Of a stretch of DNA of 64,000 nt, positions 1-64,000 are shown piece by piece. How positions within the stretch are numbered: position 1 is the first letter of the stretch; each line of letters opens with the position of its first letter. Origin of the DNA: Gemmatimonadota bacterium (GTDB lineage Bacteria > Gemmatimonadota > Gemmatimonadetes > Palauibacterales > KS3-K002); contig CP070722.1 in NCBI GenBank assembly GCA_020350785.1, positions 1,133,939 to 1,197,938 of the forward strand, in the 5' to 3' direction. The translations under genes were made by a program, and so were the position numbers. The notes beneath the pieces are model-generated. The model saw only the letters and a list, made by a program, of their open reading frames with translations. It searched no databases and was not told the DNA's origin.

Positions 1-625
1 CCTGCTTCTCATCGGCGCGCAGGGCGTCGCGGTCGCCCTCCAAATAGCGATCGAACGGCGCGCCCGGCGTCAGCAGCGTGGCCTCGAACGCTTCTATGGC
101 CTTGGCCATGTTCCCGAAGGTCACCGGATCGTCCGCGCCGGGGAACGCCGCGGCGAAGCGCTCCACGTACTCGGGGATGCTCATCAGAGTCGCTACGGCA
201 CGCTCGGGGTTGCTGTTCATTTCCACCGCCGCCTGGACTGGCCCCATGGCCTGCTCCTCCAAGTCCTTGGCGCGGCCATCCCAAAATTGAGCGATGTTGA
301 GTACCGCGTTCAGAACCGTCGGCGCGTTTCGAGGCCCTTTCTGCCAGCCGTGCCCGATTGAAGTCTCCAGCAGATCCACGCCACCGAGACCGACGTTGTG
401 ACAAGTGTTACAGCTGATCAGCCAGCTGGAAGACAGACGCGGCTCGAAGTAGAGAAGCTTGCCAAGCTCGATCATCTCCGGCGTCAGCGGAGTGTCCTCG
501 AGCTTCGGCGGCACAGTTGGGATCGGCTTGAACAGGCCCTGCGCCCGTTGCATGAGCTCGTCCTGATCGACACTGGAAGCTCCGATTACCAGCATCAGCG
601 GTAAAGCGAGAAGAAGCTTTTTCAT
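1..625 (-). CDS. ccpA: Di-heme cytochrome c peroxidase (CcpA/MauG family), partial: N-terminal ~208 aa, C-terminus lies beyond the window start
   Basis: Not in the ORF track because the frame is open to position 1. Translated by hand from ATG at 625..623 (RBS-like GGAG a few nt upstream): MKKLLLALPLMLVIGASS... signal peptide, then CNTCHN heme-binding motif and the conserved FWDGRA motif typical of bacterial CcpA. The overlapping track ORFs 9..404(-) and 78..290(+) are in other frames and look spurious. Confidence 0.8.
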   Translation of the reverse strand, partial: MKKLLLALPLMLVIGASSVDQDELMQRAQGLFKPIPTVPPKLEDTPLTPEMIELGKLLYFEPRLSSSWLISCNTCHNVGLGGVDLLETSIGHGWQKGPRNAPTVLNAVLNIAQFWDGRAKDLEEQAMGPVQAAVEMNSNPERAVATLMSIPEYVERFAAAFPGADDPVTFGNMAKAIEAFEATLLTPGAPFDRYLEGDRDALRADEKQ

Positions 626-661
626 CGTTCGTCTCCTCGGTTACCCCAAAGGAACCGTTCT

Positions 662-2728
662 TTAGTCTCCCACTTCCGCCGTCCGCGATGGTGCGCCGCG
701 ATCACCGGACGGCGGCTTCTGCGAGGCGGCCTGCTCAACGCCTCCGCTTTTCTTGATCTCCTCGTACCAGCCGGGATGGTGCCGCTTGACCGATTCCTCC
801 GACATCTTGCCCGTGAGCCAAGTCCAGCTCATCGGATACTCTTCCGGGTGGAAGATGACGAAGAAGAAGTGCCAGACGATCACCGCCAAAGTTGCCAGCC
901 AAGCCTCGTAGTAATGGATCGTCTGCGCCGCCGATACGCTCCAAGACGGCAGTATCCTGACCGCCCATTGCGGCCACCAAAGGATGATGCCCGTGAGGAT
1001 CATCACGATGGTTCCCCAAACCAGCGCCCAGTACTCCGCCTTCTGGGTATAGTCGTAGCGACCGAACTTCGCCTTGTTCCTGCTCTGGAAGGTGTAGTAG
1101 CGGATGTTATCGTAAAGCTCCTTGATATCCCTCCAAGCCGGCATGATCGATCTAAACTCGTCTCGCCCGCGATTAGTCAGGAAGATGTACCACATGTGGT
1201 AGAGCGACGTGACTACCATCACCACCGCAAAGATGCGGTGCAGGTCGCCCCGTACCGTCTCGGTCATGCCGACGCTGGACAATCCTTCGACCCACCAGGC
1301 CTCCGGGAAGCGCAGAGCGAACCCGGTGATCACCAGCATGATGAACGAGATCGTCAGGAGCAGGTGTTGGACGATCTGGGTTCGGTCGAACCGCATCACA
1401 AACCGCGAGGACTCTTCCAGTTCTCGCCGCTCCACCATGAAGTGATTCATAATCATCAGGTTATGAACTACCATCAGCCCGATGATCAGAGCGATCAGCA
1501 CGATATAGATGTCGCGGATGATCCGATTGATGGGGTTGGCCGCCATCGATGTCGTCTCGTGTGTGTAGCTGGAGGCGAACTTGGCGGTCGCATCATCGTG
1601 GCATTGCCCGCAGGTCTGCGGCAGATTGGCCGGGTGGATCGTGGAGGTCGAGTCTTCCTCCGGCAGCACCGCATGCGCCGTATGACAGTTAACGCATGTC
1701 GCCGTCTCCTCGCAGCCCCGTCGCGTCGTCCAGCCGTGGTAGCTGTCCACGTAGGACCCGACGACGCCGCCCTGCAAGTTGTACTTGGCGATGATCACTG
1801 GGTCGTCGTGGCACGGACCGCACGTCTGCGTGGCCTGCCGCGCGGCGCAGGTGGCCGCTTCCGGATCGTGCGGCGACAGAATTAGGTGCTCGCCGTGACA
1901 GTCGGTGCAGGTCGGGCTGTCGCGGACTCCTGTATTCAGGGCCCGCCCGTGAATGGAACCCTCATACTCGAGCTGAATGTCAGGGTGGCACTGCCCACAC
2001 GTCGCCGCCACGTTGAAAGGATTAATCTTCGACCGCGGATCCACCGAACCCTTCAAGTCGTGCACGCCGTGGCAGTCCGCACAGGAAGCCGCTGTGGCGA
2101 TTCCCCGCTCCGCCCCGCGCCCGTGCACGGACTGCGCATAGGCGGCAAACGACTGGGGTAGCTTCACAATCCGGTCGGTGAGCAATCCCGCCGTACCGTG
2201 ACATTCGGCACAGGTCCCGGGCAGCCGCACCTTGTGCGTGCGCGCGCGCGGATTGCTGCTGGGTAGGATGTCGTGGCTTCCGTGGCAGTTGGCACAAGTA
2301 GGCGCACGCGGGTTACCCCGCGCCAGCGCGTAACCGTGCACGCTCTCCTGGTACGTCCGATCGACCGATCCGTGGCAATTGCCACAGTCCGGCGGCTCGA
2401 GCTCCGCCGCATGCGGAAACTCCGAACCCTGCAGGTCCTGGTGGCACATCACGCACGAAATGCCCAACGCCCCGTGCACCGAGCCGGCCAACTCCTCCGG
2501 GTCGACGACCAGCTGATCTGCGTTCGGCAACCCCTGAAACATGGAGGCCGAAGAGTGGCACATGAGACAGGTCGAGTCATCCTGGGCCAAGCTGGCCCCA
2601 GAGCTACCTAGAACGAGAAAGCTCGCGATGCCAGCGCCTGCCAGAACCCTCCGTAGCGCTCGGCTGGCCCAGCGATCGTCAGGATCGGCTTTCATAGCAC
2701 TTAACCCTTGGCTCGTGTCGCCATTCAC
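662..2728 (-). CDS. Multiheme c-type cytochrome (11 CXXCH motifs) fused to a C-terminal di-heme cytochrome b domain (HydC/FdnI-like); CbcL-like quinol:cytochrome c oxidoreductase
   Basis: 688-aa ORF with N-terminal signal peptide and 11 CXXCH motifs (CLMCH, CVMCH, CGNCH, CANCH, CAECH, CADCH, CGQCH, CTDCH, CGPCH, CVNCH, CGQCH). The C-terminal ~260 aa has 4-5 TM helices with His in TM1 (RFDRTQIVQH), TM2 (HRIF) and a double-His TM4 (HYYEAW...VWHFFF), the NiFe-hydrogenase/formate-DH gamma cytochrome b pattern. The architecture matches Geobacter CbcL. A 36-nt gap separates it from the co-oriented ccpA downstream. Confidence 0.8.
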   Translation of the reverse strand: MNGDTSQGLSAMKADPDDRWASRALRRVLAGAGIASFLVLGSSGASLAQDDSTCLMCHSSASMFQGLPNADQLVVDPEELAGSVHGALGISCVMCHQDLQGSEFPHAAELEPPDCGNCHGSVDRTYQESVHGYALARGNPRAPTCANCHGSHDILPSSNPRARTHKVRLPGTCAECHGTAGLLTDRIVKLPQSFAAYAQSVHGRGAERGIATAASCADCHGVHDLKGSVDPRSKINPFNVAATCGQCHPDIQLEYEGSIHGRALNTGVRDSPTCTDCHGEHLILSPHDPEAATCAARQATQTCGPCHDDPVIIAKYNLQGGVVGSYVDSYHGWTTRRGCEETATCVNCHTAHAVLPEEDSTSTIHPANLPQTCGQCHDDATAKFASSYTHETTSMAANPINRIIRDIYIVLIALIIGLMVVHNLMIMNHFMVERRELEESSRFVMRFDRTQIVQHLLLTISFIMLVITGFALRFPEAWWVEGLSSVGMTETVRGDLHRIFAVVMVVTSLYHMWYIFLTNRGRDEFRSIMPAWRDIKELYDNIRYYTFQSRNKAKFGRYDYTQKAEYWALVWGTIVMILTGIILWWPQWAVRILPSWSVSAAQTIHYYEAWLATLAVIVWHFFFVIFHPEEYPMSWTWLTGKMSEESVKRHHPGWYEEIKKSGGVEQAASQKPPSGDRGAPSRTAEVGD

Positions 2729-2821
2729 GACGCCTAGCGAGCGGCCGGTCTTTCCCAGCCCTGTATCTCCAATGCACGTGGCCAGTTAGGGCAAGGTCCA
2801 TGCCGGAGGGCAATCTGCGTC

Positions 2822-3037
2822 TTATTGTCTCAGGGCACGCCAGACGAACGGTATGCTGAAGACCAAAGCCACGCTGGCGATAGCGAGCAAGCCTCCGAGG
2901 GCGAGCTCGGAGTAGAAGCGGGCGGTCCCGGCGCCGAACTCGCAGGCCCGGTTCAGCCGGGCTATCGACCGGTTGGCGAGGAGGTAGGCGGCGGCCAACA
3001 TCACCAGCGCTACCAGAACGACGAGGAAGACGTTCAT
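2822..3037 (-). CDS. Small hypothetical membrane protein (~71 aa, two predicted TM helices)
   Basis: C-terminal part of track ORF 2822..3262. The upstream part of that ORF overlaps ORF 3042..3701, so the start is placed at the internal Met (MNVFLVVLVALVMLAAAYLL...). Hydrophobic segments: LVVLVALVMLAAAYLL and LALGGLLAIASVALVFSIPFVW. Confidence 0.4.
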   Translation of the reverse strand: MNVFLVVLVALVMLAAAYLLANRSIARLNRACEFGAGTARFYSELALGGLLAIASVALVFSIPFVWRALRQ

Positions 3038-3041
3038 CGGA

Positions 3042-3701
3042 TCAGGTGCCGCGATTCCGCGGAACTGCTCGCCGCGCCGCGACCTTGCGGGTCGCCCAGT
3101 AGACGATCGCGCCCAAGCCCAACAACGCCAGCGCCAGCAGCGCGATGTGGGTGGGCGCCTGACTCCTCCAAGCCGACGGCAGTAGCACGGCACGGGGCAG
3201 CTCGTCCGGGGCCGAGACCAGGAGCCCGCTCGCGTCCCACTCGAAACGCGGATAGGCGTCATCCAATTCGCTCCCCCGCGACGCGCCGATGATCAGTAGG
3301 CGGATCATCGTGGTGCCGGAAAGTATGCGCGTGTTCGGCACGAACACCGGTATGCGCGAGTAGTCGCCTTCCACGCGGTAGCGTATGCGCACGTGGACGA
3401 CCCCCGGCAATCCGGCCGGCGCGGAGAGTTCGGACATGCCGGGCCGTTCTTGGACCTCCAGCTCGAAACCGGGGCCGAAGGCGGCCTCCACCTCGGCGTC
3501 TTGGCCCGGCAGCTGCACCGCCTCGAAGATCAGTGGCGCGCCCGTCCGCTCGATCCGATAGGACGCCAGAATCTGAGCGCTCGAGCCCCCGAGGTTGATC
3601 CTTACGTGCGCGGATTGCAAGTCACCAGCCGCATGGCTCGTGTCCTGCGCCGCTGGCCTATCGCCGCCGAGAAGCGCGAGAAGAACAACGAGGATCTTCA
3701 A
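3042..3701 (-). CDS. Hypothetical secreted protein with N-terminal signal peptide and C-terminal TM anchor followed by an Arg-rich tail
   Basis: 219 aa. TTG start read as M (MKILVVLLALLGG...). C-terminus is ...THIALLALALLGLGAIVYWATRKVAARRAVPRNRGT, a hydrophobic helix plus a basic tail reminiscent of a sorting-signal architecture. No recognisable catalytic motif. Confidence 0.45.
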   Translation of the reverse strand: MKILVVLLALLGGDRPAAQDTSHAAGDLQSAHVRINLGGSSAQILASYRIERTGAPLIFEAVQLPGQDAEVEAAFGPGFELEVQERPGMSELSAPAGLPGVVHVRIRYRVEGDYSRIPVFVPNTRILSGTTMIRLLIIGASRGSELDDAYPRFEWDASGLLVSAPDELPRAVLLPSAWRSQAPTHIALLALALLGLGAIVYWATRKVAARRAVPRNRGT

Positions 3702-3864
3702 TCAGCTCGCTCCGCTTGAAGCCTACGTGCGAACGCCCGTGAGCTGCCTACTAATACTGATGCCTGACCGGTGATCCGCGCCAGGGTGGCCAATATTGCG
3801 CTGGCCGAGCCCTTTCTTGCGCCCTATTATGAGCCCGTGATCACACCCACGGGTAGTCCCTGAA

Positions 3865-4830
3865 GTGCTGTCGACGGCCGCATATCTCAAACTGGGAATC
3901 AGCCAAGTTCAGGAGCGGGCGCGCCGGGCCGTCGCCGGCCTGGTCGACTGTCGTGCCTGTCCGCGTGACTGCCGTGTCGACCGCTTGGCCGACAAGTGGG
4001 CCGCCTGCAAGACGGGCCGCTACGCCGTAGTGAGCAGCTGCTTCCCCCACTTGGGCGAAGAGGATCCGCTGCGCGGCTGGAACGGCTCCGGCACGATCTT
4101 CTTTTCCCACTGCAACCTGCGTTGCGTCTTCTGCCAGAACTACGACATCAGCCAGGGCGTCCCACCGGGGCCGGCCGCCGCGGGCTCGCGCCCCGCCGAG
4201 ATCGCAGCGATGATGCTGGGGCTTCAAGAGCTGGGCTGCCACAACATCAACCTCGTCACGCCGGAGCACGTCGTCCCTCAAGTGCTCGAGGCGCTGGCCA
4301 TCGCTGTTGACGGCGGCCTGACGCTTCCGATCGTCTACAACACCAGCGCCTACGACGCGTTGGAAAGCCTGGAGCTACTGGACGGCATCGTCGACATCTA
4401 CATGCCCGACTTCAAGTTCTGGTCGCCGGAATCGAGCCGGCGGTACATGAAGGCGGCAGATTATCCCGAGGCCGCCAGGGCCGCGATCAGGGAGATGCAC
4501 CGGCAGGTCGGCCCTCTCCAGATCAGTGCGGACGGACTGGCGACCCGCGGCGTGCTTCTCCGCCACCTGGTCATGCCCGGTGGGCTGGAGGAGACGCGGG
4601 CGATCCTCTCGTGGATCGCGACGGAGCTGGGTACCGACACGTATATCAACTTGATGGACCAGTATCGCCCGGCGGGCCGGGTCTGCAGCGAGCACTACCC
4701 GGAGATCAACCGGCGAACCGCGGCCTCCGAATATCGAGAGGCCCACGAGATCGCCGCTGCGCTCGGCCTGACGCGCCTGGACGAGCGGGGTCCTCCCGCG
4801 CGGCTCTTTCGCCGGCTGAACATCACCTGA
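3865..4830 (+). CDS. Radical SAM enzyme, AmmeMemoRadiSam-system / PflX (COG1313)-type
   Basis: 321 aa. N-terminal Cys cluster CRACPRDC...C immediately followed by the canonical radical-SAM motif CNLRCVFCQNYDIS (CX3CX2C). Length and motif order match the PflX/AmmeMemoRadiSam radical SAM family. No AMMECR1 or Memo partner is visible in this window. Confidence 0.75.
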   Translation: MLSTAAYLKLGISQVQERARRAVAGLVDCRACPRDCRVDRLADKWAACKTGRYAVVSSCFPHLGEEDPLRGWNGSGTIFFSHCNLRCVFCQNYDISQGVPPGPAAAGSRPAEIAAMMLGLQELGCHNINLVTPEHVVPQVLEALAIAVDGGLTLPIVYNTSAYDALESLELLDGIVDIYMPDFKFWSPESSRRYMKAADYPEAARAAIREMHRQVGPLQISADGLATRGVLLRHLVMPGGLEETRAILSWIATELGTDTYINLMDQYRPAGRVCSEHYPEINRRTAASEYREAHEIAAALGLTRLDERGPPARLFRRLNIT

Positions 4831-6540
4831 TCAGTCCGCCACCACCTCTTCGCCGACATCGGTCGGGTCGGTTCCGCCCGGCGGCTCGACGCGAGCGACG
4901 CCCTCGGCGGCCAGGCCCAGCATCTTGAGGCTCACGGCGGCCAGGTGTTCGCCCATCAACTCCTCCTCGTTCAGCAGTATCTCCGCCCCGCTATCGAGCA
5001 ACCGGCGCGTGTGCTGCGCGTAGCGGCCCCGGGCGACGATCAGCAAGTCGGGTCGAATCAGTTTGGCGGTCGAGATGATAGTTGCGGAATCGGCCGGATC
5101 CGGCACGGTGACCACGAGTGCGCGCGCAGCGAGCAGGGCTGCGTGACGAAGAACCTCCTCCTGGGAAGCATCGCCGAACTCCACGTCGATACCCTCGGCG
5201 CGCGCCCGCTGAGCCGTTCGCGGATTCAAGTCCAACACCAGAAAAGGAGTGCCGACATCGCGAAGCGCTCGAGCGACGCGCCGGCCCGTTGGCCCGTAGC
5301 CGACGATGATCACGTGATCCGTCACCGAGATCGGCGCGGCTTCCTCCCCCGATTCAGCCGGCGGCACTCGTCGGTCCGGTCTCAGCTCGGCCAGCCGCCG
5401 GGCGATCGTGATGAGGTAGGGCGCGAGTATCAGCGTGAGCACGGCGGACGAGACGAACAAGCGAAAGGCGTCGGCATCGATCAGCTGGTGGCGCCATCCC
5501 TCTTCGGCGATGACGAAAGACAGCTCACCGATGTGCGCCAATGTCCAACCGGCGATGATCGCGACCTGGGCCGGATAGCGCAGCAAGCGCACGACGCCGG
5601 CCGCGACGATAGCCTTGCCCAAGACAATCGCCGCGATCAGCGCGCCTACCAAGTCCAGATTCCCCACGACCCAGGCGGGATCGGCCAGCATACCGATGGA
5701 GACGAAGAAAAGAGCGAGGAAACCGGCGCGCAGCGAGCCGATCTCGGCCCGTATCTGGCTCGCGAACTTACTGTCCGCCAGCAGCACCCCGGCGACGAAT
5801 GAGCCCAAAATCTCGGAGAGACCCAACGCGTGCGCCGCCCAGGTCGCACCCAGGCAAAATACCAGCGCCAGGATTACGAAGAGCTCGCGGTTCCGCACCA
5901 CTGCCGCCGAGCTGAGGAGAAGCGGGAGCAGCACACGAGCGAGTACGAACAGGCCGAGAATGAGCAGCGCGCCGCGGGCGAAGGTCACGCCCAAGTCTCT
6001 GAGAACCGCGCCTCCCAGTCCGGCACCGGCCAGAGCCGGAACGATCAGCATGAAGGGGATGACCACGATGTCCTGCACCAGCAGGATCCCGACGGACACG
6101 CGGCCCGGAACGCTGTCGATCTCCGCCCGGTCGGCAAGCACCCGGAAGACGACCGCCGTGCTGCTGAAGGCCAGGATCATCCCGAACAGGATGGCCTGTT
6201 CAGGCGGCACTCCGGCCAGGCCAGCGACGGCGACGGTGGCCAGGGCAGTGAGGACGATCTGCAGCGACCCCGCCGCGATTCCCGTCGAACCCAGAGCTTG
6301 CAGCCGGCGCCACGGCAGTTCCAGCCCGATCGTGAACAGAAGAAGCGCGACTCCGAGGTCGGCCATCGATCGGACCTCGGCCGCCGCCTTCAGCATCGCC
6401 AGCCCATTCGGGCCGATCAGCACGCCGGCCAACAGGTAGCCGACGATGGGACTCTGGCCCAGCCGCGCCAACAGCAGGCCCAGCGTGAGCGCCGCGCCCA
6501 GCGCCAGAACGATATCGAGCAAGAGCGAAAAGAGATCCAT
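4831..6540 (-). CDS. Monovalent cation:proton antiporter (CPA2, KefB/KefC-like) with C-terminal RCK/TrkA-N domain
   Basis: 569 aa. About 12 TM helices in the N-terminal 400 aa, then a Rossmann motif HVIIVGYGPTGRRVARAL typical of TrkA-N/RCK. Confidence 0.85.
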   Translation of the reverse strand: MDLFSLLLDIVLALGAALTLGLLLARLGQSPIVGYLLAGVLIGPNGLAMLKAAAEVRSMADLGVALLLFTIGLELPWRRLQALGSTGIAAGSLQIVLTALATVAVAGLAGVPPEQAILFGMILAFSSTAVVFRVLADRAEIDSVPGRVSVGILLVQDIVVIPFMLIVPALAGAGLGGAVLRDLGVTFARGALLILGLFVLARVLLPLLLSSAAVVRNRELFVILALVFCLGATWAAHALGLSEILGSFVAGVLLADSKFASQIRAEIGSLRAGFLALFFVSIGMLADPAWVVGNLDLVGALIAAIVLGKAIVAAGVVRLLRYPAQVAIIAGWTLAHIGELSFVIAEEGWRHQLIDADAFRLFVSSAVLTLILAPYLITIARRLAELRPDRRVPPAESGEEAAPISVTDHVIIVGYGPTGRRVARALRDVGTPFLVLDLNPRTAQRARAEGIDVEFGDASQEEVLRHAALLAARALVVTVPDPADSATIISTAKLIRPDLLIVARGRYAQHTRRLLDSGAEILLNEEELMGEHLAAVSLKMLGLAAEGVARVEPPGGTDPTDVGEEVVAD

Positions 6541-6562
6541 CGGCCTCAGCCCCGAGGTTCGT

Positions 6563-7297
6563 CTACCAGACGTGCTTGAGCACTGCGATCAGGCCCGCGG
6601 CCGTGGCGGCGGCGAGCACCGCGGCCCGGGTGTAGCCCCGATCCAGAAAGCGAGCCGTATGTGCCGAGACCCAGAACCCCAGCAGAATGCCGGGCAGCAA
6701 CAGCACCGCCAAGCGGAGCTCCTCGCCGCCAAAGCGCCCGATGACGGTCAGCGCCAGCAGCGAGACGCTGGCACCAACCAGGAAGAAGCCGGACAGCGTA
6801 CCGCGCAGCCGGTCGCCGGGCAGGCGCTGAAGCAGCAGCGCGATCGGCGGGCCGCCGATCGCCGCCGTGGTCCCCATGAACCCGGAGAGCAGCCCGGCGG
6901 CCGACAAGCTCCAAGCGGTCGGCTGCAAGCGCAGCCTGAACGAGCTCATCAGCACCGCCAGCAGAACAAGTATCCCGAACAGCAGCGACAACCGGTCGCG
7001 CGGCATCACGAGCAGAGCCACCGCCCCCACGGCCGTACCCGGAAGTCGACCCGCCAGCGCCCAGCCGACGCCGAAGAAGTCGATGGAATCGCGTTCGCGA
7101 TGCGAGAGAAGTAGCGTGAGCACGATGGCCACGCAGAGGATGGGGCCCGGTACCAGCCGTGGCTCGACCAGAATCAGCACGGGCACCGCCACGAGCGAGA
7201 GGCCGAACCCTATCGACCCTTGAACGACGGCTCCCAGGAAGACGCCGGCGGAGGCCACCGCAACTTCCAACGAGCTGAGACCGCCGATCCAGCCCAC
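6563..7297 (-). CDS. TauE/SafE family sulfite/anion exporter (DUF81) membrane protein
   Basis: 244 aa polytopic membrane protein with the internal repeat architecture and Gly-rich TM helices (GSIGFGLSLVAVPVL..., GFMGTTAAIGGPP) characteristic of TauE/SafE. Confidence 0.75.
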   Translation of the reverse strand: MGWIGGLSSLEVAVASAGVFLGAVVQGSIGFGLSLVAVPVLILVEPRLVPGPILCVAIVLTLLLSHRERDSIDFFGVGWALAGRLPGTAVGAVALLVMPRDRLSLLFGILVLLAVLMSSFRLRLQPTAWSLSAAGLLSGFMGTTAAIGGPPIALLLQRLPGDRLRGTLSGFFLVGASVSLLALTVIGRFGGEELRLAVLLLPGILLGFWVSAHTARFLDRGYTRAAVLAAATAAGLIAVLKHVW

Positions 7298-7303
7298 GAG
7301 TAA

Positions 7304-8404
7304 TCAGGCTCGGGCGGGTGTGATGACGGCTTTCGTGACTCTCAGCTCCTCCACATCCGCCAGAGCCTGGTTCGCCTCTTCCAAGGTGTAGCGCCTACCG
7401 ATGACGCCGGCGAAGTTCAGACTCCCCTTGTTCCGGTCCAGCAAGCGCAAAGCCCGATAGAGATGCCCGAAGTCCAGACCCCAGCGGCCCAGGACTCGCG
7501 CATGCTTGCGGTTGATGTCGATGTGCGGGTTGATCGTCGTATTGCCCACATCGGTGTAGTGTCCCGCGATAACATAGGTCCCGCCGTCGCGCAGCAATCG
7601 AAGACCTTCGGGCACGGCGGCCGGAGCTCCTGCGCACTCGATAGCGACATCCACCCCGCGTCCGCCGGTAAGCTCGCGGATGTGAACCTCGCGTTCGCTT
7701 TCCGACTCGCTGCTCAGCGAGATCGTGACATCCGCACCGAGGGCCTCGGCCAGCTTCAGCCGCGGGCTGGGGTCGCCGATCGCCACGACCAGGCCGGCCC
7801 CGCGTAAAGCGGCGAAGGCGACCGCTGCGAGACCGACCGGACCCGTGCCCTGAACCAGCACGACATCACCCATGGCCAACTCGCTGCGCTCCACCGCGGC
7901 GAAGCCGGTGAATAGGCCGCACCCGCCACCGATGACATCCCCAGCCCCGAGCGACGCGGGCAGCTTGATGGTCTGCACGCCGGGCTTGAGATAGATGCGT
8001 TCGGCCCAGCCGCCCAACGGGCCGTCGTGCGCCGAGTAGGTGATGCCGTACACGCGGCGCCGCGGGCAGCGGTTGGGTTGCTGCGCCACCAGGCAGTAGT
8101 AGCAGCTGTGGCAAGTCTCGTGGACGTCGTAGAAAGTCACGAGATCACCCGACTCGAGCGGGGCGCCCAGGGTGTCCGCTTCAACCGCGTGCGCCTCCAA
8201 GACGCGACCGACGCTGATGTGGCCGGGAACGATCGGATAGGGGACGCCAGCCAGTCGACCGTGATGAAGATGAACGTCGGTGCCGCACACCTCGCTGGAC
8301 ACGGTCTCTAGCAGAATGCCGCCCGGTTCGATGACGGGATCCTCCAGCTCCCAAAGCTCGATCGGCGCGCCGGGCGCCGTCATCACTGCGGCCTTGATCG
8401 GCAT
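7304..8404 (-). CDS. Zinc-dependent alcohol dehydrogenase family (MDR) oxidoreductase
   Basis: 366 aa. GroES-like N-terminus with catalytic zinc ligands (CGTDVHLHHG, PGHISVG), a structural zinc Cys cluster (CHSCYYCLVAQQPNRC) and a Rossmann motif GTGPVGLAAV. Confidence 0.85.
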   Translation of the reverse strand: MPIKAAVMTAPGAPIELWELEDPVIEPGGILLETVSSEVCGTDVHLHHGRLAGVPYPIVPGHISVGRVLEAHAVEADTLGAPLESGDLVTFYDVHETCHSCYYCLVAQQPNRCPRRRVYGITYSAHDGPLGGWAERIYLKPGVQTIKLPASLGAGDVIGGGCGLFTGFAAVERSELAMGDVVLVQGTGPVGLAAVAFAALRGAGLVVAIGDPSPRLKLAEALGADVTISLSSESESEREVHIRELTGGRGVDVAIECAGAPAAVPEGLRLLRDGGTYVIAGHYTDVGNTTINPHIDINRKHARVLGRWGLDFGHLYRALRLLDRNKGSLNFAGVIGRRYTLEEANQALADVEELRVTKAVITPARA

Positions 8405-8419
8405 ACGTCCGCCTCGGCT

Positions 8420-10099
8420 TCAGTGTCCGACGGCCAGGCCGTCTTTGCGCGGATCGGAGGCGGCGGCCCAGCCACGCTCCAATCGCATCACCGCCTGGCC
8501 GCCCCCGAAGGCCACCACCCCGTCGGGCAGAACGATGTGGCCCCGCGCCGCGAGCTCCGCGCGGACCGCAACGCCGATCGGCCCCTCGAGCGCGACCTGG
8601 CGTCCGTCCAGATGACGGAAGCGTGCCGCGTCGATAGCCGCCTGCAGGTCCATGCCGAAGACGATGAGGTTGAGCAGGACCTGCACGTGTCCCTGGGGCT
8701 GGATCGAGCCGCCCATCACCCCGAAGGCGAGCCACGGCTCATCGCCGCCGTCGGGCGTCGGCCGCGTCACGAACGCCGGAATGATCGTGTGAAAGGGGCG
8801 CTTACCCGGCGCCACCGTGTTGGCCAGCCCTGGCTCGAGCGTGAAGCCGGCACCGCGGTTCTGTAGGGCGAAGCCGGTCCCCGGCACCACGATGCCCGAA
8901 CCGAACTCCCAGTAGATGCTGTTGATGAAGGACACCATGTTGCCGAATCCATCGGCGGCGCTCAGATAGATGGTCTCGCTGGTCGTCAGCGCTTCACCTG
9001 GGTCGACTCGCTCGGCAGCGCGTGCCGGATCGATGAGGCTGCGGCGCCGCGAGATGAACGCATCATCCAGCAGCGCCTCGGGCGCCACGCTCATGTGCCC
9101 CGGATCTCCGACCCAGCCCGCCAGATCCGCGAAGGCCAGCTTCTTCGCTTCGATGAGGTGGTGGAGGTAGTCGGCCGAATTGTGGCCCATCGCCGCCAGG
9201 TCGAACGGCTCGAGGATGCGAAGCATCTCCAACGCCGCTATGCCCTGGCCGTTGGGCGGCAGCTCCCATACCCGGTAGCCCTTGAAATCGACCGAGATCG
9301 GAACGACCCATGTCGCCCGATGACTCGCCAGGTCTTCCAACGTCAGGAAGCCGTCCAGCTCGACTACGCGCTCCACGATTCTGCGCCCTAGCTCGCCACC
9401 GTAGAGGACCTCCGGCCCCCCTTCCGCGATCAGCTTCAGAGTCGCGGCGAAGTCGGGGTTTCTAAACCATTCCCCAACTGCGGGTGCGCGATCCCCATCG
9501 ATCAGGTACGTTGCCCGGGCCCCTTCATCGCGAACCAGCTTCTCCACTTCGGCGGCCCATTGACGCGCGATGATCGGCGTCACGGGGAAGCCATCTTCCG
9601 CCAGCTGAATGGCCGGTTGCAGAGCCTCGGCCAGGCTGATCGTGCCGTAGCGCTCCAATAGGGCCGACCAGCCCGAGAGCGCGCCGGGGACGGTCACCGG
9701 CTCAGCGCCGTGAATGGGCACAGCATCGTGGCCGCGGCGGAGCAGTTCATCACGCGTCATCAAGGCACCCGATCGACCGCTCGCGTTGAGGCCGCTCAAC
9801 CTACCTTCCTTCGCCGACCAGACGATCGCGAACATGTCGCCGCCGATCCCGGTCATGTGCGGCTCAACCAGGTTCAGCACGGCGGCCGCAGTCACGGCTG
9901 CGTCGATGGCATTGCCCCCCCGCTGCAGGACCGCGAGCCCGGCGGCACTGGCCAGCGGCTGGCTGGTAGCTATGACGCCGTGGGGCGCATAGACGGTGGA
10001 TCGGCCCGCCAGACTGGCGGGCCGTTTGTCCTGGCTGGGCGAGTCGGTGGCCATGGCGATCAGTAGCAAGGGTACGACGGCTACGAGTTGCAGGCGCAT
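8420..10099 (-). CDS. ggt: Gamma-glutamyltransferase
   Basis: 559 aa with signal peptide. Conserved GGT motifs AIDAAVTAAAVLNLVEPHMTGIGGD and the autocatalytic Thr region TTSETIYLSAADGFGNMVSFINS. Confidence 0.9.
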   Translation of the reverse strand: MRLQLVAVVPLLLIAMATDSPSQDKRPASLAGRSTVYAPHGVIATSQPLASAAGLAVLQRGGNAIDAAVTAAAVLNLVEPHMTGIGGDMFAIVWSAKEGRLSGLNASGRSGALMTRDELLRRGHDAVPIHGAEPVTVPGALSGWSALLERYGTISLAEALQPAIQLAEDGFPVTPIIARQWAAEVEKLVRDEGARATYLIDGDRAPAVGEWFRNPDFAATLKLIAEGGPEVLYGGELGRRIVERVVELDGFLTLEDLASHRATWVVPISVDFKGYRVWELPPNGQGIAALEMLRILEPFDLAAMGHNSADYLHHLIEAKKLAFADLAGWVGDPGHMSVAPEALLDDAFISRRRSLIDPARAAERVDPGEALTTSETIYLSAADGFGNMVSFINSIYWEFGSGIVVPGTGFALQNRGAGFTLEPGLANTVAPGKRPFHTIIPAFVTRPTPDGGDEPWLAFGVMGGSIQPQGHVQVLLNLIVFGMDLQAAIDAARFRHLDGRQVALEGPIGVAVRAELAARGHIVLPDGVVAFGGGQAVMRLERGWAAASDPRKDGLAVGH

Positions 10100-10130
10100 G
10101 ACCCTACCTCAGGTCGAACACAATCGAGCA

Positions 10131-12962
10131 TCATCGCCCCTCGGCGACGGTCGTCTCTCCGGATGTCTCGGGCCGGCTTGGCCAGCCTACCCGCAGATCA
10201 TTCCAGTGAAGCAGCGTGTTGAACACGAGGGCATGGCTGCCGCGGGTCTCCCAGCGCCAGAAAGGCCGATTGGCGAAAAGGACGACGTGCCCCCGCCCGA
10301 CCGGCGCATCGATGACCGCCGGCGTGTCCGCTATCTCGCCCGCCCCCCGCAGCATACCGCTCATCAACGTACCTTCCTTCGCGAACTTGACGACCACGCG
10401 CGGAACCTCCTTCTCCCAAATCTCATCTTTCAGCCATTCCGGGATGAAGGGAGTGTCGAGGTCGTCGCTCACCTCGAACACCGGCGTCTGGTTGAAGTAG
10501 ACAGCCAAAGATTCCGGGTAGCCATAGACGATGGGGCTCGCGGCGTCTGCGATCATCGCCTTGAGAACCGTGCCCCTGGCCACCAACCCGCCGGTGCGCT
10601 TGATTTGGACGCGACGTGTGATCGCCATGTCGATGGGCAGCGCCGCGGTGCTCCCCTCAGTGATGAAAACGCCACCCGCGGCGACGAACTCCTTTAGGTT
10701 CTTCAAGCCGTCATAGCCCATGCCGAGGCGGACATCATCCGTCTCGTCGATGACGCCGATGCTGGGATACTGCGCATCGCGCCGCCAGGGGATCGGCACG
10801 CCGGCCTCCGTGGTCCCCCCAATCAGCGTCTGCGGATCGGCTCGCGTACGTGGCATGATCACCACATCGAAGCTCGATAAATCCGCCGTCGCCAGATCCT
10901 GCTCAGAGAGATGGGTGTAGGGAATGCCGATGTGATCGAAGGCGAAACGCCACCAGCCGGCATCCTGCGGAGTCGACACCCAGGTGTGCACCAGCGCCAC
11001 CCGCGGCACCTCCACCGTGTGCATCGCCACGTCGGGTGACCGGCCGGTGCCGTGGATCTCGAGACCCAACTCGCGCGCCGCCTCCTCCAAACGATCGCTC
11101 AGGTCGGCCGGGTTCCCCGCCGCAGGGATGATGAAGCTGCCCGCGGCGAACGCGCGCCGGTCCGCCTCGAACTGCGCCTCCGCCGCCTGCACGTTGATGT
11201 CCTGGCCCAAGCGGAAACGCAGCTGCGCAAAATTGTCGTCCGTCGTGTTGTTGACCAGATAGAAATCGCGATTACGACCATTGAGCGCGCCGGCTACCAC
11301 GGTTGGCTCTTCCAACAGACGCATGCGGGCCGAAAGGATACCCGGGTCGTCGACCCGATGGGCCTCCACCTGGTGCAAGTACGGAAGAGTCCAGCCGGTG
11401 TCATCGTAGGGTGGCTGAGCGTCTTCCGGAAACTTCTGCACATCCAGCAGCACCCTCACCAATGTCCGATACGGTTGATCCAGCCGCACGACGTACGAAC
11501 CCCTGGGCGCGGACCTCTCCGCACCACCATCGTCTGCGCCTTCCGACTTCCCACCTTCCGCCGACCACTTCAGGTCCTCCTCCGCGATGTGCACCTCAAC
11601 CCCCTGCTCCATCAGCAGATTCACCAGCTCGGCAGTCGCCAGCGGCCGTCTTTGGTCGGGCGGAATCACCCAGGCGTAGGGCGCTTGGCTCGCGCCCTTC
11701 TCGACGGCGCGCACGCCTCTCAGGTAGAAGTTGTCGAGAAATTCCCCGCCGCGGTCCGCCACGTACTTCAGAGCGACGAGTACGCCGCTTTGCATGTAGT
11801 TCGTGTTGTTACGGAGGGACCACATCGCCTTCTCCAGCGGCGGGTTCGGCCGGTACCATTCCCGCGACGTCGCCGACGGTCTCAGCTCGCGCTCCATCGT
11901 ATCGGCTCCGCGGTTGCCAAGCGTCTCGTAAAATCGGCCGATGCTGTTGCGCGTGTTGGCGATCCACATCAGGTAGTTGGCCGCCCAGCCGGTGTAGAAT
12001 GCGTGTGTCCACACTCCCGGCATCCCCCGCTTGGTCAGCTGAGTGACCTCTTCATGAGAGATATTGTGCCATTCGTCGATGGTCAGCGCATCGATTTCCT
12101 CGTTGTAAGGGCCGCTGCCCGTCGATACGTACAGGTAGTAACCCGACTCGTGGAGATCGTGCATAACCGTGGGCTTCCAGTACAGGTAGCGGGTGAGCGA
12201 GTTGCGAGTCAGAGCCAGGGCGAGCCCGAAACCGTCCCGGTTGTTGTCGTGCGCCACGTACTTGCCCCAGTACGGCAGGCCGGGACCGACATCGCCGTGC
12301 GCCTTCGTGTATCTGTAGACATCCACCATCCGGTCACGGCCATCCGGCTCCAGGACCGGCACGATAACGGTGATCACGTTATCGCGGATCGCCCGCACGA
12401 GTGGTGTCTCTTCAACGGCCAGGCGGTAGGCCAGTTCCATCACCATCTCCGGCGCACCCGTCTCCGGCGAATGCAGGCCAGCGGTCAGGTAGTAGACAGG
12501 CTTCGCAGCGGCGATGATCTCGCGGGCCTCGGCGGCTTCCAGCGCCCGTGGATCCGCTAGCCGGCCCAGATAACCGCGGTAACGCTCCAGATCGGCGAGC
12601 GTCGACTCGTCCGCGATGATCACTTCGATCATCTCTCGACCCTCTTCCGTGAGCCCGATGCCGCGTACCTCCACGCGCGGCGAGGCGTCCGCCAGCGCCC
12701 GCATGTATCCGTAGATCTCCTCCGTGTCGTGCAGGATGTCGGGCGCGCCGATGATCTCGCCGAAATGGTCGAGCGGCGACGGCACGGCTTCCGACCTCGG
12801 CAAGTGATCCACTAGATCACTCGAGAAGCGAGGATCCGTGGTGTATCGCTGGATTCGCTCGGCGTATTCCGTATCCGGCTCCTGCGCCCAGAGGCGCGGT
12901 GCCGCAAGCATGCCCGCAAGAGCAAACGGCGCAACAAGCCTCCAGAGCATTTGGCGTCCCAT
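10131..12962 (-). CDS. Large secreted M14-family zinc carboxypeptidase-like protein (943 aa) with long C-terminal extension
   Basis: Signal peptide. The HSPETGAPEM HxxE zinc-binding motif in the N-terminal third is consistent with peptidase M14. The remaining ~550 aa have no motif I can assign. Confidence 0.6.
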   Translation of the reverse strand: MGRQMLWRLVAPFALAGMLAAPRLWAQEPDTEYAERIQRYTTDPRFSSDLVDHLPRSEAVPSPLDHFGEIIGAPDILHDTEEIYGYMRALADASPRVEVRGIGLTEEGREMIEVIIADESTLADLERYRGYLGRLADPRALEAAEAREIIAAAKPVYYLTAGLHSPETGAPEMVMELAYRLAVEETPLVRAIRDNVITVIVPVLEPDGRDRMVDVYRYTKAHGDVGPGLPYWGKYVAHDNNRDGFGLALALTRNSLTRYLYWKPTVMHDLHESGYYLYVSTGSGPYNEEIDALTIDEWHNISHEEVTQLTKRGMPGVWTHAFYTGWAANYLMWIANTRNSIGRFYETLGNRGADTMERELRPSATSREWYRPNPPLEKAMWSLRNNTNYMQSGVLVALKYVADRGGEFLDNFYLRGVRAVEKGASQAPYAWVIPPDQRRPLATAELVNLLMEQGVEVHIAEEDLKWSAEGGKSEGADDGGAERSAPRGSYVVRLDQPYRTLVRVLLDVQKFPEDAQPPYDDTGWTLPYLHQVEAHRVDDPGILSARMRLLEEPTVVAGALNGRNRDFYLVNNTTDDNFAQLRFRLGQDINVQAAEAQFEADRRAFAAGSFIIPAAGNPADLSDRLEEAARELGLEIHGTGRSPDVAMHTVEVPRVALVHTWVSTPQDAGWWRFAFDHIGIPYTHLSEQDLATADLSSFDVVIMPRTRADPQTLIGGTTEAGVPIPWRRDAQYPSIGVIDETDDVRLGMGYDGLKNLKEFVAAGGVFITEGSTAALPIDMAITRRVQIKRTGGLVARGTVLKAMIADAASPIVYGYPESLAVYFNQTPVFEVSDDLDTPFIPEWLKDEIWEKEVPRVVVKFAKEGTLMSGMLRGAGEIADTPAVIDAPVGRGHVVLFANRPFWRWETRGSHALVFNTLLHWNDLRVGWPSRPETSGETTVAEGR

Positions 12963-13123
12963 GGTCTCTCTCCGTTCGGATGTGCAGCTGCCAATCTACG
13001 CCGCTTGCCGCCCGGTCAGCCAGTGTGTTCCGCACCTCCTTGATACCGATCCTGATCGCCTGCTAGCTTGTCTGCCCATCCATCAGGTTCTGCGCCGCTC
13101 GCGGTGTTCGGCCAGGAGGCTAG

Positions 13124-14215
13124 ATGAAGACCTACAAGATCGGATCGATACCGGGCGACGGCATTGGACCGGAGGTCGCCCGCGAGGGCCTAAAAGTCTT
13201 GGAGACGGTGGCCCGGCTCGAGGATTTCGACTACGAGCTCGTCGATTACCCCTACAGCGGCGATCATTACCTCAAAACGAAAGAGCTCGTACCCGAGCGC
13301 GTCATCGACGAGTGGCGAACCCTCGATGCCGTCCTGCTGGGCGCCATCGGCCACCCCGATGTCGAGCCCGGCTTGGTGGAGCGCTCGGTCATCCTGGGCC
13401 TCCGCTTCCGCCTCGACATGTACGTCAACCTTCGGCCCATCAAGCTCTACTCCGAGCACCTCTGCCCGTTGAAGAACAAGACCCCGGCCGACATCGACTT
13501 CGTGGTCGTGCGCGAGAACACAGAAGGCATGTACTCGCAGATCGGCGGACATCTCAAGAAGGGCACACCGGACGAGGTAGCGCTGGTCAACGGCGTCTAT
13601 ACCTGGAAGGGCTGCGAGCGCGCCTCACGCTACGCCTTCGAGCTGGCGCGCAAGCGTGGCACGGCACGCGGCGAGGGCGGGCGCAAGCCGCAGGTGACGC
13701 TTGTGGACAAGGACAACGCCATCCGGCCGCATGACATTTGGGACCGGTCTTTCGCCTACGTCGCCTCGGACTTTCCCGACGTACAAACCGATCATGCCTA
13801 CGTGGATGCCTGCTGCATGTGGATGATCAAGAACCCCGAGTGGTTCGATGTGATCGTCACCACTAACCTCTTCGGAGACATCATCACTGATCTGGGTGCG
13901 ATGATTCAAGGCGGCATGGGGATCGCCGCGTCCGGCAACATCCATCCCGGTCGGACATCGATGTTCGAGCCGATCCACGGCTCGGCACCCAAGCACGCCG
14001 GCAAGAACGTCGCCTGTCCCCTGGGCATGATCTCGGCCGTGAGTATGATGCTCGACTTTCTGGGCGAGGAGCAGGCGGCAGCGCGCATCGAGGACGCCGT
14101 CGCCCACCTGTTGAAATCCCGTGCCATACCGTCCGCGGACACGCGCAGCGGCATCTCCACACCCGATATGGGCGACATGGTGGTCAACCGGATCCAAGAG
14201 GTGGCGCAGACGTAG
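13124..14215 (+). CDS. Tartrate dehydrogenase/decarboxylase / D-malate dehydrogenase (isocitrate-isopropylmalate dehydrogenase family)
   Basis: 363 aa. N-terminus [18 protein letters not shown] and [26 protein letters not shown] are hallmark motifs of the TtuC/LeuB-like decarboxylating dehydrogenases. Confidence 0.85.
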
Positions 14216-14385
14216 GACCGGTCTCGGCTCCCCACGCCCAGCGGGCCTGCCGGCGCACCGGGCTCGCCGCTGCTTGACCGTGAACGCGGACCATCGCAAT
14301 ATGGGACGAGACGAGATGGTAGCTCCGTTTGCGGAGGGAGACGGGGTGACAGGCGAGTTCTCACTCCGCACGTAGAGGAGGACGT

Positions 14386-14952
14386 ATGAGGGGCAAAGGT
14401 CTAAGAGCACGCCATGCTCGTATCCTCGGGATCGGTCTCGGGGCCTCTCTGCTGGTACACGCGTTGTTGCTCGGTTTCGGGCATGTCAGCTTCGGAACGC
14501 GCACCTCGATCGATGGGCCTCTCAATGCCGTCAGCCTGCCGGATCCGGACCGCCTGGAGGCGGAGCCGGTGACCAGCCCGGCAGAGGACCCGTCCCTGGA
14601 AGGTATCGGCGTCCAGATCGCCAGCCTGGATCTGGCCGACTACTCCATCGTGCTGGAGGAAACCGCTGGCGCGCCCGGCGAGCCGTTGGTCCCGCGGCCC
14701 CGGATCAGGCCCGAGCGCGAGGAGCACGGCTTCACGCCCATACGCCACATGCCATCCCCGGCGCTCTCGAGGCTGAGCGGCGGACATGATGGAAGCGGCG
14801 CCACCGGCGTCACCTTCGTCTTCGTCGGCGGTGGCGTTGGGCACGGACCGTCCTGCCACCCCAGTGACTTGATCGGCCGGATCCCGAATCGCCGCCAGCT
14901 ACCGCTGAACACACGGAGGCTGCTGACGCCGCTTCGGCAGCCGCGGCGCTAG
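14386..14952 (+). CDS. Hypothetical protein with one N-terminal TM segment
   Basis: 188 aa. TM segment ILGIGLGASLLVHALLLGF followed by an acidic Pro-rich region. No recognisable domain. The coding status is moderately uncertain. Confidence 0.35.
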   Translation: MRGKGLRARHARILGIGLGASLLVHALLLGFGHVSFGTRTSIDGPLNAVSLPDPDRLEAEPVTSPAEDPSLEGIGVQIASLDLADYSIVLEETAGAPGEPLVPRPRIRPEREEHGFTPIRHMPSPALSRLSGGHDGSGATGVTFVFVGGGVGHGPSCHPSDLIGRIPNRRQLPLNTRRLLTPLRQPRR

Positions 14953-14982
14953 AGATCGTTCCGCGGCAGGAACCCGCCAAGT

Positions 14983-15017
14983 GCAAGACGGCCGCCCTGT
15001 CTGGGCGGCCGTCTTGC
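14983..15017 (+). terminator. Perfect 15-bp GC-rich inverted repeat with 5-nt loop, 30 nt downstream of the ORF 14386..14952 stop and upstream of msrP
   Basis: gcaagacggccgccc-tgtct-gggcggccgtcttgc read directly from the sequence. No U-tract follows, so it is either a U-less intrinsic terminator (common in high-GC genomes) or a regulatory structure in the msrP leader. Confidence 0.4.
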
Positions 15018-15161
15018 TGATCCCTCCGCCAAGCCGGAACCCAAGCCGGCGTTCCGGTGTTAGCCAAATAGCAGATCAAAGACCGGCATCGGCAAGGCGG
15101 GTGTGCACCGCGAGGCGGACGCCGCCGGACCCCGCATCTTTACGATAATGAGGAAGACGAC

Positions 15162-16106
15162 ATGCTGATAAGGCGTGCCCCCGAGATCAAAGAATCGGAA
15201 GTCACCGACGAGCGACTCTACGTGGACCGCCGCCGCTTCATCCGCACCGCGGCGGGTGCTGGCGCCGGCCTGGGACTGGCATCCGCGTTCGCACCCTTGC
15301 TCGCTTGCGAAGGTGACGCGGGCGACCGCGCCGGGTCGGCGTCCGACCAGGAAGAAGAGCTGACTCCCTTCGAGGACGTCACGACCTACAACAATTTCTA
15401 CGAGTTCGGCACGGACAAGAGCGATCCCGCCCGGAACGCTCACACTTTGCGAACGCGTCCCTGGACGGTGACGGTGGAGGGCGAATGCAGCAAGCCCGGC
15501 ACTTACGACATCGAGGACATCCTGGGGCGCCATCCGGCGGAGGAGCGTATCTACCGACTCCGCTGCGTCGAAGCGTGGTCGATGGTGATTCCCTGGATGG
15601 GCTTCCCTCTTTCCGACTTCATCGAGGACTTGCAGCCGACATCGAATGCCAGGTTCGTGGAGTTCCGTACCCTCTACGACCCCGAGCAGATGCCGGGCCA
15701 GCGGCGCGCCGTTCTCGACTGGCCTTACGTCGAAGGGCTGAGGATGGACGAGGCGATGCACCCGCTCACCATCTTTGCCGTCGGCCTGTATGGAAAGGTG
15801 CTGCCGAATCAGAACGGCGCGCCGATCCGCCTCGTCGTACCCTGGAAGTACGGCTTCAAGAGCATCAAGTCGATCGTCGGCATCCGCTTCGTGCGTGAGC
15901 AGCCGATGACGACCTGGATGACCTCGGCACCGAGGGAGTACGGTTTCTACTCCAACGTAAACCCCGAGGTCGACCACCCGCGCTGGAGCCAGGCCCGGGA
16001 ACGTCGGATCGGCGAATTTCGCCGGCGCCCGACGCTCATGTTCAACGGCTACGCCGACCAGGTCGCCCATCTGTACGCGGGCATGGACCTGCGCAAATTC
16101 TTCTAA
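15162..16106 (+). CDS. msrP: Protein-methionine-sulfoxide reductase catalytic subunit MsrP (YedY), molybdopterin enzyme with Tat signal
   Basis: 314 aa. Twin-arginine signal [21 protein letters not shown] and the conserved YedY motif [16 protein letters not shown]. Confidence 0.9.
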
Positions 16107-16121
16107 CCACTGATCGGGCCC

Positions 16122-16808
16122 GTGCCAGCGAACCGTAGATTGATCGAGCGAGCCACTCGGACCGGGATATTCCTGCTCGCCCTGGCCCCCTTCGGCCTCC
16201 TCGCTTTCGACACCTTGACCGACCGGCTGGGCACCAACCCCATCGAGACCGTCACTCATCGGACGGGTTGGTGGGCGCTGACCTTCTTGCTGCTTACTCT
16301 GGCGGTGACGCCCGTGCGGCAGCTCACGGGCATCGGTTGGTTGGTCAAGCTGCGCCGCATGCTGGGTCTTTATGCATTCTTCTACGCCAGCTTACACTTC
16401 GGGGTGTATATCGGGCTCGACCAGTTCTTCGCCTTCGACTACATCGTCGAGGACATCATGGACCGGCCCTACATCACGGTCGGTTTCACGGCACTGGTGA
16501 TCCTGACCCCTCTCGCTCTGACCTCCACCAAGAGAATGGTGAGGCGGCTGGGCGGCAGACGCTGGAATCGCCTCCACAAGATGGTTTACGTGGCAGCCGT
16601 TCTCGGCGTGCTCCATTTTCTCTGGCTCGTCAAAGCGGACATCCTTGAGCCGGCGATCTTCGCCCTGACGCTCGGCCTGCTCTTGAGCTACCGATTGGTG
16701 ACTAGCGGTCTGCGACAGCTTCGCCTGCGACGCGCCGCCCGAAGCGCTGCGCGACCGGCCAGCTTGCGTGCGCAGTCGCCCGCCGCTGAGGGCAGTGCCG
16801 GCGCTTGA
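16122..16808 (+). CDS. msrQ: Protein-methionine-sulfoxide reductase heme-binding subunit MsrQ (YedZ)
   Basis: 228 aa, 6-TM ferric-reductase-like protein directly downstream of msrP, with conserved His-containing helices (LHFGVYIGLD, VLHFLWLVKADI). Confidence 0.85.
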   Translation: MPANRRLIERATRTGIFLLALAPFGLLAFDTLTDRLGTNPIETVTHRTGWWALTFLLLTLAVTPVRQLTGIGWLVKLRRMLGLYAFFYASLHFGVYIGLDQFFAFDYIVEDIMDRPYITVGFTALVILTPLALTSTKRMVRRLGGRRWNRLHKMVYVAAVLGVLHFLWLVKADILEPAIFALTLGLLLSYRLVTSGLRQLRLRRAARSAARPASLRAQSPAAEGSAGA

Positions 16809-16823
16809 CGCGCCGGGCCGCCT

Positions 16824-16858
16824 CGGGGAGCGACTCGTGCCGAGCGACCCGCTCCCCG
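16824..16858. terminator. Stem-loop (9-bp stem, cggggagcg...cgctccccg) between convergent msrQ and the MBL hydrolase gene, followed by a T-rich tract; probable bidirectional terminator
   Basis: Read directly from the sequence. It lies in the 59-nt gap between two converging stop codons, and tctctatttctt follows on the plus strand. Confidence 0.45.
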
Positions 16859-16867
16859 GGACAGTCT

Positions 16868-17776
16868 CTATTTCTTCCGTGAAAGGTCGCTGTAGAGGAT
16901 ACGGGTGAAGGTCTCTGGATTGAGGAAGCCCTGACCCCACTTCTCATCCCAGGCGGCGGTCGGCTTCGCCGCCTGCACCTCCTCCAAGCTCTTCCCCATG
17001 GCGATCTGCTCGGCCATGGCCTCGCGCACGCCGACCAGCATCTCGCGGAACTCTGCCAGGCCCGCCTTGTTCGAGAGCGTGCCGTGACCCGGGATGACCC
17101 TGGTCTCATCGTCGATCAGAGGAAGCACTCGGTCGGCGGCCGCGATCATCCCGTCGATCGAGCCGCCGGCCGACACATCGATGAAGGGATAGAGACCGTT
17201 GAAGAAGGTGTCGCCCATATGAACCGTGTTGGCCCGACGGAAGTGCACGATCGCGTCGCCGTCCGTATGCGCGTTGGCGACGTGAAAGACGAAGATCTCG
17301 TCGCCGTTGATATGGAAAGTGACGGCCTCCGAAAAGGTCACGATTGGCAGGGCACCCGGCGGCGACGCCGGGACCGTGCGACCGAAAGCCTCCATGAACT
17401 GCTCGACGCTCATCCGCTCGCGCACGTTGTCGTGCGCGACGATCAGAGCCCCGGCCTCGCCCAAGTTCTCGTTGCCCCCGGTGTGATCGGAGTGCCAGTG
17501 CGTGTTGAGGACGAACTCGATGGGCAGATCGCTGATTTCACGAATCGCGGCAACGATCTTGTCGGTCAATGGCGCGTATTGGTCGTCGATAAGGAAAACG
17601 GCATCTTCACCCACCGAGACACCGAGGTTGCCGCCAGCTCCCATGAGCATGTACACGCCCGGTGCCACCTGCTGCGTGCTGATCTGAACGTTATCGAAAT
17701 CCTGGGCGTTTGCGCTCAGCGTGCTGATCGGCAGCGCCAGAATGGCCCATACCGCTACATTATTGCGTACTCTCAT
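16868..17776 (-). CDS. Secreted MBL-fold metallo-hydrolase (beta-lactamase-like)
   Basis: 302 aa. Signal peptide. HWHSDHTGGN (HxHxDH) metal-binding motif and downstream His/Asp ligands. Confidence 0.8.
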   Translation of the reverse strand: MRVRNNVAVWAILALPISTLSANAQDFDNVQISTQQVAPGVYMLMGAGGNLGVSVGEDAVFLIDDQYAPLTDKIVAAIREISDLPIEFVLNTHWHSDHTGGNENLGEAGALIVAHDNVRERMSVEQFMEAFGRTVPASPPGALPIVTFSEAVTFHINGDEIFVFHVANAHTDGDAIVHFRRANTVHMGDTFFNGLYPFIDVSAGGSIDGMIAAADRVLPLIDDETRVIPGHGTLSNKAGLAEFREMLVGVREAMAEQIAMGKSLEEVQAAKPTAAWDEKWGQGFLNPETFTRILYSDLSRKK

Positions 17777-17964
17777 GGGATCTCCATGGTTGAGGTAAAG
17801 GGACGACCAATTCTATCCTCGGACCGCCCGATGGCAAGCGTGGCCCAGAAGGTTCGGCCTACCGGGCCAAAGCCCTTGCGCCCTCACGTATTATTCGCGA
17901 TCAACCTATTCTCCTGAACGGAGCCACCCGCCATGAAGTTGCACAGACACTCAAAGGCATCAAC

Positions 17965-18366
17965 ATGAATAAGCCGAAGATTCGTAAGAGCGATCAGCAG
18001 TGGAAAGAGTCCCTGACGCCCGAGCAGTACCGGATTACACGCCAGAAAGGCACGGAGCGCGCTTTCAGCGGGGAGTACGTCGACAACAAAGACGCCGGAA
18101 TCTATCGCTGCATCTGCTGCGGCAATGAGCTGTTCCGTTCCGATGCCAAGTACGACTCGGGGACCGGCTGGCCCAGCTTCTGGGAGCCGGCCTCGCAGGA
18201 CAGCGTGAGCACCGAGCCCGACAACAGCCTATTCATGCGCCGCACCGAGGTGCTCTGCGCCGCCTGCGAGGCTCACCTGGGGCACGTCTTCGAGGACGGT
18301 CCGCAGCCGAGCGGGCAACGTTATTGCATCAACTCGGCGGCGTGGAAGTTCGAGCAGCACGACTAG
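17965..18366 (+). CDS. msrB: Peptide-methionine (R)-S-oxide reductase MsrB
   Basis: 133 aa. Two CxxC zinc-binding pairs ([21 protein letters not shown]) and the catalytic region typical of the SelR/MsrB family. Confidence 0.9.
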
Positions 18367-18533
18367 GCTCGACGCTGCCTCTGCCCGGCGCGGCGCAATG
18401 GACGGGGGGAATCGTTCACTGTTAGTATTAAGTATCAGGGCACAGTCGAGTCAGCGCCCAGCCGGGAAAGGCCGCCGAGCGGTCGAGGCGAAGACACAAG
18501 CAAGGAAACCTACGTCAAAGAGAGTTCGAACAG

Positions 18534-19067
18534 ATGTTGCGGCTTAAGGATCTGATGCAGCCCAACGTGGTTGCCGTCTCACCCGATCTCACCCTGCGAG
18601 AGCTGTTGGAGGTGCTGACCGAGCAAGAGGTAAGCGGAGCTCCCGTCGTTGCCGGCGGCACGGTGATCGGCGTCGTCTCGACCACCGACATCTTCGACCT
18701 TCAAGAGGATGCGCACGACCTGAGCGACCACGGAGCCACAGCGGACCTCGAGTCCTCCGGGCGCCGGAACCCCTCCAGCCCAGAGTTCTTTGTCGACACC
18801 TGGGACGGAACTGGGGGCGGTGCGCTGGAGTTGATGCGGACGGCTCGGGGTCGCTCCTGGAACCTGTTGGATGAATACAATGTCTCCGATGTGATGACCC
18901 GCGAGATCATTAGCCAGCCGTCAAGCACTTCGATCACGACGGCAGCGCGCTACATGATTGACGCTGGCATCCGCCGCATACTCGTCATCGACGATGGAAT
19001 CCTCCAAGGCATCGTGACTACCACTGATATCATGCGCGCCGTCGCCGAGGGACGACTCAAGGGCTGA
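18534..19067 (+). CDS. CBS domain pair protein
   Basis: 177 aa. Two CBS-like repeats (MQPNVVAVSPDLTLRELLEVL...GAPVV and VMTREIISQPSSTSITTAARYMIDAGIRRILVIDDGILQGIVTTTDI). Confidence 0.8.
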   Translation: MLRLKDLMQPNVVAVSPDLTLRELLEVLTEQEVSGAPVVAGGTVIGVVSTTDIFDLQEDAHDLSDHGATADLESSGRRNPSSPEFFVDTWDGTGGGALELMRTARGRSWNLLDEYNVSDVMTREIISQPSSTSITTAARYMIDAGIRRILVIDDGILQGIVTTTDIMRAVAEGRLKG

Positions 19068-19120
19068 GTACGACAGGCGGCGCCTGATCGATTGCCAATG
19101 ATAACTGAAGGGAGAGTCGC

Positions 19121-23679
<4,559 letters not shown>

Positions 23680-23680
23680 G

Positions 23681-25393
23681 ATGGAGAACATTGACTACGC
23701 TCACGTCTTTCAGGAGATCGCCGACCTGCTCGAGATACAGGGTGCGAACCCGTTCCGCGTGCGTGCCTACCGGAACGGGGCCCGGACGATCGAGACTCTA
23801 TCCAAGTCCCTGGAATCCGTGCTGGACGACGAGGACGCGCGCCTCGAGGACCTCCCTGGGATAGGCAAGGACTTGGCCGCAAAGATCCGCGAGCTGTTCC
23901 AGACCGGTCAACTGCAGTTCCTCGTAGAGTTACGCCAGGAGGTGCCGGCCTCGCTCATCCAGATCATGCACATCCCGGGGCTAGGACCCAAGCGCGCCCG
24001 CCAACTCTGGGATGGATTGGAGATCACCACGATCGAGGAGCTGGAGTCCGCCGCCCGCGACGGTTCGCTGGAATCACTACCCGGCTTCGGAAAGACACTC
24101 GAGGCCAAGATCCTGAAAGGGATCGAGGAACTGAAGGCTCGTGCCGGCCGCTTCAAGCTGTCGGACGCCGACATATACGTCCAACCTCTACTCGCTTATC
24201 TGAGAGAAGCGGACGGGCTCGACCACCTGGAAGTCGCGGGCAGCTACCGACGCCGTGCCGAGACCGTCGGCGACATCGACATCCTGGCCACCGCCGGCGA
24301 AGACTCGTCCCTGATGGAACACTTCGTCGCCTACCGCGACGTCGACCAAGTGCTTGCAAAAGGCCCGACCAAGAGCTCGATTCGGCTAAGAGCCGGCCTT
24401 CAAGTGGATCTGCGCCTGGTGCCTCGTGAGAGCTACGGTGCCGCCCTCGTCTACTTCACCGGCTCCAAGGCGCACAACATCGTCATCCGTGGCATCGGCC
24501 GCGAACGAGGGCTCAAGATCAATGAGTACGGCGTCTTCAGGGGAGACCAGCTGGTCAGCGGGACGACCGAGGGTGAGGTCTTCGCCTCTATCGACCTGCC
24601 CTGGATACCCCCGGAACTTCGCGAAGCGCGTGGCGAGGTCGAGGCGGCGCGGGACGGTCGCCTGCCCGAACTCATCGAGCGCCGCATGATCCGGGGCGAC
24701 CTCCAGATGCACTCCACCTACAGTGATGGCAAGAACAGTGTAGAAGAGATGGTGGATGCCTGTCGCGAGCGTGGCTACCAGTACATGGCCATTACCGATC
24801 ACAGTCCGGCACTGGCGATGGCCGGCGTGAAACCGGACGATTTCCGCAGGCAGTATCGCGCGATAGACAAGTTGCAGGCGAAACACGATGATATCCGCAT
24901 TTTGAAGTCAGCCGAGGTCGACATACTCGACGAGGGCAAGCTCGCTCTCGACGATGACCTCCTCGAAGAGATGGACGTTGTCGTCATCTCGGTCCACTCT
25001 AAGTTCAATCTCACGCGTGACCAGATGACTCGCAGAATCACCCAGGCGATGAAACATCCAAGCGTCAATATCCTCGCCCACCCCACCGGCCGCTTGATCA
25101 ATCGCCGCGAGCCCTACCCCGTCGATGTCGAGGAGCTGGTGAAGGTCGCGAGTGAATACGGAGTTCTGTTGGAGTTGAACGCTCAGCCCGATCGCCTGGA
25201 CCTCCGCGACTATCACCTACAGATGGCGCGCGAGGCGGGCGTCAAGATCGTCATTAGCACCGATGCCCACCGGACCGCAGAGCTGGATTACATGACTTAC
25301 GGCATCGAGCAGGCTCGCCGAGGCTGGCTAGAGATAGAGCATGTCGCCAACACTCAAACGCTTGACAAGTTCTTGAAGCTGCTCAGGAAGTGA
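23681..25393 (+). CDS. polX: DNA polymerase/3'-5' exonuclease PolX (Pol beta-like domain + C-terminal PHP domain)
   Basis: Track ORF 23582.. extended. Real start at ATG 23681, 1 nt after the ligA stop (MENIDYAHVFQEIADLLEIQGANPFRVRAYRN...). PHP motif HSTYSDGKNSVEEMV...AITDHS. Confidence 0.9.
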   Translation: MENIDYAHVFQEIADLLEIQGANPFRVRAYRNGARTIETLSKSLESVLDDEDARLEDLPGIGKDLAAKIRELFQTGQLQFLVELRQEVPASLIQIMHIPGLGPKRARQLWDGLEITTIEELESAARDGSLESLPGFGKTLEAKILKGIEELKARAGRFKLSDADIYVQPLLAYLREADGLDHLEVAGSYRRRAETVGDIDILATAGEDSSLMEHFVAYRDVDQVLAKGPTKSSIRLRAGLQVDLRLVPRESYGAALVYFTGSKAHNIVIRGIGRERGLKINEYGVFRGDQLVSGTTEGEVFASIDLPWIPPELREARGEVEAARDGRLPELIERRMIRGDLQMHSTYSDGKNSVEEMVDACRERGYQYMAITDHSPALAMAGVKPDDFRRQYRAIDKLQAKHDDIRILKSAEVDILDEGKLALDDDLLEEMDVVVISVHSKFNLTRDQMTRRITQAMKHPSVNILAHPTGRLINRREPYPVDVEELVKVASEYGVLLELNAQPDRLDLRDYHLQMAREAGVKIVISTDAHRTAELDYMTYGIEQARRGWLEIEHVANTQTLDKFLKLLRK

Positions 25394-25428
25394 ACGAACC
25401 GTGCACCTACCAAGCGGAGGTAAGAGTC

Positions 25429-25896
25429 ATGTCAGTCGCGCCTGAAGTCGAGAAACTCCTGAGGGAAGAGGGCGTGAAGTACGAGGTGATCACACACCCT
25501 ACCGCCTACACGGCGGCGGAGGAGGCCGCGGTCTCACATATCTCGGGCTATGAGTGGGCCAAGACCGTGATCTTCTTCACCAAGAAGGGCGAGCCCGTCA
25601 TGGCGGTGCTCTCCGCCTCTCACCACGTGAACGCACGACTGCTCGAAGACCTCGTCGGCTCCGGCAAGCTTCGCCTGGCTGAGGAGTCGGACTTCGCTGG
25701 CCTTTATCCCAATTGCGAGCCCGGAGCCATGCCGCCGTTGGGCAATCTCTACGGGCAGCGCGTCTACGTGGACCAGAGGTTGACGGAGGACGAAACGATC
25801 GTCTTCAACGCCGGTAACCACACTGAAGCGCTGCGCATGTCTTACGCCGACTTCGCGCGGATGACCAAGCCGGTGGTGGGCAACTTCGCCGAGTAG
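25429..25896 (+). CDS. YbaK/ProX-type aminoacyl-tRNA deacylase (prolyl-tRNA synthetase associated domain protein)
   Basis: Start at MSVAPE (GGAGG RBS upstream). About 155 aa with YbaK-like motifs (VKTVIFFTKKGEPVMAVLSASHHVN, GAMPPLGNLYG). Confidence 0.75.
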   Translation: MSVAPEVEKLLREEGVKYEVITHPTAYTAAEEAAVSHISGYEWAKTVIFFTKKGEPVMAVLSASHHVNARLLEDLVGSGKLRLAEESDFAGLYPNCEPGAMPPLGNLYGQRVYVDQRLTEDETIVFNAGNHTEALRMSYADFARMTKPVVGNFAE

Positions 25897-25913
25897 CCGC
25901 TCCTGCCGGGGCT

Positions 25914-26711
25914 TCAGAGACTGGCGCGCTTGACTGCCTGATCGACATGCTCGGCGATGAAGCGGCGCAGAAGCGTCTCGAAGTCTACGGCGTAGCGCAA
26001 CTCGGAGGCGCGCAGACCGAGCGTGTCCTGGACGTGCTGCCAAAAGTTGGAGGGCGCACTGTACCCGAGCCGGTGAACAACGTCGTACGGGTTGTAACCG
26101 GGATCTTCCAACAGCTTCGACGCGTACATCAGTCGGAGCCAGAGCAAGCAGGTCTTCGGTGTCGGCAATCCACTCGATCTGAACGTGCGATAGAATGAGC
26201 GGTGCGAAGACTCCATGAACTTGCTCCACTCCAGCGCCGATCTGATCTTGTCGACATTCCGAAGGGCAAGCCGAAACGCTCTAACGATCCCACGGTTCTT
26301 CACATCGAGCCCGCCGAATATCCGCTTCAGGATCTGCTCGGACACCGAAAAGCGCGCCGCGTCCTCGACGGAGCGCGCCAACTGCAGCGGCGTATCCCCG
26401 TGATCCAGAAAAACCGCGCTGTGGACGCCGACGCTGCCCAGCCGAAGTAAGGCATCGGCCAGATCCGGTGAGAATGGCATGTAGAGGACGACCGAAAGCG
26501 ACGGATAGTAGGCGCGCAAGCGCTCGACCGCGGCCACTTCGACATCCGCCTCACGCACGGGATCCACAATGACGAGCTCGATCGGCGCCCGGCGAATCAG
26601 CTGGTCGAGATCCGACCAACTGGGTGCGAACACCAGCTCGTAATCATCGCTGATCGCCGCCAGCAGGCGCGAGCGTGCCTGCGGCAGCCACAGATACGCG
26701 GCAGCGTGCAT
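25914..26711 (-). CDS. Response regulator with receiver-like N-domain and AraC-type HTH output domain
   Basis: 265 aa. The N-terminus has an acidic pair (SDDYELV) and a putative phospho-acceptor in VIVDP. The C-terminus has AraC-family HTH signatures (LGYSAPSNFWQHVQDTLGLRASELR). Confidence 0.7.
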   Translation of the reverse strand: MHAAAYLWLPQARSRLLAAISDDYELVFAPSWSDLDQLIRRAPIELVIVDPVREADVEVAAVERLRAYYPSLSVVLYMPFSPDLADALLRLGSVGVHSAVFLDHGDTPLQLARSVEDAARFSVSEQILKRIFGGLDVKNRGIVRAFRLALRNVDKIRSALEWSKFMESSHRSFYRTFRSSGLPTPKTCLLWLRLMYASKLLEDPGYNPYDVVHRLGYSAPSNFWQHVQDTLGLRASELRYAVDFETLLRRFIAEHVDQAVKRASL

Positions 26712-26751
26712 TTTTCAGTCGTTAGCGGGCAGAAACCTGCACAACAGAAGA

Positions 26752-26784
26752 GGCGCCGCCCCGGTCTTCAACGCTGGCGGCGCC
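26752..26784 (-). terminator. 9-bp GC hairpin (ggcgccgcc / ggcggcgcc, 15-nt loop) between tatA and the AraC-type regulator gene
   Basis: Inverted repeat read directly from the sequence in the 100-nt gap downstream of tatA on the minus strand. There is no clear U-tract, so this is a weak call. Confidence 0.3.
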
Positions 26785-26811
26785 CCGGTTAATCAGAGAT
26801 GCACGCACCCC

Positions 26812-27033
26812 TTATTGGGTGTCGTCCCGCTTGGGTGGCTCCACCTGAGCGACGTCCCTGTCGCTCCCGGCGACCTTCGACTCGTTATCGGAGCCCGTTA
26901 CGGATTTCTTGAACTCCCGAATGCCCTTACCCAGCGATTGGCCGATCTCAGGCAGCCGGCGCGCGCCAAACAGCAGTAGGAAAAGGAAGGCGATCAGCAA
27001 GCCCTCGGTCCAACCGAAATTGCCGATTCCCAT
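26812..27033 (-). CDS. tatA: Twin-arginine translocase subunit TatA/E
   Basis: 73 aa: MGIGNFGWTEGLLIAFLFLLLFGARRLPEIGQSLGKGIREFKK, the canonical TatA TM-hinge-amphipathic helix. Confidence 0.9.
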   Translation of the reverse strand: MGIGNFGWTEGLLIAFLFLLLFGARRLPEIGQSLGKGIREFKKSVTGSDNESKVAGSDRDVAQVEPPKRDDTQ

Positions 27034-27122
27034 AGTGTTTTGACTCCAGTCCCCGTCACAGGTACATCTGTAACTTACCGCTTCCCGCCCCCCCGGAAAA
27101 GGGGCGCCCTCCCCCAGGCATC

Positions 27123-27743
27123 CTAGGCCAATCCTAGGGGCCGCGGCGCTTCGCCGCCTTCCGCCAGAAGCCGACCGTGCTCGTCCAGCAGACCCGCCTC
27201 CTGAAGCGCCTCTTGCCCCAGGTGCCCCAGCAATTCCGCCTCACGATCCAGCGTCTCGCGCGTCACCACCCGCGCCGCCGTCTCCCCATCCCAGACGTCC
27301 TCGATCACGCGCCACCCGACGTCACGCGCGATCCGTTCGAGCACGTAGGCGCTGACCAGGTTGTCGTCCAGGTACCCGTAGGGACCACACTCCTCTTCCG
27401 GCACGGCGTCGTCGGGGGACACAAAGTACGCGAGCGCCGCATTGACCCAGGTGCGGTGACGGTGCTGGAGTCGCGGATCGTGCGACAGCGCCATCAGCGT
27501 CGCCACGAAGATCGGGGCCCACTTCACCATGCCAGAGAACCAGCCGCGATAATCCCCTACGTTCTCTCTGACTACTTGAGCGTAGTCACGCACAGCGAAT
27601 CCTCCCTGGCTCAATCCGCTAAACCCCACCCCGATCCTCCAACCACGCCACCCCGCGAAACATAAAGCGCCCGGACAAACCTGACCAGCAGCATCGAGAA
27701 CCGCAGGTTTGCACGTCGTGATCTCCCCAGGGCCGCGTGGCAA
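27123..27743 (-). CDS. DUF1232 (YkvA-like) membrane protein; true start probably internal/alternative, near or downstream of 27650
   Basis: Conserved DUF1232 core ...ALAYFVSPDDAVPEEECGPYGYLDDNLV... preceded by a TM helix WAPIFVATLMAL. The N-terminal 50-70 aa of the track ORF (Cys/Gly/Trp-rich) are probably not translated. Confidence 0.55.
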   Translation of the reverse strand: MPRGPGEITTCKPAVLDAAGQVCPGALCFAGWRGWRIGVGFSGLSQGGFAVRDYAQVVRENVGDYRGWFSGMVKWAPIFVATLMALSHDPRLQHRHRTWVNAALAYFVSPDDAVPEEECGPYGYLDDNLVSAYVLERIARDVGWRVIEDVWDGETAARVVTRETLDREAELLGHLGQEALQEAGLLDEHGRLLAEGGEAPRPLGLA

Positions 27744-28020
27744 GGTCAGAGTGAGGGTGGCGAATTCTTCAACCCGGCGTGGATGCGATCGCTTTGTTCA
27801 CCCTCGACCGGGTGTGAAGGCCCAGGCATACCCATCGGGACCTCGCGATCGTTCGATCGCGCCGCGCCCGGCCCGATCGATCTCGTAGAGCGCCCCCCAT
27901 CAGGTCACAGTCGGGCGTCAGGTCGATCGTTACGGTCCCCCATTCCACACCCTCGAGTTTCCCGTGAAGCAGATGGCATGGTTCTCTGGATCAGCAGCCG
28001 CCAGACCCGCGCTGCCTGGC

Positions 28021-28224
28021 CTACGAGCCGTGCTCCTCAATCAGAAAACAAAGCTCGTCGTCGCTTAGATCCCCGAGCTGTGCGGCCGCCACCTCACCCC
28101 GCAACAACTGGCCCGGCTGGTCCAGGGATTCGAAGACCAGCTCCAACCGCTCTGGACTGGACCGACCGACCGCCATCACCTTCCAGAGCGAACCGTTCTT
28201 GCAACGAACGCTACGTGCGTCCAT
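28021..28224 (-). CDS. Possible small hypothetical protein (~67 aa)
   Basis: In-frame Met inside track ORF 28021..28266, which avoids overlap with the upstream lipoprotein gene. GC3 is about 75%, similar to msrB. No identifiable motif, so this is speculative. Confidence 0.25.
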   Translation of the reverse strand: MDARSVRCKNGSLWKVMAVGRSSPERLELVFESLDQPGQLLRGEVAAAQLGDLSDDELCFLIEEHGS

Positions 28225-28240
28225 CGGGATCAGGTCCGGA

Positions 28241-28906
28241 TCAGTCTCTCGACTCCAACCCGGCAACCGGCGGCGTGGCCGCTTCGCCGGTATACAGGAG
28301 AAGCTCTAGCTCCTCCATACGGTTGATTTCGGGCGTCAAAACCGGCTGCAGCTGCCGCATCCTGTCGTACAGGGCGGCCTGAAACTCGCGCGTGCGTATG
28401 GCGAACTCCGGCTTGCGCAGCACCTCGCTCCGCTTGCGGGCCATCTCTAACTGGATGTTCTGGAAATTGCGAGCCAGCTCGGCCTCCTGCTCCGGATCCA
28501 ACCTCTCGACCGAACGCCTCGACTCCTCCATGATGTCCTCGATCTCGGCCTGGCGTTCGGCGAGTTTCTGGTGGAACTCTGAGTTCTCATAGATCCACAA
28601 ATCCGCGTCGGTCCTGAGCGCGCTCCACTCCGCCGCGATCTCGGGATCCTCCATCGCCTCCGCATGCACTCTGGCTAACGCGCGAGCCAGCTGTTCGTAT
28701 TCAGCCGTGAGCGCCTCTCGGCTCGTGTCGGAAGACTCCTCTTGCGCGGCTGGCGCCACGCTCTCGTCCGTCGCGGTCGACCTTGGAGTCTCCGGCCTTT
28801 GACGGTCCGCCCAGCCGATGTTCTCGGACCGCCCACAGGACAGGGCCGAAAAAGCCAGCACCGTGATCACCAGTTTACATCGCACCCCCCGAACAGATAT
28901 CGACAC
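28241..28906 (-). CDS. Hypothetical lipoprotein, charged coiled-coil-rich periplasmic protein
   Basis: 221 aa. Lipoprotein-like signal (VITVLAFSALSCG) followed by a highly charged E/R/Q-rich helical sequence. No catalytic motif. Confidence 0.5.
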   Translation of the reverse strand: MSISVRGVRCKLVITVLAFSALSCGRSENIGWADRQRPETPRSTATDESVAPAAQEESSDTSREALTAEYEQLARALARVHAEAMEDPEIAAEWSALRTDADLWIYENSEFHQKLAERQAEIEDIMEESRRSVERLDPEQEAELARNFQNIQLEMARKRSEVLRKPEFAIRTREFQAALYDRMRQLQPVLTPEINRMEELELLLYTGEAATPPVAGLESRD

Positions 28907-29038
28907 GTACGCTTCCTTCCTCTTGCAGATTCACCAGCGCTGGGGTATTGAGACTCGCGAAAGCTCTAACCTAGCCACCTCCAAACACCCGGCGCAAACA
29001 GTCGTGGGGCACGGCCCGTCGGGTACCGGAGAACAGAG

Positions 29039-30517
29039 ATGAACCACCTGGGCGACATGCCGGTCGAGGAGTTCAGGCGCGCCGCGATCCGCGCGGTCGA
29101 TTGGATCACCGAATACTTCGCTCATCCGGAGACGTACCCCGTGCTCTCGAGGGTCGAGCCGAAGGCGGTGAAGGAGGCGCTGCCTGCCAGTCCGCCCTCC
29201 TCGGCCGAACCGATCGATGAGATCCTGGACGATTTCGAGCGAATCGTGGTACCCGGGATCACGCACTGGAACCATCCCGGGTTCTTCGCCTATTTCAGCA
29301 TCACGGGCTCCGGCCCCGGAGTCCTCGGCGAGCTGTTTTCCGCCGCCCTCAACGTCAACGGAATGCTCTGGCAGACATCGCCTGCTGCAACGGAGCTGGA
29401 AGAGGTGACACTCGATTGGCTGCGCCAGCTTCTCGGCCTGCCCGTTGGCTTCGAGGGGGTAATCATGGACACCGCCTCGGTCTCGAGCCTCTGCGCGATA
29501 ACCGCGGCGCGGCACGCCCTGGACCTCGACATCCGAGCTCGGGGAATGGCGGGCCGACCCGACCTTCCGCTCCTCTGTCTCTACACCTCGGATCAGGCCC
29601 ACTCCTCCATCGAAAAAGCCGCCCTCGTCCTCGGGATCGGACAACGCGGCGTTCGAAAGATCGCCACGGACCCTGCCTTTCGTATGGACGTCACCCGGCT
29701 GGAGGCGGCGATATCGGCCGACCGCGCGGCGGGTTACCGCCCCTTCTGCGTCGTGGCCACCGTCGGTACGACATCGACGACCAGCATCGATCCGGTACCC
29801 GCAATAGCCGCGGTCTGTCAGCGTGAAGCGCTTTGGCTGCACGTCGACGCCGCTTACGCCGGCAGCGCCGCACTCGTCCCGGAGTACCGCCAGGTACTCG
29901 ACGGCTGTGCCATGGCGGACTCGCTCGTGGTCAACCCGCACAAGTGGCTGTTCACTCCGATCGATTGCAGCGTGCTCTACACCAGGAGGCCCGACGATCT
30001 CACCGGCGCTTTCAGCCTCGTACCCGAATACCTGCGGAGCGGCATGGATGGAGAGATCCGCAACTACATGGATTGGGGCGTGTCTCTGGGCCGGCGCTTT
30101 CGAGCGCTCAAGCTCTGGATGGTGATGCGCGCCTTCGGCCAGGAGGGGTTGTCAAAACGAATCGCCGGACACATTCAGCTCGCGAGACAGTTCGCCGCTT
30201 GGGTCGATGAACACCCCGAATTCGAGCGCCTCGCTCCAACGCCGCTGAGCACCGTCTGCTTCCGGGCCGTGCCCGCCGCTCTGCGGTCTGACACCGCCGC
30301 CTCCGCGGCTGGCGGCGACAAAGCGATCGACGACTTCAACCGCGAGTTGCTGCGGCGCGTGAACGCCAGCGGCGAGGTCTTCCTCTCACACACCACTTTG
30401 CGCGGCCGCCACACGCTGCGGCTGGCGATCGGCAACCTGCGGACGACAGAGCGGCATGTGGCCAGGGCCTGGGAGATCCTCACCACCGAGAGCGCCCGGC
30501 TGACGTCCGAGCTTTGA
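29039..30517 (+). CDS. PLP-dependent group II decarboxylase (aromatic-L-amino-acid / L-2,4-diaminobutyrate / glutamate decarboxylase-like)
   Basis: 492 aa. Conserved HWNHPGFFAYF, SLCAITAAR and the PLP-lysine motif LVVNPHKWLFTP typical of the DDC/GAD/HDC family. Confidence 0.85.
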   Translation: MNHLGDMPVEEFRRAAIRAVDWITEYFAHPETYPVLSRVEPKAVKEALPASPPSSAEPIDEILDDFERIVVPGITHWNHPGFFAYFSITGSGPGVLGELFSAALNVNGMLWQTSPAATELEEVTLDWLRQLLGLPVGFEGVIMDTASVSSLCAITAARHALDLDIRARGMAGRPDLPLLCLYTSDQAHSSIEKAALVLGIGQRGVRKIATDPAFRMDVTRLEAAISADRAAGYRPFCVVATVGTTSTTSIDPVPAIAAVCQREALWLHVDAAYAGSAALVPEYRQVLDGCAMADSLVVNPHKWLFTPIDCSVLYTRRPDDLTGAFSLVPEYLRSGMDGEIRNYMDWGVSLGRRFRALKLWMVMRAFGQEGLSKRIAGHIQLARQFAAWVDEHPEFERLAPTPLSTVCFRAVPAALRSDTAASAAGGDKAIDDFNRELLRRVNASGEVFLSHTTLRGRHTLRLAIGNLRTTERHVARAWEILTTESARLTSEL

Positions 30518-30532
30518 GGGAAGTCCAGGCGC

Positions 30533-31060
30533 TCACCCACTTCGCTCTGCCCGCCGGTAGCAACCAGCGACATCGCCTGCCGCCGACCGCTGCAGCCACG
30601 CGATGTAACCTCGCGGCAAGTCGTGCCGGCGAGCGCCTCGCACGAGAAGCTCCAGGTAGGCGGGATCGGGAGGTCCCTCGGCCACGAGCCAGCTCGGCTG
30701 GCCCAGATAGATCTCAGCTACCTGGCGTGCCTGACGGCCGACGGGCTCGACCCAAACCGTCGCGCGCCGGTAGTGCTCGGGTGTTTCCTCGAAATCGTCC
30801 AGAACCGACAGCGCCTCGCGCGGTAAGCGATAGACCACCCCGTAGGTCGAACAGCCCACCTCCTCTACCACGTTCGCTACCACCAAATTGCCCGATTCCC
30901 CCTCTCCACCCTTGTTGAAGGCCAGACGCCAGCCGTCCAGTCGCGCTGGCCAGCCGGGCTGCAATTCGAGAGACAGGAGGCCGGATAGGAAATCCGGGTC
31001 CATGTTGCAACCATAGGCGAAATAGAGCAGGCCGGGTCTGAGCGTGCGCACTTGCTTCAC
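30533..31060 (-). CDS. Gamma-glutamylcyclotransferase-like (AIG2/GGCT fold) protein
   Basis: 175 aa. N-terminal YFAYGCNMD motif (the YGS[NL] signature of the GGCT/AIG2 family). Confidence 0.7.
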   Translation of the reverse strand: MKQVRTLRPGLLYFAYGCNMDPDFLSGLLSLELQPGWPARLDGWRLAFNKGGEGESGNLVVANVVEEVGCSTYGVVYRLPREALSVLDDFEETPEHYRRATVWVEPVGRQARQVAEIYLGQPSWLVAEGPPDPAYLELLVRGARRHDLPRGYIAWLQRSAAGDVAGCYRRAERSG

Positions 31061-32257
31061 TCACCCGCTTCCTGTTGACCGCGTGACTCGGAACACCTGG
31101 TCATCACCCGGCCGGGCGTGGCCGCGTCCGTCCTGATTACTGGTACCGAAGTAGAGGGCGCCATCAGGTCCAACCGCCAGCGCTCTTACGCGACCGTACA
31201 CAGACGGCCACAACCGCTCCAGAGCCTCGGGTGTTGACCTGTCTGCGGCAAGCAACACGCGATGGAGGTGCTCGCCGCTCAACGTGGCGAAAAAGAAATC
31301 GCCGTCCCACGGCTCGATCGGCCCGCGGTAGAAAACCGCTGCGGCCGGTGCAATGGCCTCGCCGTACTCCAGCCACGGATCGGTGAAACCGGGCAGGCCA
31401 ACCGCCCCAAGCACCCTCGGCCATCCGTAGTTAGCCCCCGGCTCGATCACATTGAGCTCGTCGCGTCCGAAACGGGCCCACTCACCGCTGGGGCCGTGCA
31501 TGGTCGCGACCATGCGGCCCGTCTCCGGGTCCCAGTCGAAGCCCTGGACGTTTCGCAAGCCCAGCGCAAAGACGGCTGAACCCCAGAAAGGATTGTCGTC
31601 GGGGATCGATCCGTCGGGATTTATCCTGAGAATCTTGCCCGCCGTAGAGTTCGGGTCCTGCGCCCGTGCCGGGCGCCCTACGTCCCCGGTTCCGATGTAG
31701 AGCTTGCCGTCCGGCCCGAACGCGATGGCGCCGCCGGCGTGGCGTCGCCCGGCCGCGATGCCCTCGAGGATGACGAATTCCTCTCCGCCGCGCCCGCCCT
31801 CTTCACGAATGCGGCTGACACGGTTGCCTACGCCCCCCTGATCATCGAGGTGGGAATACACTACATAGACGAAGGGACTGTCAGGAAAAGCAGGGTGGAG
31901 CGCCAGGCCGAGAAGACCCGCCTCCCCATCGGCGAAGACTTCGACCCGCGCCCAGGGCGCCGCGCGCAGCCCGCCGTCCTCATCGATCACCCGGATACGG
32001 CCCGGTCGCTCGCTCAGAAACACACGCCCATCCGGCGCCACCGCCAAGCCCCAGACGACCTCGAGATCCCGCGCGATGGACTCCACCCGCACCTCCGGGG
32101 TCTGCAGCCGTGCGCTCTGCAGCGGCATCTCCGGCGACGGTCCCACCCGCGGCGGCCCGCTATCACACGCGATGCCAGCCAGGCCAGCCAGGATTATGAA
32201 GCCTTCCGAACAACGGGTCGCGGAAGCTATCTTGCGAGTTATGGAGTTCCTGGACAT
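31061..32257 (-). CDS. PQQ-dependent soluble sugar (glucose/sorbosone) dehydrogenase, probably lipoprotein
   Basis: 398 aa. Lipoprotein-like signal (FIILAGLAGIAC) and beta-propeller SGDH motifs (GLAVAPDGRVFLSERPGRIRVI; GPDGKLYIGTGD; GPDGALYFGTSN). Confidence 0.8.
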   Translation of the reverse strand: MSRNSITRKIASATRCSEGFIILAGLAGIACDSGPPRVGPSPEMPLQSARLQTPEVRVESIARDLEVVWGLAVAPDGRVFLSERPGRIRVIDEDGGLRAAPWARVEVFADGEAGLLGLALHPAFPDSPFVYVVYSHLDDQGGVGNRVSRIREEGGRGGEEFVILEGIAAGRRHAGGAIAFGPDGKLYIGTGDVGRPARAQDPNSTAGKILRINPDGSIPDDNPFWGSAVFALGLRNVQGFDWDPETGRMVATMHGPSGEWARFGRDELNVIEPGANYGWPRVLGAVGLPGFTDPWLEYGEAIAPAAAVFYRGPIEPWDGDFFFATLSGEHLHRVLLAADRSTPEALERLWPSVYGRVRALAVGPDGALYFGTSNQDGRGHARPGDDQVFRVTRSTGSG

Positions 32258-32612
32258 TCACTTAGGGGACATGGGACGCCCGGTGCTGCCGGAGATCCGA
32301 ACCGAGCTTCGCTGGCAGGACACCGAGCTGTGGATAGCCCGCCGCCCCTACCCCATCGACATCCCCTGTCCCGTCTGCGGCGCTCACACCCGCTGTGACT
32401 TCTTCGGGCGGCAGCGCTGCCCGCAGGGCCATGCCTTCGGGCAGCGTGCCTTCTGGAGCGGGCGCGCCAACACGTGCTGTCTCCTGCTCGAGGACCTGCG
32501 CGACGGCAGTATGTTCGTCTTCCCCCGGACTCCTCTCCGCTGGCGCGACGACGCGCGACTCGTGGTCGCACCTAGGACGGCTGAGCAGCTGGGATCAGAA
32601 GCACTTCCCTGA
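32241..32612 (+). CDS. Small hypothetical zinc-ribbon protein (CPVCG...C..C...CPQGH)
   Basis: Internal Met of track ORF 32076..32612. GC3 is very high (about 85%), supporting real coding. Cys/His pattern: PCPVCGAHTRCDFFGRQRCPQGHAF. The start overlaps the divergent PQQ-dehydrogenase start by a few nt. Confidence 0.35.
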   Translation: MEFLDIHLGDMGRPVLPEIRTELRWQDTELWIARRPYPIDIPCPVCGAHTRCDFFGRQRCPQGHAFGQRAFWSGRANTCCLLLEDLRDGSMFVFPRTPLRWRDDARLVVAPRTAEQLGSEALP

Positions 32613-33792
32613 TCGATTCTAGCGCCTCCTGCAAGATCTCCCGAGTGATCACGAGCGGCGGCGCGAAGCGCACGACCTGCTGATGAGTTTCCTTTGCCAG
32701 GATGCCGCGCTCTTTCAGGCTCTCACAAAACGGCCGCGCGGTTCCTGAAGCTTCCTTGATCACCACGCCGATCATCAGGCCCTTGCCGCGTACCTCCGCC
32801 ACGTGGGGAGAATCGATCGCCCGTAGCTCTTCCATGAACCACGCGCCCAGCTCGGCGGCTCGCTCGGGCAAGCGCTCATCCACAATGACCTGGAGGGCGG
32901 CGCGCCCGACCGCGGCGCCCAGCGGGTTACCGCCGAAGGTCGAGCCATGATCACCCGGCGTGAAGACATCCATGATCTCCCGATCCGCCAAGACGGCCGA
33001 GACCGGATATACCCCTCCACCCAGGGCCTTGCCGAGCATGATGATGTCCGGCCTCACTCCATCCCATTCCGCGCACAGCATCTGGCCCGTTCGACCCAAC
33101 CCCGTCTGTATCTCGTCGACCATCAGCATGACGTTGGCCGCGCCGCAGAGCTCGGCAGCCGCCTTCAGGTAGCCGGCCGGCGGAACGATAACACCCCCCT
33201 CGCCCTGAATCGGCTCGACCAGGAAACCCACGGTATTCTCGTTGATCGCGCCCCGGAGAGCGGCGATATCGCCGTAGGGGATCATCTTGAAGCCGGGCGT
33301 GAACGGCCCGAACCCATGCCGATACTGGTGCTCGCTCGAAAAACCGACGATCGTCGTCGTCCTGCCGTGGAAATTCTCCTCACAGACTACGATCTCCGCC
33401 GCTCCTGCCGGCACATTCTTCACGGTGTACCCCCACTTGCGCACCGCCTTGATGGCCGTCTCCACAGCCTCCGCGCCGGTGTTCATCGGGAGCGCCCTAG
33501 CGTAGCCCAACAACTCGCATAGTTGGTGGAGGAATGGACCCATCTGGTCGTTGTGGAACGCGCGCGAGGTCAGGGTCAGGCGATCGGCCTGCTCCTTCAG
33601 CGCCGCCAAGATTCTGGGGTGCCGGTGCCCTTGATTGACGGCCGAGTACGCGCTCAGCATGTCGAGATACCGGTTGCCGTCCACGTCCCAGACCCAGCAA
33701 CCTTCGCCGCGCTCGATTACCACGGGCAGCGGGTGGTAATTGTGCGCGCTCCAGCGATCTACCTCCTTGATGAACCCGTCGGTGCGACCCAT
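32572..33792 (-). CDS. rocD: Ornithine--oxo-acid aminotransferase (class III PLP aminotransferase)
   Basis: 406 aa. OAT-type N-terminus (HNYHPLPVVIERGEGCWVWDVDGNRYLDMLSAYSAVNQGHRHPRI) and the class III PLP-lysine region (MLGKALGGG). Confidence 0.8.
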   Translation of the reverse strand: MGRTDGFIKEVDRWSAHNYHPLPVVIERGEGCWVWDVDGNRYLDMLSAYSAVNQGHRHPRILAALKEQADRLTLTSRAFHNDQMGPFLHQLCELLGYARALPMNTGAEAVETAIKAVRKWGYTVKNVPAGAAEIVVCEENFHGRTTTIVGFSSEHQYRHGFGPFTPGFKMIPYGDIAALRGAINENTVGFLVEPIQGEGGVIVPPAGYLKAAAELCGAANVMLMVDEIQTGLGRTGQMLCAEWDGVRPDIIMLGKALGGGVYPVSAVLADREIMDVFTPGDHGSTFGGNPLGAAVGRAALQVIVDERLPERAAELGAWFMEELRAIDSPHVAEVRGKGLMIGVVIKEASGTARPFCESLKERGILAKETHQQVVRFAPPLVITREILQEALESIREVLLIPAAQPS

Positions 33793-33840
33793 CGCTTCCC
33801 TCGTTTCCGTGCCGTTTCGACCTAAGATCCCCGCCTCATC

Positions 33841-35016
33841 TCAGGCGCCAGCCACCAACGACAGCAGCCAGGCGCAGAGGAGTCCCCCATAGATGCCCAA
33901 GATGTAGCCCGAAACCCCCATCAACAGGCCCACTGGCGCCAGCGCCCGGTGATAGACCGAAGCCACGACCGGGGCTGATACCACACCGCCTATGTTGGCC
34001 ATACTGCCGGTGGCCACGAAGAACAGCGGCGCCCGGATCAGCAGCGCCGTGCCGAACAACAGGGCCGCGTGGACCGCGATCCAGAGCGCCCCTACCCCCA
34101 GATAGAGCGGCGCTTCCAGGACTTTCAAAAGGTCGGCCTGGGCACCGATGGCCGTCAGAAGCAAATAAAGCGCCAGATAGCCCAAGCGTGAAGCCCCGAC
34201 TTCCTCCAGACGGGACAGGGGCGTGAACGACAGCGCCAGTCCCACCGTGGTCACCAGCAGCACGGCCCAGGTAGTGTGGCTGATGATCGTCGGGTCGCCG
34301 AGCGGCGGCAAGCGATCTCCAACCGCCACACAGAGAAGGGCGCCACCGAATCCTACCGCCAGCACTTGTGCCAGGTCGCGGACCTCCGCCGGGCGACGGG
34401 CCTCGTCGTTCACCGCCAGTCGGCGATTGACCGCTTCCAGGGCACGAACATCGGCACGGGCGAAGCGGTCGAAGCGAGCCTGCCAAGCGCTCAGAAACAG
34501 AAGTACCCCCATCCAACCGTACCCGACCGCTGTGTCGACGACGATGATGGGTCCCATAACGCTGTCGGGTGTCCCCACACTCTCCTTGATCGCCACCATA
34601 TTGGGCGCTCCGCCGATCCAACTTCCTGACAGAGCCGCCATCCCCATCCACGTGTCGGCAGGCAGCCAGCGGCCCAAGACCAACAAAGTCAGCGGTCCGC
34701 CCACGACGATTCCCAGCGTGCCCGCCAGCATCATGACCAATGCCAGTCCGCCCAAGCGCGTGATGGCCGGAAGATCCACCGTCACCATCAGGAGGATCAG
34801 GCAAAACGGCAGCAGGTAGCGGATCATCCAGTCGTAGACCGGCGATGCCATCGGCGTGATGCCCAGGCTCGTGCTCAGCGTGGGTAGAAAATATGCGTAG
34901 ATGACCGGCGGTGTGATGCGAAAGAGCGGACGTAACCGGGGCCGGTTGCTCAGCCAGAAGATTGCGCCCAGGAGAGCCGCGAGATACGCGAAGAGGGCGG
35001 TAGGCTCGCGGATCAC
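33841..35016 (-). CDS. Polytopic membrane protein, DUF819-like
   Basis: 391 aa, about 10 TM helices. The family assignment is from general resemblance only. Confidence 0.4.
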   Translation of the reverse strand: MIREPTALFAYLAALLGAIFWLSNRPRLRPLFRITPPVIYAYFLPTLSTSLGITPMASPVYDWMIRYLLPFCLILLMVTVDLPAITRLGGLALVMMLAGTLGIVVGGPLTLLVLGRWLPADTWMGMAALSGSWIGGAPNMVAIKESVGTPDSVMGPIIVVDTAVGYGWMGVLLFLSAWQARFDRFARADVRALEAVNRRLAVNDEARRPAEVRDLAQVLAVGFGGALLCVAVGDRLPPLGDPTIISHTTWAVLLVTTVGLALSFTPLSRLEEVGASRLGYLALYLLLTAIGAQADLLKVLEAPLYLGVGALWIAVHAALLFGTALLIRAPLFFVATGSMANIGGVVSAPVVASVYHRALAPVGLLMGVSGYILGIYGGLLCAWLLSLVAGA

Positions 35017-35879
35017 CCGGCTGCCCCTCCGCGCGCCGCCTCCAGATCGCGAAGATACAGCTGCAAAGCCAGACGCGTCAGGTCGCCTGGCTTGCCATTG
35101 GACACCGCTTTGCCGTCCATCCGCACTACCGGCATTACCTCGGTCGTCGTACCGACGAGGAATACTTCGTCGGCCGTTCTGAACGCGTCCAGCGCCACCT
35201 TCTCCTCCCTCACGTCGACTCCCTCACCTCGCAAAGCCTCGATCGTGAAACGGCGGGTTATCGACGGCAGGATGTTCTCGATCGGGTGTGTGTAGACGGT
35301 GCCGCCGATCACGCAGAAAGCGCTGGAGTGCGCACCCTCGGTTACCTTGCCCTCCCGCACCATGATAGCCTCGAAGCCGCCCTCGGATCGTGCCTTCTGA
35401 TAGGCCATCACGTTGGGTAGCAGACCGATCGTCTTGACCTCGCAGTAGCCCCAGCGTAGGTCCGGCGCGGTGAGCACCGACACCCCGTCGCGCTGATATT
35501 CCTCGGTCGCACCCCTGAACGGGCGCGCCAGCATCACCAGCGTCGGTCGCGCTCCCTCGGGAAACGAGTGCTTGCGCGGCGCCACCCCCCGGGTGAGCTG
35601 GACGTAGATGGTGCCCTCCTCTGTACCGTTGGCGCGGGCTACCCCGTGCAGCGCGTCGCGAAACGCCTGACGCGCGAGCGGCAGCTCCATCTGCAGCGCT
35701 CGCGCGCCACGCTCGAGGCGATCGAGATGCGCTTCGACCCGAAACAAGTTTCCCCCAACCACCCGCACGACCTCGTAGATGCCATCGGCGAAATTGAACC
35801 CTCGGTCCTCTACCGAGATCTTCGCGTACTCGTGCGCAACGAGCTCTCCGTTCAGATAGACCATCTCCGGTTTCGACAT
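35013..35879 (-). CDS. Class IV PLP aminotransferase (D-amino-acid / branched-chain amino acid aminotransferase)
   Basis: 288 aa. Conserved N-terminus (YLNGELV...EDRGFNFADGIYEV) and core EGxxSNxF-like region (TEGAHSSAFCV) of fold-type IV aminotransferases. 4-nt overlap with the upstream DUF819 gene. Confidence 0.8.
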   Translation of the reverse strand: MSKPEMVYLNGELVAHEYAKISVEDRGFNFADGIYEVVRVVGGNLFRVEAHLDRLERGARALQMELPLARQAFRDALHGVARANGTEEGTIYVQLTRGVAPRKHSFPEGARPTLVMLARPFRGATEEYQRDGVSVLTAPDLRWGYCEVKTIGLLPNVMAYQKARSEGGFEAIMVREGKVTEGAHSSAFCVIGGTVYTHPIENILPSITRRFTIEALRGEGVDVREEKVALDAFRTADEVFLVGTTTEVMPVVRMDGKAVSNGKPGDLTRLALQLYLRDLEAARGGAAG

Positions 35880-36004
35880 CTTCCCCCTCGATCGAGCGAA
35901 TGATCAGCCTCTCCTCGAGCCCTGGCGCCGAACCTAAAACCTGGCCGGTGGAGCGGAAAGAGGTTTCAGGGCGTGTGCGACGCGCAGCGACTTTTTGCGG
36001 CGAG

Positions 36005-37429
36005 CTAAATCAGCGCGCCGACCAGCGCAAAGCCGGCTACCGCCAATCCCCCCGCAAGAAGCGCGTAGGGTATCTGCGTCCGAACGTGATCGATCACATC
36101 GGTTGCCGACGCCAGCGATGCTACGATCGTCGTGTCGCTGATCGGGCTGGCGTGGTCACCGAATACGCCGCCCGAGAGCGACGCTGCCAGAAAGGGCGCC
36201 GCCGGCAGGTCCAGAGCCAGGGCGGCCGGCACGGCGATCGGAATCATGATCGCGAAGGTTCCCCAACTCGTTCCGGTGGCGAAGGCGATCAAGGCGGCGC
36301 TGACGAAGGTAGCCGGCACCAACAAGACGGGTTGCGCGATTCCGCGAACCAGCTCGGCGACGTACGGCCCTGTGCCCAATCTCACGCAGACGTCACCCAG
36401 CGTGATGGCCAGTAGCAGTATCAAGACCAAGCCCAGCAGCGCCTCCACGCCCTTGAGCCCAAGACGAACCAGTTCGTCCAGCGTGGCGAAGCGTTGTACC
36501 AGCATCAAGACCCAGGCCGTCAGGTTGCCGGCGATCACTGCCCAGAGGGCGCTGGTCGATCCGGATCCCTGCCCCAACACTCCGCCCCCTGTGATGAAGA
36601 GCCCGACCGGCATCGTCACAACCATGACGATGATCGGGATCAGCATGTTCAAGGCGCGCGGCGGCACCTCGCGTTGCAGCCGAACCTTGAACAGCTGCTC
36701 GTCGACGGTCAGCTCACCTTCGGGACTCAGCACCTTACCCTCGGCAGCCCGCGCCTCGGCCCCTCTCATCGGGCCCAGGTTGAGCCCGGTCCAGGCGGTG
36801 AACCCGGCCAGGGTTACAGCGGCAATGGCGTAGAGGTTGATGGGGATCGAGCGCACGAAGACGTTCAGTGGGTCGGCTACTCCCAACCCGCCCAGAATCC
36901 CCAGGACCAGGGCGCCCCAGGCATTGAATGGGATCAAGATGCAGATGGGAGCCGACGTTGAGTCAGCGATGTAAGCCAGCTTCTCGCGGGCGGCTCGATA
37001 GCGGTCGAACAGCGGCCGGCAGACGGCACCCGTCACCAGCAACGTGATGTTCGACTCGATGAAAATGGCAACGCCGATGAGCCAGGCGAGTACGCCGGCA
37101 CCTCGTTGGCTCCTTACCAGTCGCCGCCCCTCCAGCCAGCGAACGAAGCCCTCCACCCCACCCGAGGCCTCGACATAGACGACCAGCGCCCCGATGAGGA
37201 GGCTGAAGAAGAGAATCCGCGTGTTGCTGGGTTCGCCCACGACGCCGACCGTGCCCTCAATCGCGCCTCCCAGACCCGCCAGCGGGTTGCCCCCGCTGAT
37301 GATCGTCCAGCCCAACCAGACTCCCGTGGCCAGCGCCACGTAGACCTGCCGAGTCCAGATGGCCAGTCCAATGGCCACGAGCGGAGGCAGCAGCGACAAC
37401 AGAGTCGGTTCCAGGGCGGTGGCGTTCAT
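36005..37429 (-). CDS. NhaC-family transporter (Na+/H+ antiporter or amino-acid antiporter)
   Basis: 474 aa, 11-12 TM helices. N-terminus MNATALEPTLLSLLPPLVAIGLAIWTRQVYVAL is typical of NhaC. Confidence 0.75.
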   Translation of the reverse strand: MNATALEPTLLSLLPPLVAIGLAIWTRQVYVALATGVWLGWTIISGGNPLAGLGGAIEGTVGVVGEPSNTRILFFSLLIGALVVYVEASGGVEGFVRWLEGRRLVRSQRGAGVLAWLIGVAIFIESNITLLVTGAVCRPLFDRYRAAREKLAYIADSTSAPICILIPFNAWGALVLGILGGLGVADPLNVFVRSIPINLYAIAAVTLAGFTAWTGLNLGPMRGAEARAAEGKVLSPEGELTVDEQLFKVRLQREVPPRALNMLIPIIVMVVTMPVGLFITGGGVLGQGSGSTSALWAVIAGNLTAWVLMLVQRFATLDELVRLGLKGVEALLGLVLILLLAITLGDVCVRLGTGPYVAELVRGIAQPVLLVPATFVSAALIAFATGTSWGTFAIMIPIAVPAALALDLPAAPFLAASLSGGVFGDHASPISDTTIVASLASATDVIDHVRTQIPYALLAGGLAVAGFALVGALI

Positions 37430-37597
37430 ATCGCTCCCTTTGGATCATCCGCCGGGTCTCACCCCCCGGGGATGGCGGAAACCCCTTCAATCCACCATGT
37501 TACGCGTGTCATGACAAGAAGGCTCACTATTTACGGCCGTGTGCTTCCCGGCACAAGGCGGCCCGCCCATTGATCCGATCTCACCAAGGAGGCACAG

Positions 37598-38233
37598 GTG
37601 ACCCGACAACGCTCGAGACTCACGTTTGGCGTAGTTTGCGTGCTGGCCGCCTGCGTCGGCAGCGATGAGCAGCCTCGCGAAGAAGCGGCAGGAGCGGCTT
37701 CACTTCCGCCCGATCTTGAGAGTGCAGCACCCCGCGTTGCCCTGCAAACCAGCCTGGGCCGGATCGTCCTCGAGCTGGACCGTGACAAGGCCCCGCAGAC
37801 CGTCGAGAATTTCCTTTACCACGTCGAGAACCACTTCTACGACGGCCTCACTTTCCACCGGGTGATGCCGGGCTTCATGATCCAGGCGGGCGGCTTCACC
37901 CCGGAGATGATGCAGCGTCAGTCACCGCGTCCGCCGATTCGTAACGAGGCGAACAACGGCCTGAAGAACTTTCGCGGCGCCCTAGCCATGGCCCGCTTGC
38001 CCAGTCCGCACACAGCCACCTCGCAGTTCTTCATCAACCTGGTGGACAACGCCCAGCTCGACTTCACGGCCGAGACCCCGCAAGGTTGGGGCTACGCCGT
38101 CTTCGGCCGCGTCATCGAGGGAATGGAGGTGGTCGACGCCATCGCTGCGGTGCCGACCGGCAGCCGCGCCGGCCACAATGACGTCCCGCTCGACCCGATC
38201 ACCATCGAGCGAGCCGAGATACTCTCGAAGTAG
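37598..38233 (+). CDS. ppiA: Cyclophilin-type peptidyl-prolyl cis-trans isomerase, secreted/lipoprotein
   Basis: 211 aa. Signal/lipobox (LAACVGS). Cyclophilin motifs FHRVMPGFMIQAGGF and SQFFINL. Confidence 0.9.
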   Translation: MTRQRSRLTFGVVCVLAACVGSDEQPREEAAGAASLPPDLESAAPRVALQTSLGRIVLELDRDKAPQTVENFLYHVENHFYDGLTFHRVMPGFMIQAGGFTPEMMQRQSPRPPIRNEANNGLKNFRGALAMARLPSPHTATSQFFINLVDNAQLDFTAETPQGWGYAVFGRVIEGMEVVDAIAAVPTGSRAGHNDVPLDPITIERAEILSK

Positions 38234-38270
38234 CGAAGACCCGATAAGGGACGCGCGGCCCGTGTCTCCT

Positions 38271-39167
38271 ATGGACCTGGCCGAATTGCTCAGCCAGGTC
38301 GACGAGCATCGACTGGAGGACCACGTCCGCCGCCTGGAGGGGCCGCGGCATCCACAAAGGGATCCTGCGGCGCTCGCGGCGGCAGAGGAGCTGATCGCGG
38401 ACGAGCTGAGCCGGGCGTCTCTGACGGTGGAAAGGCAGCCATTCTCGTTCCGGGGCGTCGGCTACCATAACGTCGTCGGCACCCTGAACGGCGCGCAGCC
38501 GGACCTTCCCGGCCTACTGGTCGGCGCCCACTTCGACACCGTCGCGCACTCCCCAGGGGCGGACGACAACGCCAGTGGGGTAGCCGTGTTGCTTGAGGCC
38601 GCCCGACTGGCGGCCCGGATGAAGGTGCTCCGCCAGGTTCAGTTCGTCGGCTTCAACCTGGAAGAGCCACAGGATATGCTGGGAACTTACCGGGTGGGCA
38701 GCACCCACTTCGCCCGGGAAGCCCGTCGCGCCGGCCACCGCTACCTGGGGGCGTTGGTTCTGGAGATGGTGGGCTACACCGACGAGCGCTCCGGCGGCCA
38801 GCAGGTGCCGCCGCTCGTTTTCAAGCGAGTTCCCGACACCGGAACGTTCTTGGCCGCGGTCGGTGATGGCCGCTCACGGCGACTGCTGAGGTCCTTCGAA
38901 GACGCCGCCCGGCAGCACGTGCCCGCGCTGGAGATCGTTACCTATCAAACCCACCTGAGAGGCTGGACCTTGCCGCTTACGCGCTTGAGCGACAACGCTT
39001 CCTTCTGGGACCGACGCTACCCTGCCCTGATGATCTCCGACACGGCGTTCCTGCGGAACCCGCATTACCACCAGCTTTCCGATCTCGCGGAGACACTGGA
39101 TTTCAGTTTCATGAAACAGGTCACCCAAGCCGTGGTGGCCGCGATCAACGCTCTGGGCCGAGGGTGA
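38271..39167 (+). CDS. M28-family zinc aminopeptidase
   Basis: Start moved to the internal Met (MDLAELL...) to avoid overlap with ppiA. Metal-binding motifs GAHFDTVAHSPGADDNASGVAVLLE and NLEE. Confidence 0.8.
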   Translation: MDLAELLSQVDEHRLEDHVRRLEGPRHPQRDPAALAAAEELIADELSRASLTVERQPFSFRGVGYHNVVGTLNGAQPDLPGLLVGAHFDTVAHSPGADDNASGVAVLLEAARLAARMKVLRQVQFVGFNLEEPQDMLGTYRVGSTHFAREARRAGHRYLGALVLEMVGYTDERSGGQQVPPLVFKRVPDTGTFLAAVGDGRSRRLLRSFEDAARQHVPALEIVTYQTHLRGWTLPLTRLSDNASFWDRRYPALMISDTAFLRNPHYHQLSDLAETLDFSFMKQVTQAVVAAINALGRG

Positions 39168-39232
39168 GTGCCGGCGGCAGATACGGACGGCCGCCGCTCG
39201 GACTGGTTGGAGAACTGGGGGCCTGGGACGGC

Positions 39233-39430
39233 CTAGTTGCCGACCTCCTCAGCCGCGCCCTCCCGCGCACGGCTTGGCTCGCCTACGGTGTGATCGGCGA
39301 AATTCTCGACCCGCCCGACAACGCGCTCGAAGATCATCCGCTCGTTGGTCTGCGCGTCTTTGAATCCGGCGCAATAACCCATGAGGGCGCCCACCAGCAG
39401 AATGAAGATGCGACCAAAGAAGCTATCCAC
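39233..39430 (-). CDS. Possible small membrane protein (65 aa)
   Basis: One TM helix (IFILLVGALMGYCAGF). More plausible than the overlapping plus-strand ORF 39164..39589, whose product is low-complexity. Confidence 0.3.
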   Translation of the reverse strand: MDSFFGRIFILLVGALMGYCAGFKDAQTNERMIFERVVGRVENFADHTVGEPSRAREGAAEEVGN

Positions 39431-39639
39431 GCGTCCGTGTCCTCTCCTATAGATCCTGTCGGGGCGGGGTGTCGGGTGCCGGCCGATGAAAGGGACGGGG
39501 CAAGACAGCCGCGTAAGGCCCGGGAGAAAAAGGAAGTGATTTCACCTTACGCGGTGCCATCGGGCGCGTCTGCCCCGTCATGTGTTTAACCATCGCAGCA
39601 ACCGGAAGGTTCCATCCGGTACGGGGCGCGCCGCGAGGC

Positions 39640-40227
39640 TCAGGGAATCAAGCCTACAGCCACGTCGATACCTAGGGCCACACCCCCGACATCGGCTGAG
39701 CCGATCAGGTAACCCAGCTGAAAACCCGCATTCACGAACGGGGCCGGGTTGTAACCCACTCGCACCCAGGGGTAGCCGACGAAGATCGTCTCACGCCGGC
39801 GGCGCAATTCCTCGATGTCTCCGGCCGCCCCCAGACTCTCTTCGATCGTCAGCACGCCGCCGCCCAGCAGACCGCCGACGATAAGCTCCAAGTTCTGCTG
39901 GACTGCCAGGTACTCAGCCGTGAAGCCCCCTGCTGACAGCCCCCCTTGCACCTTGTTGCCGGATTCGTTGAGGCCCTCGTCCGTGAAGCCGCCCCCGAAA
40001 GCGCCGCCGCCCAGCCGCACCTTCCCGGTCTGAAGGAAGCCGCGGCCGCCGATGGCGATGACGTTACCCACATCGCGATCGAAGCTGCGTTCGGTCGTCA
40101 AGCCCGGATCGAGATAGATGAGCCATACACCTCCACCGCCACCGTAGTCTCCGCCGAAGCGCTGGGCGTAGGCCGGCCCTCCCGTGAACAGAAATCCAAT
40201 CGCCGCGAGCGCCAGGGCTTTGATCAT
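39640..40227 (-). CDS. Secreted glycine-rich hypothetical protein
   Basis: 195 aa. Signal peptide MIKALALAAIGFLFTGGPAYAQ, then GG-rich repeats (GGDYGGGGG, GGGAFGGGFT, GGLSAGGFT, GGLLGGGVL). Confidence 0.5.
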   Translation of the reverse strand: MIKALALAAIGFLFTGGPAYAQRFGGDYGGGGGVWLIYLDPGLTTERSFDRDVGNVIAIGGRGFLQTGKVRLGGGAFGGGFTDEGLNESGNKVQGGLSAGGFTAEYLAVQQNLELIVGGLLGGGVLTIEESLGAAGDIEELRRRRETIFVGYPWVRVGYNPAPFVNAGFQLGYLIGSADVGGVALGIDVAVGLIP

Positions 40228-41165
40228 CAGCCGCCTCCCCCCGCGCTGGCGCGGGCCGACTCCAGCATCGCCTTGATGCGTGGCGACACCTCCTCGGCCG
40301 GCACGACTTCCATGTAGCGGTCCCAGGCCTCGACCGCCGTCGGATAGTCGCCGAACATGTAGGAGACCATCCCTTTGAACTGCAGAGCCTCGGCAAAATT
40401 CGGATCGATCGCCAACGCGCTATCAAACGATGCGATCACTCCCTGCGGATGTTCAGTGCTGAAGAGCAGCATACCCAGGTGCGTTAGGGCCTCCGGATTC
40501 CTGGGATCGAGGACCAGCGCCCGGCGTGTGACCTCGGCCAACGACGGGTACTGCTGCATGCGCAGGTAGAGGTGACCCAGCGCCACCAGCGCCTCCACGT
40601 TATCCGGCTCGTCCCGCACGATTCGCTCTAGCTCCGCCAGCTGTTCCCGATCGACTTCCGCCACCGGCATACCCGCCGGTCGCGCTTCATCCTGGCCCGG
40701 CAACGACCCCGTAATCGTATCGTTCTCGGATCGCGGCCGCAGCGCCGTTGACATGACCAGCCAGGCCAGTGCGATGAAGGCGATCGTGCCGGCGACCCAG
40801 GCCACTGTTGTGGTCATGCCAGAGGTCCGGCGGCCTGGAGTGGGCTCGCGCGTCGGGGAGCGAGCTTCACTCTCGGAAGCGACCAGCTCCTCGCTCAAGC
40901 GGGCCGCCGCGCCCGCGTAGCGCCTGCGAAGCTGTTCGTAGTCGGCTTCGGAAAGGTTACCGGCCTCGTAGTCGGCCTCGATCTCCTCTAGTGAGCGCAA
41001 GGCCGCTTCCTGACGCTCCTCCAGATCAACACGCCTCGCGCTGGCTTCGGCCTCGCCGTCCGGCCCCGTCTCCGCTTCGCTCGCCGCGCCCTTGAACGTC
41101 GCGAACAACACGGCGACGATGCCGCCGCCCACAGCGAGTACGAGCAATAGTTCTGTGAGCCCCAC
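40227..41165 (-). CDS. ccmI: TPR-repeat protein, CcmI/CycH-like cytochrome c maturation accessory protein
   Basis: 312 aa. N-terminal TM helix, then TPR repeats (ALVALGHLYLRMQQYPSLAEVTRRALVLDPRNPEALTHLGMLLF...AIDPNFAEALQFKGMVSY). Positioned immediately downstream of ccmH in the same operon. Confidence 0.6.
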   Translation of the reverse strand: MGLTELLLVLAVGGGIVAVLFATFKGAASEAETGPDGEAEASARRVDLEERQEAALRSLEEIEADYEAGNLSEADYEQLRRRYAGAAARLSEELVASESEARSPTREPTPGRRTSGMTTTVAWVAGTIAFIALAWLVMSTALRPRSENDTITGSLPGQDEARPAGMPVAEVDREQLAELERIVRDEPDNVEALVALGHLYLRMQQYPSLAEVTRRALVLDPRNPEALTHLGMLLFSTEHPQGVIASFDSALAIDPNFAEALQFKGMVSYMFGDYPTAVEAWDRYMEVVPAEEVSPRIKAMLESARASAGGGG

Positions 41166-41168
41166 CGC

Positions 41169-41654
41169 CTATATCTCCCCTTCCTGCCCTTCCTCAGCGG
41201 CGCGCGCTTGCCCTTGCTGGACCCAACGCCGCGCCGTCATCAGTACGAAGACCAGCCCACCCGCGAGCAGGAGGACCGGTAGGAGCCAAACTGTCCAATT
41301 GAACCCTTCGGCCTTGGGCTGCAAGAGTATCCACTCGCCGTAGCGTTCCACGAAATAAGCGGTCACCTCGTCGGGCGTCTTGCCGGAGAGCAGCTGGTCG
41401 CGTATGAGGCCGCGCATCTCCTGCGCCATCCCCGACGGCGAGTCCAAGACCGAGAGGGCCCGGCAGGTGGGGCAGCGCAGGTTGGCGGCGATCTCGCGAA
41501 CCTGCTCCTCCAGGGCGGGATCGACCTGCTCCGTCGTGACGGCCGGACTCTCCTCCTGAGCTCCCCAACCTTCCTGGACCGCCAGCGCGACAGCCGCAAT
41601 CAGCGCGACGACCAGGAGTACGTGTTGGACCGCGATCTTCTTGACGGATATCAC
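41169..41654 (-). CDS. ccmH: Cytochrome c-type biogenesis protein CcmH
   Basis: 161 aa. Signal peptide, LRCPTC (CxxC) motif, C-terminal TM. Confidence 0.8.
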   Translation of the reverse strand: MISVKKIAVQHVLLVVALIAAVALAVQEGWGAQEESPAVTTEQVDPALEEQVREIAANLRCPTCRALSVLDSPSGMAQEMRGLIRDQLLSGKTPDEVTAYFVERYGEWILLQPKAEGFNWTVWLLPVLLLAGGLVFVLMTARRWVQQGQARAAEEGQEGEI

Positions 41655-42295
41655 GGCTGGCCCTCGCTCGTCGGCCGATCGGATTCCTCGACCGGCTGGT
41701 CACCCACATGACCCGGACTCTCACCCACCGATATCGCCTCCGCTGATCTCTCCGTCGCGGTCAAGTCCCCTGTCGCTGGAGCAGCCAGGAGCGAGTCAAC
41801 TTTCTGATGGAGTAGCGCACGACTCACCGGTCCGATCTGCTTGAAAGCGATGCGGCCAGTCTTGTCGATGAAGTAGGTTTCCGGCACGCCGTAGACGCCG
41901 TAATCGATCGCGATACGCGAGTTCGGGTCGATCAGGCTGGGCCAATCTCCGCCCCGCATCCGCATCCAGCGGCGCGCGTTCTCGGGGGTGTCCTGGTAGA
42001 CGATGCCCAGCATCTGGAAGTCGCTGTCGGCATAGAGGCGTTCCGCCTCAACGAAGTAGCCATGCTCCTCGATGCAAGCCACACACCACGACGCCCAGAA
42101 GTTCATCACCACCACGCTACCCCTGAGATCGGCGAGGCGAACCGTGTCCCCATCCAGCGTTTCCGAGGAAAACGCGAAGGCCTCGCGCCCCGGTAACGGT
42201 GACTCGATCTTGTTCGGATCGCGGGTGAGCCCGTAGGCCAGCAGCGCGATGATCGGTATAGCGCTCGCTGGTATCAGCAATTTCTTGAAGCTCAT
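41651..42295 (-). CDS. ccmG: Thiol:disulfide interchange protein CcmG/DsbE
   Basis: 214 aa. Thioredoxin fold with WASWCVAC active site and the GVYGVPETYFID motif of DsbE/CcmG. Confidence 0.85.
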   Translation of the reverse strand: MSFKKLLIPASAIPIIALLAYGLTRDPNKIESPLPGREAFAFSSETLDGDTVRLADLRGSVVVMNFWASWCVACIEEHGYFVEAERLYADSDFQMLGIVYQDTPENARRWMRMRGGDWPSLIDPNSRIAIDYGVYGVPETYFIDKTGRIAFKQIGPVSRALLHQKVDSLLAAPATGDLTATERSAEAISVGESPGHVGDQPVEESDRPTSEGQP

Positions 42296-44319
42296 CAGTC
42301 GCTCCCTCCGACGGCAGCCCGAATCGGTTGCGCATCGCGCTCGACGGCGATCTCGGGGCGCCTGCCTGTGACACCCCCGGTTCCGACGGTCGATATGGCG
42401 AAGAGGGCGCCCAAAGCCACGATCCCACCGCCGATCCAGATCCAGACGACCATGGGGTTGACGATGATATTCACCGTCGCGGTCGATCCATCGCGAGCGT
42501 AAGCCATCAAGCTGAGATACAAGTCCTCGTGCGGCCGCGTGCGCACATGCGGCGTGCCTATGGGCTGGTCCGACATCGGGTAGTAGTTGAGTCGCGGCGT
42601 CAGCACGGCGAGTTGCTCGCTCCCTTTGCCGATGCCGAACGCGGCCTCGACGAAATCGCGGTGCGCCTCGCGACCCGCATAGAGCGAATCGAGCCGAACC
42701 ACATAGCCGGCGAACTCGGCCGACTGACCGATGGCCAGCGTAACCTCGCGCTCCTTGCGATAGGTCGCCGATAGCGCGATACCGACCGCCATAACCACGA
42801 TGCCCAAGTGGACCACGTAGCCGCCATAGCGCCGGCGATTCTTCAACGTCAGACTCGCCAGGGCTCGGCCCATGCCCTCCCCCTGAGCTTGCATCCGCGC
42901 CCGCGCCGGCCGCCAGAACTCACCCCACAACAAGCCAACGGCGAGAACCGCCAGGACGAGCGTCAACCAGGTCCAGAAATCTCGTGCACCCAGCAGCCAG
43001 AATCCCACTCCAGCCAGCAGCGCGACAGCCGAGGGCCAGACGAACTTGCGGCTGAGCAATTCCGGCGACCCACGCCGCCAGGGCAGCGCCGGCCCCACGC
43101 CGGCCAAGAACACCAGGGCCAGTGAGATGGGCACGCTCATGCGGTTGAAGTACGGAGCACCCACGCTCACTTTGACACCGCGCACCGCCTCGGCGATCAG
43201 CGGGTACATCGTACCCAGCAAGACTGTAAAGGTGAAAGCCACCAGCAGGAGGTTGTTCAGCAGGAACGCAGTCTCACGCGAGGCCACGGAATCCAAAGTC
43301 GGCTCGCTCTTCAACTCGTCCGTCCGCCACGCCAGCAGCACCAGCGAGGCGAGCAGCACGAAGGTGATGAAGCCGAGGAAGAAGGGGCCAATCAAGCCCT
43401 CTGTGAACGCGTGCACGCTGGCCAGGATCCCGGAACGCGTGAGGAAAGTCCCAAACAGGGTGAGCAGGAACGTGGCGACCACCAGCAATATGTTCCAGGT
43501 CTTTAGCGTTTGGCGTCGCTCCTGGACCATGATGGAATGGAGGAACGCCGTGGCCGTGAGCCATGGCAGGAAGCTGGCATTCTCGACCGGATCCCAGGCC
43601 CAATAGCCGCCCCAGCCCAGCACCTCGTAGGACCACCAGGCTCCCGCCACGATCCCGCAGGTGAGGAAGATCCAGGGCGCCATTGTCCAGCGCCGGACCG
43701 CCCGAATCCAATCACCGCCCAACTTTCCGGTGATCAGCGCCGCGATCCCGAACGCGAACGGCACGGCAAGGCCAACGTAGCCGAGGTACAGTAGCGGCGG
43801 GTGCAGACCCATGAATGGGTGATTCTGAAGAAGCGGGTTGGGGCCCGGGCCATCCGCCGGCACCGGAAACACCTGAGTAAACGGGTTGGCCGGGCCCGCC
43901 AACAACAGCCAGAAAAACGCGTTCACCACCAGCAACGTCCCGGCCACCGCCGGCATCAGCTCGCGATAACGCGAGCGGTGGATATAGACGACCGCCGCCG
44001 TGTAACCCGCTATGATCAGCCCCCAAAACAATATCGACCCATCCAGCGACGACCACAGGGAGATCACGGTATAGAACATCGGCGTCGATCGACTGCCGAC
44101 CTGCGCAACGTACCCAACGCTGAAATCATGCGTGACCAGCGCGTAGACCATCGTCAGATTCGCCAGACACGCGAGCCCGAAGACGACGTACGACGCCCGG
44201 CGACCAAGAGCCGCAAGCCCGGACCTGCCCGTCCGCACCGCCGCGAACGCGATGACGGCGCCCACCAGTGACACCACCAGCGCGCCGACGATGGCGGAAT
44301 ACCCGACTGTGTTCGTCAT
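42295..44319 (-). CDS. ccmF: Cytochrome c-type biogenesis heme lyase CcmF
   Basis: 674 aa polytopic protein with the WWD-domain signature (WGGYWAWDPVEN) and conserved His residues. Confidence 0.9.
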   Translation of the reverse strand: MTNTVGYSAIVGALVVSLVGAVIAFAAVRTGRSGLAALGRRASYVVFGLACLANLTMVYALVTHDFSVGYVAQVGSRSTPMFYTVISLWSSLDGSILFWGLIIAGYTAAVVYIHRSRYRELMPAVAGTLLVVNAFFWLLLAGPANPFTQVFPVPADGPGPNPLLQNHPFMGLHPPLLYLGYVGLAVPFAFGIAALITGKLGGDWIRAVRRWTMAPWIFLTCGIVAGAWWSYEVLGWGGYWAWDPVENASFLPWLTATAFLHSIMVQERRQTLKTWNILLVVATFLLTLFGTFLTRSGILASVHAFTEGLIGPFFLGFITFVLLASLVLLAWRTDELKSEPTLDSVASRETAFLLNNLLLVAFTFTVLLGTMYPLIAEAVRGVKVSVGAPYFNRMSVPISLALVFLAGVGPALPWRRGSPELLSRKFVWPSAVALLAGVGFWLLGARDFWTWLTLVLAVLAVGLLWGEFWRPARARMQAQGEGMGRALASLTLKNRRRYGGYVVHLGIVVMAVGIALSATYRKEREVTLAIGQSAEFAGYVVRLDSLYAGREAHRDFVEAAFGIGKGSEQLAVLTPRLNYYPMSDQPIGTPHVRTRPHEDLYLSLMAYARDGSTATVNIIVNPMVVWIWIGGGIVALGALFAISTVGTGGVTGRRPEIAVERDAQPIRAAVGGSD

Positions 44320-44789
44320 TCCGCGCCCCCCGAGCTTTGATCCCGGAATAGCTCCCGGTAATACTCTTGCTTGTCCTCGCCGTGCTGCGGCGCCCGATAC
44401 TCCTCGGAGTGCCTCACCATTAGGTTGGTCGCCCGGAACACGCCCTCGCGCGTCAACGTCCCCTCGACCACTGCCCCGATCGGTTCCTTTCGGTCCGCCG
44501 CTTCCAGGAACATCTGCGGCGGAATGCCCGCGTTGTAGACCTCGATCGTTCCCCCCTCGTCCGCCAGCTGGAAGTTCAGCTCACGTCGATCCGCATCCCA
44601 CCGCACACTGCCCGGCACCACCATCCCACCCAGACGGACCGAAGTCCCGTAGGCCGCGTCACCCTCGGCCAATAGCTCGGTCGGCGTCCAGAAATACACC
44701 AGACTTCGCCCCAGGCCGCCGAAGGCGAAGTATCCGAAGATCAGCACGACCACCAGCACGCCAACTGCTAAGGTGAGTCTCTTCTTCAC
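44316..44789 (-). CDS. ccmE: Cytochrome c maturation heme chaperone CcmE
   Basis: 157 aa. N-terminal TM, VRLGGMVVPGSV core and the heme-binding region RHSEEY (His...Tyr). Confidence 0.85.
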   Translation of the reverse strand: MKKRLTLAVGVLVVVLIFGYFAFGGLGRSLVYFWTPTELLAEGDAAYGTSVRLGGMVVPGSVRWDADRRELNFQLADEGGTIEVYNAGIPPQMFLEAADRKEPIGAVVEGTLTREGVFRATNLMVRHSEEYRAPQHGEDKQEYYRELFRDQSSGGAE

Positions 44790-45333
44790 ATTAGACCCCT
44801 ATCTCTTTTGCCTGAGGTCGAGGCATTCGCGCCCGGCTCCGACCCCAGGCCGATTCGTGAGCAAGCCCACTTACGACCGGGTTATGCGAATCGGGTAAAC
44901 ATACTACTCCCGAGCGGGCAGGCTAGGTTCCCGCCGGAACCCACGACCGCCGAACCGAGCACGGGAGCGAGCCCGTTGCACGCCCGCAACAGGTGGTGGG
45001 ACGCCAAAATCCACCGATCGGCAATCTTTACCGTAGCTGTGCAAAAATTACGCACCCCCGAACCCCGGCCGCCGGTCGCCCGGTCAACTTAACTCATTGT
45101 CATCAAAACTGTTGAATATTCCGATCGAGTTTGGGAACAGCCCTTGCCCTACCCTGCCAACTGAAGAGCGGAGTCTCGAGCGTCTTAGCCGGACAGGGAA
45201 AACGGCGGGGGAGGGCGACTCAGAGGCTCCGTTCTCTTTTCGTATCCGCAGGAGCCTCTTCGCCCTGCATTCCCCTCCCTATGAGGGCCAGTAAGGTGAG
45301 AGCCGGTGGCGGCGAGCCCTCGGAGCCACGATT

Positions 45334-45879
45334 ATGGCCAGGATGGGTTCCGAAGGCGTACCGCGCGTGCTTCTCACAGGTCGGCCCGGCTGCGGGAAGA
45401 CCACGGCCATCAAGCGCGCCGTCGCACTCATCAAGCCCCATAGCAGCTGCGGCTTCTACACCGAAGAGGTGCGCAAAGGCGGCCAGCGCATCGGCTTCGA
45501 CGTCGTGACCTGCGATGGGCGGCGCGCCGCGCTGGCTCGTGTGGGCGCGCCGGGCCCCCGTGTGAGTCGTTACGGGGTCGATGTAGCTGCGTTCGAGGCC
45601 CTGGCGGTAGCGCCCCTCGAGCTGATGGCGTGCGGCTCCAGCCGACTCGTGGTGATCGACGAGATCGGCAAGATGGAGCTTCTCAGCGAGCGTTTTGTGC
45701 TGTGCCTGGATCGGATCTTCGCTCCGGGGTCGGAGCAGCCCGTACTGGGTAGCATTATGCGAGGTCGGCACCCTGTGGCTGACCGCCTGCGGCACCGCTC
45801 TGACGTCCGAATTCTGCCGGTAACCCCCGACGATCGAGATTCCCTGCCACCGCGCCTGGCGGCGCTCTTCGGAACCTGA
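45334..45879 (+). CDS. Nucleoside-triphosphatase, THEP1/NTPCR (DUF265) family
   Basis: 181 aa. Walker A LLTGRPGCGKTT, GFYTEEVRKGGQRIGFDVV and Walker B VIDEIGKMEL, closely following the THEP1 family consensus. Confidence 0.75.
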   Translation: MARMGSEGVPRVLLTGRPGCGKTTAIKRAVALIKPHSSCGFYTEEVRKGGQRIGFDVVTCDGRRAALARVGAPGPRVSRYGVDVAAFEALAVAPLELMACGSSRLVVIDEIGKMELLSERFVLCLDRIFAPGSEQPVLGSIMRGRHPVADRLRHRSDVRILPVTPDDRDSLPPRLAALFGT

Positions 45880-45903
45880 CCGCCGCTGGCGCCAGGTCGC
45901 TAG

Positions 45904-47091
45904 TCAGAACAACTCGATCCAGGCCCGGGGCGAGATCAGGCGCGGGCGCGAGAGGTTGGAGAAGCGCTCGGCGCGCTCCGTGACGCAGCGGCTCAGTCTC
46001 AAGTGCGATGGACCTCCAGACAGCTGCAGATCGTCGCCCAAGATAACGCCACCCCACAAGTCGCTAGGGCCGCTCATCACGATGTCGTCCTTCACGATGG
46101 CGATTCCGTAGAAGTCGAAGGACCCCCTAATGAAGAGGTCGTCATCGACCAGGAGAATACCCTGGGCGCTTCCCGATCCCCGGAGATCCACATCGCTCAT
46201 GAAGTGAAGGATGGGAAAGTAGTTGAAGCACGGATGGCCCGGGCTATCCGGGGCTCCCCAGTTCCGGTTGTTGCTCCGGTCGCAGCGGCCGTTCGCGTCA
46301 ACGGTCGGCTCCGAATCGCTCAGTATGACCTCGCCCGCGAAGGTGTGATCGGCCAGGGCTACGAGGTCGTTGTAGCTTAGATCTCCGAAGTTAAAGATTC
46401 CATTAAATGTCATAGACGGGAACGCCACTATTTTCGCGGGGGAACCCGTGATCATGTTCGGCTGGTCGAAGCCAAAGATACTGTCTACAGCCTGAACGAT
46501 CACGCCGGGCGCGTCGTCCGTCGGGAACCCGGCGCAAGCCGAGGCTGGCCAGCCGCTCGGGCTGACGTTCATGCCCTCCACAGTCCTTGAACCGCCTCCA
46601 CCAAACCTCACGCTTTCGAACGCCACGACCGCGGCGTTGCAGCAGATATTGGGGTAGCGGACGCGCGCGATGACGGCCTGCCGACGCTCGCCGAGGCCGG
46701 CGCCCGGCGGCCGACCGGCAGTCTCGATATAGAAGTAACGCTTGACCGAATCGGCGGTGATGCCGACGCGTTTGATCTTGGCCGTATAGCTGCCGCCTCC
46801 CTCGAACGTCATTGGGCCGATCAGCATGCTGTCGCCGGCTTCGAGGGCGCCGTAGGTGAGGGGGTTCCAATCATCCAGCACCTCCCGAATGCCTGCCTCT
46901 GCGGCGTAGAAGCTGGACGTCATCGACCTCATGCCGCGGCCGATCTGGAACTCCTGCGAAGCCGAGAAATAGCCGCCGGCGACGACCGCGGCGAGCAACA
47001 CGAGCGCGAACACGGCTAGCGCCAGCGCGAAGCCGCCCTGATCCCGCAGCCGCGCTGACACGTATCCCGTTGCGCCGTTCTCACTAGTCAT
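45904..47091 (-). CDS. pilX: PilX N-terminal domain protein (type IV pilus minor pilin/assembly protein)
   Basis: 395 aa. N-terminal TM then the PilX_N signature ...SSFYAAEAGI... Downstream-most gene of the minor pilin operon. Confidence 0.65.
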   Translation of the reverse strand: MTSENGATGYVSARLRDQGGFALALAVFALVLLAAVVAGGYFSASQEFQIGRGMRSMTSSFYAAEAGIREVLDDWNPLTYGALEAGDSMLIGPMTFEGGGSYTAKIKRVGITADSVKRYFYIETAGRPPGAGLGERRQAVIARVRYPNICCNAAVVAFESVRFGGGGSRTVEGMNVSPSGWPASACAGFPTDDAPGVIVQAVDSIFGFDQPNMITGSPAKIVAFPSMTFNGIFNFGDLSYNDLVALADHTFAGEVILSDSEPTVDANGRCDRSNNRNWGAPDSPGHPCFNYFPILHFMSDVDLRGSGSAQGILLVDDDLFIRGSFDFYGIAIVKDDIVMSGPSDLWGGVILGDDLQLSGGPSHLRLSRCVTERAERFSNLSRPRLISPRAWIELF

Positions 47092-47905
47092 TGTTGCGAA
47101 GATAAACGCTGGTGCTCAGTAGACGATAGTCGGGGTCGCTCAGAGTGCGATTAGTAGGCGCCCGAACGTCGATACTCACGCGCACGACCTGGGTCGGGTT
47201 CACCGTAGCCGCCCCGTCCCCGCGAAAATACGTCAGCCGCAAACCGCTGCTCCCGGGCGGGGCCAGCGGCCCCGCTACTGGTACGTAATCGAGGGAGGAC
47301 CCCCGCTTCCGACGTCCCAACCACCACCGTCCGTCCATTTCGAACAGCTTGAAGACATAGGCCCTAAATAGCCGCGCCGGAGCACCGACCCAGATTCCGC
47401 TCAGGTCACCGCTCACCGTCAACACCCTCTCCGAGCTTCCGCGCTCCGCGCAGCCGCCTCCGCCCGTCGAGATCCCGCTGACAGCAAGGGCACGCCACGA
47501 ATCATCCCCGTCCTGCTGGGTTCGTTCCACGAACACCAACAGGCTGTCAGCCAGCTCCAGCCGCAGGTGTCCCGATACCTGGGTCAGTGCGAGCGAGCCC
47601 GTGCTGGCGCTCACACGACATATCACACCGAAGCCGACCGTGGATCGGAATGCCACGCTGTCACGGCTGACAGAGTACAGATCGCCGCTGGCCGCACTGA
47701 CCTCGCGTAGCTCCGAGCTGAGGATGGTGGTCGAGGCGCGCATCGCGTGGCGAGCGTCCAGAATGCGCGCCTGGCGAGCATAAAACTTCTTCTGGGCGGA
47801 CAGCGCCTGGAGAGTTCCGGCGACCACAATCCCAGTGAGGGTCAAAGCGATGAGAACTTCGACGAGCGTGAATCCTCGAGACAACGCTCGATGCGCTGAC
47901 GTCAT
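47084..47905 (-). CDS. pilW: PilW-like type IV minor pilin (prepilin-type N-terminal methylation domain)
   Basis: 273 aa. Class III signal peptide SRGFTLVEVLIALTLTGIVVAG (G|FTLVE). Confidence 0.6.
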   Translation of the reverse strand: MTSAHRALSRGFTLVEVLIALTLTGIVVAGTLQALSAQKKFYARQARILDARHAMRASTTILSSELREVSAASGDLYSVSRDSVAFRSTVGFGVICRVSASTGSLALTQVSGHLRLELADSLLVFVERTQQDGDDSWRALAVSGISTGGGGCAERGSSERVLTVSGDLSGIWVGAPARLFRAYVFKLFEMDGRWWLGRRKRGSSLDYVPVAGPLAPPGSSGLRLTYFRGDGAATVNPTQVVRVSIDVRAPTNRTLSDPDYRLLSTSVYLRNND

Positions 47906-48252
47906 CTGTGGCTATATACGACGATCGTATCCGCTACGGGACGGCCGCGTCGGTGAAGGTATAGTGCCTCCAGCGTGACCCGCTTCGGGTCCGCCCCCTC
48001 GACCACCCAGCGGATGACGTAATCCCCCTCCGTCCGCGTGCCCGCCTGAACGAGATTGTACGGCAGGGCTTTCAGCCGCTCCGCCTGGTCCATTACCAGC
48101 ATCGAGAGCTCGGTGTCGCGCTGGCCTCTCCAAAGTTCCGTGGAAGCAAGCCCGACCGCCGTCGCGAAACCGACCACCCCGATCGCGATGATGACCACGG
48201 AGATCAATAGCTCCGTGAGCGTAAACCCTTGCTCCGCCCTGACTTTTCGCAT
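47902..48252 (-). CDS. pilV: PilV-like type IV minor pilin
   Basis: Internal Met start (MRKVRAEQGFTLTELLISVVIIAIGVVGF) chosen, giving a canonical prepilin leader. The longer track ORF adds an Arg-rich non-protein-like extension. Confidence 0.55.
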   Translation of the reverse strand: MRKVRAEQGFTLTELLISVVIIAIGVVGFATAVGLASTELWRGQRDTELSMLVMDQAERLKALPYNLVQAGTRTEGDYVIRWVVEGADPKRVTLEALYLHRRGRPVADTIVVYSHR

Positions 48253-48260
48253 CCGCCTCT

Positions 48261-48770
48261 CTACCGTCGCACCACCGTGCCGCCCAGAGACAGCTGTACG
48301 GTATCGGCACGATCCAGCCGCGTGAACACGATGAGCGCGTCGTGCGGTTCGCACGAACCACCTGCAAAGGCCAAGCCGCGCGCGTCGAAACACAGGACCT
48401 GGCGCGGCGAGAACATGGTCACCCCCCCGTACTCGGAGCGCAAGTCGACCACCCTGCCCACGGTGTCGGCCACCATCGCCCCCGGCACGCCCGTATCGAT
48501 CTCAACCCAGAACCGCCCCTCCTCCCCCCGGATATTCAACCGCGCAGAGCGCCCGTACTGCACCGCCACCGCTCGCGTCCGCGCGTAGGTGTTGACGAAC
48601 GCATCACGCGCGCTCCCCACCCGAAAGCGACCCATCAGCGCAGAGGCAAACGGCAGGCTCAACCCGAGCATTACCCCGATGACGATCATGACCATGGCAA
48701 GCTCAAGCATGGATAAACCGCGGCGGCACGCGAATCGGCAGGGGATGCGCTGGGTCGCCGGGGTCAGCCC
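48261..48770 (-). CDS. GspH/FimT-like pseudopilin; 5' boundary approximate
   Basis: Prepilin motif RRG|LSMLELAMVMIVIGVMLGL with Glu+5. The track ORF start (48974) runs through the tRNA-Cys gene, so the real start must lie after it, probably at an alternative start codon around 48740-48780. Confidence 0.5.
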   Translation of the reverse strand, partial: GLTPATQRIPCRFACRRGLSMLELAMVMIVIGVMLGLSLPFASALMGRFRVGSARDAFVNTYARTRAVAVQYGRSARLNIRGEEGRFWVEIDTGVPGAMVADTVGRVVDLRSEYGGVTMFSPRQVLCFDARGLAFAGGSCEPHDALIVFTRLDRADTVQLSLGGTVVRR

Positions 48771-48949
48771 GAGCCGAGCAGTACGCTGGGCACCTAGAAA
48801 AATGCTACCAAACCTCCTCTCAGAGCAAGCTCCGTGCCCCGAGCGCCCGTCCTCAGGAGCCCCTGGGCGGCGCCGACCCGCCGCTCCCGTCAGGCGGCCG
48901 GGCCACCGTGCCGCCGGCTTTGACACGGCTCGACTCGATCTTACAAGAG

Positions 48950-49023
48950 AGGCGCCGGTGGGATTCGAACCCACGAATAGGGGCTTTGCAGGCCCCCGCC
49001 TTGGTCCACTTGGCTACGGCGCC
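48950..49023 (-). tRNA. tRNA-Cys (anticodon GCA)
   Basis: Minus-strand sequence GGCGCCGTAGCCAAGTGGACCAAGGCGGGGGCCTGCAAAGCCCCTATTCGTGGGTTCGAATCCCACCGGCGCCT: 7-bp acceptor stem GGCGCCG/CGGCGCC, anticodon loop CTGCAAA (GCA), T-arm GTGGGTTCGAATCCCAC, U73 discriminator as expected for tRNA-Cys. CCA is not encoded. Confidence 0.8.
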
Positions 49024-49156
49024 GTAGCTGAGGCTCCTGCTTCAAGGTAGGAGGTCGGTCCGTTGTGTCAATTTCCGGGCGCCTGTTCTGTTTGAGCCCC
49101 GTGCCACATATTACCGACCTCCCGCTTCAACGCGCGTACACGAACATGCTGCAAAC

Positions 49157-50752
49157 GTGAAACTTGCGACCTCATCACCCTCAGCACCCCGACGAATCGC
49201 CGTCTGGCTAAGCTGCCGGTCTTTTCTACTCTTGCTTGGCCTGTTGCTCACTCCCAACCCGTTGGGCGCGCAGTGGCTGGACGCCCGGCAGCCGCGCCGC
49301 GGAGCGCTGGAGCTCGGCGTCAGTGGCCTGAGCGTCGCCGCAGAGGAGCGTCTCTTGCCCGACGGATCGAGACAGACCCTCGCCGACGCTCTCGCGGTGA
49401 GCCTCGATCCGCGACTGGTACCCGCCCTCGACGCGATCGACCCCCTGCTCGGCGCAATCTACGCTGGCCTCGGTCTGTCGCAGCCGGAAGGCAGTACCCT
49501 TGGCATCGTGCGCTACGATGTGTTGCTCGAACGCACCCTCGCCCGCCTGGGACTCGAGCTGGGGATCACCGACTGGCTGGCCCTTTTCACCACGGTTCCC
49601 ATCGTTAAGGGGCAAGGTTTCGCCAGCACTCTCGTGGACTCGACCAGCGCCACCATGGGCCCAGGTGAAGGCGGATTCGGCTCCGATCCGACCGGCTTCT
49701 TTGCCGGATTGGGCGCTGGGATCGCGGACCTGGAATCGATGATCGCGGCCGACACTCTCCCTCCCGAACAGCAGCAGTTGGCCAGCGAGCTGTTGGCGGA
49801 AGCCCGCAACCTCGAGGCCGGCCTCGGAGACCTGAGCCAACTTCGGTACTTACCCACGGATTCGAGTGCGGCCGGACGCGAGCTCGCCGGGGTTTACCGG
49901 CAACTGCAAGAGGGGTTCGAGGCGTACGAGCTGGCCCTTCCCGACCTGGCCCTCGCCCAGCCGCTGAGCGCCGAGGAGGCCGAAGCCCTCACATCTGGCG
50001 ATGCGTTCGGGATCGAGACGCCGCGCGACCGCTCGACCGGGGTCAAGTTCGGCGACATCGAGGTCGGCGTCAGTCTCCAACCGCTCAATTCGTTCCGACG
50101 CCAAGGCGAGGAATCGGGGCCGACGCTCGCTATTCGAACACGCCTCGACGCGCTCTGGCGCTTCGGGACCGGCGACTATCCCGCTCCCGGGCGCTTAACC
50201 GACGCGGGGACCGGAGACGGCCAGAACGACCTCGAGCTCCGCGCGACCTTCGACGTCGCCGTCGGCCGCCGTCTCTGGCTGTCGCTCCTTGCCGGCTACA
50301 ACCTCCAGATGAAGAGCACGCAGCGGCGGCTGATCACGACGCCGGCCGCGCCAATCCAGCTCGGTGCTTACGAGACGTCCATCAGCTGGGACCCCGGAGA
50401 TGTTCTGACCTTGGCCGTCGCGCCACGGCTCAACTTCAGCCGTCACATCACCGTGTCGCTGCTGTACGCGTTGCAGAATCACGGGCGCGATAGCTTTACG
50501 GCAGTCGGCGGCGTCCCACCCGACGCCGCCTTTCAGCCGGCCGACCTCGAGGAGGGGACCGAGCACACGGCGAGCTGGCTCGGGTTCTCGCTGCGCTACT
50601 CGGCCAGCGATTGGGCGCGCGACAGGTCCGAGCGCATGCCCGTAGAGGTCGAACTGAGCCATCGCAAGGTCATCGACGCCAGCGACGGCCTCGTCCCGCG
50701 ACAGGTCGTGTGGCAGGTTTCGCTGCGGATGTATCGTTCGATCTTCCGCTAG
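49157..50752 (+). CDS. Hypothetical secreted protein, possibly outer-membrane beta-barrel
   Basis: 531 aa. Signal peptide (LLLLGLLLTPNPLGAQW). Alternating hydrophilic/hydrophobic beta-strand-like pattern through the C-terminal half. No motif identified. Confidence 0.5.
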   Translation: MKLATSSPSAPRRIAVWLSCRSFLLLLGLLLTPNPLGAQWLDARQPRRGALELGVSGLSVAAEERLLPDGSRQTLADALAVSLDPRLVPALDAIDPLLGAIYAGLGLSQPEGSTLGIVRYDVLLERTLARLGLELGITDWLALFTTVPIVKGQGFASTLVDSTSATMGPGEGGFGSDPTGFFAGLGAGIADLESMIAADTLPPEQQQLASELLAEARNLEAGLGDLSQLRYLPTDSSAAGRELAGVYRQLQEGFEAYELALPDLALAQPLSAEEAEALTSGDAFGIETPRDRSTGVKFGDIEVGVSLQPLNSFRRQGEESGPTLAIRTRLDALWRFGTGDYPAPGRLTDAGTGDGQNDLELRATFDVAVGRRLWLSLLAGYNLQMKSTQRRLITTPAAPIQLGAYETSISWDPGDVLTLAVAPRLNFSRHITVSLLYALQNHGRDSFTAVGGVPPDAAFQPADLEEGTEHTASWLGFSLRYSASDWARDRSERMPVEVELSHRKVIDASDGLVPRQVVWQVSLRMYRSIFR

Positions 50753-50776
50753 GTCTGCCGGGAATGGTCGGGTGCG

Positions 50777-52465
50777 CTATCCCGCCCTGGAGGCTCCGGC
50801 TGAGGGCGCCAGAAGAGCACGGGCGTGCTCGAGCGATGCCTTACGCTCCGGATCGCCACCCAGCATTCGGGCGAGGTCACGCACCCGATCCTCCCCCTCC
50901 AGCTCGCTGACGATCGTCGTCGACTTCCGTTTCTTCGACTCCTTGGTCACCAAGAGGTGATGGTCGGCCAACGCCGCGATCTGCGCCAGGTGCGTGATGA
51001 CGAAGACCTGATGGTAGGCGGCCACCAGCTTGAGTCTTTCCGCCACCTTCTGGCCCACGATTCCCCCGATCCCGGCGTCGATCTCATCGAAGATCAGCGT
51101 CGCGGTCCGATCCAGCCGCGCCAGAATCGTCTTCAGCGCGAGCATGACACGACTGAGTTCGCCACCCGAAGCGACCTTCGACAACGGAAGCGGGTCGAAT
51201 CCCTTGTTCAGCGTCACCCGAAACTCTATGTCCTCGGCGCCCGTCGCCTTGATGCTCGCGCGCTCCAGCAAGGCCACTTCGAAGCGCCCATCGGGCATCC
51301 CCAGCTCCGGAAGGATCCCGGTCACCTCGCCTGACAGCCCTTTCGCCGCCTTTGAACGGGCCCGGCTCAGCTGCCTGGCAAGCTCTTCCAGCTCGGCCAC
51401 CAGCTCACTCTCGCGCCGCGACAGCTCCTCGAGGCGCTGTTCGGCCAGGTCCAGCTCGCTCAACTCCGTCGCGGCCCGCTCGAAGGACTCCATGACCGCC
51501 GCCAGGGTCGGCCCGTATTTTGACTTCAGTCGATAGAGGGCGTCGATACGCTGGCGCGTGCGCTCGAGCGTGCCCGGATTGAGATCGATCGACTCCCGAT
51601 AGGCGCTCAGTCTCGAACCCAACTCCTGCAACGAGAAGTAGACCCCGTCGAACAGCTCTCCGAACTGGCTCTCCACCACGGGGTCTACACGGCCCAGCGC
51701 GTCCAGCTCGCGGCGCAATCGACCCAACCGTTCGTACAGCGAGCCGTCCGCCCCGTAGATCTCATCGTACAGCCGGTGCGACCGCTCCAACAGCTCCTCC
51801 GCGTGCGCCAGCCGACGCTCCTCATCCGCCAGGCGTAGGTCTTCCTCGGGGTCGCTCAACCTCGCGCCCTCGATCTCCGATACCTGGTGACCGAGGAATT
51901 CGGCGCGCTCTTCCGTCCGCGCCCGCCGCGCTTCGACCGCTTCTCGCTCCTCTCGCAGCTCGTTCAGCCGCGCCCAACAGTCACGCAGCTGACGGGCCAG
52001 CTCCCCGGCCCCACTGTACTCATCGAGAATCTCGCGTTGGGGACCCGCGTGCAGCAGAGCCTGGTGCTCGTGCTGGCCGTGAATGTCGACCAGCGCGCGG
52101 CCCAGCTCACCGGTCAACGCCGCCGTCGCCGGTGAGGCGTTTACCCAGGCGCGGCTCCTTCCGCTGGCGTTCACCTCGCGCTTCAGCACCAGCCAGCCGT
52201 CCTCGACATCGACGCCCGCTTCTTCGCAGCGCCGGCGCAGCTCGTCGCGCCCACTTACGTCGAACACGGCCTCGATCAATGCCCGCTCCTCACCGGCGCG
52301 GATGACGTCGGAAGTCGCGCGTTCGCCCAGCACCAGGGACAGCGCGCCCACGATGATCGACTTGCCGGCTCCCGTCTCGCCGGTCAGCACAACCAGGCCC
52401 GGCTCGAATCGCAAATCGAGATCCTCGATAACGGCGTAATTCTTGACGCGCAGCTCGCTCAGCAC
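50777..52465 (-). CDS. recN: DNA repair protein RecN
   Basis: 562 aa. N-terminus MLSELRVKNYAVIEDLDLRFEPGLVVLTGETGAGKSIIVGAL (SMC-like Walker A), coiled-coil middle, C-terminal signature/Walker B. Confidence 0.9.
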   Translation of the reverse strand: MLSELRVKNYAVIEDLDLRFEPGLVVLTGETGAGKSIIVGALSLVLGERATSDVIRAGEERALIEAVFDVSGRDELRRRCEEAGVDVEDGWLVLKREVNASGRSRAWVNASPATAALTGELGRALVDIHGQHEHQALLHAGPQREILDEYSGAGELARQLRDCWARLNELREEREAVEARRARTEERAEFLGHQVSEIEGARLSDPEEDLRLADEERRLAHAEELLERSHRLYDEIYGADGSLYERLGRLRRELDALGRVDPVVESQFGELFDGVYFSLQELGSRLSAYRESIDLNPGTLERTRQRIDALYRLKSKYGPTLAAVMESFERAATELSELDLAEQRLEELSRRESELVAELEELARQLSRARSKAAKGLSGEVTGILPELGMPDGRFEVALLERASIKATGAEDIEFRVTLNKGFDPLPLSKVASGGELSRVMLALKTILARLDRTATLIFDEIDAGIGGIVGQKVAERLKLVAAYHQVFVITHLAQIAALADHHLLVTKESKKRKSTTIVSELEGEDRVRDLARMLGGDPERKASLEHARALLAPSAGASRAG

Positions 52466-52498
52466 GGCTCTAATCGGCCAAGGGTCGACGGCGATCTC

Positions 52499-53380
52499 TT
52501 ACGAGTCAGGGGGCACCCGCTCCGACACATCCCCCCACTTGAGCTTGCGGCGAAGCAAGGAGAAGAACGACTGTCCCGGAAGCCTCACCAGCGAGACCGG
52601 CCGTTCGGCTCTGCAGACGACCACGCGGTCCCCCTGAGTGAGACGCGACCCAACCTGTCCATCGATGGTGAGAATGAGATCCTCTGGTGAGGAGACGACC
52701 TCAATGGTTATCTGAGCGCTCGCTCGCAGAACCAGCGGTCGAACTGCCATCGTGTGCGGCGAGATCGGTGTGATGACCATGGCATCGACCCGCGGATCCA
52801 GAATCGGCCCCCCGGATGACAGCGAGTAGGCCGTCGATCCCGTCGGCGTCGCCACGATCACTCCGTCACCTCGGTACAAACCGACCTCCTCGTCGTCCAC
52901 CCAAACTCGCAGGGCGACAACCCGTACCAGGCCGCCGCGGTGAAGCACGCCGTCGTTGAGCGCGTAGAAGGGCTCCGATTTATCCTCGTGCTCGAGGCAG
53001 ACCTCCAGCGCCATTCGGGAGTCCAGCACGAAGTCACCGGCGGCGATCCGTGTCACGGCATCCGCCATCTCCTCCAGGGTGACTGCCGTGAGAAAACCGA
53101 GCCGCCCGAGGTTGACGCCCAGAACCGGCGTTCCGGCGGGACCCGCCCAGCGCGCCCCACCCAGCAGCGCCCCATCACCCCCCAGGGTGATCAGCAGGTC
53201 GATATCCGCCGCTCCCTCCGGCAGGACCGCCGAAGCCGCTCGAAGCTTCGGCCGAATCTCGGGATCCATGAACAGCTCCAGGCCCAGCGTGGGCGCAATC
53301 TCACCCAGCCGGTCCGCCGCCGCCGTGACATTAGGGTACCGCGGGTTGCCCAGGACTCCGATCCGTTTGACTCGCTTCAC
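52499..53380 (-). CDS. nadK: NAD(+) kinase
   Basis: 293 aa. GGDGALL and NLGRLGFL motifs. Confidence 0.9.
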   Translation of the reverse strand: MKRVKRIGVLGNPRYPNVTAAADRLGEIAPTLGLELFMDPEIRPKLRAASAVLPEGAADIDLLITLGGDGALLGGARWAGPAGTPVLGVNLGRLGFLTAVTLEEMADAVTRIAAGDFVLDSRMALEVCLEHEDKSEPFYALNDGVLHRGGLVRVVALRVWVDDEEVGLYRGDGVIVATPTGSTAYSLSSGGPILDPRVDAMVITPISPHTMAVRPLVLRASAQITIEVVSSPEDLILTIDGQVGSRLTQGDRVVVCRAERPVSLVRLPGQSFFSLLRRKLKWGDVSERVPPDS

Positions 53381-53451
53381 CTGTTCATGCTCCTCGACGA
53401 TGCTCGCCGCGGCTCAACCCGTCGTCAACAAGCCGGTGCATCAACCACCAT

Positions 53452-54351
53452 CTAACTGTCGCGCTCCACCACGTGGACCGCCAGCCCCTCCAGGGCAGGA
53501 CTGTCTATTCCGGCCGCCCGCAGAGCAGCGATCGATTTACCGCTCAGCTGGCTGGCCGCAGCTCGGGAGCGCTCCGTACCGAACAGCCCCGGATACGTGG
53601 CCTTCCCAAGCTCGCGATCGCTTCGTGGGTCGCGCCCCTGAAAGTCCGGCGTAGCCACTTCATCCAGCAGGTCGTCGGCGATCTGAAACGCCAGCCCGAT
53701 TCGCTCGCCGTACGCGGTGAGCGCCGCCAGTTTCCCTTGATCCAGACGGCCGACCCGTCCGCCCAGTCGAGCGGCACAGCGAATCAGCGCTCCGGTCTTA
53801 CGAAGGTGTATGTCTCCCAGCTGATCACCGCTCACCTCCTGTCCCTCGGCGATCAAGTCGAGCACCTGACCGCCCACCATCCCCATGGGTCCGGCCGCCT
53901 CCGACAGCTCGGCCACGAAGCTGGCCGCATCGTTGGCGCTGAAGCCCAAGGCACGCGCCTCAGCCGCCATCACCCAACTGGCCAACGGCACCATCGCCGC
54001 CGCTGCGATCGTGGCGCGCTCCACACCGAACGCACGATGACAGGTGGCGCGGCCCCGCCGCCAGTCATCGTCATCCATGCACGGCAGGTCGTCGTGGACG
54101 AGCGAGTAAGAGTGGACGATCTCGAGAGCGGTCGCCAGTCGCATCACTCGATTGTTGGGTTCGTGACCCGAAACTTCGTAGCCGGCCAGGAAGAGGATGG
54201 GACGGAAGCGCTTTCCGCCAGCCTCGCAGGCGTAGCGGATCGGAGCGGCCAGCCAGTCCCCAACGCCGTCCAGGTAGTCGTCCAGCACCTCGGCGAGCGC
54301 ACGATTCACTCGCTCGCGACTGCGCCCCAAGTACAAATCGAGCTCGCTCAC
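53452..54351 (-). CDS. ispA: Polyprenyl diphosphate synthase (farnesyl/geranylgeranyl diphosphate synthase)
   Basis: 299 aa. First and second Asp-rich motifs (LVHDDLPCMDDDDWRRG; FQIADDLLD). Confidence 0.85.
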   Translation of the reverse strand: MSELDLYLGRSRERVNRALAEVLDDYLDGVGDWLAAPIRYACEAGGKRFRPILFLAGYEVSGHEPNNRVMRLATALEIVHSYSLVHDDLPCMDDDDWRRGRATCHRAFGVERATIAAAAMVPLASWVMAAEARALGFSANDAASFVAELSEAAGPMGMVGGQVLDLIAEGQEVSGDQLGDIHLRKTGALIRCAARLGGRVGRLDQGKLAALTAYGERIGLAFQIADDLLDEVATPDFQGRDPRSDRELGKATYPGLFGTERSRAAASQLSGKSIAALRAAGIDSPALEGLAVHVVERDS

Positions 54352-54378
54352 CGATCTACCTTCCGACCCCGTCCGACC

Positions 54379-54615
54379 CTATTCACCGGCTTGGAGATCG
54401 AGGTCCACGTGTCGCTGGCGGCCCTGCCGGTCTAACAGCACCTGCTTCAGGCGGCCCTCCGACTCGGTCAATTCGCGCTCGGCGCTTCGAATCAACTCCA
54501 TACCTTCGTCGAAGAGGCCGAGCGCCTGCTCGAGCTCGAGCTCCTCACCCTCCAAACTCTCGACGATCTTCTCCAACCTGTCGAGCGCCTCACCCAGGCT
54601 AAGCTTCTTTTTCAT
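54379..54615 (-). CDS. xseB: Exodeoxyribonuclease VII small subunit
   Basis: 78 aa: MKKKLSLGEALDRLEKIVESLEGEELELEQALGLFDEGMELIRSAERELTESEGRLKQVL, classic XseB. Confidence 0.85.
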   Translation of the reverse strand: MKKKLSLGEALDRLEKIVESLEGEELELEQALGLFDEGMELIRSAERELTESEGRLKQVLLDRQGRQRHVDLDLQAGE

Positions 54616-54664
54616 TACCCTCTTCCAAAGTCATGCGCGGGACGGCGCGCCCGGCCCCACCATC

Positions 54665-55858
54665 TCACTGCTGACCCTCATCCTCGATCGCCTCGGCGCG
54701 CGCCTGCACTCGGCCATCCGCGAGCCGCAACGTAAAACCCATTCCGCGCCTGAAGACGTTGATGCTGCGGAGGATGTGACCCCGTTCATCCAAAGCCACC
54801 GCGTAGCCGCGGCGCAGGACCCCCATGGGTCCCAAGGCCTGAAGGCGCTGGCGCAGCCCGCCGACCGCGCGGCGCCGGCTCTCAATCGTCCGCCTCACCC
54901 CAGCGATCAGGCGCTCCTCCAAGCGCTCGACGCGCTGCAGCTTTCGCGAGATCCTACCGTAAAACGCCGCCGAGAGGCGTTCTCCCACGTTGTGTAGTTC
55001 CGCCAGCAAGCGACCGACTTCCGGCGCCGCGATCTCGGCTGCGGTCGAGGGCGTCGGCGCTCTAAGGTCCGCTACCAGATCAGACAGCGTCACGTCGATC
55101 TCGTGACCCACGGCCGAGATCACCGCCACAGGGCAGCTCGCGATCGCGCGGGCCACCGCCTCATCGTTGAAAGCCTGAAGATCCTCCGCCGACCCGCCGC
55201 CGCGTCCGACGATCAGCAGGTCGACACGGCGGCCGCGGGCCGCTTCGGAGAGAGCCGCCACGATCGACTCGGAGGCGCCTTCCCCTTGCACTCGAGTCGG
55301 GTAGACGATGATGTCGATCCAGGGTGCACGTCGCTTGATGATCGAGACAATGTCCCTCAGGGCAGCGCCCTCCAGCGACGTGACAACACCTATCACTGAG
55401 GGAAAAGGCGGCAGGCCGCGCTTACGCGACGCATCGAGCAAACCTTCGGCCTCCAGCTTTCGTCGGGCCCGTTCGAAGGCGGCGCGCCACAGCCCCTCAC
55501 CTCGAGCGTTGAGCTCGTGGACGACGAACTGGAAGCGGCCGGCCCGCTCATACACCGTGGGATAGCCGAACACATGAACGGCCAGACCCTCCGGCGGCTC
55601 CGCCGGAAGCGTTCGCGCCGCCTCGCGCCACATGACGCAGCCGAGTTGAGATTTCTTATCCTTCAGCGTGAAGAAACAGTGACCGGCGGGGTAGCGCTTG
55701 AAGCCCGAGACTTCACCCGCCACCCAGAGCGCGGGCAGCGAGCCCTCCAGAAGATCGCGGGCCAGTGCGTTGACCTGGCTGACGGTCCAGACCTGTGGAA
55801 CGCGAGAGCGGCCGAGAGCGCGGGCGTTGGCCGCCTCATAAAACAGGTCGTCGTTCAC
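54665..55858 (-). CDS. xseA: Exodeoxyribonuclease VII large subunit
   Basis: 397 aa. OB-fold N-terminus (VWVAGEVSGFKRYPAGHCFFTLKD) and catalytic core (IISAVGHEIDVTLSDLVADLRAPTPSTAAE). Confidence 0.9.
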   Translation of the reverse strand: MNDDLFYEAANARALGRSRVPQVWTVSQVNALARDLLEGSLPALWVAGEVSGFKRYPAGHCFFTLKDKKSQLGCVMWREAARTLPAEPPEGLAVHVFGYPTVYERAGRFQFVVHELNARGEGLWRAAFERARRKLEAEGLLDASRKRGLPPFPSVIGVVTSLEGAALRDIVSIIKRRAPWIDIIVYPTRVQGEGASESIVAALSEAARGRRVDLLIVGRGGGSAEDLQAFNDEAVARAIASCPVAVISAVGHEIDVTLSDLVADLRAPTPSTAAEIAAPEVGRLLAELHNVGERLSAAFYGRISRKLQRVERLEERLIAGVRRTIESRRRAVGGLRQRLQALGPMGVLRRGYAVALDERGHILRSINVFRRGMGFTLRLADGRVQARAEAIEDEGQQ

Positions 55859-56766
55859 GCGATCCCTGCTATGCCTCGGGTTGCGACGATGCAGTTCTTC
55901 AACAGCATCGCGATCGTCAGCGGCCCCACACCTCCCGGCACCGGCGTAATCGCGCTCGCCACCTGCGATACCTCCTCGTACGCGACATCCCCGACCAGGC
56001 GATAGCCCTTCTCGGTGCCGGGATCGTCGACACGGTTCACTCCCACGTCGATGACTACAGCTCCCGGCTTCACCGCGCCGGCTTTGACGAACTCCGGAAC
56101 CCCGATCGCCGCCACCAGGATATCCCCTTCGCGCAGCACCGCCGGCAGGTCAGGGGTCCGACTGTGAGCAAGCGTCACGGTTGCGTTTCCACCCTTCATC
56201 TTCTGAGAAAGCAAGACGGACAATGGCTTGCCGACGATATTCGAGCGTCCGACGATAGTCACGCGTTTCCCGCTGGGGTCGTAGCCACTCCGCATCAACA
56301 ACTCGATCACACCGGCGGGCGTCGCCGGCCGGAACGCCAGCGGATCACCGATCATCATGCGTCCCACGTTCATCGGGTGAAAGCCGTCCACGTCTTTCGC
56401 CGGGTCGATCCGCCAGGTTATCGATCGCTCTTCGATTTGCGGCGGCAGGGGAAGCTGGACAAGCATCCCGTGTATCGCCCCATCGGCGTTCAATTCGTCC
56501 ACCACGGCCTCGAGCTCGCCCTGGCCGGTCTCGACGGGAAGACGTATCACCCGGGAATAGATGCCGGCTTCCTCGCAGGCCTTCGCTTTCATTCGCACGT
56601 AAACCGCGCTCGCTGGATTATCACCCACCAGCACCACCGCCAGTCCCGGCGTCACACCGTTCGCTCTGAGGTCCTCTACCTCCTGCTTGACCTCCTGCCG
56701 GATCTCCGCCGCCACCCGTTTACCATCGATAACATCTGCCACCTTATTGCTCCCTTTCATAACTAA
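55855..56766 (-). CDS. folD: Bifunctional methylenetetrahydrofolate dehydrogenase/cyclohydrolase
   Basis: Start placed at the Met preceding IDGK (MKGSNKVADVIDGKRVAAEI...); the track ORF start is 14 codons further upstream. Motifs VVLVGDNPASAVYVRMKAKACEEAGI and GKPLSVLL. Confidence 0.9.
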   Translation of the reverse strand, partial: LVMKGSNKVADVIDGKRVAAEIRQEVKQEVEDLRANGVTPGLAVVLVGDNPASAVYVRMKAKACEEAGIYSRVIRLPVETGQGELEAVVDELNADGAIHGMLVQLPLPPQIEERSITWRIDPAKDVDGFHPMNVGRMMIGDPLAFRPATPAGVIELLMRSGYDPSGKRVTIVGRSNIVGKPLSVLLSQKMKGGNATVTLAHSRTPDLPAVLREGDILVAAIGVPEFVKAGAVKPGAVVIDVGVNRVDDPGTEKGYRLVGDVAYEEVSQVASAITPVPGGVGPLTIAMLLKNCIVATRGIAGIA

Positions 56767-57532
56767 GGTCGACCCTCTCAATGCTCGTCGCGTGACCCGA
56801 GGCCTCATCGATATCGATCAGGGCACCTTGAAAGCGCAATTCACCCTCCGCCAACTCCAGGCGAATCCGCCGCCCCAGCAACGAGCGCTGCACCGCCCCC
56901 TTGACCTGGAAACCGATGACCCCCGCATGTGAGCCGGTCATCCCCAAGTCCGTCACGTAAGCCGTGCCGCCGGGAAGGACCCGTGCATCGGCCGTCGGTA
57001 CATGGGTGTGGGTGCCGACCACGGCACTGACCAGGCCGTCCATGAAGTGGGCAAATGCCAGCTTCTCGGCCGTCGCCTCCGCGTGAAAATCTATCACAAT
57101 GATGTTGGTCTCGGCACGAAGATCATCGACCAGGGTCCGGCCGACGCGGAAGGGATCGTCGATGTCCGGCATGAAGGCCCGGCCTTGCAGATTGACAACG
57201 GCGATGCTCCGGTCTTCGACCTGCAAGACGTATGTGCCGCTGCCTGGATTACCCGACGGGTAATTCGCCGGCCTGAGAAGACGCGGCTCCTCTTCGAGCA
57301 GCTCAACTCCGTCGCGCCTGTCCCAGATGTGGTTGCCCGAAGTGATGACATCCACACCGCAGCCGAGAAGCTCCGTCACGAGGGAAGGAGTGACGCCGAA
57401 TCCAGCGGCCAAGTTCTCCCCGTTGGCTATCACGACATCGACCGCACGCTCCGCGCGCAGTCCAGGGAGAAGCGCCCGGGCCACCTGACGGCCCGGCCGC
57501 CCAACGAGATCGGCGACGAAGAGGATTCGCAT
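56744..57532 (-). CDS. ymdB: YmdB-like (TIGR00282) metallophosphoesterase
   Basis: 262 aa: MRILFVADLVGRPGR...VIANGENLAAGFG...GNHIWDR, calcineurin-like motifs, located directly downstream of rny as in Bacillus. Confidence 0.85.
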   Translation of the reverse strand: MRILFVADLVGRPGRQVARALLPGLRAERAVDVVIANGENLAAGFGVTPSLVTELLGCGVDVITSGNHIWDRRDGVELLEEEPRLLRPANYPSGNPGSGTYVLQVEDRSIAVVNLQGRAFMPDIDDPFRVGRTLVDDLRAETNIIVIDFHAEATAEKLAFAHFMDGLVSAVVGTHTHVPTADARVLPGGTAYVTDLGMTGSHAGVIGFQVKGAVQRSLLGRRIRLELAEGELRFQGALIDIDEASGHATSIERVDLSYEREQ

Positions 57533-57589
57533 GCCGCTGTCTATCCTGCCGGCTCAGCGGCTCGACGCGAACCGCTGGAAAGGGGACCG

Positions 57590-59164
57590 CTAGCGGGCAA
57601 AGTCTACAGCGCGTGTCTCGCGGACGACGACAACCTTGATCTGCCCCGGGTACTGCAGCTCCTGCTCGATGCGCCTAGCGGTCTTCTCGCTGAGAACGGC
57701 CATCTCGTCGTCCGAGATCGCCTCCGGCGTCACCATGATCCGGACCTCGCGGCCGGCTTGAATCGCGAAGCACTTGGCGACGCCTTCGAAAGATGTCGCG
57801 ATCTCTTCGAGCTTCTCCAGGCGCTTGACGTAGGCCTCGAACGACTCTCGGCGCGCACCGGGCCGTGCGCCCGACACGGCATCGGCCGCCGTCACTACGA
57901 ACGTTTCGGGATACTGGGCCGGCTCTTCGCCGTGGTGGGCACGAATGGCGTTGAGCACCTGGTCCGCTTCGCCACAACGCTTACAGAGCTCGTAGCCCAG
58001 TTCCACGTGCGTCCCCTCGTGCTCGTGGGTCATGCCCTTACCGATGTCGTGTAGTAGCCCCATTCGCTTCGCCAGCTTGGCGCTGAGTCCGAGCTCGGCG
58101 GCCATGTGGCCGGCCAGGTGAGCGACTTCCTTCGAGTGCTGAAGCTGGTTCTGGCCGTAAGAGGTCCGGTATTTCATCCGGCCCAGCGTCTCCATGATGT
58201 TGTGGTGCAGTCCGTGAATGCCCAGCTCGTAGCACGCCTCCTCCGCTGCCTCCCGCATGCTCTGCTCCACCTCTTTCTTCGCCTTGTCTATCACTTCTTC
58301 GATCCGGCCCGGGTGGATACGGCCGTCGGCAACCAGCTTCTCCATGGCGATGCGAGCGATCTCGCGGCGCACCGGGTCGAAAGCCGAGACGATCACCGCC
58401 TCCGGCGTGTCGTCTACTATCACATCCACCCCGCTGAGATTCTCGAATGCGCGAATGTTGCGCCCCTCGCGCCCGATGATCCGACCCTTCATCTCATCAT
58501 TGGGAAGCGGCACGACCGACACCGTCGCCTCCGCCGCATGGTCCGCCGCGATCTTCTCGATCGCCATCGCCACGATGTTGCGCGCCTCCCGCTCTGCGCC
58601 CCGGGCTGCCTCCTCCTTGATCTGACGGACCCGCTTGGCCGCCTCCGCCCGCGCCTCCTCTTCTACCTGGCGCATGAGCTCGCGCTTCGCCTTCTCCGCC
58701 GACAGCCCCGCAATCCGCTCCAGCTTCCGCTGCTCTTCCTCGATCAAGCTGTCGTAACGGGCACGATCCTCATCGATCGCCTTCTCTCTCTCCTCGAGCT
58801 CGTCGCTCAACCGCTTCAGCTGCTCCTGCTTCTCGTCCAACAGCGCGTACTTCCGGTCGAGCATGCTCTCCCGGTCATCCAGGCGCCGCTCGCTCCGCTC
58901 GACCTCAGCCCTTCGCGTCCCAACCTCCTCTTCCCAGCTCTCCTTGGCCCGCAGTATCTCCTCTTTGGCCTGCAGCTCCGCGGCGCGCCGGATGTTGTCA
59001 GAGTCGGCCCGAGCACTCTCCGTCAGCCGCCGGACCTCGGCCTCGGCCCGTTCGCGCTGTTCCTTTATCCGGCCGAGCTCGAATCGCCGCACGAGGAGGA
59101 AAGTGACGGACCACCCCAGGAAGAGGCCGACCGCCAGGGCTGGTATGGCAACGATCCAGTTCAC
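57590..59164 (-). CDS. rny: Ribonuclease Y
   Basis: 524 aa. GTG start read as M. N-terminal TM, long coiled-coil, KH domain (GRIIGREGRNIRAFENLSGVDVIVDD) and HD domain (HSKEVAHLAGHMAAELG...HDIGK). Confidence 0.9.
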   Translation of the reverse strand: MNWIVAIPALAVGLFLGWSVTFLLVRRFELGRIKEQRERAEAEVRRLTESARADSDNIRRAAELQAKEEILRAKESWEEEVGTRRAEVERSERRLDDRESMLDRKYALLDEKQEQLKRLSDELEEREKAIDEDRARYDSLIEEEQRKLERIAGLSAEKAKRELMRQVEEEARAEAAKRVRQIKEEAARGAEREARNIVAMAIEKIAADHAAEATVSVVPLPNDEMKGRIIGREGRNIRAFENLSGVDVIVDDTPEAVIVSAFDPVRREIARIAMEKLVADGRIHPGRIEEVIDKAKKEVEQSMREAAEEACYELGIHGLHHNIMETLGRMKYRTSYGQNQLQHSKEVAHLAGHMAAELGLSAKLAKRMGLLHDIGKGMTHEHEGTHVELGYELCKRCGEADQVLNAIRAHHGEEPAQYPETFVVTAADAVSGARPGARRESFEAYVKRLEKLEEIATSFEGVAKCFAIQAGREVRIMVTPEAISDDEMAVLSEKTARRIEQELQYPGQIKVVVVRETRAVDFAR

Positions 59165-59209
59165 GAATCTCTCTCCGTAAAGGTCCAGGCGCCTCAGACA
59201 CGCCCGAAC

Positions 59210-59241
59210 AGAAAAAGCGGCAAGGCCCTAGGCCCTGCCGC
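59210..59241 (-). terminator. Strong rho-independent terminator (11-bp stem GCGGCAGGGCC/GGCCUUGCCGC, UAG loop, UUUUUCU tract) 45 nt upstream of the rny start
   Basis: Read on the minus strand: gcggcagggcc-tag-ggccttgccgc-tttttct. It ends a ~280-nt noncoding transcript segment that begins at the zapA stop codon. Confidence 0.6.
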
Positions 59242-59490
59242 TGGAAATCCAACCACGCCCCTGAGGGTCGCGAAACAGTTTTGCGCGCCGGAAGCTCCCA
59301 GTACCGGCGAGATTACCGCCTTATCGCTCTATCCGTGCTCACTCCAGGAATGCCTGGCCCCAACGGTGATAGAAGCATCGGAACGCGTTCGGATCACTAT
59401 GCAAAACTGCTACTAAGCGGTTATTGACGATCTCCAGACTCAGCCACAGGGCAGCTTGAATAATAGACACGCCGCGAACCCTTCCGCAAG
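59242..59490 (-). ncRNA. Candidate small RNA (possibly 6S/SsrS-like) between zapA and rny
   Basis: About 250 nt with no plausible ORF, bounded upstream by the zapA stop and downstream by the strong intrinsic terminator. zapA-ssrS adjacency is well known in Proteobacteria. I could only hand-find one 9-bp distal pairing (CUGGAGAUC with GAUUUCCAG) and could not verify the full 6S fold. Confidence 0.3.
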
Positions 59491-59808
59491 CTAGTCGGCG
59501 CTACCTTGCTCCACTGCCGCAAGCACTTCGCCAGTCAGACGCTCCGCCCTCTTCTCGGCCAGCCCTTTGACTACATCTACCCCGTCGCGCATGCGAAACA
59601 GCTGGTCCGTCACCGCCAGCGCCGCTAGAATGGCGACCTTCGTCTGATCCATCATCCCGCTCTCATCACGGATCTCCCGGGCCGTGCGGTCCACGTACTC
59701 GGCTACCCTCCGCGTGTATTCCGCCCCCGTCTCCGACTTCAACGAGTAGGTCTCGCCCAGGATCTCGACCTCGACCAGCTCTTGGCCACCGCTTCCCTTG
59801 CCCGTCAT
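59491..59808 (-). CDS. zapA: Cell division protein ZapA
   Basis: 105 aa: ...VEVEILGETYSLKSETGAEYTRRVAEYVDRTAREIRDESGMMDQTKVAILAALAVTDQLF..., typical ZapA. Confidence 0.85.
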   Translation of the reverse strand: MTGKGSGGQELVEVEILGETYSLKSETGAEYTRRVAEYVDRTAREIRDESGMMDQTKVAILAALAVTDQLFRMRDGVDVVKGLAEKRAERLTGEVLAAVEQGSAD

Positions 59809-60122
59809 CGCGAATCCTCCAGGAATTCCACCTCTCGCGCCAGCTTCTCGGCCTGCCGCAGACCCTCCTCCAGCTGGGCGCGCAGTCTCTCGTTCTCGGC
59901 CCGCAGCCGCTCCAGCTCCGCCGCCATCTCCCCCGGATCGAGATCCGCGGACCCCCGCTTGATCTGGTCCAGCAGATCCTGAAGCCTGCGACGTTCGGCC
60001 TCCGATCCTTGTGCCCGCTCGCGCCAGACCTCGAGCTGGCGCAGGGCCCGGCGAACGGCCGCCTCGAGAGCCTCGAACTTCGGAAACTCGATGCCAGGCT
60101 TACGCCCCTCGGACTCTGACAT
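59805..60122 (-). CDS. Coiled-coil protein (ZapB-like / DUF904-like) co-transcribed with zapA
   Basis: 105 aa, almost entirely heptad-like charged helix (LERLRAENERLRAQLEEGLRQAEKLAREVEFLE). 4-nt overlap with zapA. Confidence 0.5.
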   Translation of the reverse strand: MSESEGRKPGIEFPKFEALEAAVRRALRQLEVWRERAQGSEAERRRLQDLLDQIKRGSADLDPGEMAAELERLRAENERLRAQLEEGLRQAEKLAREVEFLEDSR

Positions 60123-62496
60123 CTAGCCTTTCCTCCAGCGCCGAGATGATACGCCTTACGGCTGCGTCGACTTCTTCATCGGTTAGGGTACGATCCGGGG
60201 CTCGGAATCTCAACCTCCAAGCCACGCTGCGCGTGCCCGCCGGTATGTTTTCGCCCTCGTAGACGTCGAAGACGGAGAGGTCCTCCAGGTAGCCCGGCGC
60301 CATCTCCTGCATCAGGGCGCCGACCTCCGCCGCGACCATGTCGCGCCGAACGACAAGGGCCAGATCGCGTTCCACCGCGGGATACACCGGCAGCGTCTTG
60401 TAGGTGACCGGCTCGCGCCGCACCGCCGTGATCTCCAGCTCCAAACCCCAAACGTTGCCCGCCCAGCGTGGCGCCTCGATCTCTCCCGCCGAGACTCGCC
60501 CCCCCATGCCCAACGCCTGCCCGTCAACAGTCAGCACCGCGAGCGCATCCTCCAGCGGGCCAGGCGAGGACGGCGGGTCGACGGGGCGCACCCCGGCGCC
60601 CCCGGCAGCCACATCGGCGAGGGACTCCAGCATCCACTTGAGGTCCCAAACATCCCAATCTTCACTCCGTCCCGACCAATGTTCGGGTGCCCGGCGGCCC
60701 GTCCAGATCGCGCCGACGTGAATCCGTTCCTCGGGCACCGGACCGCCCGTAGCTCGGAACACGGTGCCCAGCTCGAAGAGGCGAGTGTCGCGCTGTCCGC
60801 AGGCGAAATTGGCCTCCAACCGCCCGATAAGCCCCGAGATCAGATCGCGCCGGAGGTGGTCCTCGCGCTCGGATAGCGGGTTGAGCAGCCGGATCTCGCC
60901 ACCACTCGACGAAGTGAAGGGCACGCTGCGCGTTTCCATGAACCCGATTCCGACCAACAGCTCACGCAGGCGGTCGAAAACCTCCACGTATCTGTCCTCC
61001 GAGAGCGCTCCCGGCCGCAGGCTTCTCATATCCTCGGGGAACTCGCCATAGCCGTGACGCCGCGCGACCTCTTCGATAAGGTCGACTTCCCGTTCGACAT
61101 CGGGTCGCCAGGTCGGCACCTCGACCGCCAGAGCCCCGGCCTTGCCCTTCTGCACCCCGAAGCCGATGGGCTCCAGGCAGCCCCTGATGATTCCCTCCTC
61201 GAGGTCGACCCCCAGCAGGTGACTGATGCGCTCGGGACGGAGACTCACGATACGGCGGACCGGTGGCTGCGGGTTCACATCGACGGCATCGCCCTCGACC
61301 TCACCGCCCGCCACCGTGAGGATGAGGTCGAGGACGCGCTGCAGGGCGGCGGCCAGGCCGGCCGGATCGATGCCGCGTTGAAAACGGTAGGAGGCGTCAG
61401 TGTCGAGGGCCAACCCCTTGGCGGCGCGCCGGATCCGTTTGGGATCGAAGTAGGCGCACTCCAAGAACACGTCTCGGGTCGTATCGGTCACTTCGCTCGC
61501 CTCGCCGCCCATGAGGCCGGCCATCGCGCACGGACGTGACGCGTCGGCGATCACCAGCATCTCTGGATCCAGCACCCGCTCCTTACCGTCGAGCGTTCGC
61601 AACGTCTCGCCGACACGCGCGCGCCGGATGACGACCGCGGGCCCATCCAGCTTCTCCAGATCGAAGGCGTGGAGCGGCTGGTTGAGCTCATGGAGAACGT
61701 AGTTCGTCGCGTCGACTACGTTGTTGATCGGTTGCTGGCCGATCGCCCGCAGCCGCGACGCCAGCCACTCCGGCGACGGACCGATCGTCACGCCGCGGAT
61801 CACGGCGCCCATGTAACGGGGACAACCTTCGGGATCCTCGATGCGCACGGTCACGCCCGCCGTCTTTCCCTCAAGCTCTGCGGTACGCAGATCGGCGGTG
61901 GCGCGGCGCTGGCCCGGCAGGTCCGCCAGGCGCAGATCGCGCTCTCCCCGGGGTGCAAGCTCGCGCGCCACCCCCCAGTGGCCCAGCAGGTCGGGTCGGT
62001 TGGCCGTCACGTCGACGTCGAGCCTGTGATCATCGAGCTGTAGAGCATCTACGACCGGTTGCCCGGGCTCGAACTGACCGTGAAGTAGCATGATGCCCGC
62101 GGCGTCGCGGCCGATTCCAAGCTCCCGCTCAGAGCAAAGCATGCCTTCGCTGTACTCGCCGCGCAGCTTTGCTTTCTTGATTAGCTGTCCGCCCGGCAAA
62201 GTCTGGCCGGCTCCGACGAAGGGGTAGAAGCCGCCCTCCTGGACGACGGGCGCCCCGGTGACTACCTGAACCGTATCGCCGCGACCGATGTCGACCTGAC
62301 AGACGACCAGCCGGTCGGCCTGCGGGTGAGGCGTCACGCTCTTGACCTGGCCCACCACCAGTTCGGTGAGCCCGGCACCCAGCCAGACCACGTCGTCTAC
62401 CGGGACCGTCGTGTAGGTCAGGCGCTCGGCCAGCTCGGTCGCAGTCCCGCTGATCGTCGGAGCCAGCTCTCTAAGCCAGCGATAGGAAATGTTCAT
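60100..62496 (-). CDS. pheT: Phenylalanine--tRNA ligase beta subunit
   Basis: 798 aa. N-terminus MNISYRWLRELAPT... and tRNA-binding OB-fold (LVVGQVKSVTPHPQADRLVVCQVDIG), B3/4, B5 and FDX-ACB domains in the expected order. Confidence 0.9.
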   Translation of the reverse strand: MNISYRWLRELAPTISGTATELAERLTYTTVPVDDVVWLGAGLTELVVGQVKSVTPHPQADRLVVCQVDIGRGDTVQVVTGAPVVQEGGFYPFVGAGQTLPGGQLIKKAKLRGEYSEGMLCSERELGIGRDAAGIMLLHGQFEPGQPVVDALQLDDHRLDVDVTANRPDLLGHWGVARELAPRGERDLRLADLPGQRRATADLRTAELEGKTAGVTVRIEDPEGCPRYMGAVIRGVTIGPSPEWLASRLRAIGQQPINNVVDATNYVLHELNQPLHAFDLEKLDGPAVVIRRARVGETLRTLDGKERVLDPEMLVIADASRPCAMAGLMGGEASEVTDTTRDVFLECAYFDPKRIRRAAKGLALDTDASYRFQRGIDPAGLAAALQRVLDLILTVAGGEVEGDAVDVNPQPPVRRIVSLRPERISHLLGVDLEEGIIRGCLEPIGFGVQKGKAGALAVEVPTWRPDVEREVDLIEEVARRHGYGEFPEDMRSLRPGALSEDRYVEVFDRLRELLVGIGFMETRSVPFTSSSGGEIRLLNPLSEREDHLRRDLISGLIGRLEANFACGQRDTRLFELGTVFRATGGPVPEERIHVGAIWTGRRAPEHWSGRSEDWDVWDLKWMLESLADVAAGGAGVRPVDPPSSPGPLEDALAVLTVDGQALGMGGRVSAGEIEAPRWAGNVWGLELEITAVRREPVTYKTLPVYPAVERDLALVVRRDMVAAEVGALMQEMAPGYLEDLSVFDVYEGENIPAGTRSVAWRLRFRAPDRTLTDEEVDAAVRRIISALEERLDVRVRGA

Positions 62497-62529
62497 GGTC
62501 CAGAGAAAAGCATGGAGCGCAGATGACGC

Positions 62530-63561
62530 TCAGGCGCGGGCGAACTGTCCCAGGAAGCGGACGTCACCCTCGTACAACAGCCGGATGTCGGGAATCCGGT
62601 AGCGGAGCATCGCGATTCGACCGACGCCCATACCGAAGGCGTAACCGGTGTAACGCTCCGAGTCATAGCCCACGTTGTCGAAGACGGCCGGATCCACCAT
62701 GCCGGCGCCCATGATCTCGACCCAGCCGGTTCCCTTGCAGGCCGAGCAACCCTCGCCGTGGCAGATCGCACAGGAGACATCCAGTTCAGCCGATGGCTCG
62801 GTGAACGGAAAGAAAGACGGTCGAAAGCGCGTCGCCGTATCCTCGCCGAAGAAGCGGCGCACGAAGTAGCCGATCGTCGCCTTGAATTCGACGAAGTTGA
62901 TGCCTTCGTCGACGGCCAACCCCTCTATCTGGTCGAAGGCCGGTGCATGCGATGCGTCGAACGGGTCACGCCGGTACACGACACCCGGCACGACGATCCG
63001 CACCGGTGGCTTCGTCTTCTCCATGACCCGCGCCTGCACCGGCGACGTATGGGTCCGCAGCACCACATCGGCGTCCAGGTAGAACGTGTCCTGTTCGTCG
63101 GCCGCCGGATGATCCAGCGGAGTGTTGAGCGCCGTGAAGTTGTACCACGTCGTCTCGGCTTCGGGACCCCGGGCACGCACGAAGCCCAGCTCCTTGAAGA
63201 TCCCGCAGATCTCGTCAGTGACCAGCGTGCAGGGATGCCGCGCTCCGCGCCAGCGCGGGCGGCCCGGCAGGGTCAGGTCGACCTCCGGCCCTTCCTCCTT
63301 CTGATCCGCCGTCAGCTCCGCAGTCCGCTGCTCAAGTAGCTCCTGCAGGCGCTGCTTCACCCGATTGGCCTCAGAACCCGCCGTGCGGCGATGCTCCGGC
63401 GGAAGGTCTCGCACACTTCGCAACAGCTGCGTGAGCCGAGCCTTGCGACCCAGGATCTCGACCCGGACCTCCTCCAGCCGGTCGATGGCCGCGGCGGCGC
63501 GTATCGCGCCGCTGCCGGCCTCCTCGAGCCGCTGCAGATCGGCTAGGAAATCCCGCATCGC
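62530..63561 (-). CDS. pheS: Phenylalanine--tRNA ligase alpha subunit
   Basis: Start at the second Met (MRDFLADLQRLEEAGS...) because the longer track ORF overlaps rplT by 77 nt. Class II aaRS motifs (FRPSFFPFTEPSAELD; GAGMVDP). Confidence 0.9.
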   Translation of the reverse strand, partial: AMRDFLADLQRLEEAGSGAIRAAAAIDRLEEVRVEILGRKARLTQLLRSVRDLPPEHRRTAGSEANRVKQRLQELLEQRTAELTADQKEEGPEVDLTLPGRPRWRGARHPCTLVTDEICGIFKELGFVRARGPEAETTWYNFTALNTPLDHPAADEQDTFYLDADVVLRTHTSPVQARVMEKTKPPVRIVVPGVVYRRDPFDASHAPAFDQIEGLAVDEGINFVEFKATIGYFVRRFFGEDTATRFRPSFFPFTEPSAELDVSCAICHGEGCSACKGTGWVEIMGAGMVDPAVFDNVGYDSERYTGYAFGMGVGRIAMLRYRIPDIRLLYEGDVRFLGQFARA

Positions 63562-63571
63562 GACCTCGGCG

Positions 63572-63931
63572 CTACTCGGCAAGCGCGTCCCTCGCAACGG
63601 CCACCAAATTCCCGAAAGCTCCCGGGTCGCGCACCGCCAGATCGGCAAGCGCCTTGCGGTTCAGCTCCACGCCCGCCGAGCGCAACCCGTTCATGAACTG
63701 CGAGTAGGACAGGTCATGCAGGCGCGCCGCAGCGTTGATGCGTGTGATCCAGAGCCGACGAAATTCCCGCTTACGCCGGCGCCGGTCGCGGTAGCTGTAG
63801 CTCCAACCTCTCTCTACGGCGTTCTTCGCCGACCGATAGAGCTTGGACCGTGCGCCACGATATCCCTTCGCTTCCTCACGGATCTTCTTCTTCTTTTTGT
63901 GACGTGCTACCTGATTCGTAACCCGCGGCAT
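63572..63931 (-). CDS. rplT: 50S ribosomal protein L20
   Basis: 119 aa: [43 protein letters not shown]..., canonical L20. Confidence 0.95.
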
Positions 63932-63937
63932 CTATGG

Positions 63938-64000
63938 ACTCCTTTCTTCCGACCACCGTGCCCTGTGCGCCAGGCTGCGCGCTCGCGGCTCAGAGACCGA
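63938..64000 (-). CDS. rpmI: Probable 50S ribosomal protein L35 (rpmI), C-terminal ~20 codons only
   Basis: Open minus-strand frame ending in TAG at 63938..63940 immediately upstream of rplT. The conserved infC-rpmI-rplT-pheST synteny suggests L35, but the visible fragment is too short and Arg-rich for me to confirm by motif. Confidence 0.35.

Follow-up and report, generated by a model that had tools for sequence, protein, structure and literature searches.

Proteins of the CbcL/MtrH/MtoC family are commonly assumed to act in metal reduction or oxidation, and outside Geobacter we know of none whose function has been assigned experimentally. CbcL sensu stricto is a menaquinol oxidase needed for the reduction of low-potential extracellular acceptors; a 2016 study by Zacharoff reportedly dealt with this protein in Geobacter sulfurreducens. 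In formate dehydrogenase-N, the FdnI subunit builds proton-motive force by reducing quinone on the cytoplasmic side of the membrane. A quinol peroxidase such as QPO or YhjA is a single polypeptide, in which a CCP part is extended by a third c-haem and, at the N-terminus, by a helix that anchors it in the membrane. The CbcL/MtrH/MtoC family was catalogued in 15 phyla, Gemmatimonadetes included, by Zhong and Shi in 2018 (PMC6295460). Its catalogued members carry 3 to 23 haem motifs, several of them having 11 haems, and nearly all are reported to possess a sixth, C-terminal transmembrane (TM) helix; since they occur in Fe(III) reducers and Fe(II) oxidisers alike, bidirectionality was proposed (PMC6295460). 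Quinol peroxidases (QPO, YhjA/Ccp) are described as performing quinol-driven H2O2 reduction in the periplasm without bc1 (PMC10301912). For Geobacter, in vitro work has established that the c domain of CbcL reduces PpcA and that PpcA-E reduce the high-potential haem of MacA, which is now seen as a peroxidase with a role in oxidative stress (PMC10582990).

The window, that is, the whole 64-kb stretch of Gemmatimonadota DNA that was analysed, contains a gene in which an 11-haem cytochrome c is fused to a di-haem cytochrome b, followed by the 5' part of ccpA (Table 1).

Table 1. Positions in the window of the fusion cytochrome gene, its predicted domains, and the adjoining ccpA
Feature	Position	Strand	Remarks
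11-haem cytochrome c / di-haem cytochrome b fusion	662..2728	-	688 aa in the longest reading, which starts at GTG 2728
Stop codon of the fusion cytochrome	662-664	-	
Sec-type signal peptide (putative)	2585..2695	-	residues 1-37 of the 677-aa form; MKADPDD...GASLA/QDD
Periplasmic 11-haem c domain	1535..2584	-	residues 38-387 (677-aa form)
Extra transmembrane helix TM0	1430..1534	-	residues 388-422; helix in AF2 model
FdnI/HydC-type four-helix cytochrome b domain	746..1393	-	residues 435-650 (677-aa form)
Intergenic spacer	626..661	-	36 nt; GAGGAG 7 nt before the ccpA ATG
ccpA, 5' part	1..625	-	starts at ATG 625, runs off the window at base 1

The true start of the fusion cytochrome is probably ATG 2695, a Met located 11 residues into the maximal ORF and giving a protein of 677 aa, because the N-termini of homologues begin there. 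The NCBI record (P0001, 622 aa) starts even later, and owing to this it lacks both the signal peptide and haem motif 1; the public annotation is thus truncated at the N-terminus. The putative signal peptide was recognised by reading the sequence, without a predictor, from its basic n-region, hydrophobic core and S-L-A site. Residues A37/Q38 at the cleavage site are near-invariant in homologue groups A1 and A2, and the AF2 model places a helix at residues 7-29, within the signal peptide. Several long antisense ORFs overlap the gene, 776..1885 (+) among them, and were taken as high-GC artefacts.

The c domain contains 11 CxxCH motifs and no more (residues 54, 92, 115, 145, 173, 216, 244, 274, 303, 345 and 373, 688-aa numbering), all of which are invariant in an alignment of 46 homologues. 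It also contains 11 further conserved His, 10 of them invariant (H74, H120, H141, H191, H212, H249, H270, H320, H341 and H379) and one, H95, nearly so. Motifs and distal His together fit an arrangement of eleven bis-His haems. Besides the cytochrome b family considered below, Pfam returned c7/c3-type multihaem matches. The pLDDT of the AF2 model was 81.7 overall and mostly 85 to 94 in the c domain. Foldseek against the PDB matched the b domain and gave no match for the c domain, and a single-sequence search of the PDB with the c domain yielded nothing significant; the c-domain profile matched a single PDB entry, 28pb_A ('Cytochrome c', 278 aa), in the region of the first four haems (E 5e-9).

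The AF2 model has five helices after the haem domain. The first of these, TM0, carries H411-N412, both invariant in the homologue alignment, and in the model it is this helix that brings the chain back to the cytoplasm. The b domain that follows matches Ni_hydr_CYTB (PF01292) at residues 446-628 of the 688-aa protein (E 7e-20), and is related to E. coli FdnI (1KQF_C) both by sequence (E 1e-13) and by profile (E 6e-15). Its modelled structure superimposes on the same chain in Foldseek with a TM score of 0.81, normalised to FdnI (E 2.6e-6). FdnI His18, His57, His155 and His169 align on H455, H497, H605 and H620 (688-aa numbering; H444, H486, H594 and H609 in the 677-aa form), the predicted ligands of the b-haems, and these four are invariant in the 46 homologues. 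The initial annotation had described an 11-haem c domain fused to an FdnI/HydC-type di-haem b domain with its four axial His, and all of these elements were recovered.

On sequence grounds, the fusion cytochrome is a member of the CbcL/MtrH/MtoC superfamily. It has the signal peptide followed by a multihaem c domain, with 11 motifs where the family has 3 to 23 CxxCH, and the C-terminal HydC/FdnI-like b domain with conserved b-haem His. Its haem motifs are spaced much like those of proteins in the 2018 catalogue. It aligns over its full length, haem and membrane domains included, with a 19-haem protein of Caldithrix abyssi (31% identity, E 1e-102); this match is a 932-aa MAG protein presumed to correspond to Cabys_319 (920 aa) in the catalogue. 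The family trait of six TM helices, with the sixth at the extreme C-terminus, was not found. Its cytoplasmic tail, KRHHPGWYEEIKK, resembles that of FdnI and, read by eye, is devoid of any hydrophobic stretch; in all 119 close homologues that carry the HPEEYP motif, no hydrophobic segment follows it. Type-B representatives of the family do have the C-terminal sixth helix. The sub-type that lacks it ('type A'), to which the window protein belongs, is absent from the table of the 2018 survey (PMC6295460).

The architecture had been called rare, and an 11-haem variant outside Geobacter had been thought undescribed. Neither statement holds: the family comprises 1028 clusters (50% identity) at E<=1e-30, relatives are present in at least 565 GTDB species representatives, the commonest haem count among the nearest relatives is 11, and several 11-haem entries already stand in the 15-phylum catalogue (PMC6295460).

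For the second gene, the window covers the first 208 residues, with a signal peptide and, as first haem motif, CNTCH; the second haem motif is therefore not visible in the window. Beyond the window edge, the region downstream of ccpA was followed on orthologous contigs. The fragment matches CCP_MauG (PF03150, E 1e-54), and its best solved relatives are G. sulfurreducens CcpA (3HQ6, E 2e-88) and MacA (4AAL, E 4e-88). A full-length orthologue at another locus of the clade (L081) has 352 aa and two CxxCH; its residues 2-341 align full-length with the di-haem peroxidase of Geobacter whose structure is solved, and it shows no sign of a third domain. The N-terminus of CcpA consists of a signal peptide without an extra CxxCH. 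By these features, CcpA here is a canonical soluble di-haem peroxidase, and the earlier description of a signal-peptide-bearing CcpA encoded 36 nt downstream on the same strand proved accurate. No terminator-like hairpin was found in the spacer, and a sigma-70 promoter scan of positions 1..3900 gave nothing, although such a result carries little weight for Gemmatimonadota.

We compared the neighbourhoods of about 160 related loci with that of the window. Outside the ccpA-linked clade, 107 of 133 loci had another multihaem ORF (at least 4 CxxCH) within 6 kb, which suggests a link with extracellular electron transfer (EET). Among 80 loci, 35 had a neighbouring gene for an 8-10-haem cytochrome with MtrC/MtrF-like domain matches, and 25 had one for a c7-type cytochrome with 10-22 haems; genes for MtrB/PioB-like barrels, for Rieske/cytochrome b and for NapC/NirT were also frequent. 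The commonest neighbour cluster was at one stage considered to be a porin, and this was rejected, as it consists mainly of 8-10-haem cytochromes joined by single linkage to one MtrB/PioB-like protein. Another cluster, labelled 'GMC oxidoreductase', turned out to contain mostly antisense ORFs over multihaem cytochrome genes.

The situation differs in one Gemmatimonadota clade, to which the pairing of the fusion gene with ccpA is limited (6 distinct loci in 7 copies, among the about 160 loci and the window). There, ccpA comes right after the fusion gene in six of the seven sampled genomes, window included, with stop-to-start gaps of -4, 15, 27, 36, 42 and 196 nt, the first being a 4-nt overlap of stop and start in one genome. 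The seventh, L083, encodes a relative that is 73% identical and branches inside the clade, and its otherwise syntenic locus lacks ccpA. The flanking genes (radical SAM, ADH, FBPase, SBP5, HK, sigma-54 RR) are syntenic across the clade, so synteny by itself explains some of the conserved adjacency. At every clade locus, further ORFs with 4 or more CxxCH are missing within 6 kb, as are other multihaem or porin genes within 10 kb on either side, and the 64-kb window contains neither a porin gene nor any other ORF with at least 2 CxxCH. The adjoining outer-membrane beta-barrel and multihaem genes that define porin-cytochrome (Mtr-type) clusters, present in most other lineages, are thus missing here, and no gene for a small carrier cytochrome was found near the pair.

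Our best explanation, to which we give an even chance, is that the fusion cytochrome is a menaquinol dehydrogenase of the CbcL/MtrH/MtoC type which here feeds CcpA for periplasmic H2O2 reduction. It would be an inner-membrane quinol:periplasmic-cytochrome oxidoreductase, whose FdnI-type di-haem b domain would exchange electrons with the (mena)quinone pool at a site that, by analogy with FdnI and CbcL, may lie at the cytoplasmic face. From the b domain, electrons would cross the membrane to the periplasmic chain of eleven bis-His c-haems. Within the clade, the gene appears to have left the multihaem-cytochrome clusters and to be co-transcribed with ccpA, which makes electron supply to CcpA its most likely local role. 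Quinol electrons would reach CcpA either directly or through a small soluble carrier, H2O2 would be reduced in the periplasm, and the two proteins, encoded by separate genes, would together correspond to the quinol peroxidases known as single fused chains. A chain of this kind had been predicted in the initial annotation; the prediction gains from the presence of ccpA in six of seven clade genomes, but the linkage is confined to the clade and is missing at L083. More tentatively, the clade may have recruited an EET-type dehydrogenase as a dedicated, directly docking donor for CcpA, giving a two-subunit menaquinol:H2O2 oxidoreductase and peroxide respiration without bc1 or soluble cytochrome c. 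If true, this two-subunit system would be an independent invention of the function performed by the fused tri-haem enzymes.

A different possibility, doubtful in our view, is that the protein serves as a quinol dehydrogenase of general use, or as the point where electrons enter EET, and feeds periplasmic or outer-membrane cytochromes encoded elsewhere in the genome. In that case ccpA would be a mere neighbour, perhaps co-regulated for oxidative stress, with its product fed by the bc1/ACIII-cytochrome c route. The usual neighbours of the wider family point to EET, synteny accounts for part of the adjacency, and L083 keeps the fusion gene without ccpA, which indicates that the fusion cytochrome has a role independent of CcpA. 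However, the absence of partner multihaem and porin genes, both in the window and around the other clade members, leaves the EET conduit, proposed earlier as an alternative, without local support even though it fits the wider family, and very short or overlapping junctions are typical of functionally linked operon partners.

Electrons might also flow the other way, in the direction suggested for MtoC in Fe(II) oxidisers: donors in the periplasm or outside the cell would supply the reduction of quinone at the cytoplasmic face, with build-up of proton-motive force and with CcpA as a competing sink or an unrelated protein. FdnI, the closest solved fold, runs that way, and the 2018 survey, with members in Fe(III) reducers and Fe(II) oxidisers, proposes bidirectionality (PMC6295460). 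We nevertheless consider this improbable: eleven bis-His haems are expected to be of low potential, which suits electron output, the neighbouring genes encode neither a donor-oxidising enzyme nor an outer-membrane module, and the linkage to ccpA would be left without a rationale. Least probable is that the CcpA homologue is above all a carrier of electrons in the periplasm, or a regulator, and passes what it receives from the 11-haem protein on to other acceptors instead of being the endpoint at which peroxide is reduced, as once proposed for MacA in Fe(III) reduction by Geobacter; the fragment does match MacA as well as it matches CcpA, and MacA exchanges electrons with periplasmic cytochromes, but MacA itself is now considered a peroxidase (PMC10582990) and the full-length orthologue is a plain two-haem enzyme.

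If the fusion cytochrome does supply CcpA, the ccpA-linked clade would provide a concrete second role for the family, namely quinol-driven peroxide reduction, and the pairing would give a handle on the electron supply of CcpA in Gemmatimonadota. In such genomes, 'CbcL-like' genes flagged as markers of iron reduction may lead to over-calling of EET.

CbcL of G. sulfurreducens (GSU0274) has the same order of signal peptide, periplasmic multihaem c domain, linking helix and HydC/FdnI-type di-haem b domain, so that the analogy drawn at the outset holds for the domain layout. The spacing of the membrane-proximal haems is also close (29/42/28 here, 28/43/28 in GSU0274), whereas the N-terminal spacing differs and 11 haems are present instead of 9, GSU0274 having been compared by haem positions. 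CbcL sensu stricto is delimited by nine haems, the spacing seen in Geobacter and an identity above about 57% in a Desulfuromonadales cluster, and the present protein departs from it in haem count and spacing. It also differs from its CbcL/MtrH/MtoC relatives in having ccpA as partner gene rather than EET genes.

With FdnI (the gamma subunit of E. coli formate dehydrogenase-N), the protein shares the four-helix fold, the four ligand His and the motif HHPxWYxEI of the C-terminal cytoplasmic helix. It nonetheless scores 68.9 bits with the FdnI equivalog model TIGR01583, below the cut-off of 115.85, and possesses three additional invariant His (H411, H500 and H616). FdnI docks the Fe-S subunit FdnH, while here the haem-c domain is joined through TM0, which has no FdnI counterpart; no molybdopterin or Fe-S subunit genes, the kind of partner that FdnGH provides for FdnI, were found near the fusion gene in the window or at the clade loci. 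Quinol oxidation of the FdnI type at the cytoplasmic face would dissipate proton-motive force, which is unneeded for an acceptor as strong as H2O2; this speaks against a CcpA-feeding role.

The overall reaction proposed here is that of the membrane-anchored tri-haem quinol peroxidases (Aggregatibacter QPO, E. coli YhjA/Ccp), but CcpA has neither their anchor nor their third haem, and quinol would be oxidised by the separate 11-haem/di-haem-b protein. Finally, the Geobacter route from CbcL/ImcH through PpcA-E to MacA/CcpA has the same two protein families at its ends. In Geobacter these genes lie apart and electrons pass by way of a tri-haem carrier, whereas here the two genes adjoin; the chain from CbcL through PpcA to MacA, already documented piecewise in Geobacter, is an equivalent that operates through a soluble carrier (PMC10582990).

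The gene order described in the initial annotation, an eleven-haem cytochrome c / di-haem cytochrome b fusion followed by a di-haem peroxidase gene (ccpA) after a short spacer, was confirmed; coordinates are collected in the table. In the 688-aa translation of the fusion ORF, CxxCH occurs exactly 11 times, from residue 54 to residue 373; the variants CxxxCH, CxxxxCH and CxxCK are absent. Pfam matched c7/c3-type multihaem domains and Ni_hydr_CYTB (PF01292, residues 446-628, E 7e-20) in the protein, while in NCBIfam the C-terminal domain was nearest the formate dehydrogenase gamma subunit, with a score under the equivalog cut-off. The signal-peptide start of the homologues aligns with a Met 11 residues into the ORF, and the product is therefore likely to be a 677-aa protein starting at ATG 2695 (numbering used below). 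The NCBI record of this protein (P0001, 622 aa, 100% identical) begins at ORF residue 67 (2530..2728, minus strand), and so has neither the signal peptide nor the first CxxCH; this public annotation is N-terminally truncated, as is that of P0009.

Features of the fusion gene, its product and ccpA
Feature	Position	Strand	Evidence or remark
Fusion ORF	662..2728	-	ORF call and translation
Spacer fusion gene/ccpA, 36 nt	626..661	-	GAGGAG just ahead of the ccpA ATG
ccpA, 5' part, first 208 residues	ATG 625 to base 1 (window edge)	-	CCP_MauG, E 1e-54
TM0, single long helix after the last haem	residues 388-422		ahead of the four-helix domain

Conservation was judged from alignments of 12 and of 46 homologues. 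All 11 CxxCH motifs were invariant in both, and the c domain has 11 further conserved histidines (10 invariant, H95 nearly so). This is the count required for eleven bis-His haems, so that the domain resembles a wire for electrons, none of its haems being obviously catalytic. Profile residues 31-171, which cover the first four haem motifs, match a solved 278-aa 'Cytochrome c' (PDB 28pb chain A; E 5e-9), possibly the closest template for the structure of this domain.

The four-helix domain matched E. coli FdnI (1KQF chain C) with E 1e-13 as a single sequence and E 6e-15 as a profile. The FdnI b-haem ligands, His18, His57, His155 and His169 in the Fdn-N structure, align with H444, H486, H594 and H609, all four invariant, so the full set of axial histidines claimed earlier is present. 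From the 46-sequence alignment, AlphaFold2 gave a model (mean pLDDT 81.7, pTM 0.71) for which Foldseek ranked FdnI first in the PDB (E 2.6e-6, TM 0.81 normalised to FdnI) and HyaC second. Because c-type haems are attached in the periplasm and both FdnI termini are cytoplasmic, the predicted order follows: signal peptide, periplasmic haem domain, TM0 running inward, FdnI-like bundle. Nothing indicated a cytoplasmic haem domain, in line with the initial annotation. The membrane part (665..1534, minus strand) has three extra histidines: H411, in TM0, and H500, 14 residues past the bP ligand, are invariant in 46/46 homologues, and H616, within HPEEYP, is nearly so. Histidines are also found at the H411 and H500 positions in the type-B Caldithrix paralogue described below. 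These residues may belong to a quinone site or bind a further cofactor.

We found no terminator-like hairpin in the spacer. CcpA is a canonical peroxidase. A full-length orthologue matched Geobacter CcpA 3HQ6 (E 2e-156), and neither a third-haem domain nor an anchor domain was detected. 3HQ6 and MacA (4AAL) are equally good matches for the window fragment. That this homologue acts as a MacA-like carrier is very improbable.

Of about 160 fetched loci searched by tblastn, those with ccpA beside the cytochrome gene were L001, L002, L003, L005 and the P0004 contigs (L081, L082, L084) alone, giving, with the window, six genomes with the pairing. Stop-to-start gaps were -4, 15, 27, 36, 42 and 196 nt. 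In a neighbour-joining tree, the six lie within one Gemmatimonadota clade. Nested among them, at 73% identity, is L083, whose locus has no ccpA: FBPase follows the cytochrome gene there after just 133 nt (12001..12135), so that ccpA was either cleanly lost or never inserted. The clade and L083 share radical SAM and ADH genes upstream, and FBPase, SBP5, histidine kinase and sigma-54 regulator genes downstream. Immediately upstream of the fusion gene in the window, on the same strand, are a possible small two-helix membrane ORF (~2822..3036, minus) and a 219-aa signal-peptide protein without Pfam or NCBIfam match (3042..3701, minus); neither is conserved in L081 or L083, whose upstream neighbour is instead a BON-domain protein or a C14 peptidase.

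FdnI and CbcL serve as models for the likely mechanism: quinol would be oxidised at the b domain, and electrons would cross the membrane via the two b-haems and exit along the eleven c-haems. In the ccpA clade, the acceptor would be the presumably co-transcribed CcpA, reached directly or via a small carrier, and the outcome would be quinol-driven reduction of periplasmic H2O2. Geobacter offers a piecewise precedent: PpcA receives electrons from the c-domain of CbcL, and the high-potential haem of MacA receives them from PpcA-E (PMC10582990). CcpA is the most plausible acceptor in this clade, and we consider the chances of such a coupling to be about even; direct docking of the two proteins is doubtful.

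Against a strict partnership with CcpA stand the ccpA-less L083, the synteny of the whole neighbourhood across the clade, and the absence of the linkage outside it. A less probable alternative is that the fusion protein is a general quinol dehydrogenase, or one for extracellular electron transfer (EET), with ccpA a bystander. Across the family, at least one further ORF with at least four CxxCH lies within 6 kb in 107 of the 133 related loci having at least 4 kb of flank. Neighbours include 8-10-haem cytochromes with MtrC/MtrF-like domain matches (35/80 loci), 10-22-haem c7/c3-type cytochromes (25/80), Rieske and cytochrome b pairs and NapC/NirT-type cytochromes; certain lineages also have MtrB/PioB-like barrels or CcmF/ResB biogenesis genes. 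Such surroundings are characteristic of extracellular or periplasmic electron-transfer clusters, which is also how the literature sees the family. No further multihaem gene occurs near the cytochrome gene at any clade locus, or anywhere in the 64-kb window. Operation in reverse, as a quinone reductase, is improbable. The presumed clade-specific operon with ccpA leads to a testable hypothesis, namely a non-EET role for CbcL-like proteins.

Two kinds of neighbourhood may be mentioned. In Ignavibacteria and Zixibacteria loci (L033, L037, L039, L042, L043), a gene of ~800 aa for a fused CcmF/ResB-like protein of cytochrome c biogenesis lies directly upstream of the homologue, at ~200-560 nt. In a planctomycetotal locus (L009, 104..4307, minus strand), a 643-aa ORF with 22 CxxCH adjoins a 768-aa ORF with N-terminal haem motifs and a weak MtrB/PioB porin match, which may be a cytochrome-porin fusion.

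The architecture had been thought rare, and its 11-haem form undescribed outside Geobacter; neither view can be kept. A word-indexed search returned more than 2657 related proteins, the best 120 of which were all 58-78% identical and came from Gemmatimonadota, Acidobacteriota and Planctomycetota MAGs. An exhaustive search of 50%-identity representatives gave 1028 clusters at E<=1e-30, and in a scan with a single genome for each GTDB species at least 565 loci were confirmed, extending as far as Verrucomicrobiota, Ignavibacteria, Zixibacteria, Calditrichota, Brocadiia and Omnitrophota. Exactly 11 CxxCH were present in 67 of the 150 best representatives and in 111/120 close homologues; among the nearest relatives, eleven is therefore more frequent than any other count, and no rarity. 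Zhong & Shi (2018) described a 'CbcL/MtrH/MtoC' family in 15 phyla, one entry being from Gemmatimonadetes, whose members carry 3-23 haem motifs and, for the most part, six transmembrane segments; 11-haem members in their Table S2 include Opitutus terrae, Lacunisphaera, Omnitrophica, Dadabacteria, Planctomycetes and Lentisphaerae entries (PMC6295460). The window protein also aligned over its full length with a 19-haem Caldithrix abyssi protein (31% identity, E 1e-102), taken as the counterpart of a catalogued member, and was 38% identical to the 642-aa tandem paralogue beside it. These catalogued members and the Caldithrix match refute the claim of an undescribed form. The fusion adds a further member, of an under-described sub-type, to a superfamily that is already known and very large; its architecture is neither rare nor novel.

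Among the representatives P0121-P0270, those with at least 9 haems split cleanly into two types. Both include expanded 13-22-haem forms, in which a repeating haem module seems to have been duplicated internally. Type A, which includes the window protein, has last three haem spacings of ~29/42/28 and no hydrophobic C-terminal segment; in type B, which comprises the MtrH/MtoC-like forms with 11 and 19 haems in the 2018 table, the spacings are 25/30/28 and a sixth helix ends the protein. Both occur in tandem in Caldithrix abyssi (L061, 7889..14895), as the 642-aa type-A and a 932-aa, 19-haem type-B protein with the sixth helix, preceded by a 402-aa signal-peptide protein without Pfam match that may be a beta-barrel. 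No entry of type A was found in the 2018 survey table (PMC6295460), and the sixth helix was missing from all 119 close homologues that have the anchor motif. In its place, type A has an FdnI-like cytoplasmic tail. CbcL (GSU0274) has nine haems, placed in Table S2 at 34, 57, 82, 105, 129, 158, 186, 229 and 257 (PMC6295460), whereas the window protein has eleven, and no sixth helix; for these reasons it is filed within the CbcL/MtrH/MtoC superfamily and not as a CbcL orthologue.

Follow-up and report, generated by a model that had tools for sequence, protein, structure and literature searches.

Genes of family-X DNA polymerases (PolX) are known to form operons with genes of DNA ligases. In the main text of Prostova et al. 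2022 (PMC9226535), PolX is paired with LigD in Alphaproteobacteria and, in Methanomicrobia, with an ATP-dependent ligase, the usual operon partners of PolX in Bacilli and Clostridia are MutS2 and ZapA, and neither LigA nor the Gemmatimonadota are found among the PolX partners listed. For such an association, the two genes are here required to be neighbours that are co-directional, lie within 300 bp of each other and recur together within a lineage; adjacency of polX and a ligase gene implies that end-processing, gap filling and sealing are combined. A second described system bearing on the present locus is the Lon-like protease LonC of Meiothermus taiwanensis (MtaLonC), a chaperone-protease without ATPase activity (PMC3391209, PMC13069640). 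The LonC-specific insertion CX3GLX(G/E) lies in the alpha3-beta9 loop (PMC3391209).

Here, we describe a locus of a Gemmatimonadota bacterium in which polX directly follows the gene of an NAD+-dependent DNA ligase, LigA. Like the operons of Prostova et al., it has polX directly beside a co-directional ligase gene in a lineage-specific arrangement, and the same association, within 300 bp, recurs in 15 close relatives as well as in the loci L165, L168, L169 and L170. The partner is neither LigD nor an ATP-dependent ligase, and LigA departs in this respect from the ligase partners of the known associations, as it does from the MutS2 and ZapA given in that main text for Bacilli and Clostridia. The locus also differs from those operons in having a full-length housekeeping-type LigA instead of a dedicated repair ligase, in the 1-nt gap between the two genes, and in that one sub-clade has the pair behind the genes of a LonC protease and a CBS protein. 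The initial annotation had read the locus as a six-gene damage-response super-operon. We find a lineage-specific operon which is real but fairly ordinary, and we consider it probable that it consists of a five-gene unit with a conserved promoter, an older ligA-polX core, a CBS-lonC block added later, and passengers.

Gene content and junctions

The window, meaning the whole 64-kb stretch of DNA that was analysed, carries six co-directional genes on the plus strand, and both the ORF coordinates and the intergenic gaps of 167, 53, 2, 1 and 35 nt reported in the initial annotation were reproduced exactly. Its family assignments hold as well, although the labels of the protease and of the last gene had to be refined. 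The first gene, msrB (17965-18366), encodes a methionine-R-sulfoxide reductase which scores above the cutoff of TIGR00357 (193.7 bits, cutoff 113.05) and contains the two zinc CxxC motifs CICC and CAAC and the catalytic cysteine motif RYCINS. It is followed by a gene for a stand-alone CBS-pair protein of 177 aa (18534-19067; PF00571 in two stretches, E 5e-26), by lonC (19121-21640), and by ligA (21643-23679, GTG start at 21643), whose product of 678 aa matches NF005932 with 819 bits (cutoff 369) and TIGR00575 with 783 bits. The Pfam domains Nlig-Ia, DNA_ligase_aden, DNA_ligase_OB, HHH_2 and BRCT, together with KLDG and four zinc-finger cysteines (CPSC...C...C) in the translation, identify a full-length ligase of the housekeeping type; the 64 kb covered are part of a genome whose remainder may encode another LigA or an ATP-dependent ligase. 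Ligases of this type are needed for the joining of the lagging strand.

The polX gene (23681-25393, ATG start at 23681) encodes a bacterial family-X DNA polymerase of 570 aa with a C-terminal PHP domain, which exceeds the equivalog cutoff of NF006375 (556 bits, cutoff 426), shows the 8-kDa, fingers, palm, thumb and PHP architecture with matches to HHH_8, HHH_5, palm, thumb and PHP, and aligns over its full length with PolX of Thermus thermophilus (ttPolX, 3AU2; 505 bits). Its motifs GDIDIL, VDLRLV and GDLQMHSTYSDG each have an aligned counterpart in ttPolX, GDLDFL and VDLRVV in the case of the first two, which in family-X polymerases carry the catalytic aspartates of the palm. The PHP motif GDLQxHSTYSDG is likewise retained in the ttPolX alignment. 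The PolX enzymes of T. thermophilus and Bacillus subtilis (YshC) combine gap filling with a 3'-5' exonuclease of the PHP domain that cleans DNA ends, and the same activities are expected of the window enzyme. As judged from the aligned residues, the palm aspartates are retained and the protein is a canonical PolX, not one of the 'altered' forms of Prostova et al. 2022.

The last gene (25429-25896, ATG start at 25429, preceded by GGAGGT at 7 nt) encodes a protein of 155 aa with a tRNA_edit domain (PF04073, 94.7 bits). The name YbaK was an overstatement, as the protein falls below the cutoff for canonical YbaK, the Cys-tRNA(Pro) deacylase (TIGR00011, 45.8 bits against 153.25), and its best solved relative, 3OP6, is itself an 'uncharacterized protein'; it is placed here at the level of the YbaK/ProX superfamily only. 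An anti-phage defence system, such as one with a BREX BrxL-type Lon, was also considered; PADLOC gave no match for the Lon-like, CBS, PolX and YbaK-like proteins, and for LigA only a weak one in the HhH/BRCT C-terminal region (residues 535-673).

The protease, 839 aa in length, had been labelled LonH (YcbZ-like). Homology to YcbZ stands, but the protein is closer to LonC, with 283 bits over residues 304-763 to its best solved relative, MtaLonC/TTC1975 (the latter from T. thermophilus; PDB 4FWD and others), against 213 bits to Escherichia coli YcbZ. The similarity to YcbZ (586 aa) covers the C-terminal 415 residues at 32% identity, that is the protease domain and part of AAA_32; nothing in YcbZ corresponds to approximately residues 1-215 of the window protein, a stretch that includes the Walker-A-like region, and YcbZ gives no LonC_helical match. 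The window protein matches AAA_32 (PF13654, E 8e-52), LonB_AAA-LID, LonC_helical (PF20437, E 9e-13) and Lon_C, and shares with MtaLonC the helical domain, the Ser-Lys dyad and the insertion. The dyad, S658 (in GDSAS) and K701, is invariant in an alignment of 14 sequences and aligns with the dyad region of MtaLonC, and CKRRGLTG at residues 709-716 matches CX3GLX(G/E), with C709, L714 and G716 invariant. The AAA-like module is degenerate: the Walker-B-like GYLLLDA lacks the catalytic Glu, as does GYLILDA of MtaLonC, and in the Walker-A-like GLPGSGRAT an Arg replaces the Lys which MtaLonC retains. MtaLonC is shorter (732 aa), and the N-terminal third of the window protein aligns with it weakly. 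By dyad, insertion and degenerate AAA-like module, the protein qualifies as a member of the LonC subfamily (MEROPS S16), and these motifs suggest that it would act as an ATP-independent protease with chaperone activity.

The genes lonC, ligA and polX are packed stop to start in the window, as had been noted initially, and the packing is shared by every relative with a closely related LonC. At the lonC/ligA junction (21632-21645), a Shine-Dalgarno-like GAGGAG within the lonC tail is followed by TAG, CG and the GTG start; the ligA/polX junction (23677-23683) reads TGA-G-ATG. Such spacing is not unusual in itself, since at least 13 other co-directional junctions in the 64-kb window are 6 nt or shorter or overlap. 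What exceeds chance at these two junctions is their conservation in relatives.

Conservation of the gene order

The adjacency in related genomes on which the initial annotation had staked its reading is found for lonC-ligA in 21 loci and for ligA-polX in 15. In every locus that has a LonC at least 71% identical and reaches past lonC (21/21), ligA follows directly with a gap of 0-7 nt, and the 3' end of lonC is purine-rich in these 21 relatives; in the loci that extend further, polX and ybaK are present too. Between ligA and polX, each of the 15 close loci that show the junction has a gap of 1 nt, and the junction takes the form TGA-N-RTG-GAG-AAC in these 15 and in L165. The outer gaps vary more widely, from 38 to 67 nt between CBS and lonC and from 11 to 219 nt between polX and ybaK. 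In most relatives the CBS gene is the first of the unit; it is absent from L083/L084, and is dispensable in some relatives. Genes flanking the unit on both strands are also syntenic within the close clade, where conservation could reflect too little time for rearrangement.

The packing of ligA and polX behind Lon is conserved within the close clade; judged from more distant relatives, the protease is most likely a lineage-specific addition. In relatives with a PolX 61-71% identical, ligA-polX is retained without lonC or CBS, and without ybaK next to polX. L165 and L168 have the order msrB-ligA-polX with a gap of 0-1 nt (0 nt in L168) and lack lonC, CBS and ybaK; in L169, the pair has a 5-nt gap, lies beside Ku and LigD_N, and is followed two genes downstream of polX by an ortholog of the YbaK-like gene; in L170 the gap is 53 nt. 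The identities of LigA and PolX move together in these loci (68/71, 67/68, 59/61 and 58/62%), which fits co-inheritance. Of ten PolX contexts from beyond the close clade, six have no ligA (L012, L166, L167, L171, L172 and L174), which makes the pairing a feature of particular lineages and one that PolX can function without.

It is conceivable, albeit doubtful, that the order results from genome compaction and recent shared ancestry, without function, and that each gene has an independent promoter within the coding sequence upstream of it. The flanking synteny, equally conserved on both strands in the close clade, would agree with this, as would the abundance of tight junctions in this genome, and high-GC promoters are often missed by simple consensus scans. 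However, the ligA-polX pair is kept down to identities of 58-62% while all the surrounding genes change, any promoter at the 1-nt junction would have to lie in coding sequence, and a search of the interiors of lonC, ligA and polX found no conserved promoter-like motif, whereas there is one before CBS or lonC. Still, lonC or ligA may contain weak promoters.

Promoter region and the msrB boundary

A sigma-70-like promoter motif lies on the plus strand at 18399-18428, between msrB and the CBS gene and approximately 105 nt before the CBS start, and comprises a -35 element TGGACG (18399-18404), an 18-nt spacer and a -10 element TAGTAT (18423-18428). Two other matches only were found in the 64-kb window. 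In relatives the motif has the form TGGACG-N17/18-TAnnnT and stands 5' of CBS or, in L083/L084, which lack CBS, directly 5' of lonC; T.GACG and TTA...T are the same in every aligned relative (12/12), whereas the remainder of the spacer region differs among them both in length and in sequence.

The conserved promoter downstream of msrB bears directly on the proposal of a damage-induced super-operon running from msrB to ybaK with the CBS protein as a nucleotide-sensing gate, which we regard as very improbable. All six genes are co-directional, a search of the plus strand from 17.9 to 25.9 kb detected no intrinsic terminator, msrB precedes the block in every close relative and precedes ligA in L165 and L168, and the products share a theme of oxidative or macromolecular damage. 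Against this, msrB is set off not only by the promoter but also by minus-strand ORFs, which in L091 and L093 separate it from the CBS gene and in L083/L084 from lonC, and in L093 it starts 6 nt after msrQ; most likely, msrB is a separate transcription unit tied to the upstream msrP/msrQ. The CBS gene, missing from L083/L084, is found upstream of lonC in only 2 of 117 lineages outside the clade, which speaks against CBS gating. As the ligase is of the housekeeping type, expression would have to be at least partly constitutive, and a purely damage-induced unit is unlikely. No evidence of damage induction or of gating by CBS was found. The aligned promoter regions show no conserved palindrome, an inverted-repeat scan gave nothing at the promoter, and no SOS-type operator was recognised, although a LexA site of a form peculiar to the Gemmatimonadota may be present.

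The separation of msrB and the conserved promoter together point to CBS-lonC-ligA-polX-ybaK-like, five genes, as the likely transcription unit. These genes are co-directional, have short conserved gaps, and, on motif evidence, have a promoter before the first of them and require none internally. Spacing and motifs suggest that they are co-transcribed and that the tightest junctions are translationally coupled.

LonC neighbourhoods and the proposed ligA-polX core

The genes next to lonC in other organisms were surveyed in approximately 140 loci from many phyla outside the clade, of which 110 had enough downstream flank and 117 were scored upstream. The operonic arrangement of the window, with lonC among DNA repair genes, was not seen for LonC genes of other phyla in this survey; ligA immediately follows lonC in one of the 110 loci, L068, a Methylomirabilia MAG, and tblastn over all the approximately 140 loci revealed no adjacent ligA or polX beyond it. 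The neighbours are heterogeneous, with Usp, HSP20, Cpn60 and HSP70 represented. Downstream of lonC, a universal stress protein is met most often (12/110), and the 25 most frequent Pfam families on either side include no DNA-repair family.

It is very improbable that LonC takes part in the mechanism of LigA and PolX, removing proteins trapped on DNA or controlling the turnover of the two enzymes, while CBS senses adenine nucleotides or NAD-related ligands. Its candidate targets would be dead-end polymerase-lyase or ligase-adenylate complexes and other DNA-protein crosslinks, cleared before filling and sealing. The 0-7 nt junction in all 21 close relatives would fit such a partnership, as would the second, apparently independent adjacency in L068, which gives a genuine link between Lon and the ligase a small chance, and a polX gene that lies downstream of tandem lonC genes, at a distance of 3.5 kb, in L012, a Chloroflexota MAG. 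Yet sister lineages retain ligA-polX without lonC, ligA is so rare a neighbour of distant lonC genes, and characterised LonC acts on unfolded proteins, with no link to DNA found in the literature searched. The most elaborate version, in which LonC was recruited as a repair accessory, a protease or chaperone that clears DNA-trapped proteins or sets LigA and PolX levels, made at a fixed ratio to the two enzymes from one promoter and with CBS tuning it to the adenine-nucleotide/NAD state, is fainter still.

Since ligA-polX persists without lonC while distant lonC genes are rarely near ligA, we favour the pair as the evolutionary and functional core and CBS-lonC as the later addition. Under this five-gene reading, the promoter at 18399-18428 would drive transcription from CBS to the YbaK-like gene, apart from msrB. 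A CBS-lonC block carrying its own promoter probably came to stand directly before ligA in the ancestor of one sub-clade, after which the lonC-ligA gap would have narrowed until 0-7 nt were left, and the tail of lonC, rich in purines, would have come to serve as the ribosome-binding site of ligA. We regard LonC, CBS and the YbaK-like protein as most likely passengers: co-expressed with the repair enzymes, they would act in stress or quality control in general and would not be mechanistic partners in repair.

At the TGA-N-RTG joint, ribosomes ending ligA could reinitiate on polX, and ligA-polX is probably a co-translated fill-and-seal module. PolX would fill gaps and clean DNA ends via its PHP domain, LigA would seal the nicks, and their joint synthesis would serve short-patch base-excision and single-strand-break repair. 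The functional analogy is with eukaryotic short-patch base-excision repair, in which a family-X polymerase, Pol beta, fills a one-nucleotide gap which DNA ligase III/XRCC1 seals; the eukaryotic pair is coupled by protein scaffolding, whereas the coupling suggested here is one of gene order and translation. If this is true, ligA-polX would be a bacterial counterpart to the pairing of Pol beta with its ligase.

Gene content and protein families

The initial annotation of this stretch of a Gemmatimonadota MAG had described a co-directional super-operon of six genes, and all six plus-strand open reading frames, with intervening gaps of 167, 53, 2, 1 and 35 nt, were reproduced. These are msrB (17965–18366; TIGR00357, 194 bits), a gene encoding two CBS domains (18534–19067), a Lon-like protease gene (19121–21640; AAA_32, LonB_AAA-LID, LonC_helical and Lon_C domains), ligA with a GTG start (21643–23679; NF005932, 819 bits; complete domain set from Ia to BRCT), polX (23681–25393; NF006375, 556 bits; PHP domain) and a YbaK-like gene (25429–25896; tRNA_edit domain). 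Profile searches confirmed all the family labels, but the Lon-like protein is LonC-type, and a canonical YbaK identity is rejected for the last gene, which scores 45.8 bits where the cutoff is 153; the structure nearest to its product is 3OP6, an uncharacterised protein. The best solved relative of the Lon-like protein is the Meiothermus/Thermus LonC (283 bits). The LonC-specific insertion CX3GLX(G/E) is found in the window protein as CKRRGLTG, the Walker-B-like GYLLLDA is without the catalytic Glu, and the Ser658-Lys701 dyad is intact. The relationship to E. coli YcbZ, which is shorter at the N-terminus, is more remote, at 32% identity across 415 residues. LonC, as characterised, is an ATP-independent chaperone-protease, and the literature found on it reports no connection with DNA repair (PMC3391209, PMC13069640). 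A PADLOC search showed no defence-system membership for the cluster. The PolX motifs GDIDIL and VDLRLV, as well as the PHP motif GDLQMHSTYSDG, match their counterparts in Thermus thermophilus PolX. Proteins of this kind, such as the Thermus and Bacillus enzymes, perform gap filling and possess PHP-domain exonuclease and end-cleaning activities.

Promoter, extent and regulation of the unit

In relatives carrying the cluster (close clade, LonC at least 71% identical to that of the window), the spacer between msrB and the CBS gene is variable in both sequence and length (54–178 nt), and every such spacer contains TGGACG, 17–18 nt and TA(G/C)nnT, with T.GACG and TTA...T unchanged in all 12 sequences aligned. 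The window copy is a sigma-70-like promoter (TGGACG, 18 nt, TAGTAT) at 18399–18428, which a consensus-promoter scan missed and comparative alignment later found. All clade loci scanned carry the motif upstream of the CBS gene, and no conserved copy of it occurs within lonC, ligA or polX; in two loci from which the CBS gene is missing (L083 and L084), it stands about 55 nt before lonC. No intrinsic terminator was found on the plus strand within the cluster by a terminator scan. A single transcription unit is therefore likely for the CBS gene through the YbaK-like gene, which are conserved behind one promoter motif, but not for msrB, and the conserved unit, as read from the alignments, is probably CBS-lonC-ligA-polX-ybaK-like, with a single transcript expected to begin at about 18435. 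Within the promoter spacer (18405–18422), conservation exceeds 90% at alignment positions T28 and C29 (consensus ATTCCTTCC); common descent alone could account for this, or the promoter may be overlapped by an operator.

Besides lying upstream of the promoter, msrB is separated from the unit in some relatives by minus-strand open reading frames, two between msrB and lonC in L083/L084 and one between msrB and CBS in L091 and L093. In L093 (5177–6283), msrB starts 6 nt past the msrQ stop and the metallo-beta-lactamase-fold gene is absent; thus msrB belongs to the msrP/msrQ neighbourhood. In the window, the plus strand carries an msrP-like (Oxidored_molyb) and an msrQ-like (Ferric_reduct) gene just upstream of msrB (15162–16808), separated from it by a minus-strand metallo-beta-lactamase-fold gene (16868–17776), and in L001 (7101–9319) there is no match to the lactamase gene and msrB follows the msrQ match by about 250 nt. 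The msrP-msrQ-msrB genes are predicted to form a periplasmic-plus-cytoplasmic methionine-sulfoxide repair cluster.

The unit had also been interpreted as a damage-response system gated by the CBS domains. Its LigA is full-length and of the housekeeping type, so that, barring a second ligase, the unit cannot be purely damage-induced, and there was no indication of SOS-type control in the Rfam, inverted-repeat and promoter-alignment checks. Rfam, searched at a permissive threshold over 17.0–27.5 kb, gave only two sub-threshold chance matches, hence the CBS 5' UTR shows neither a riboswitch nor a leader family, and nothing was conserved among the inverted repeats near promoters. Putative LexA boxes formed by CTGT...ACAG and GTTCGAAC strings in the msrB-CBS gap of the window were rejected, as their spacing is unlike that of known boxes and they are missing in relatives. 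Gating by CBS is unsupported, because the domain is dispensable in one lineage (L083/L084) and seldom accompanies LonC, being encoded upstream of it in only 2 of 117 listed non-clade loci.

Conservation of the junctions and of the ligA-polX pair

The comparison drew on 164 LonC-homologue loci from genome and metagenome collections, together with several from an exact-protein look-up; the genome-collection loci are the best 80 of at least 600 stretches, and the counts describe a sample, not a census. The coupling of ligA and polX to a Lon-like protease had been regarded as unusual. Short gaps are common in the window, whose 64 kb contain no fewer than 13 further co-directional junctions of at most 6 nt, but these particular junctions are conserved in the close clade. 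There, ligA follows lonC directly in all 21 listed loci in which the next gene is in reach, at a gap of 0–7 nt, and polX and then ybaK continue in those that extend further; a single nucleotide separates ligA from polX (TGA-N-RTG-GAG-AAC) in 15 of the 15 loci showing the junction. In these loci lonC finishes in a purine-rich stretch (GAGGAG and similar) that probably serves as the ligA ribosome-binding site. The lonC tail, of about 34 codons (21535–21640), is low-complexity, acidic and Pro/Gly-rich, and is unaligned among close relatives (tblastn ends at residue 805); nonetheless, it always finishes purine-rich, apparently doubling as the ligA Shine-Dalgarno sequence.

Since the flanks are syntenic too, with msrP, msrQ and the minus-strand metallo-beta-lactamase-fold gene upstream and minus-strand tatA and a DUF1232 gene downstream, gene order kept at about 75% protein identity is on its own weak evidence of selection. 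One interval differs: an AraC-type (HTH_18) regulator gene on the minus strand of the window (25914–26711) converges on the YbaK-like gene across a 17-nt spacer, is matched by tblastn only in L095 among 15 close-clade loci compared, and has an HTH_18 equivalent at the same position beside tatA in the distant loci L165 and L168; this sporadic occurrence makes the operon-to-tatA interval a variable slot.

The PolX-anchored contexts of distant relatives appear to be stronger evidence than close-clade order. L165 and L168 (PolX 68–71% identical) carry msrB-ligA-polX with a 0–1 nt junction, followed by a PPDK gene, and lonC, CBS and ybaK are all absent from the locus; in L169 (PolX 61%), ligA and polX are 5 nt apart and precede ribonucleotide reductase and a YbaK-like ortholog; and in L170 (PolX 62%), amid surroundings that are unrelated in other respects, 53 nt separate the two genes. 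Across these four loci, LigA and PolX rise and fall together in identity, as expected for a co-inherited pair. polX occurs without ligA in six other contexts (L012, L166, L167, L171, L172 and L174). Thus, ligA-polX is probably the older and more durable unit, though lineage-restricted, and CBS-lonC an addition in one sub-clade.

Further observations concern the surroundings of distant polX genes. In L169 (1–5474; GCA_016209945.1, a Gemmatimonadetes MAG), divergently oriented genes for Ku and LigD_N (phosphoesterase) adjoin ligA-polX, so that a single intergenic control region serves both the PolX-LigA pair and genes of non-homologous end joining. In L172 (4147–7716) and L174 (4446–7713), with PolX about 60% identical, polX is downstream of a Ham1/RdgB-type house-cleaning NTPase gene and is followed by an rpoD-like sigma factor gene; it comes straight after RNase PH and Ham1 in L174, while a CNNM/CBS gene on the minus strand stands between Ham1 and polX in L172, where RNase PH is located further upstream. 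This is a different, nucleotide-pool-related PolX context.

Origin of the lonC association and its biological meaning

Outside the clade, about 140 listed loci with LonC at most 50% identical, from many phyla including Gemmatimonadota (L002, L003 and L100–L106), contain a single case of ligA adjoining lonC, namely L068, a Methylomirabilia MAG, where the adjacency apparently arose independently. There (4395–8691), the ligA frame begins 35 nt before the lonC stop and polX is absent after ligA; the 598-aa LigA aligns only to residues 4–591 of the 678-aa window protein and is therefore probably without a BRCT domain. One further locus, L012, has polX 3.5 kb downstream of lonC; in this Chloroflexota MAG (9938–22368), two same-strand LonC paralogues lie 2.5 kb apart and the PolX gene follows the second. 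A Pfam census of immediate LonC neighbours in the listed non-clade loci returned no repair partner: the commonest downstream gene encodes universal stress protein (12 of 110, against 1 of 110 for LigA), and upstream neighbours are heterogeneous. The neighbours (L005–L164) also include HSP20, Cpn60, HSP70 and BON-domain genes, which, together with the universal stress protein, hint that LonC sits in general stress neighbourhoods.

The link of Lon to ligA-polX is thus most likely incidental. That LonC acts as a repair accessory, for example by clearing DNA-protein adducts, seems very improbable, the only hints in its favour being the always-tight lonC/ligA junction and the independent adjacency in L068. 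Horizontal transfer of CBS-lonC was rejected, as GC3 is alike across the cluster (0.76–0.84); because, in addition, the nearest listed non-clade LonCs are from other Gemmatimonadota (about 50% identity; L002 and L003), relocation within the phylum is likelier than foreign acquisition. It appears that a CBS-lonC block carrying a promoter captured a pre-existing ligA-polX pair, whereby the coding tail of lonC would have been turned into the ligA ribosome-binding site. Ribosomes finishing lonC would then reinitiate on ligA, and those finishing ligA on polX, co-producing a Thermus-type PolX and a nick-sealing ligase, presumably for short-patch base-excision or single-strand-break repair.

Prostova et al. 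2022 (PMC9226535) found the operon partners of PolX to be class-specific, among them LigD (Alphaproteobacteria) and an ATP-dependent ligase (Methanomicrobia). The cluster described here is a variation on that pairing of PolX with a ligase, with NAD+-dependent LigA as the partner, a 1-nt junction and an added LonC/CBS block upstream. Our literature search found no paper joining Gemmatimonadota and PolX. Overall, the original observation is confirmed and its interpretation is borne out in part, with msrB outside and the Lon link probably incidental: the region is best read as a lineage-specific operon that is real and conserved, built around a ligA-polX pair with likely translational coupling. 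The finding does not reveal new biochemistry; it provides a clean example of operon growth. NAD+-dependent LigA is a ligase of the essential, replicative type. In part of a poorly studied phylum it is stably paired, by probable translational coupling, with a family-X repair polymerase, which would make the housekeeping ligase, and not a dedicated repair ligase, the sealing partner of PolX there, and would extend to LigA the recurring PolX-ligase theme of LigD and archaeal ATP-dependent ligases.
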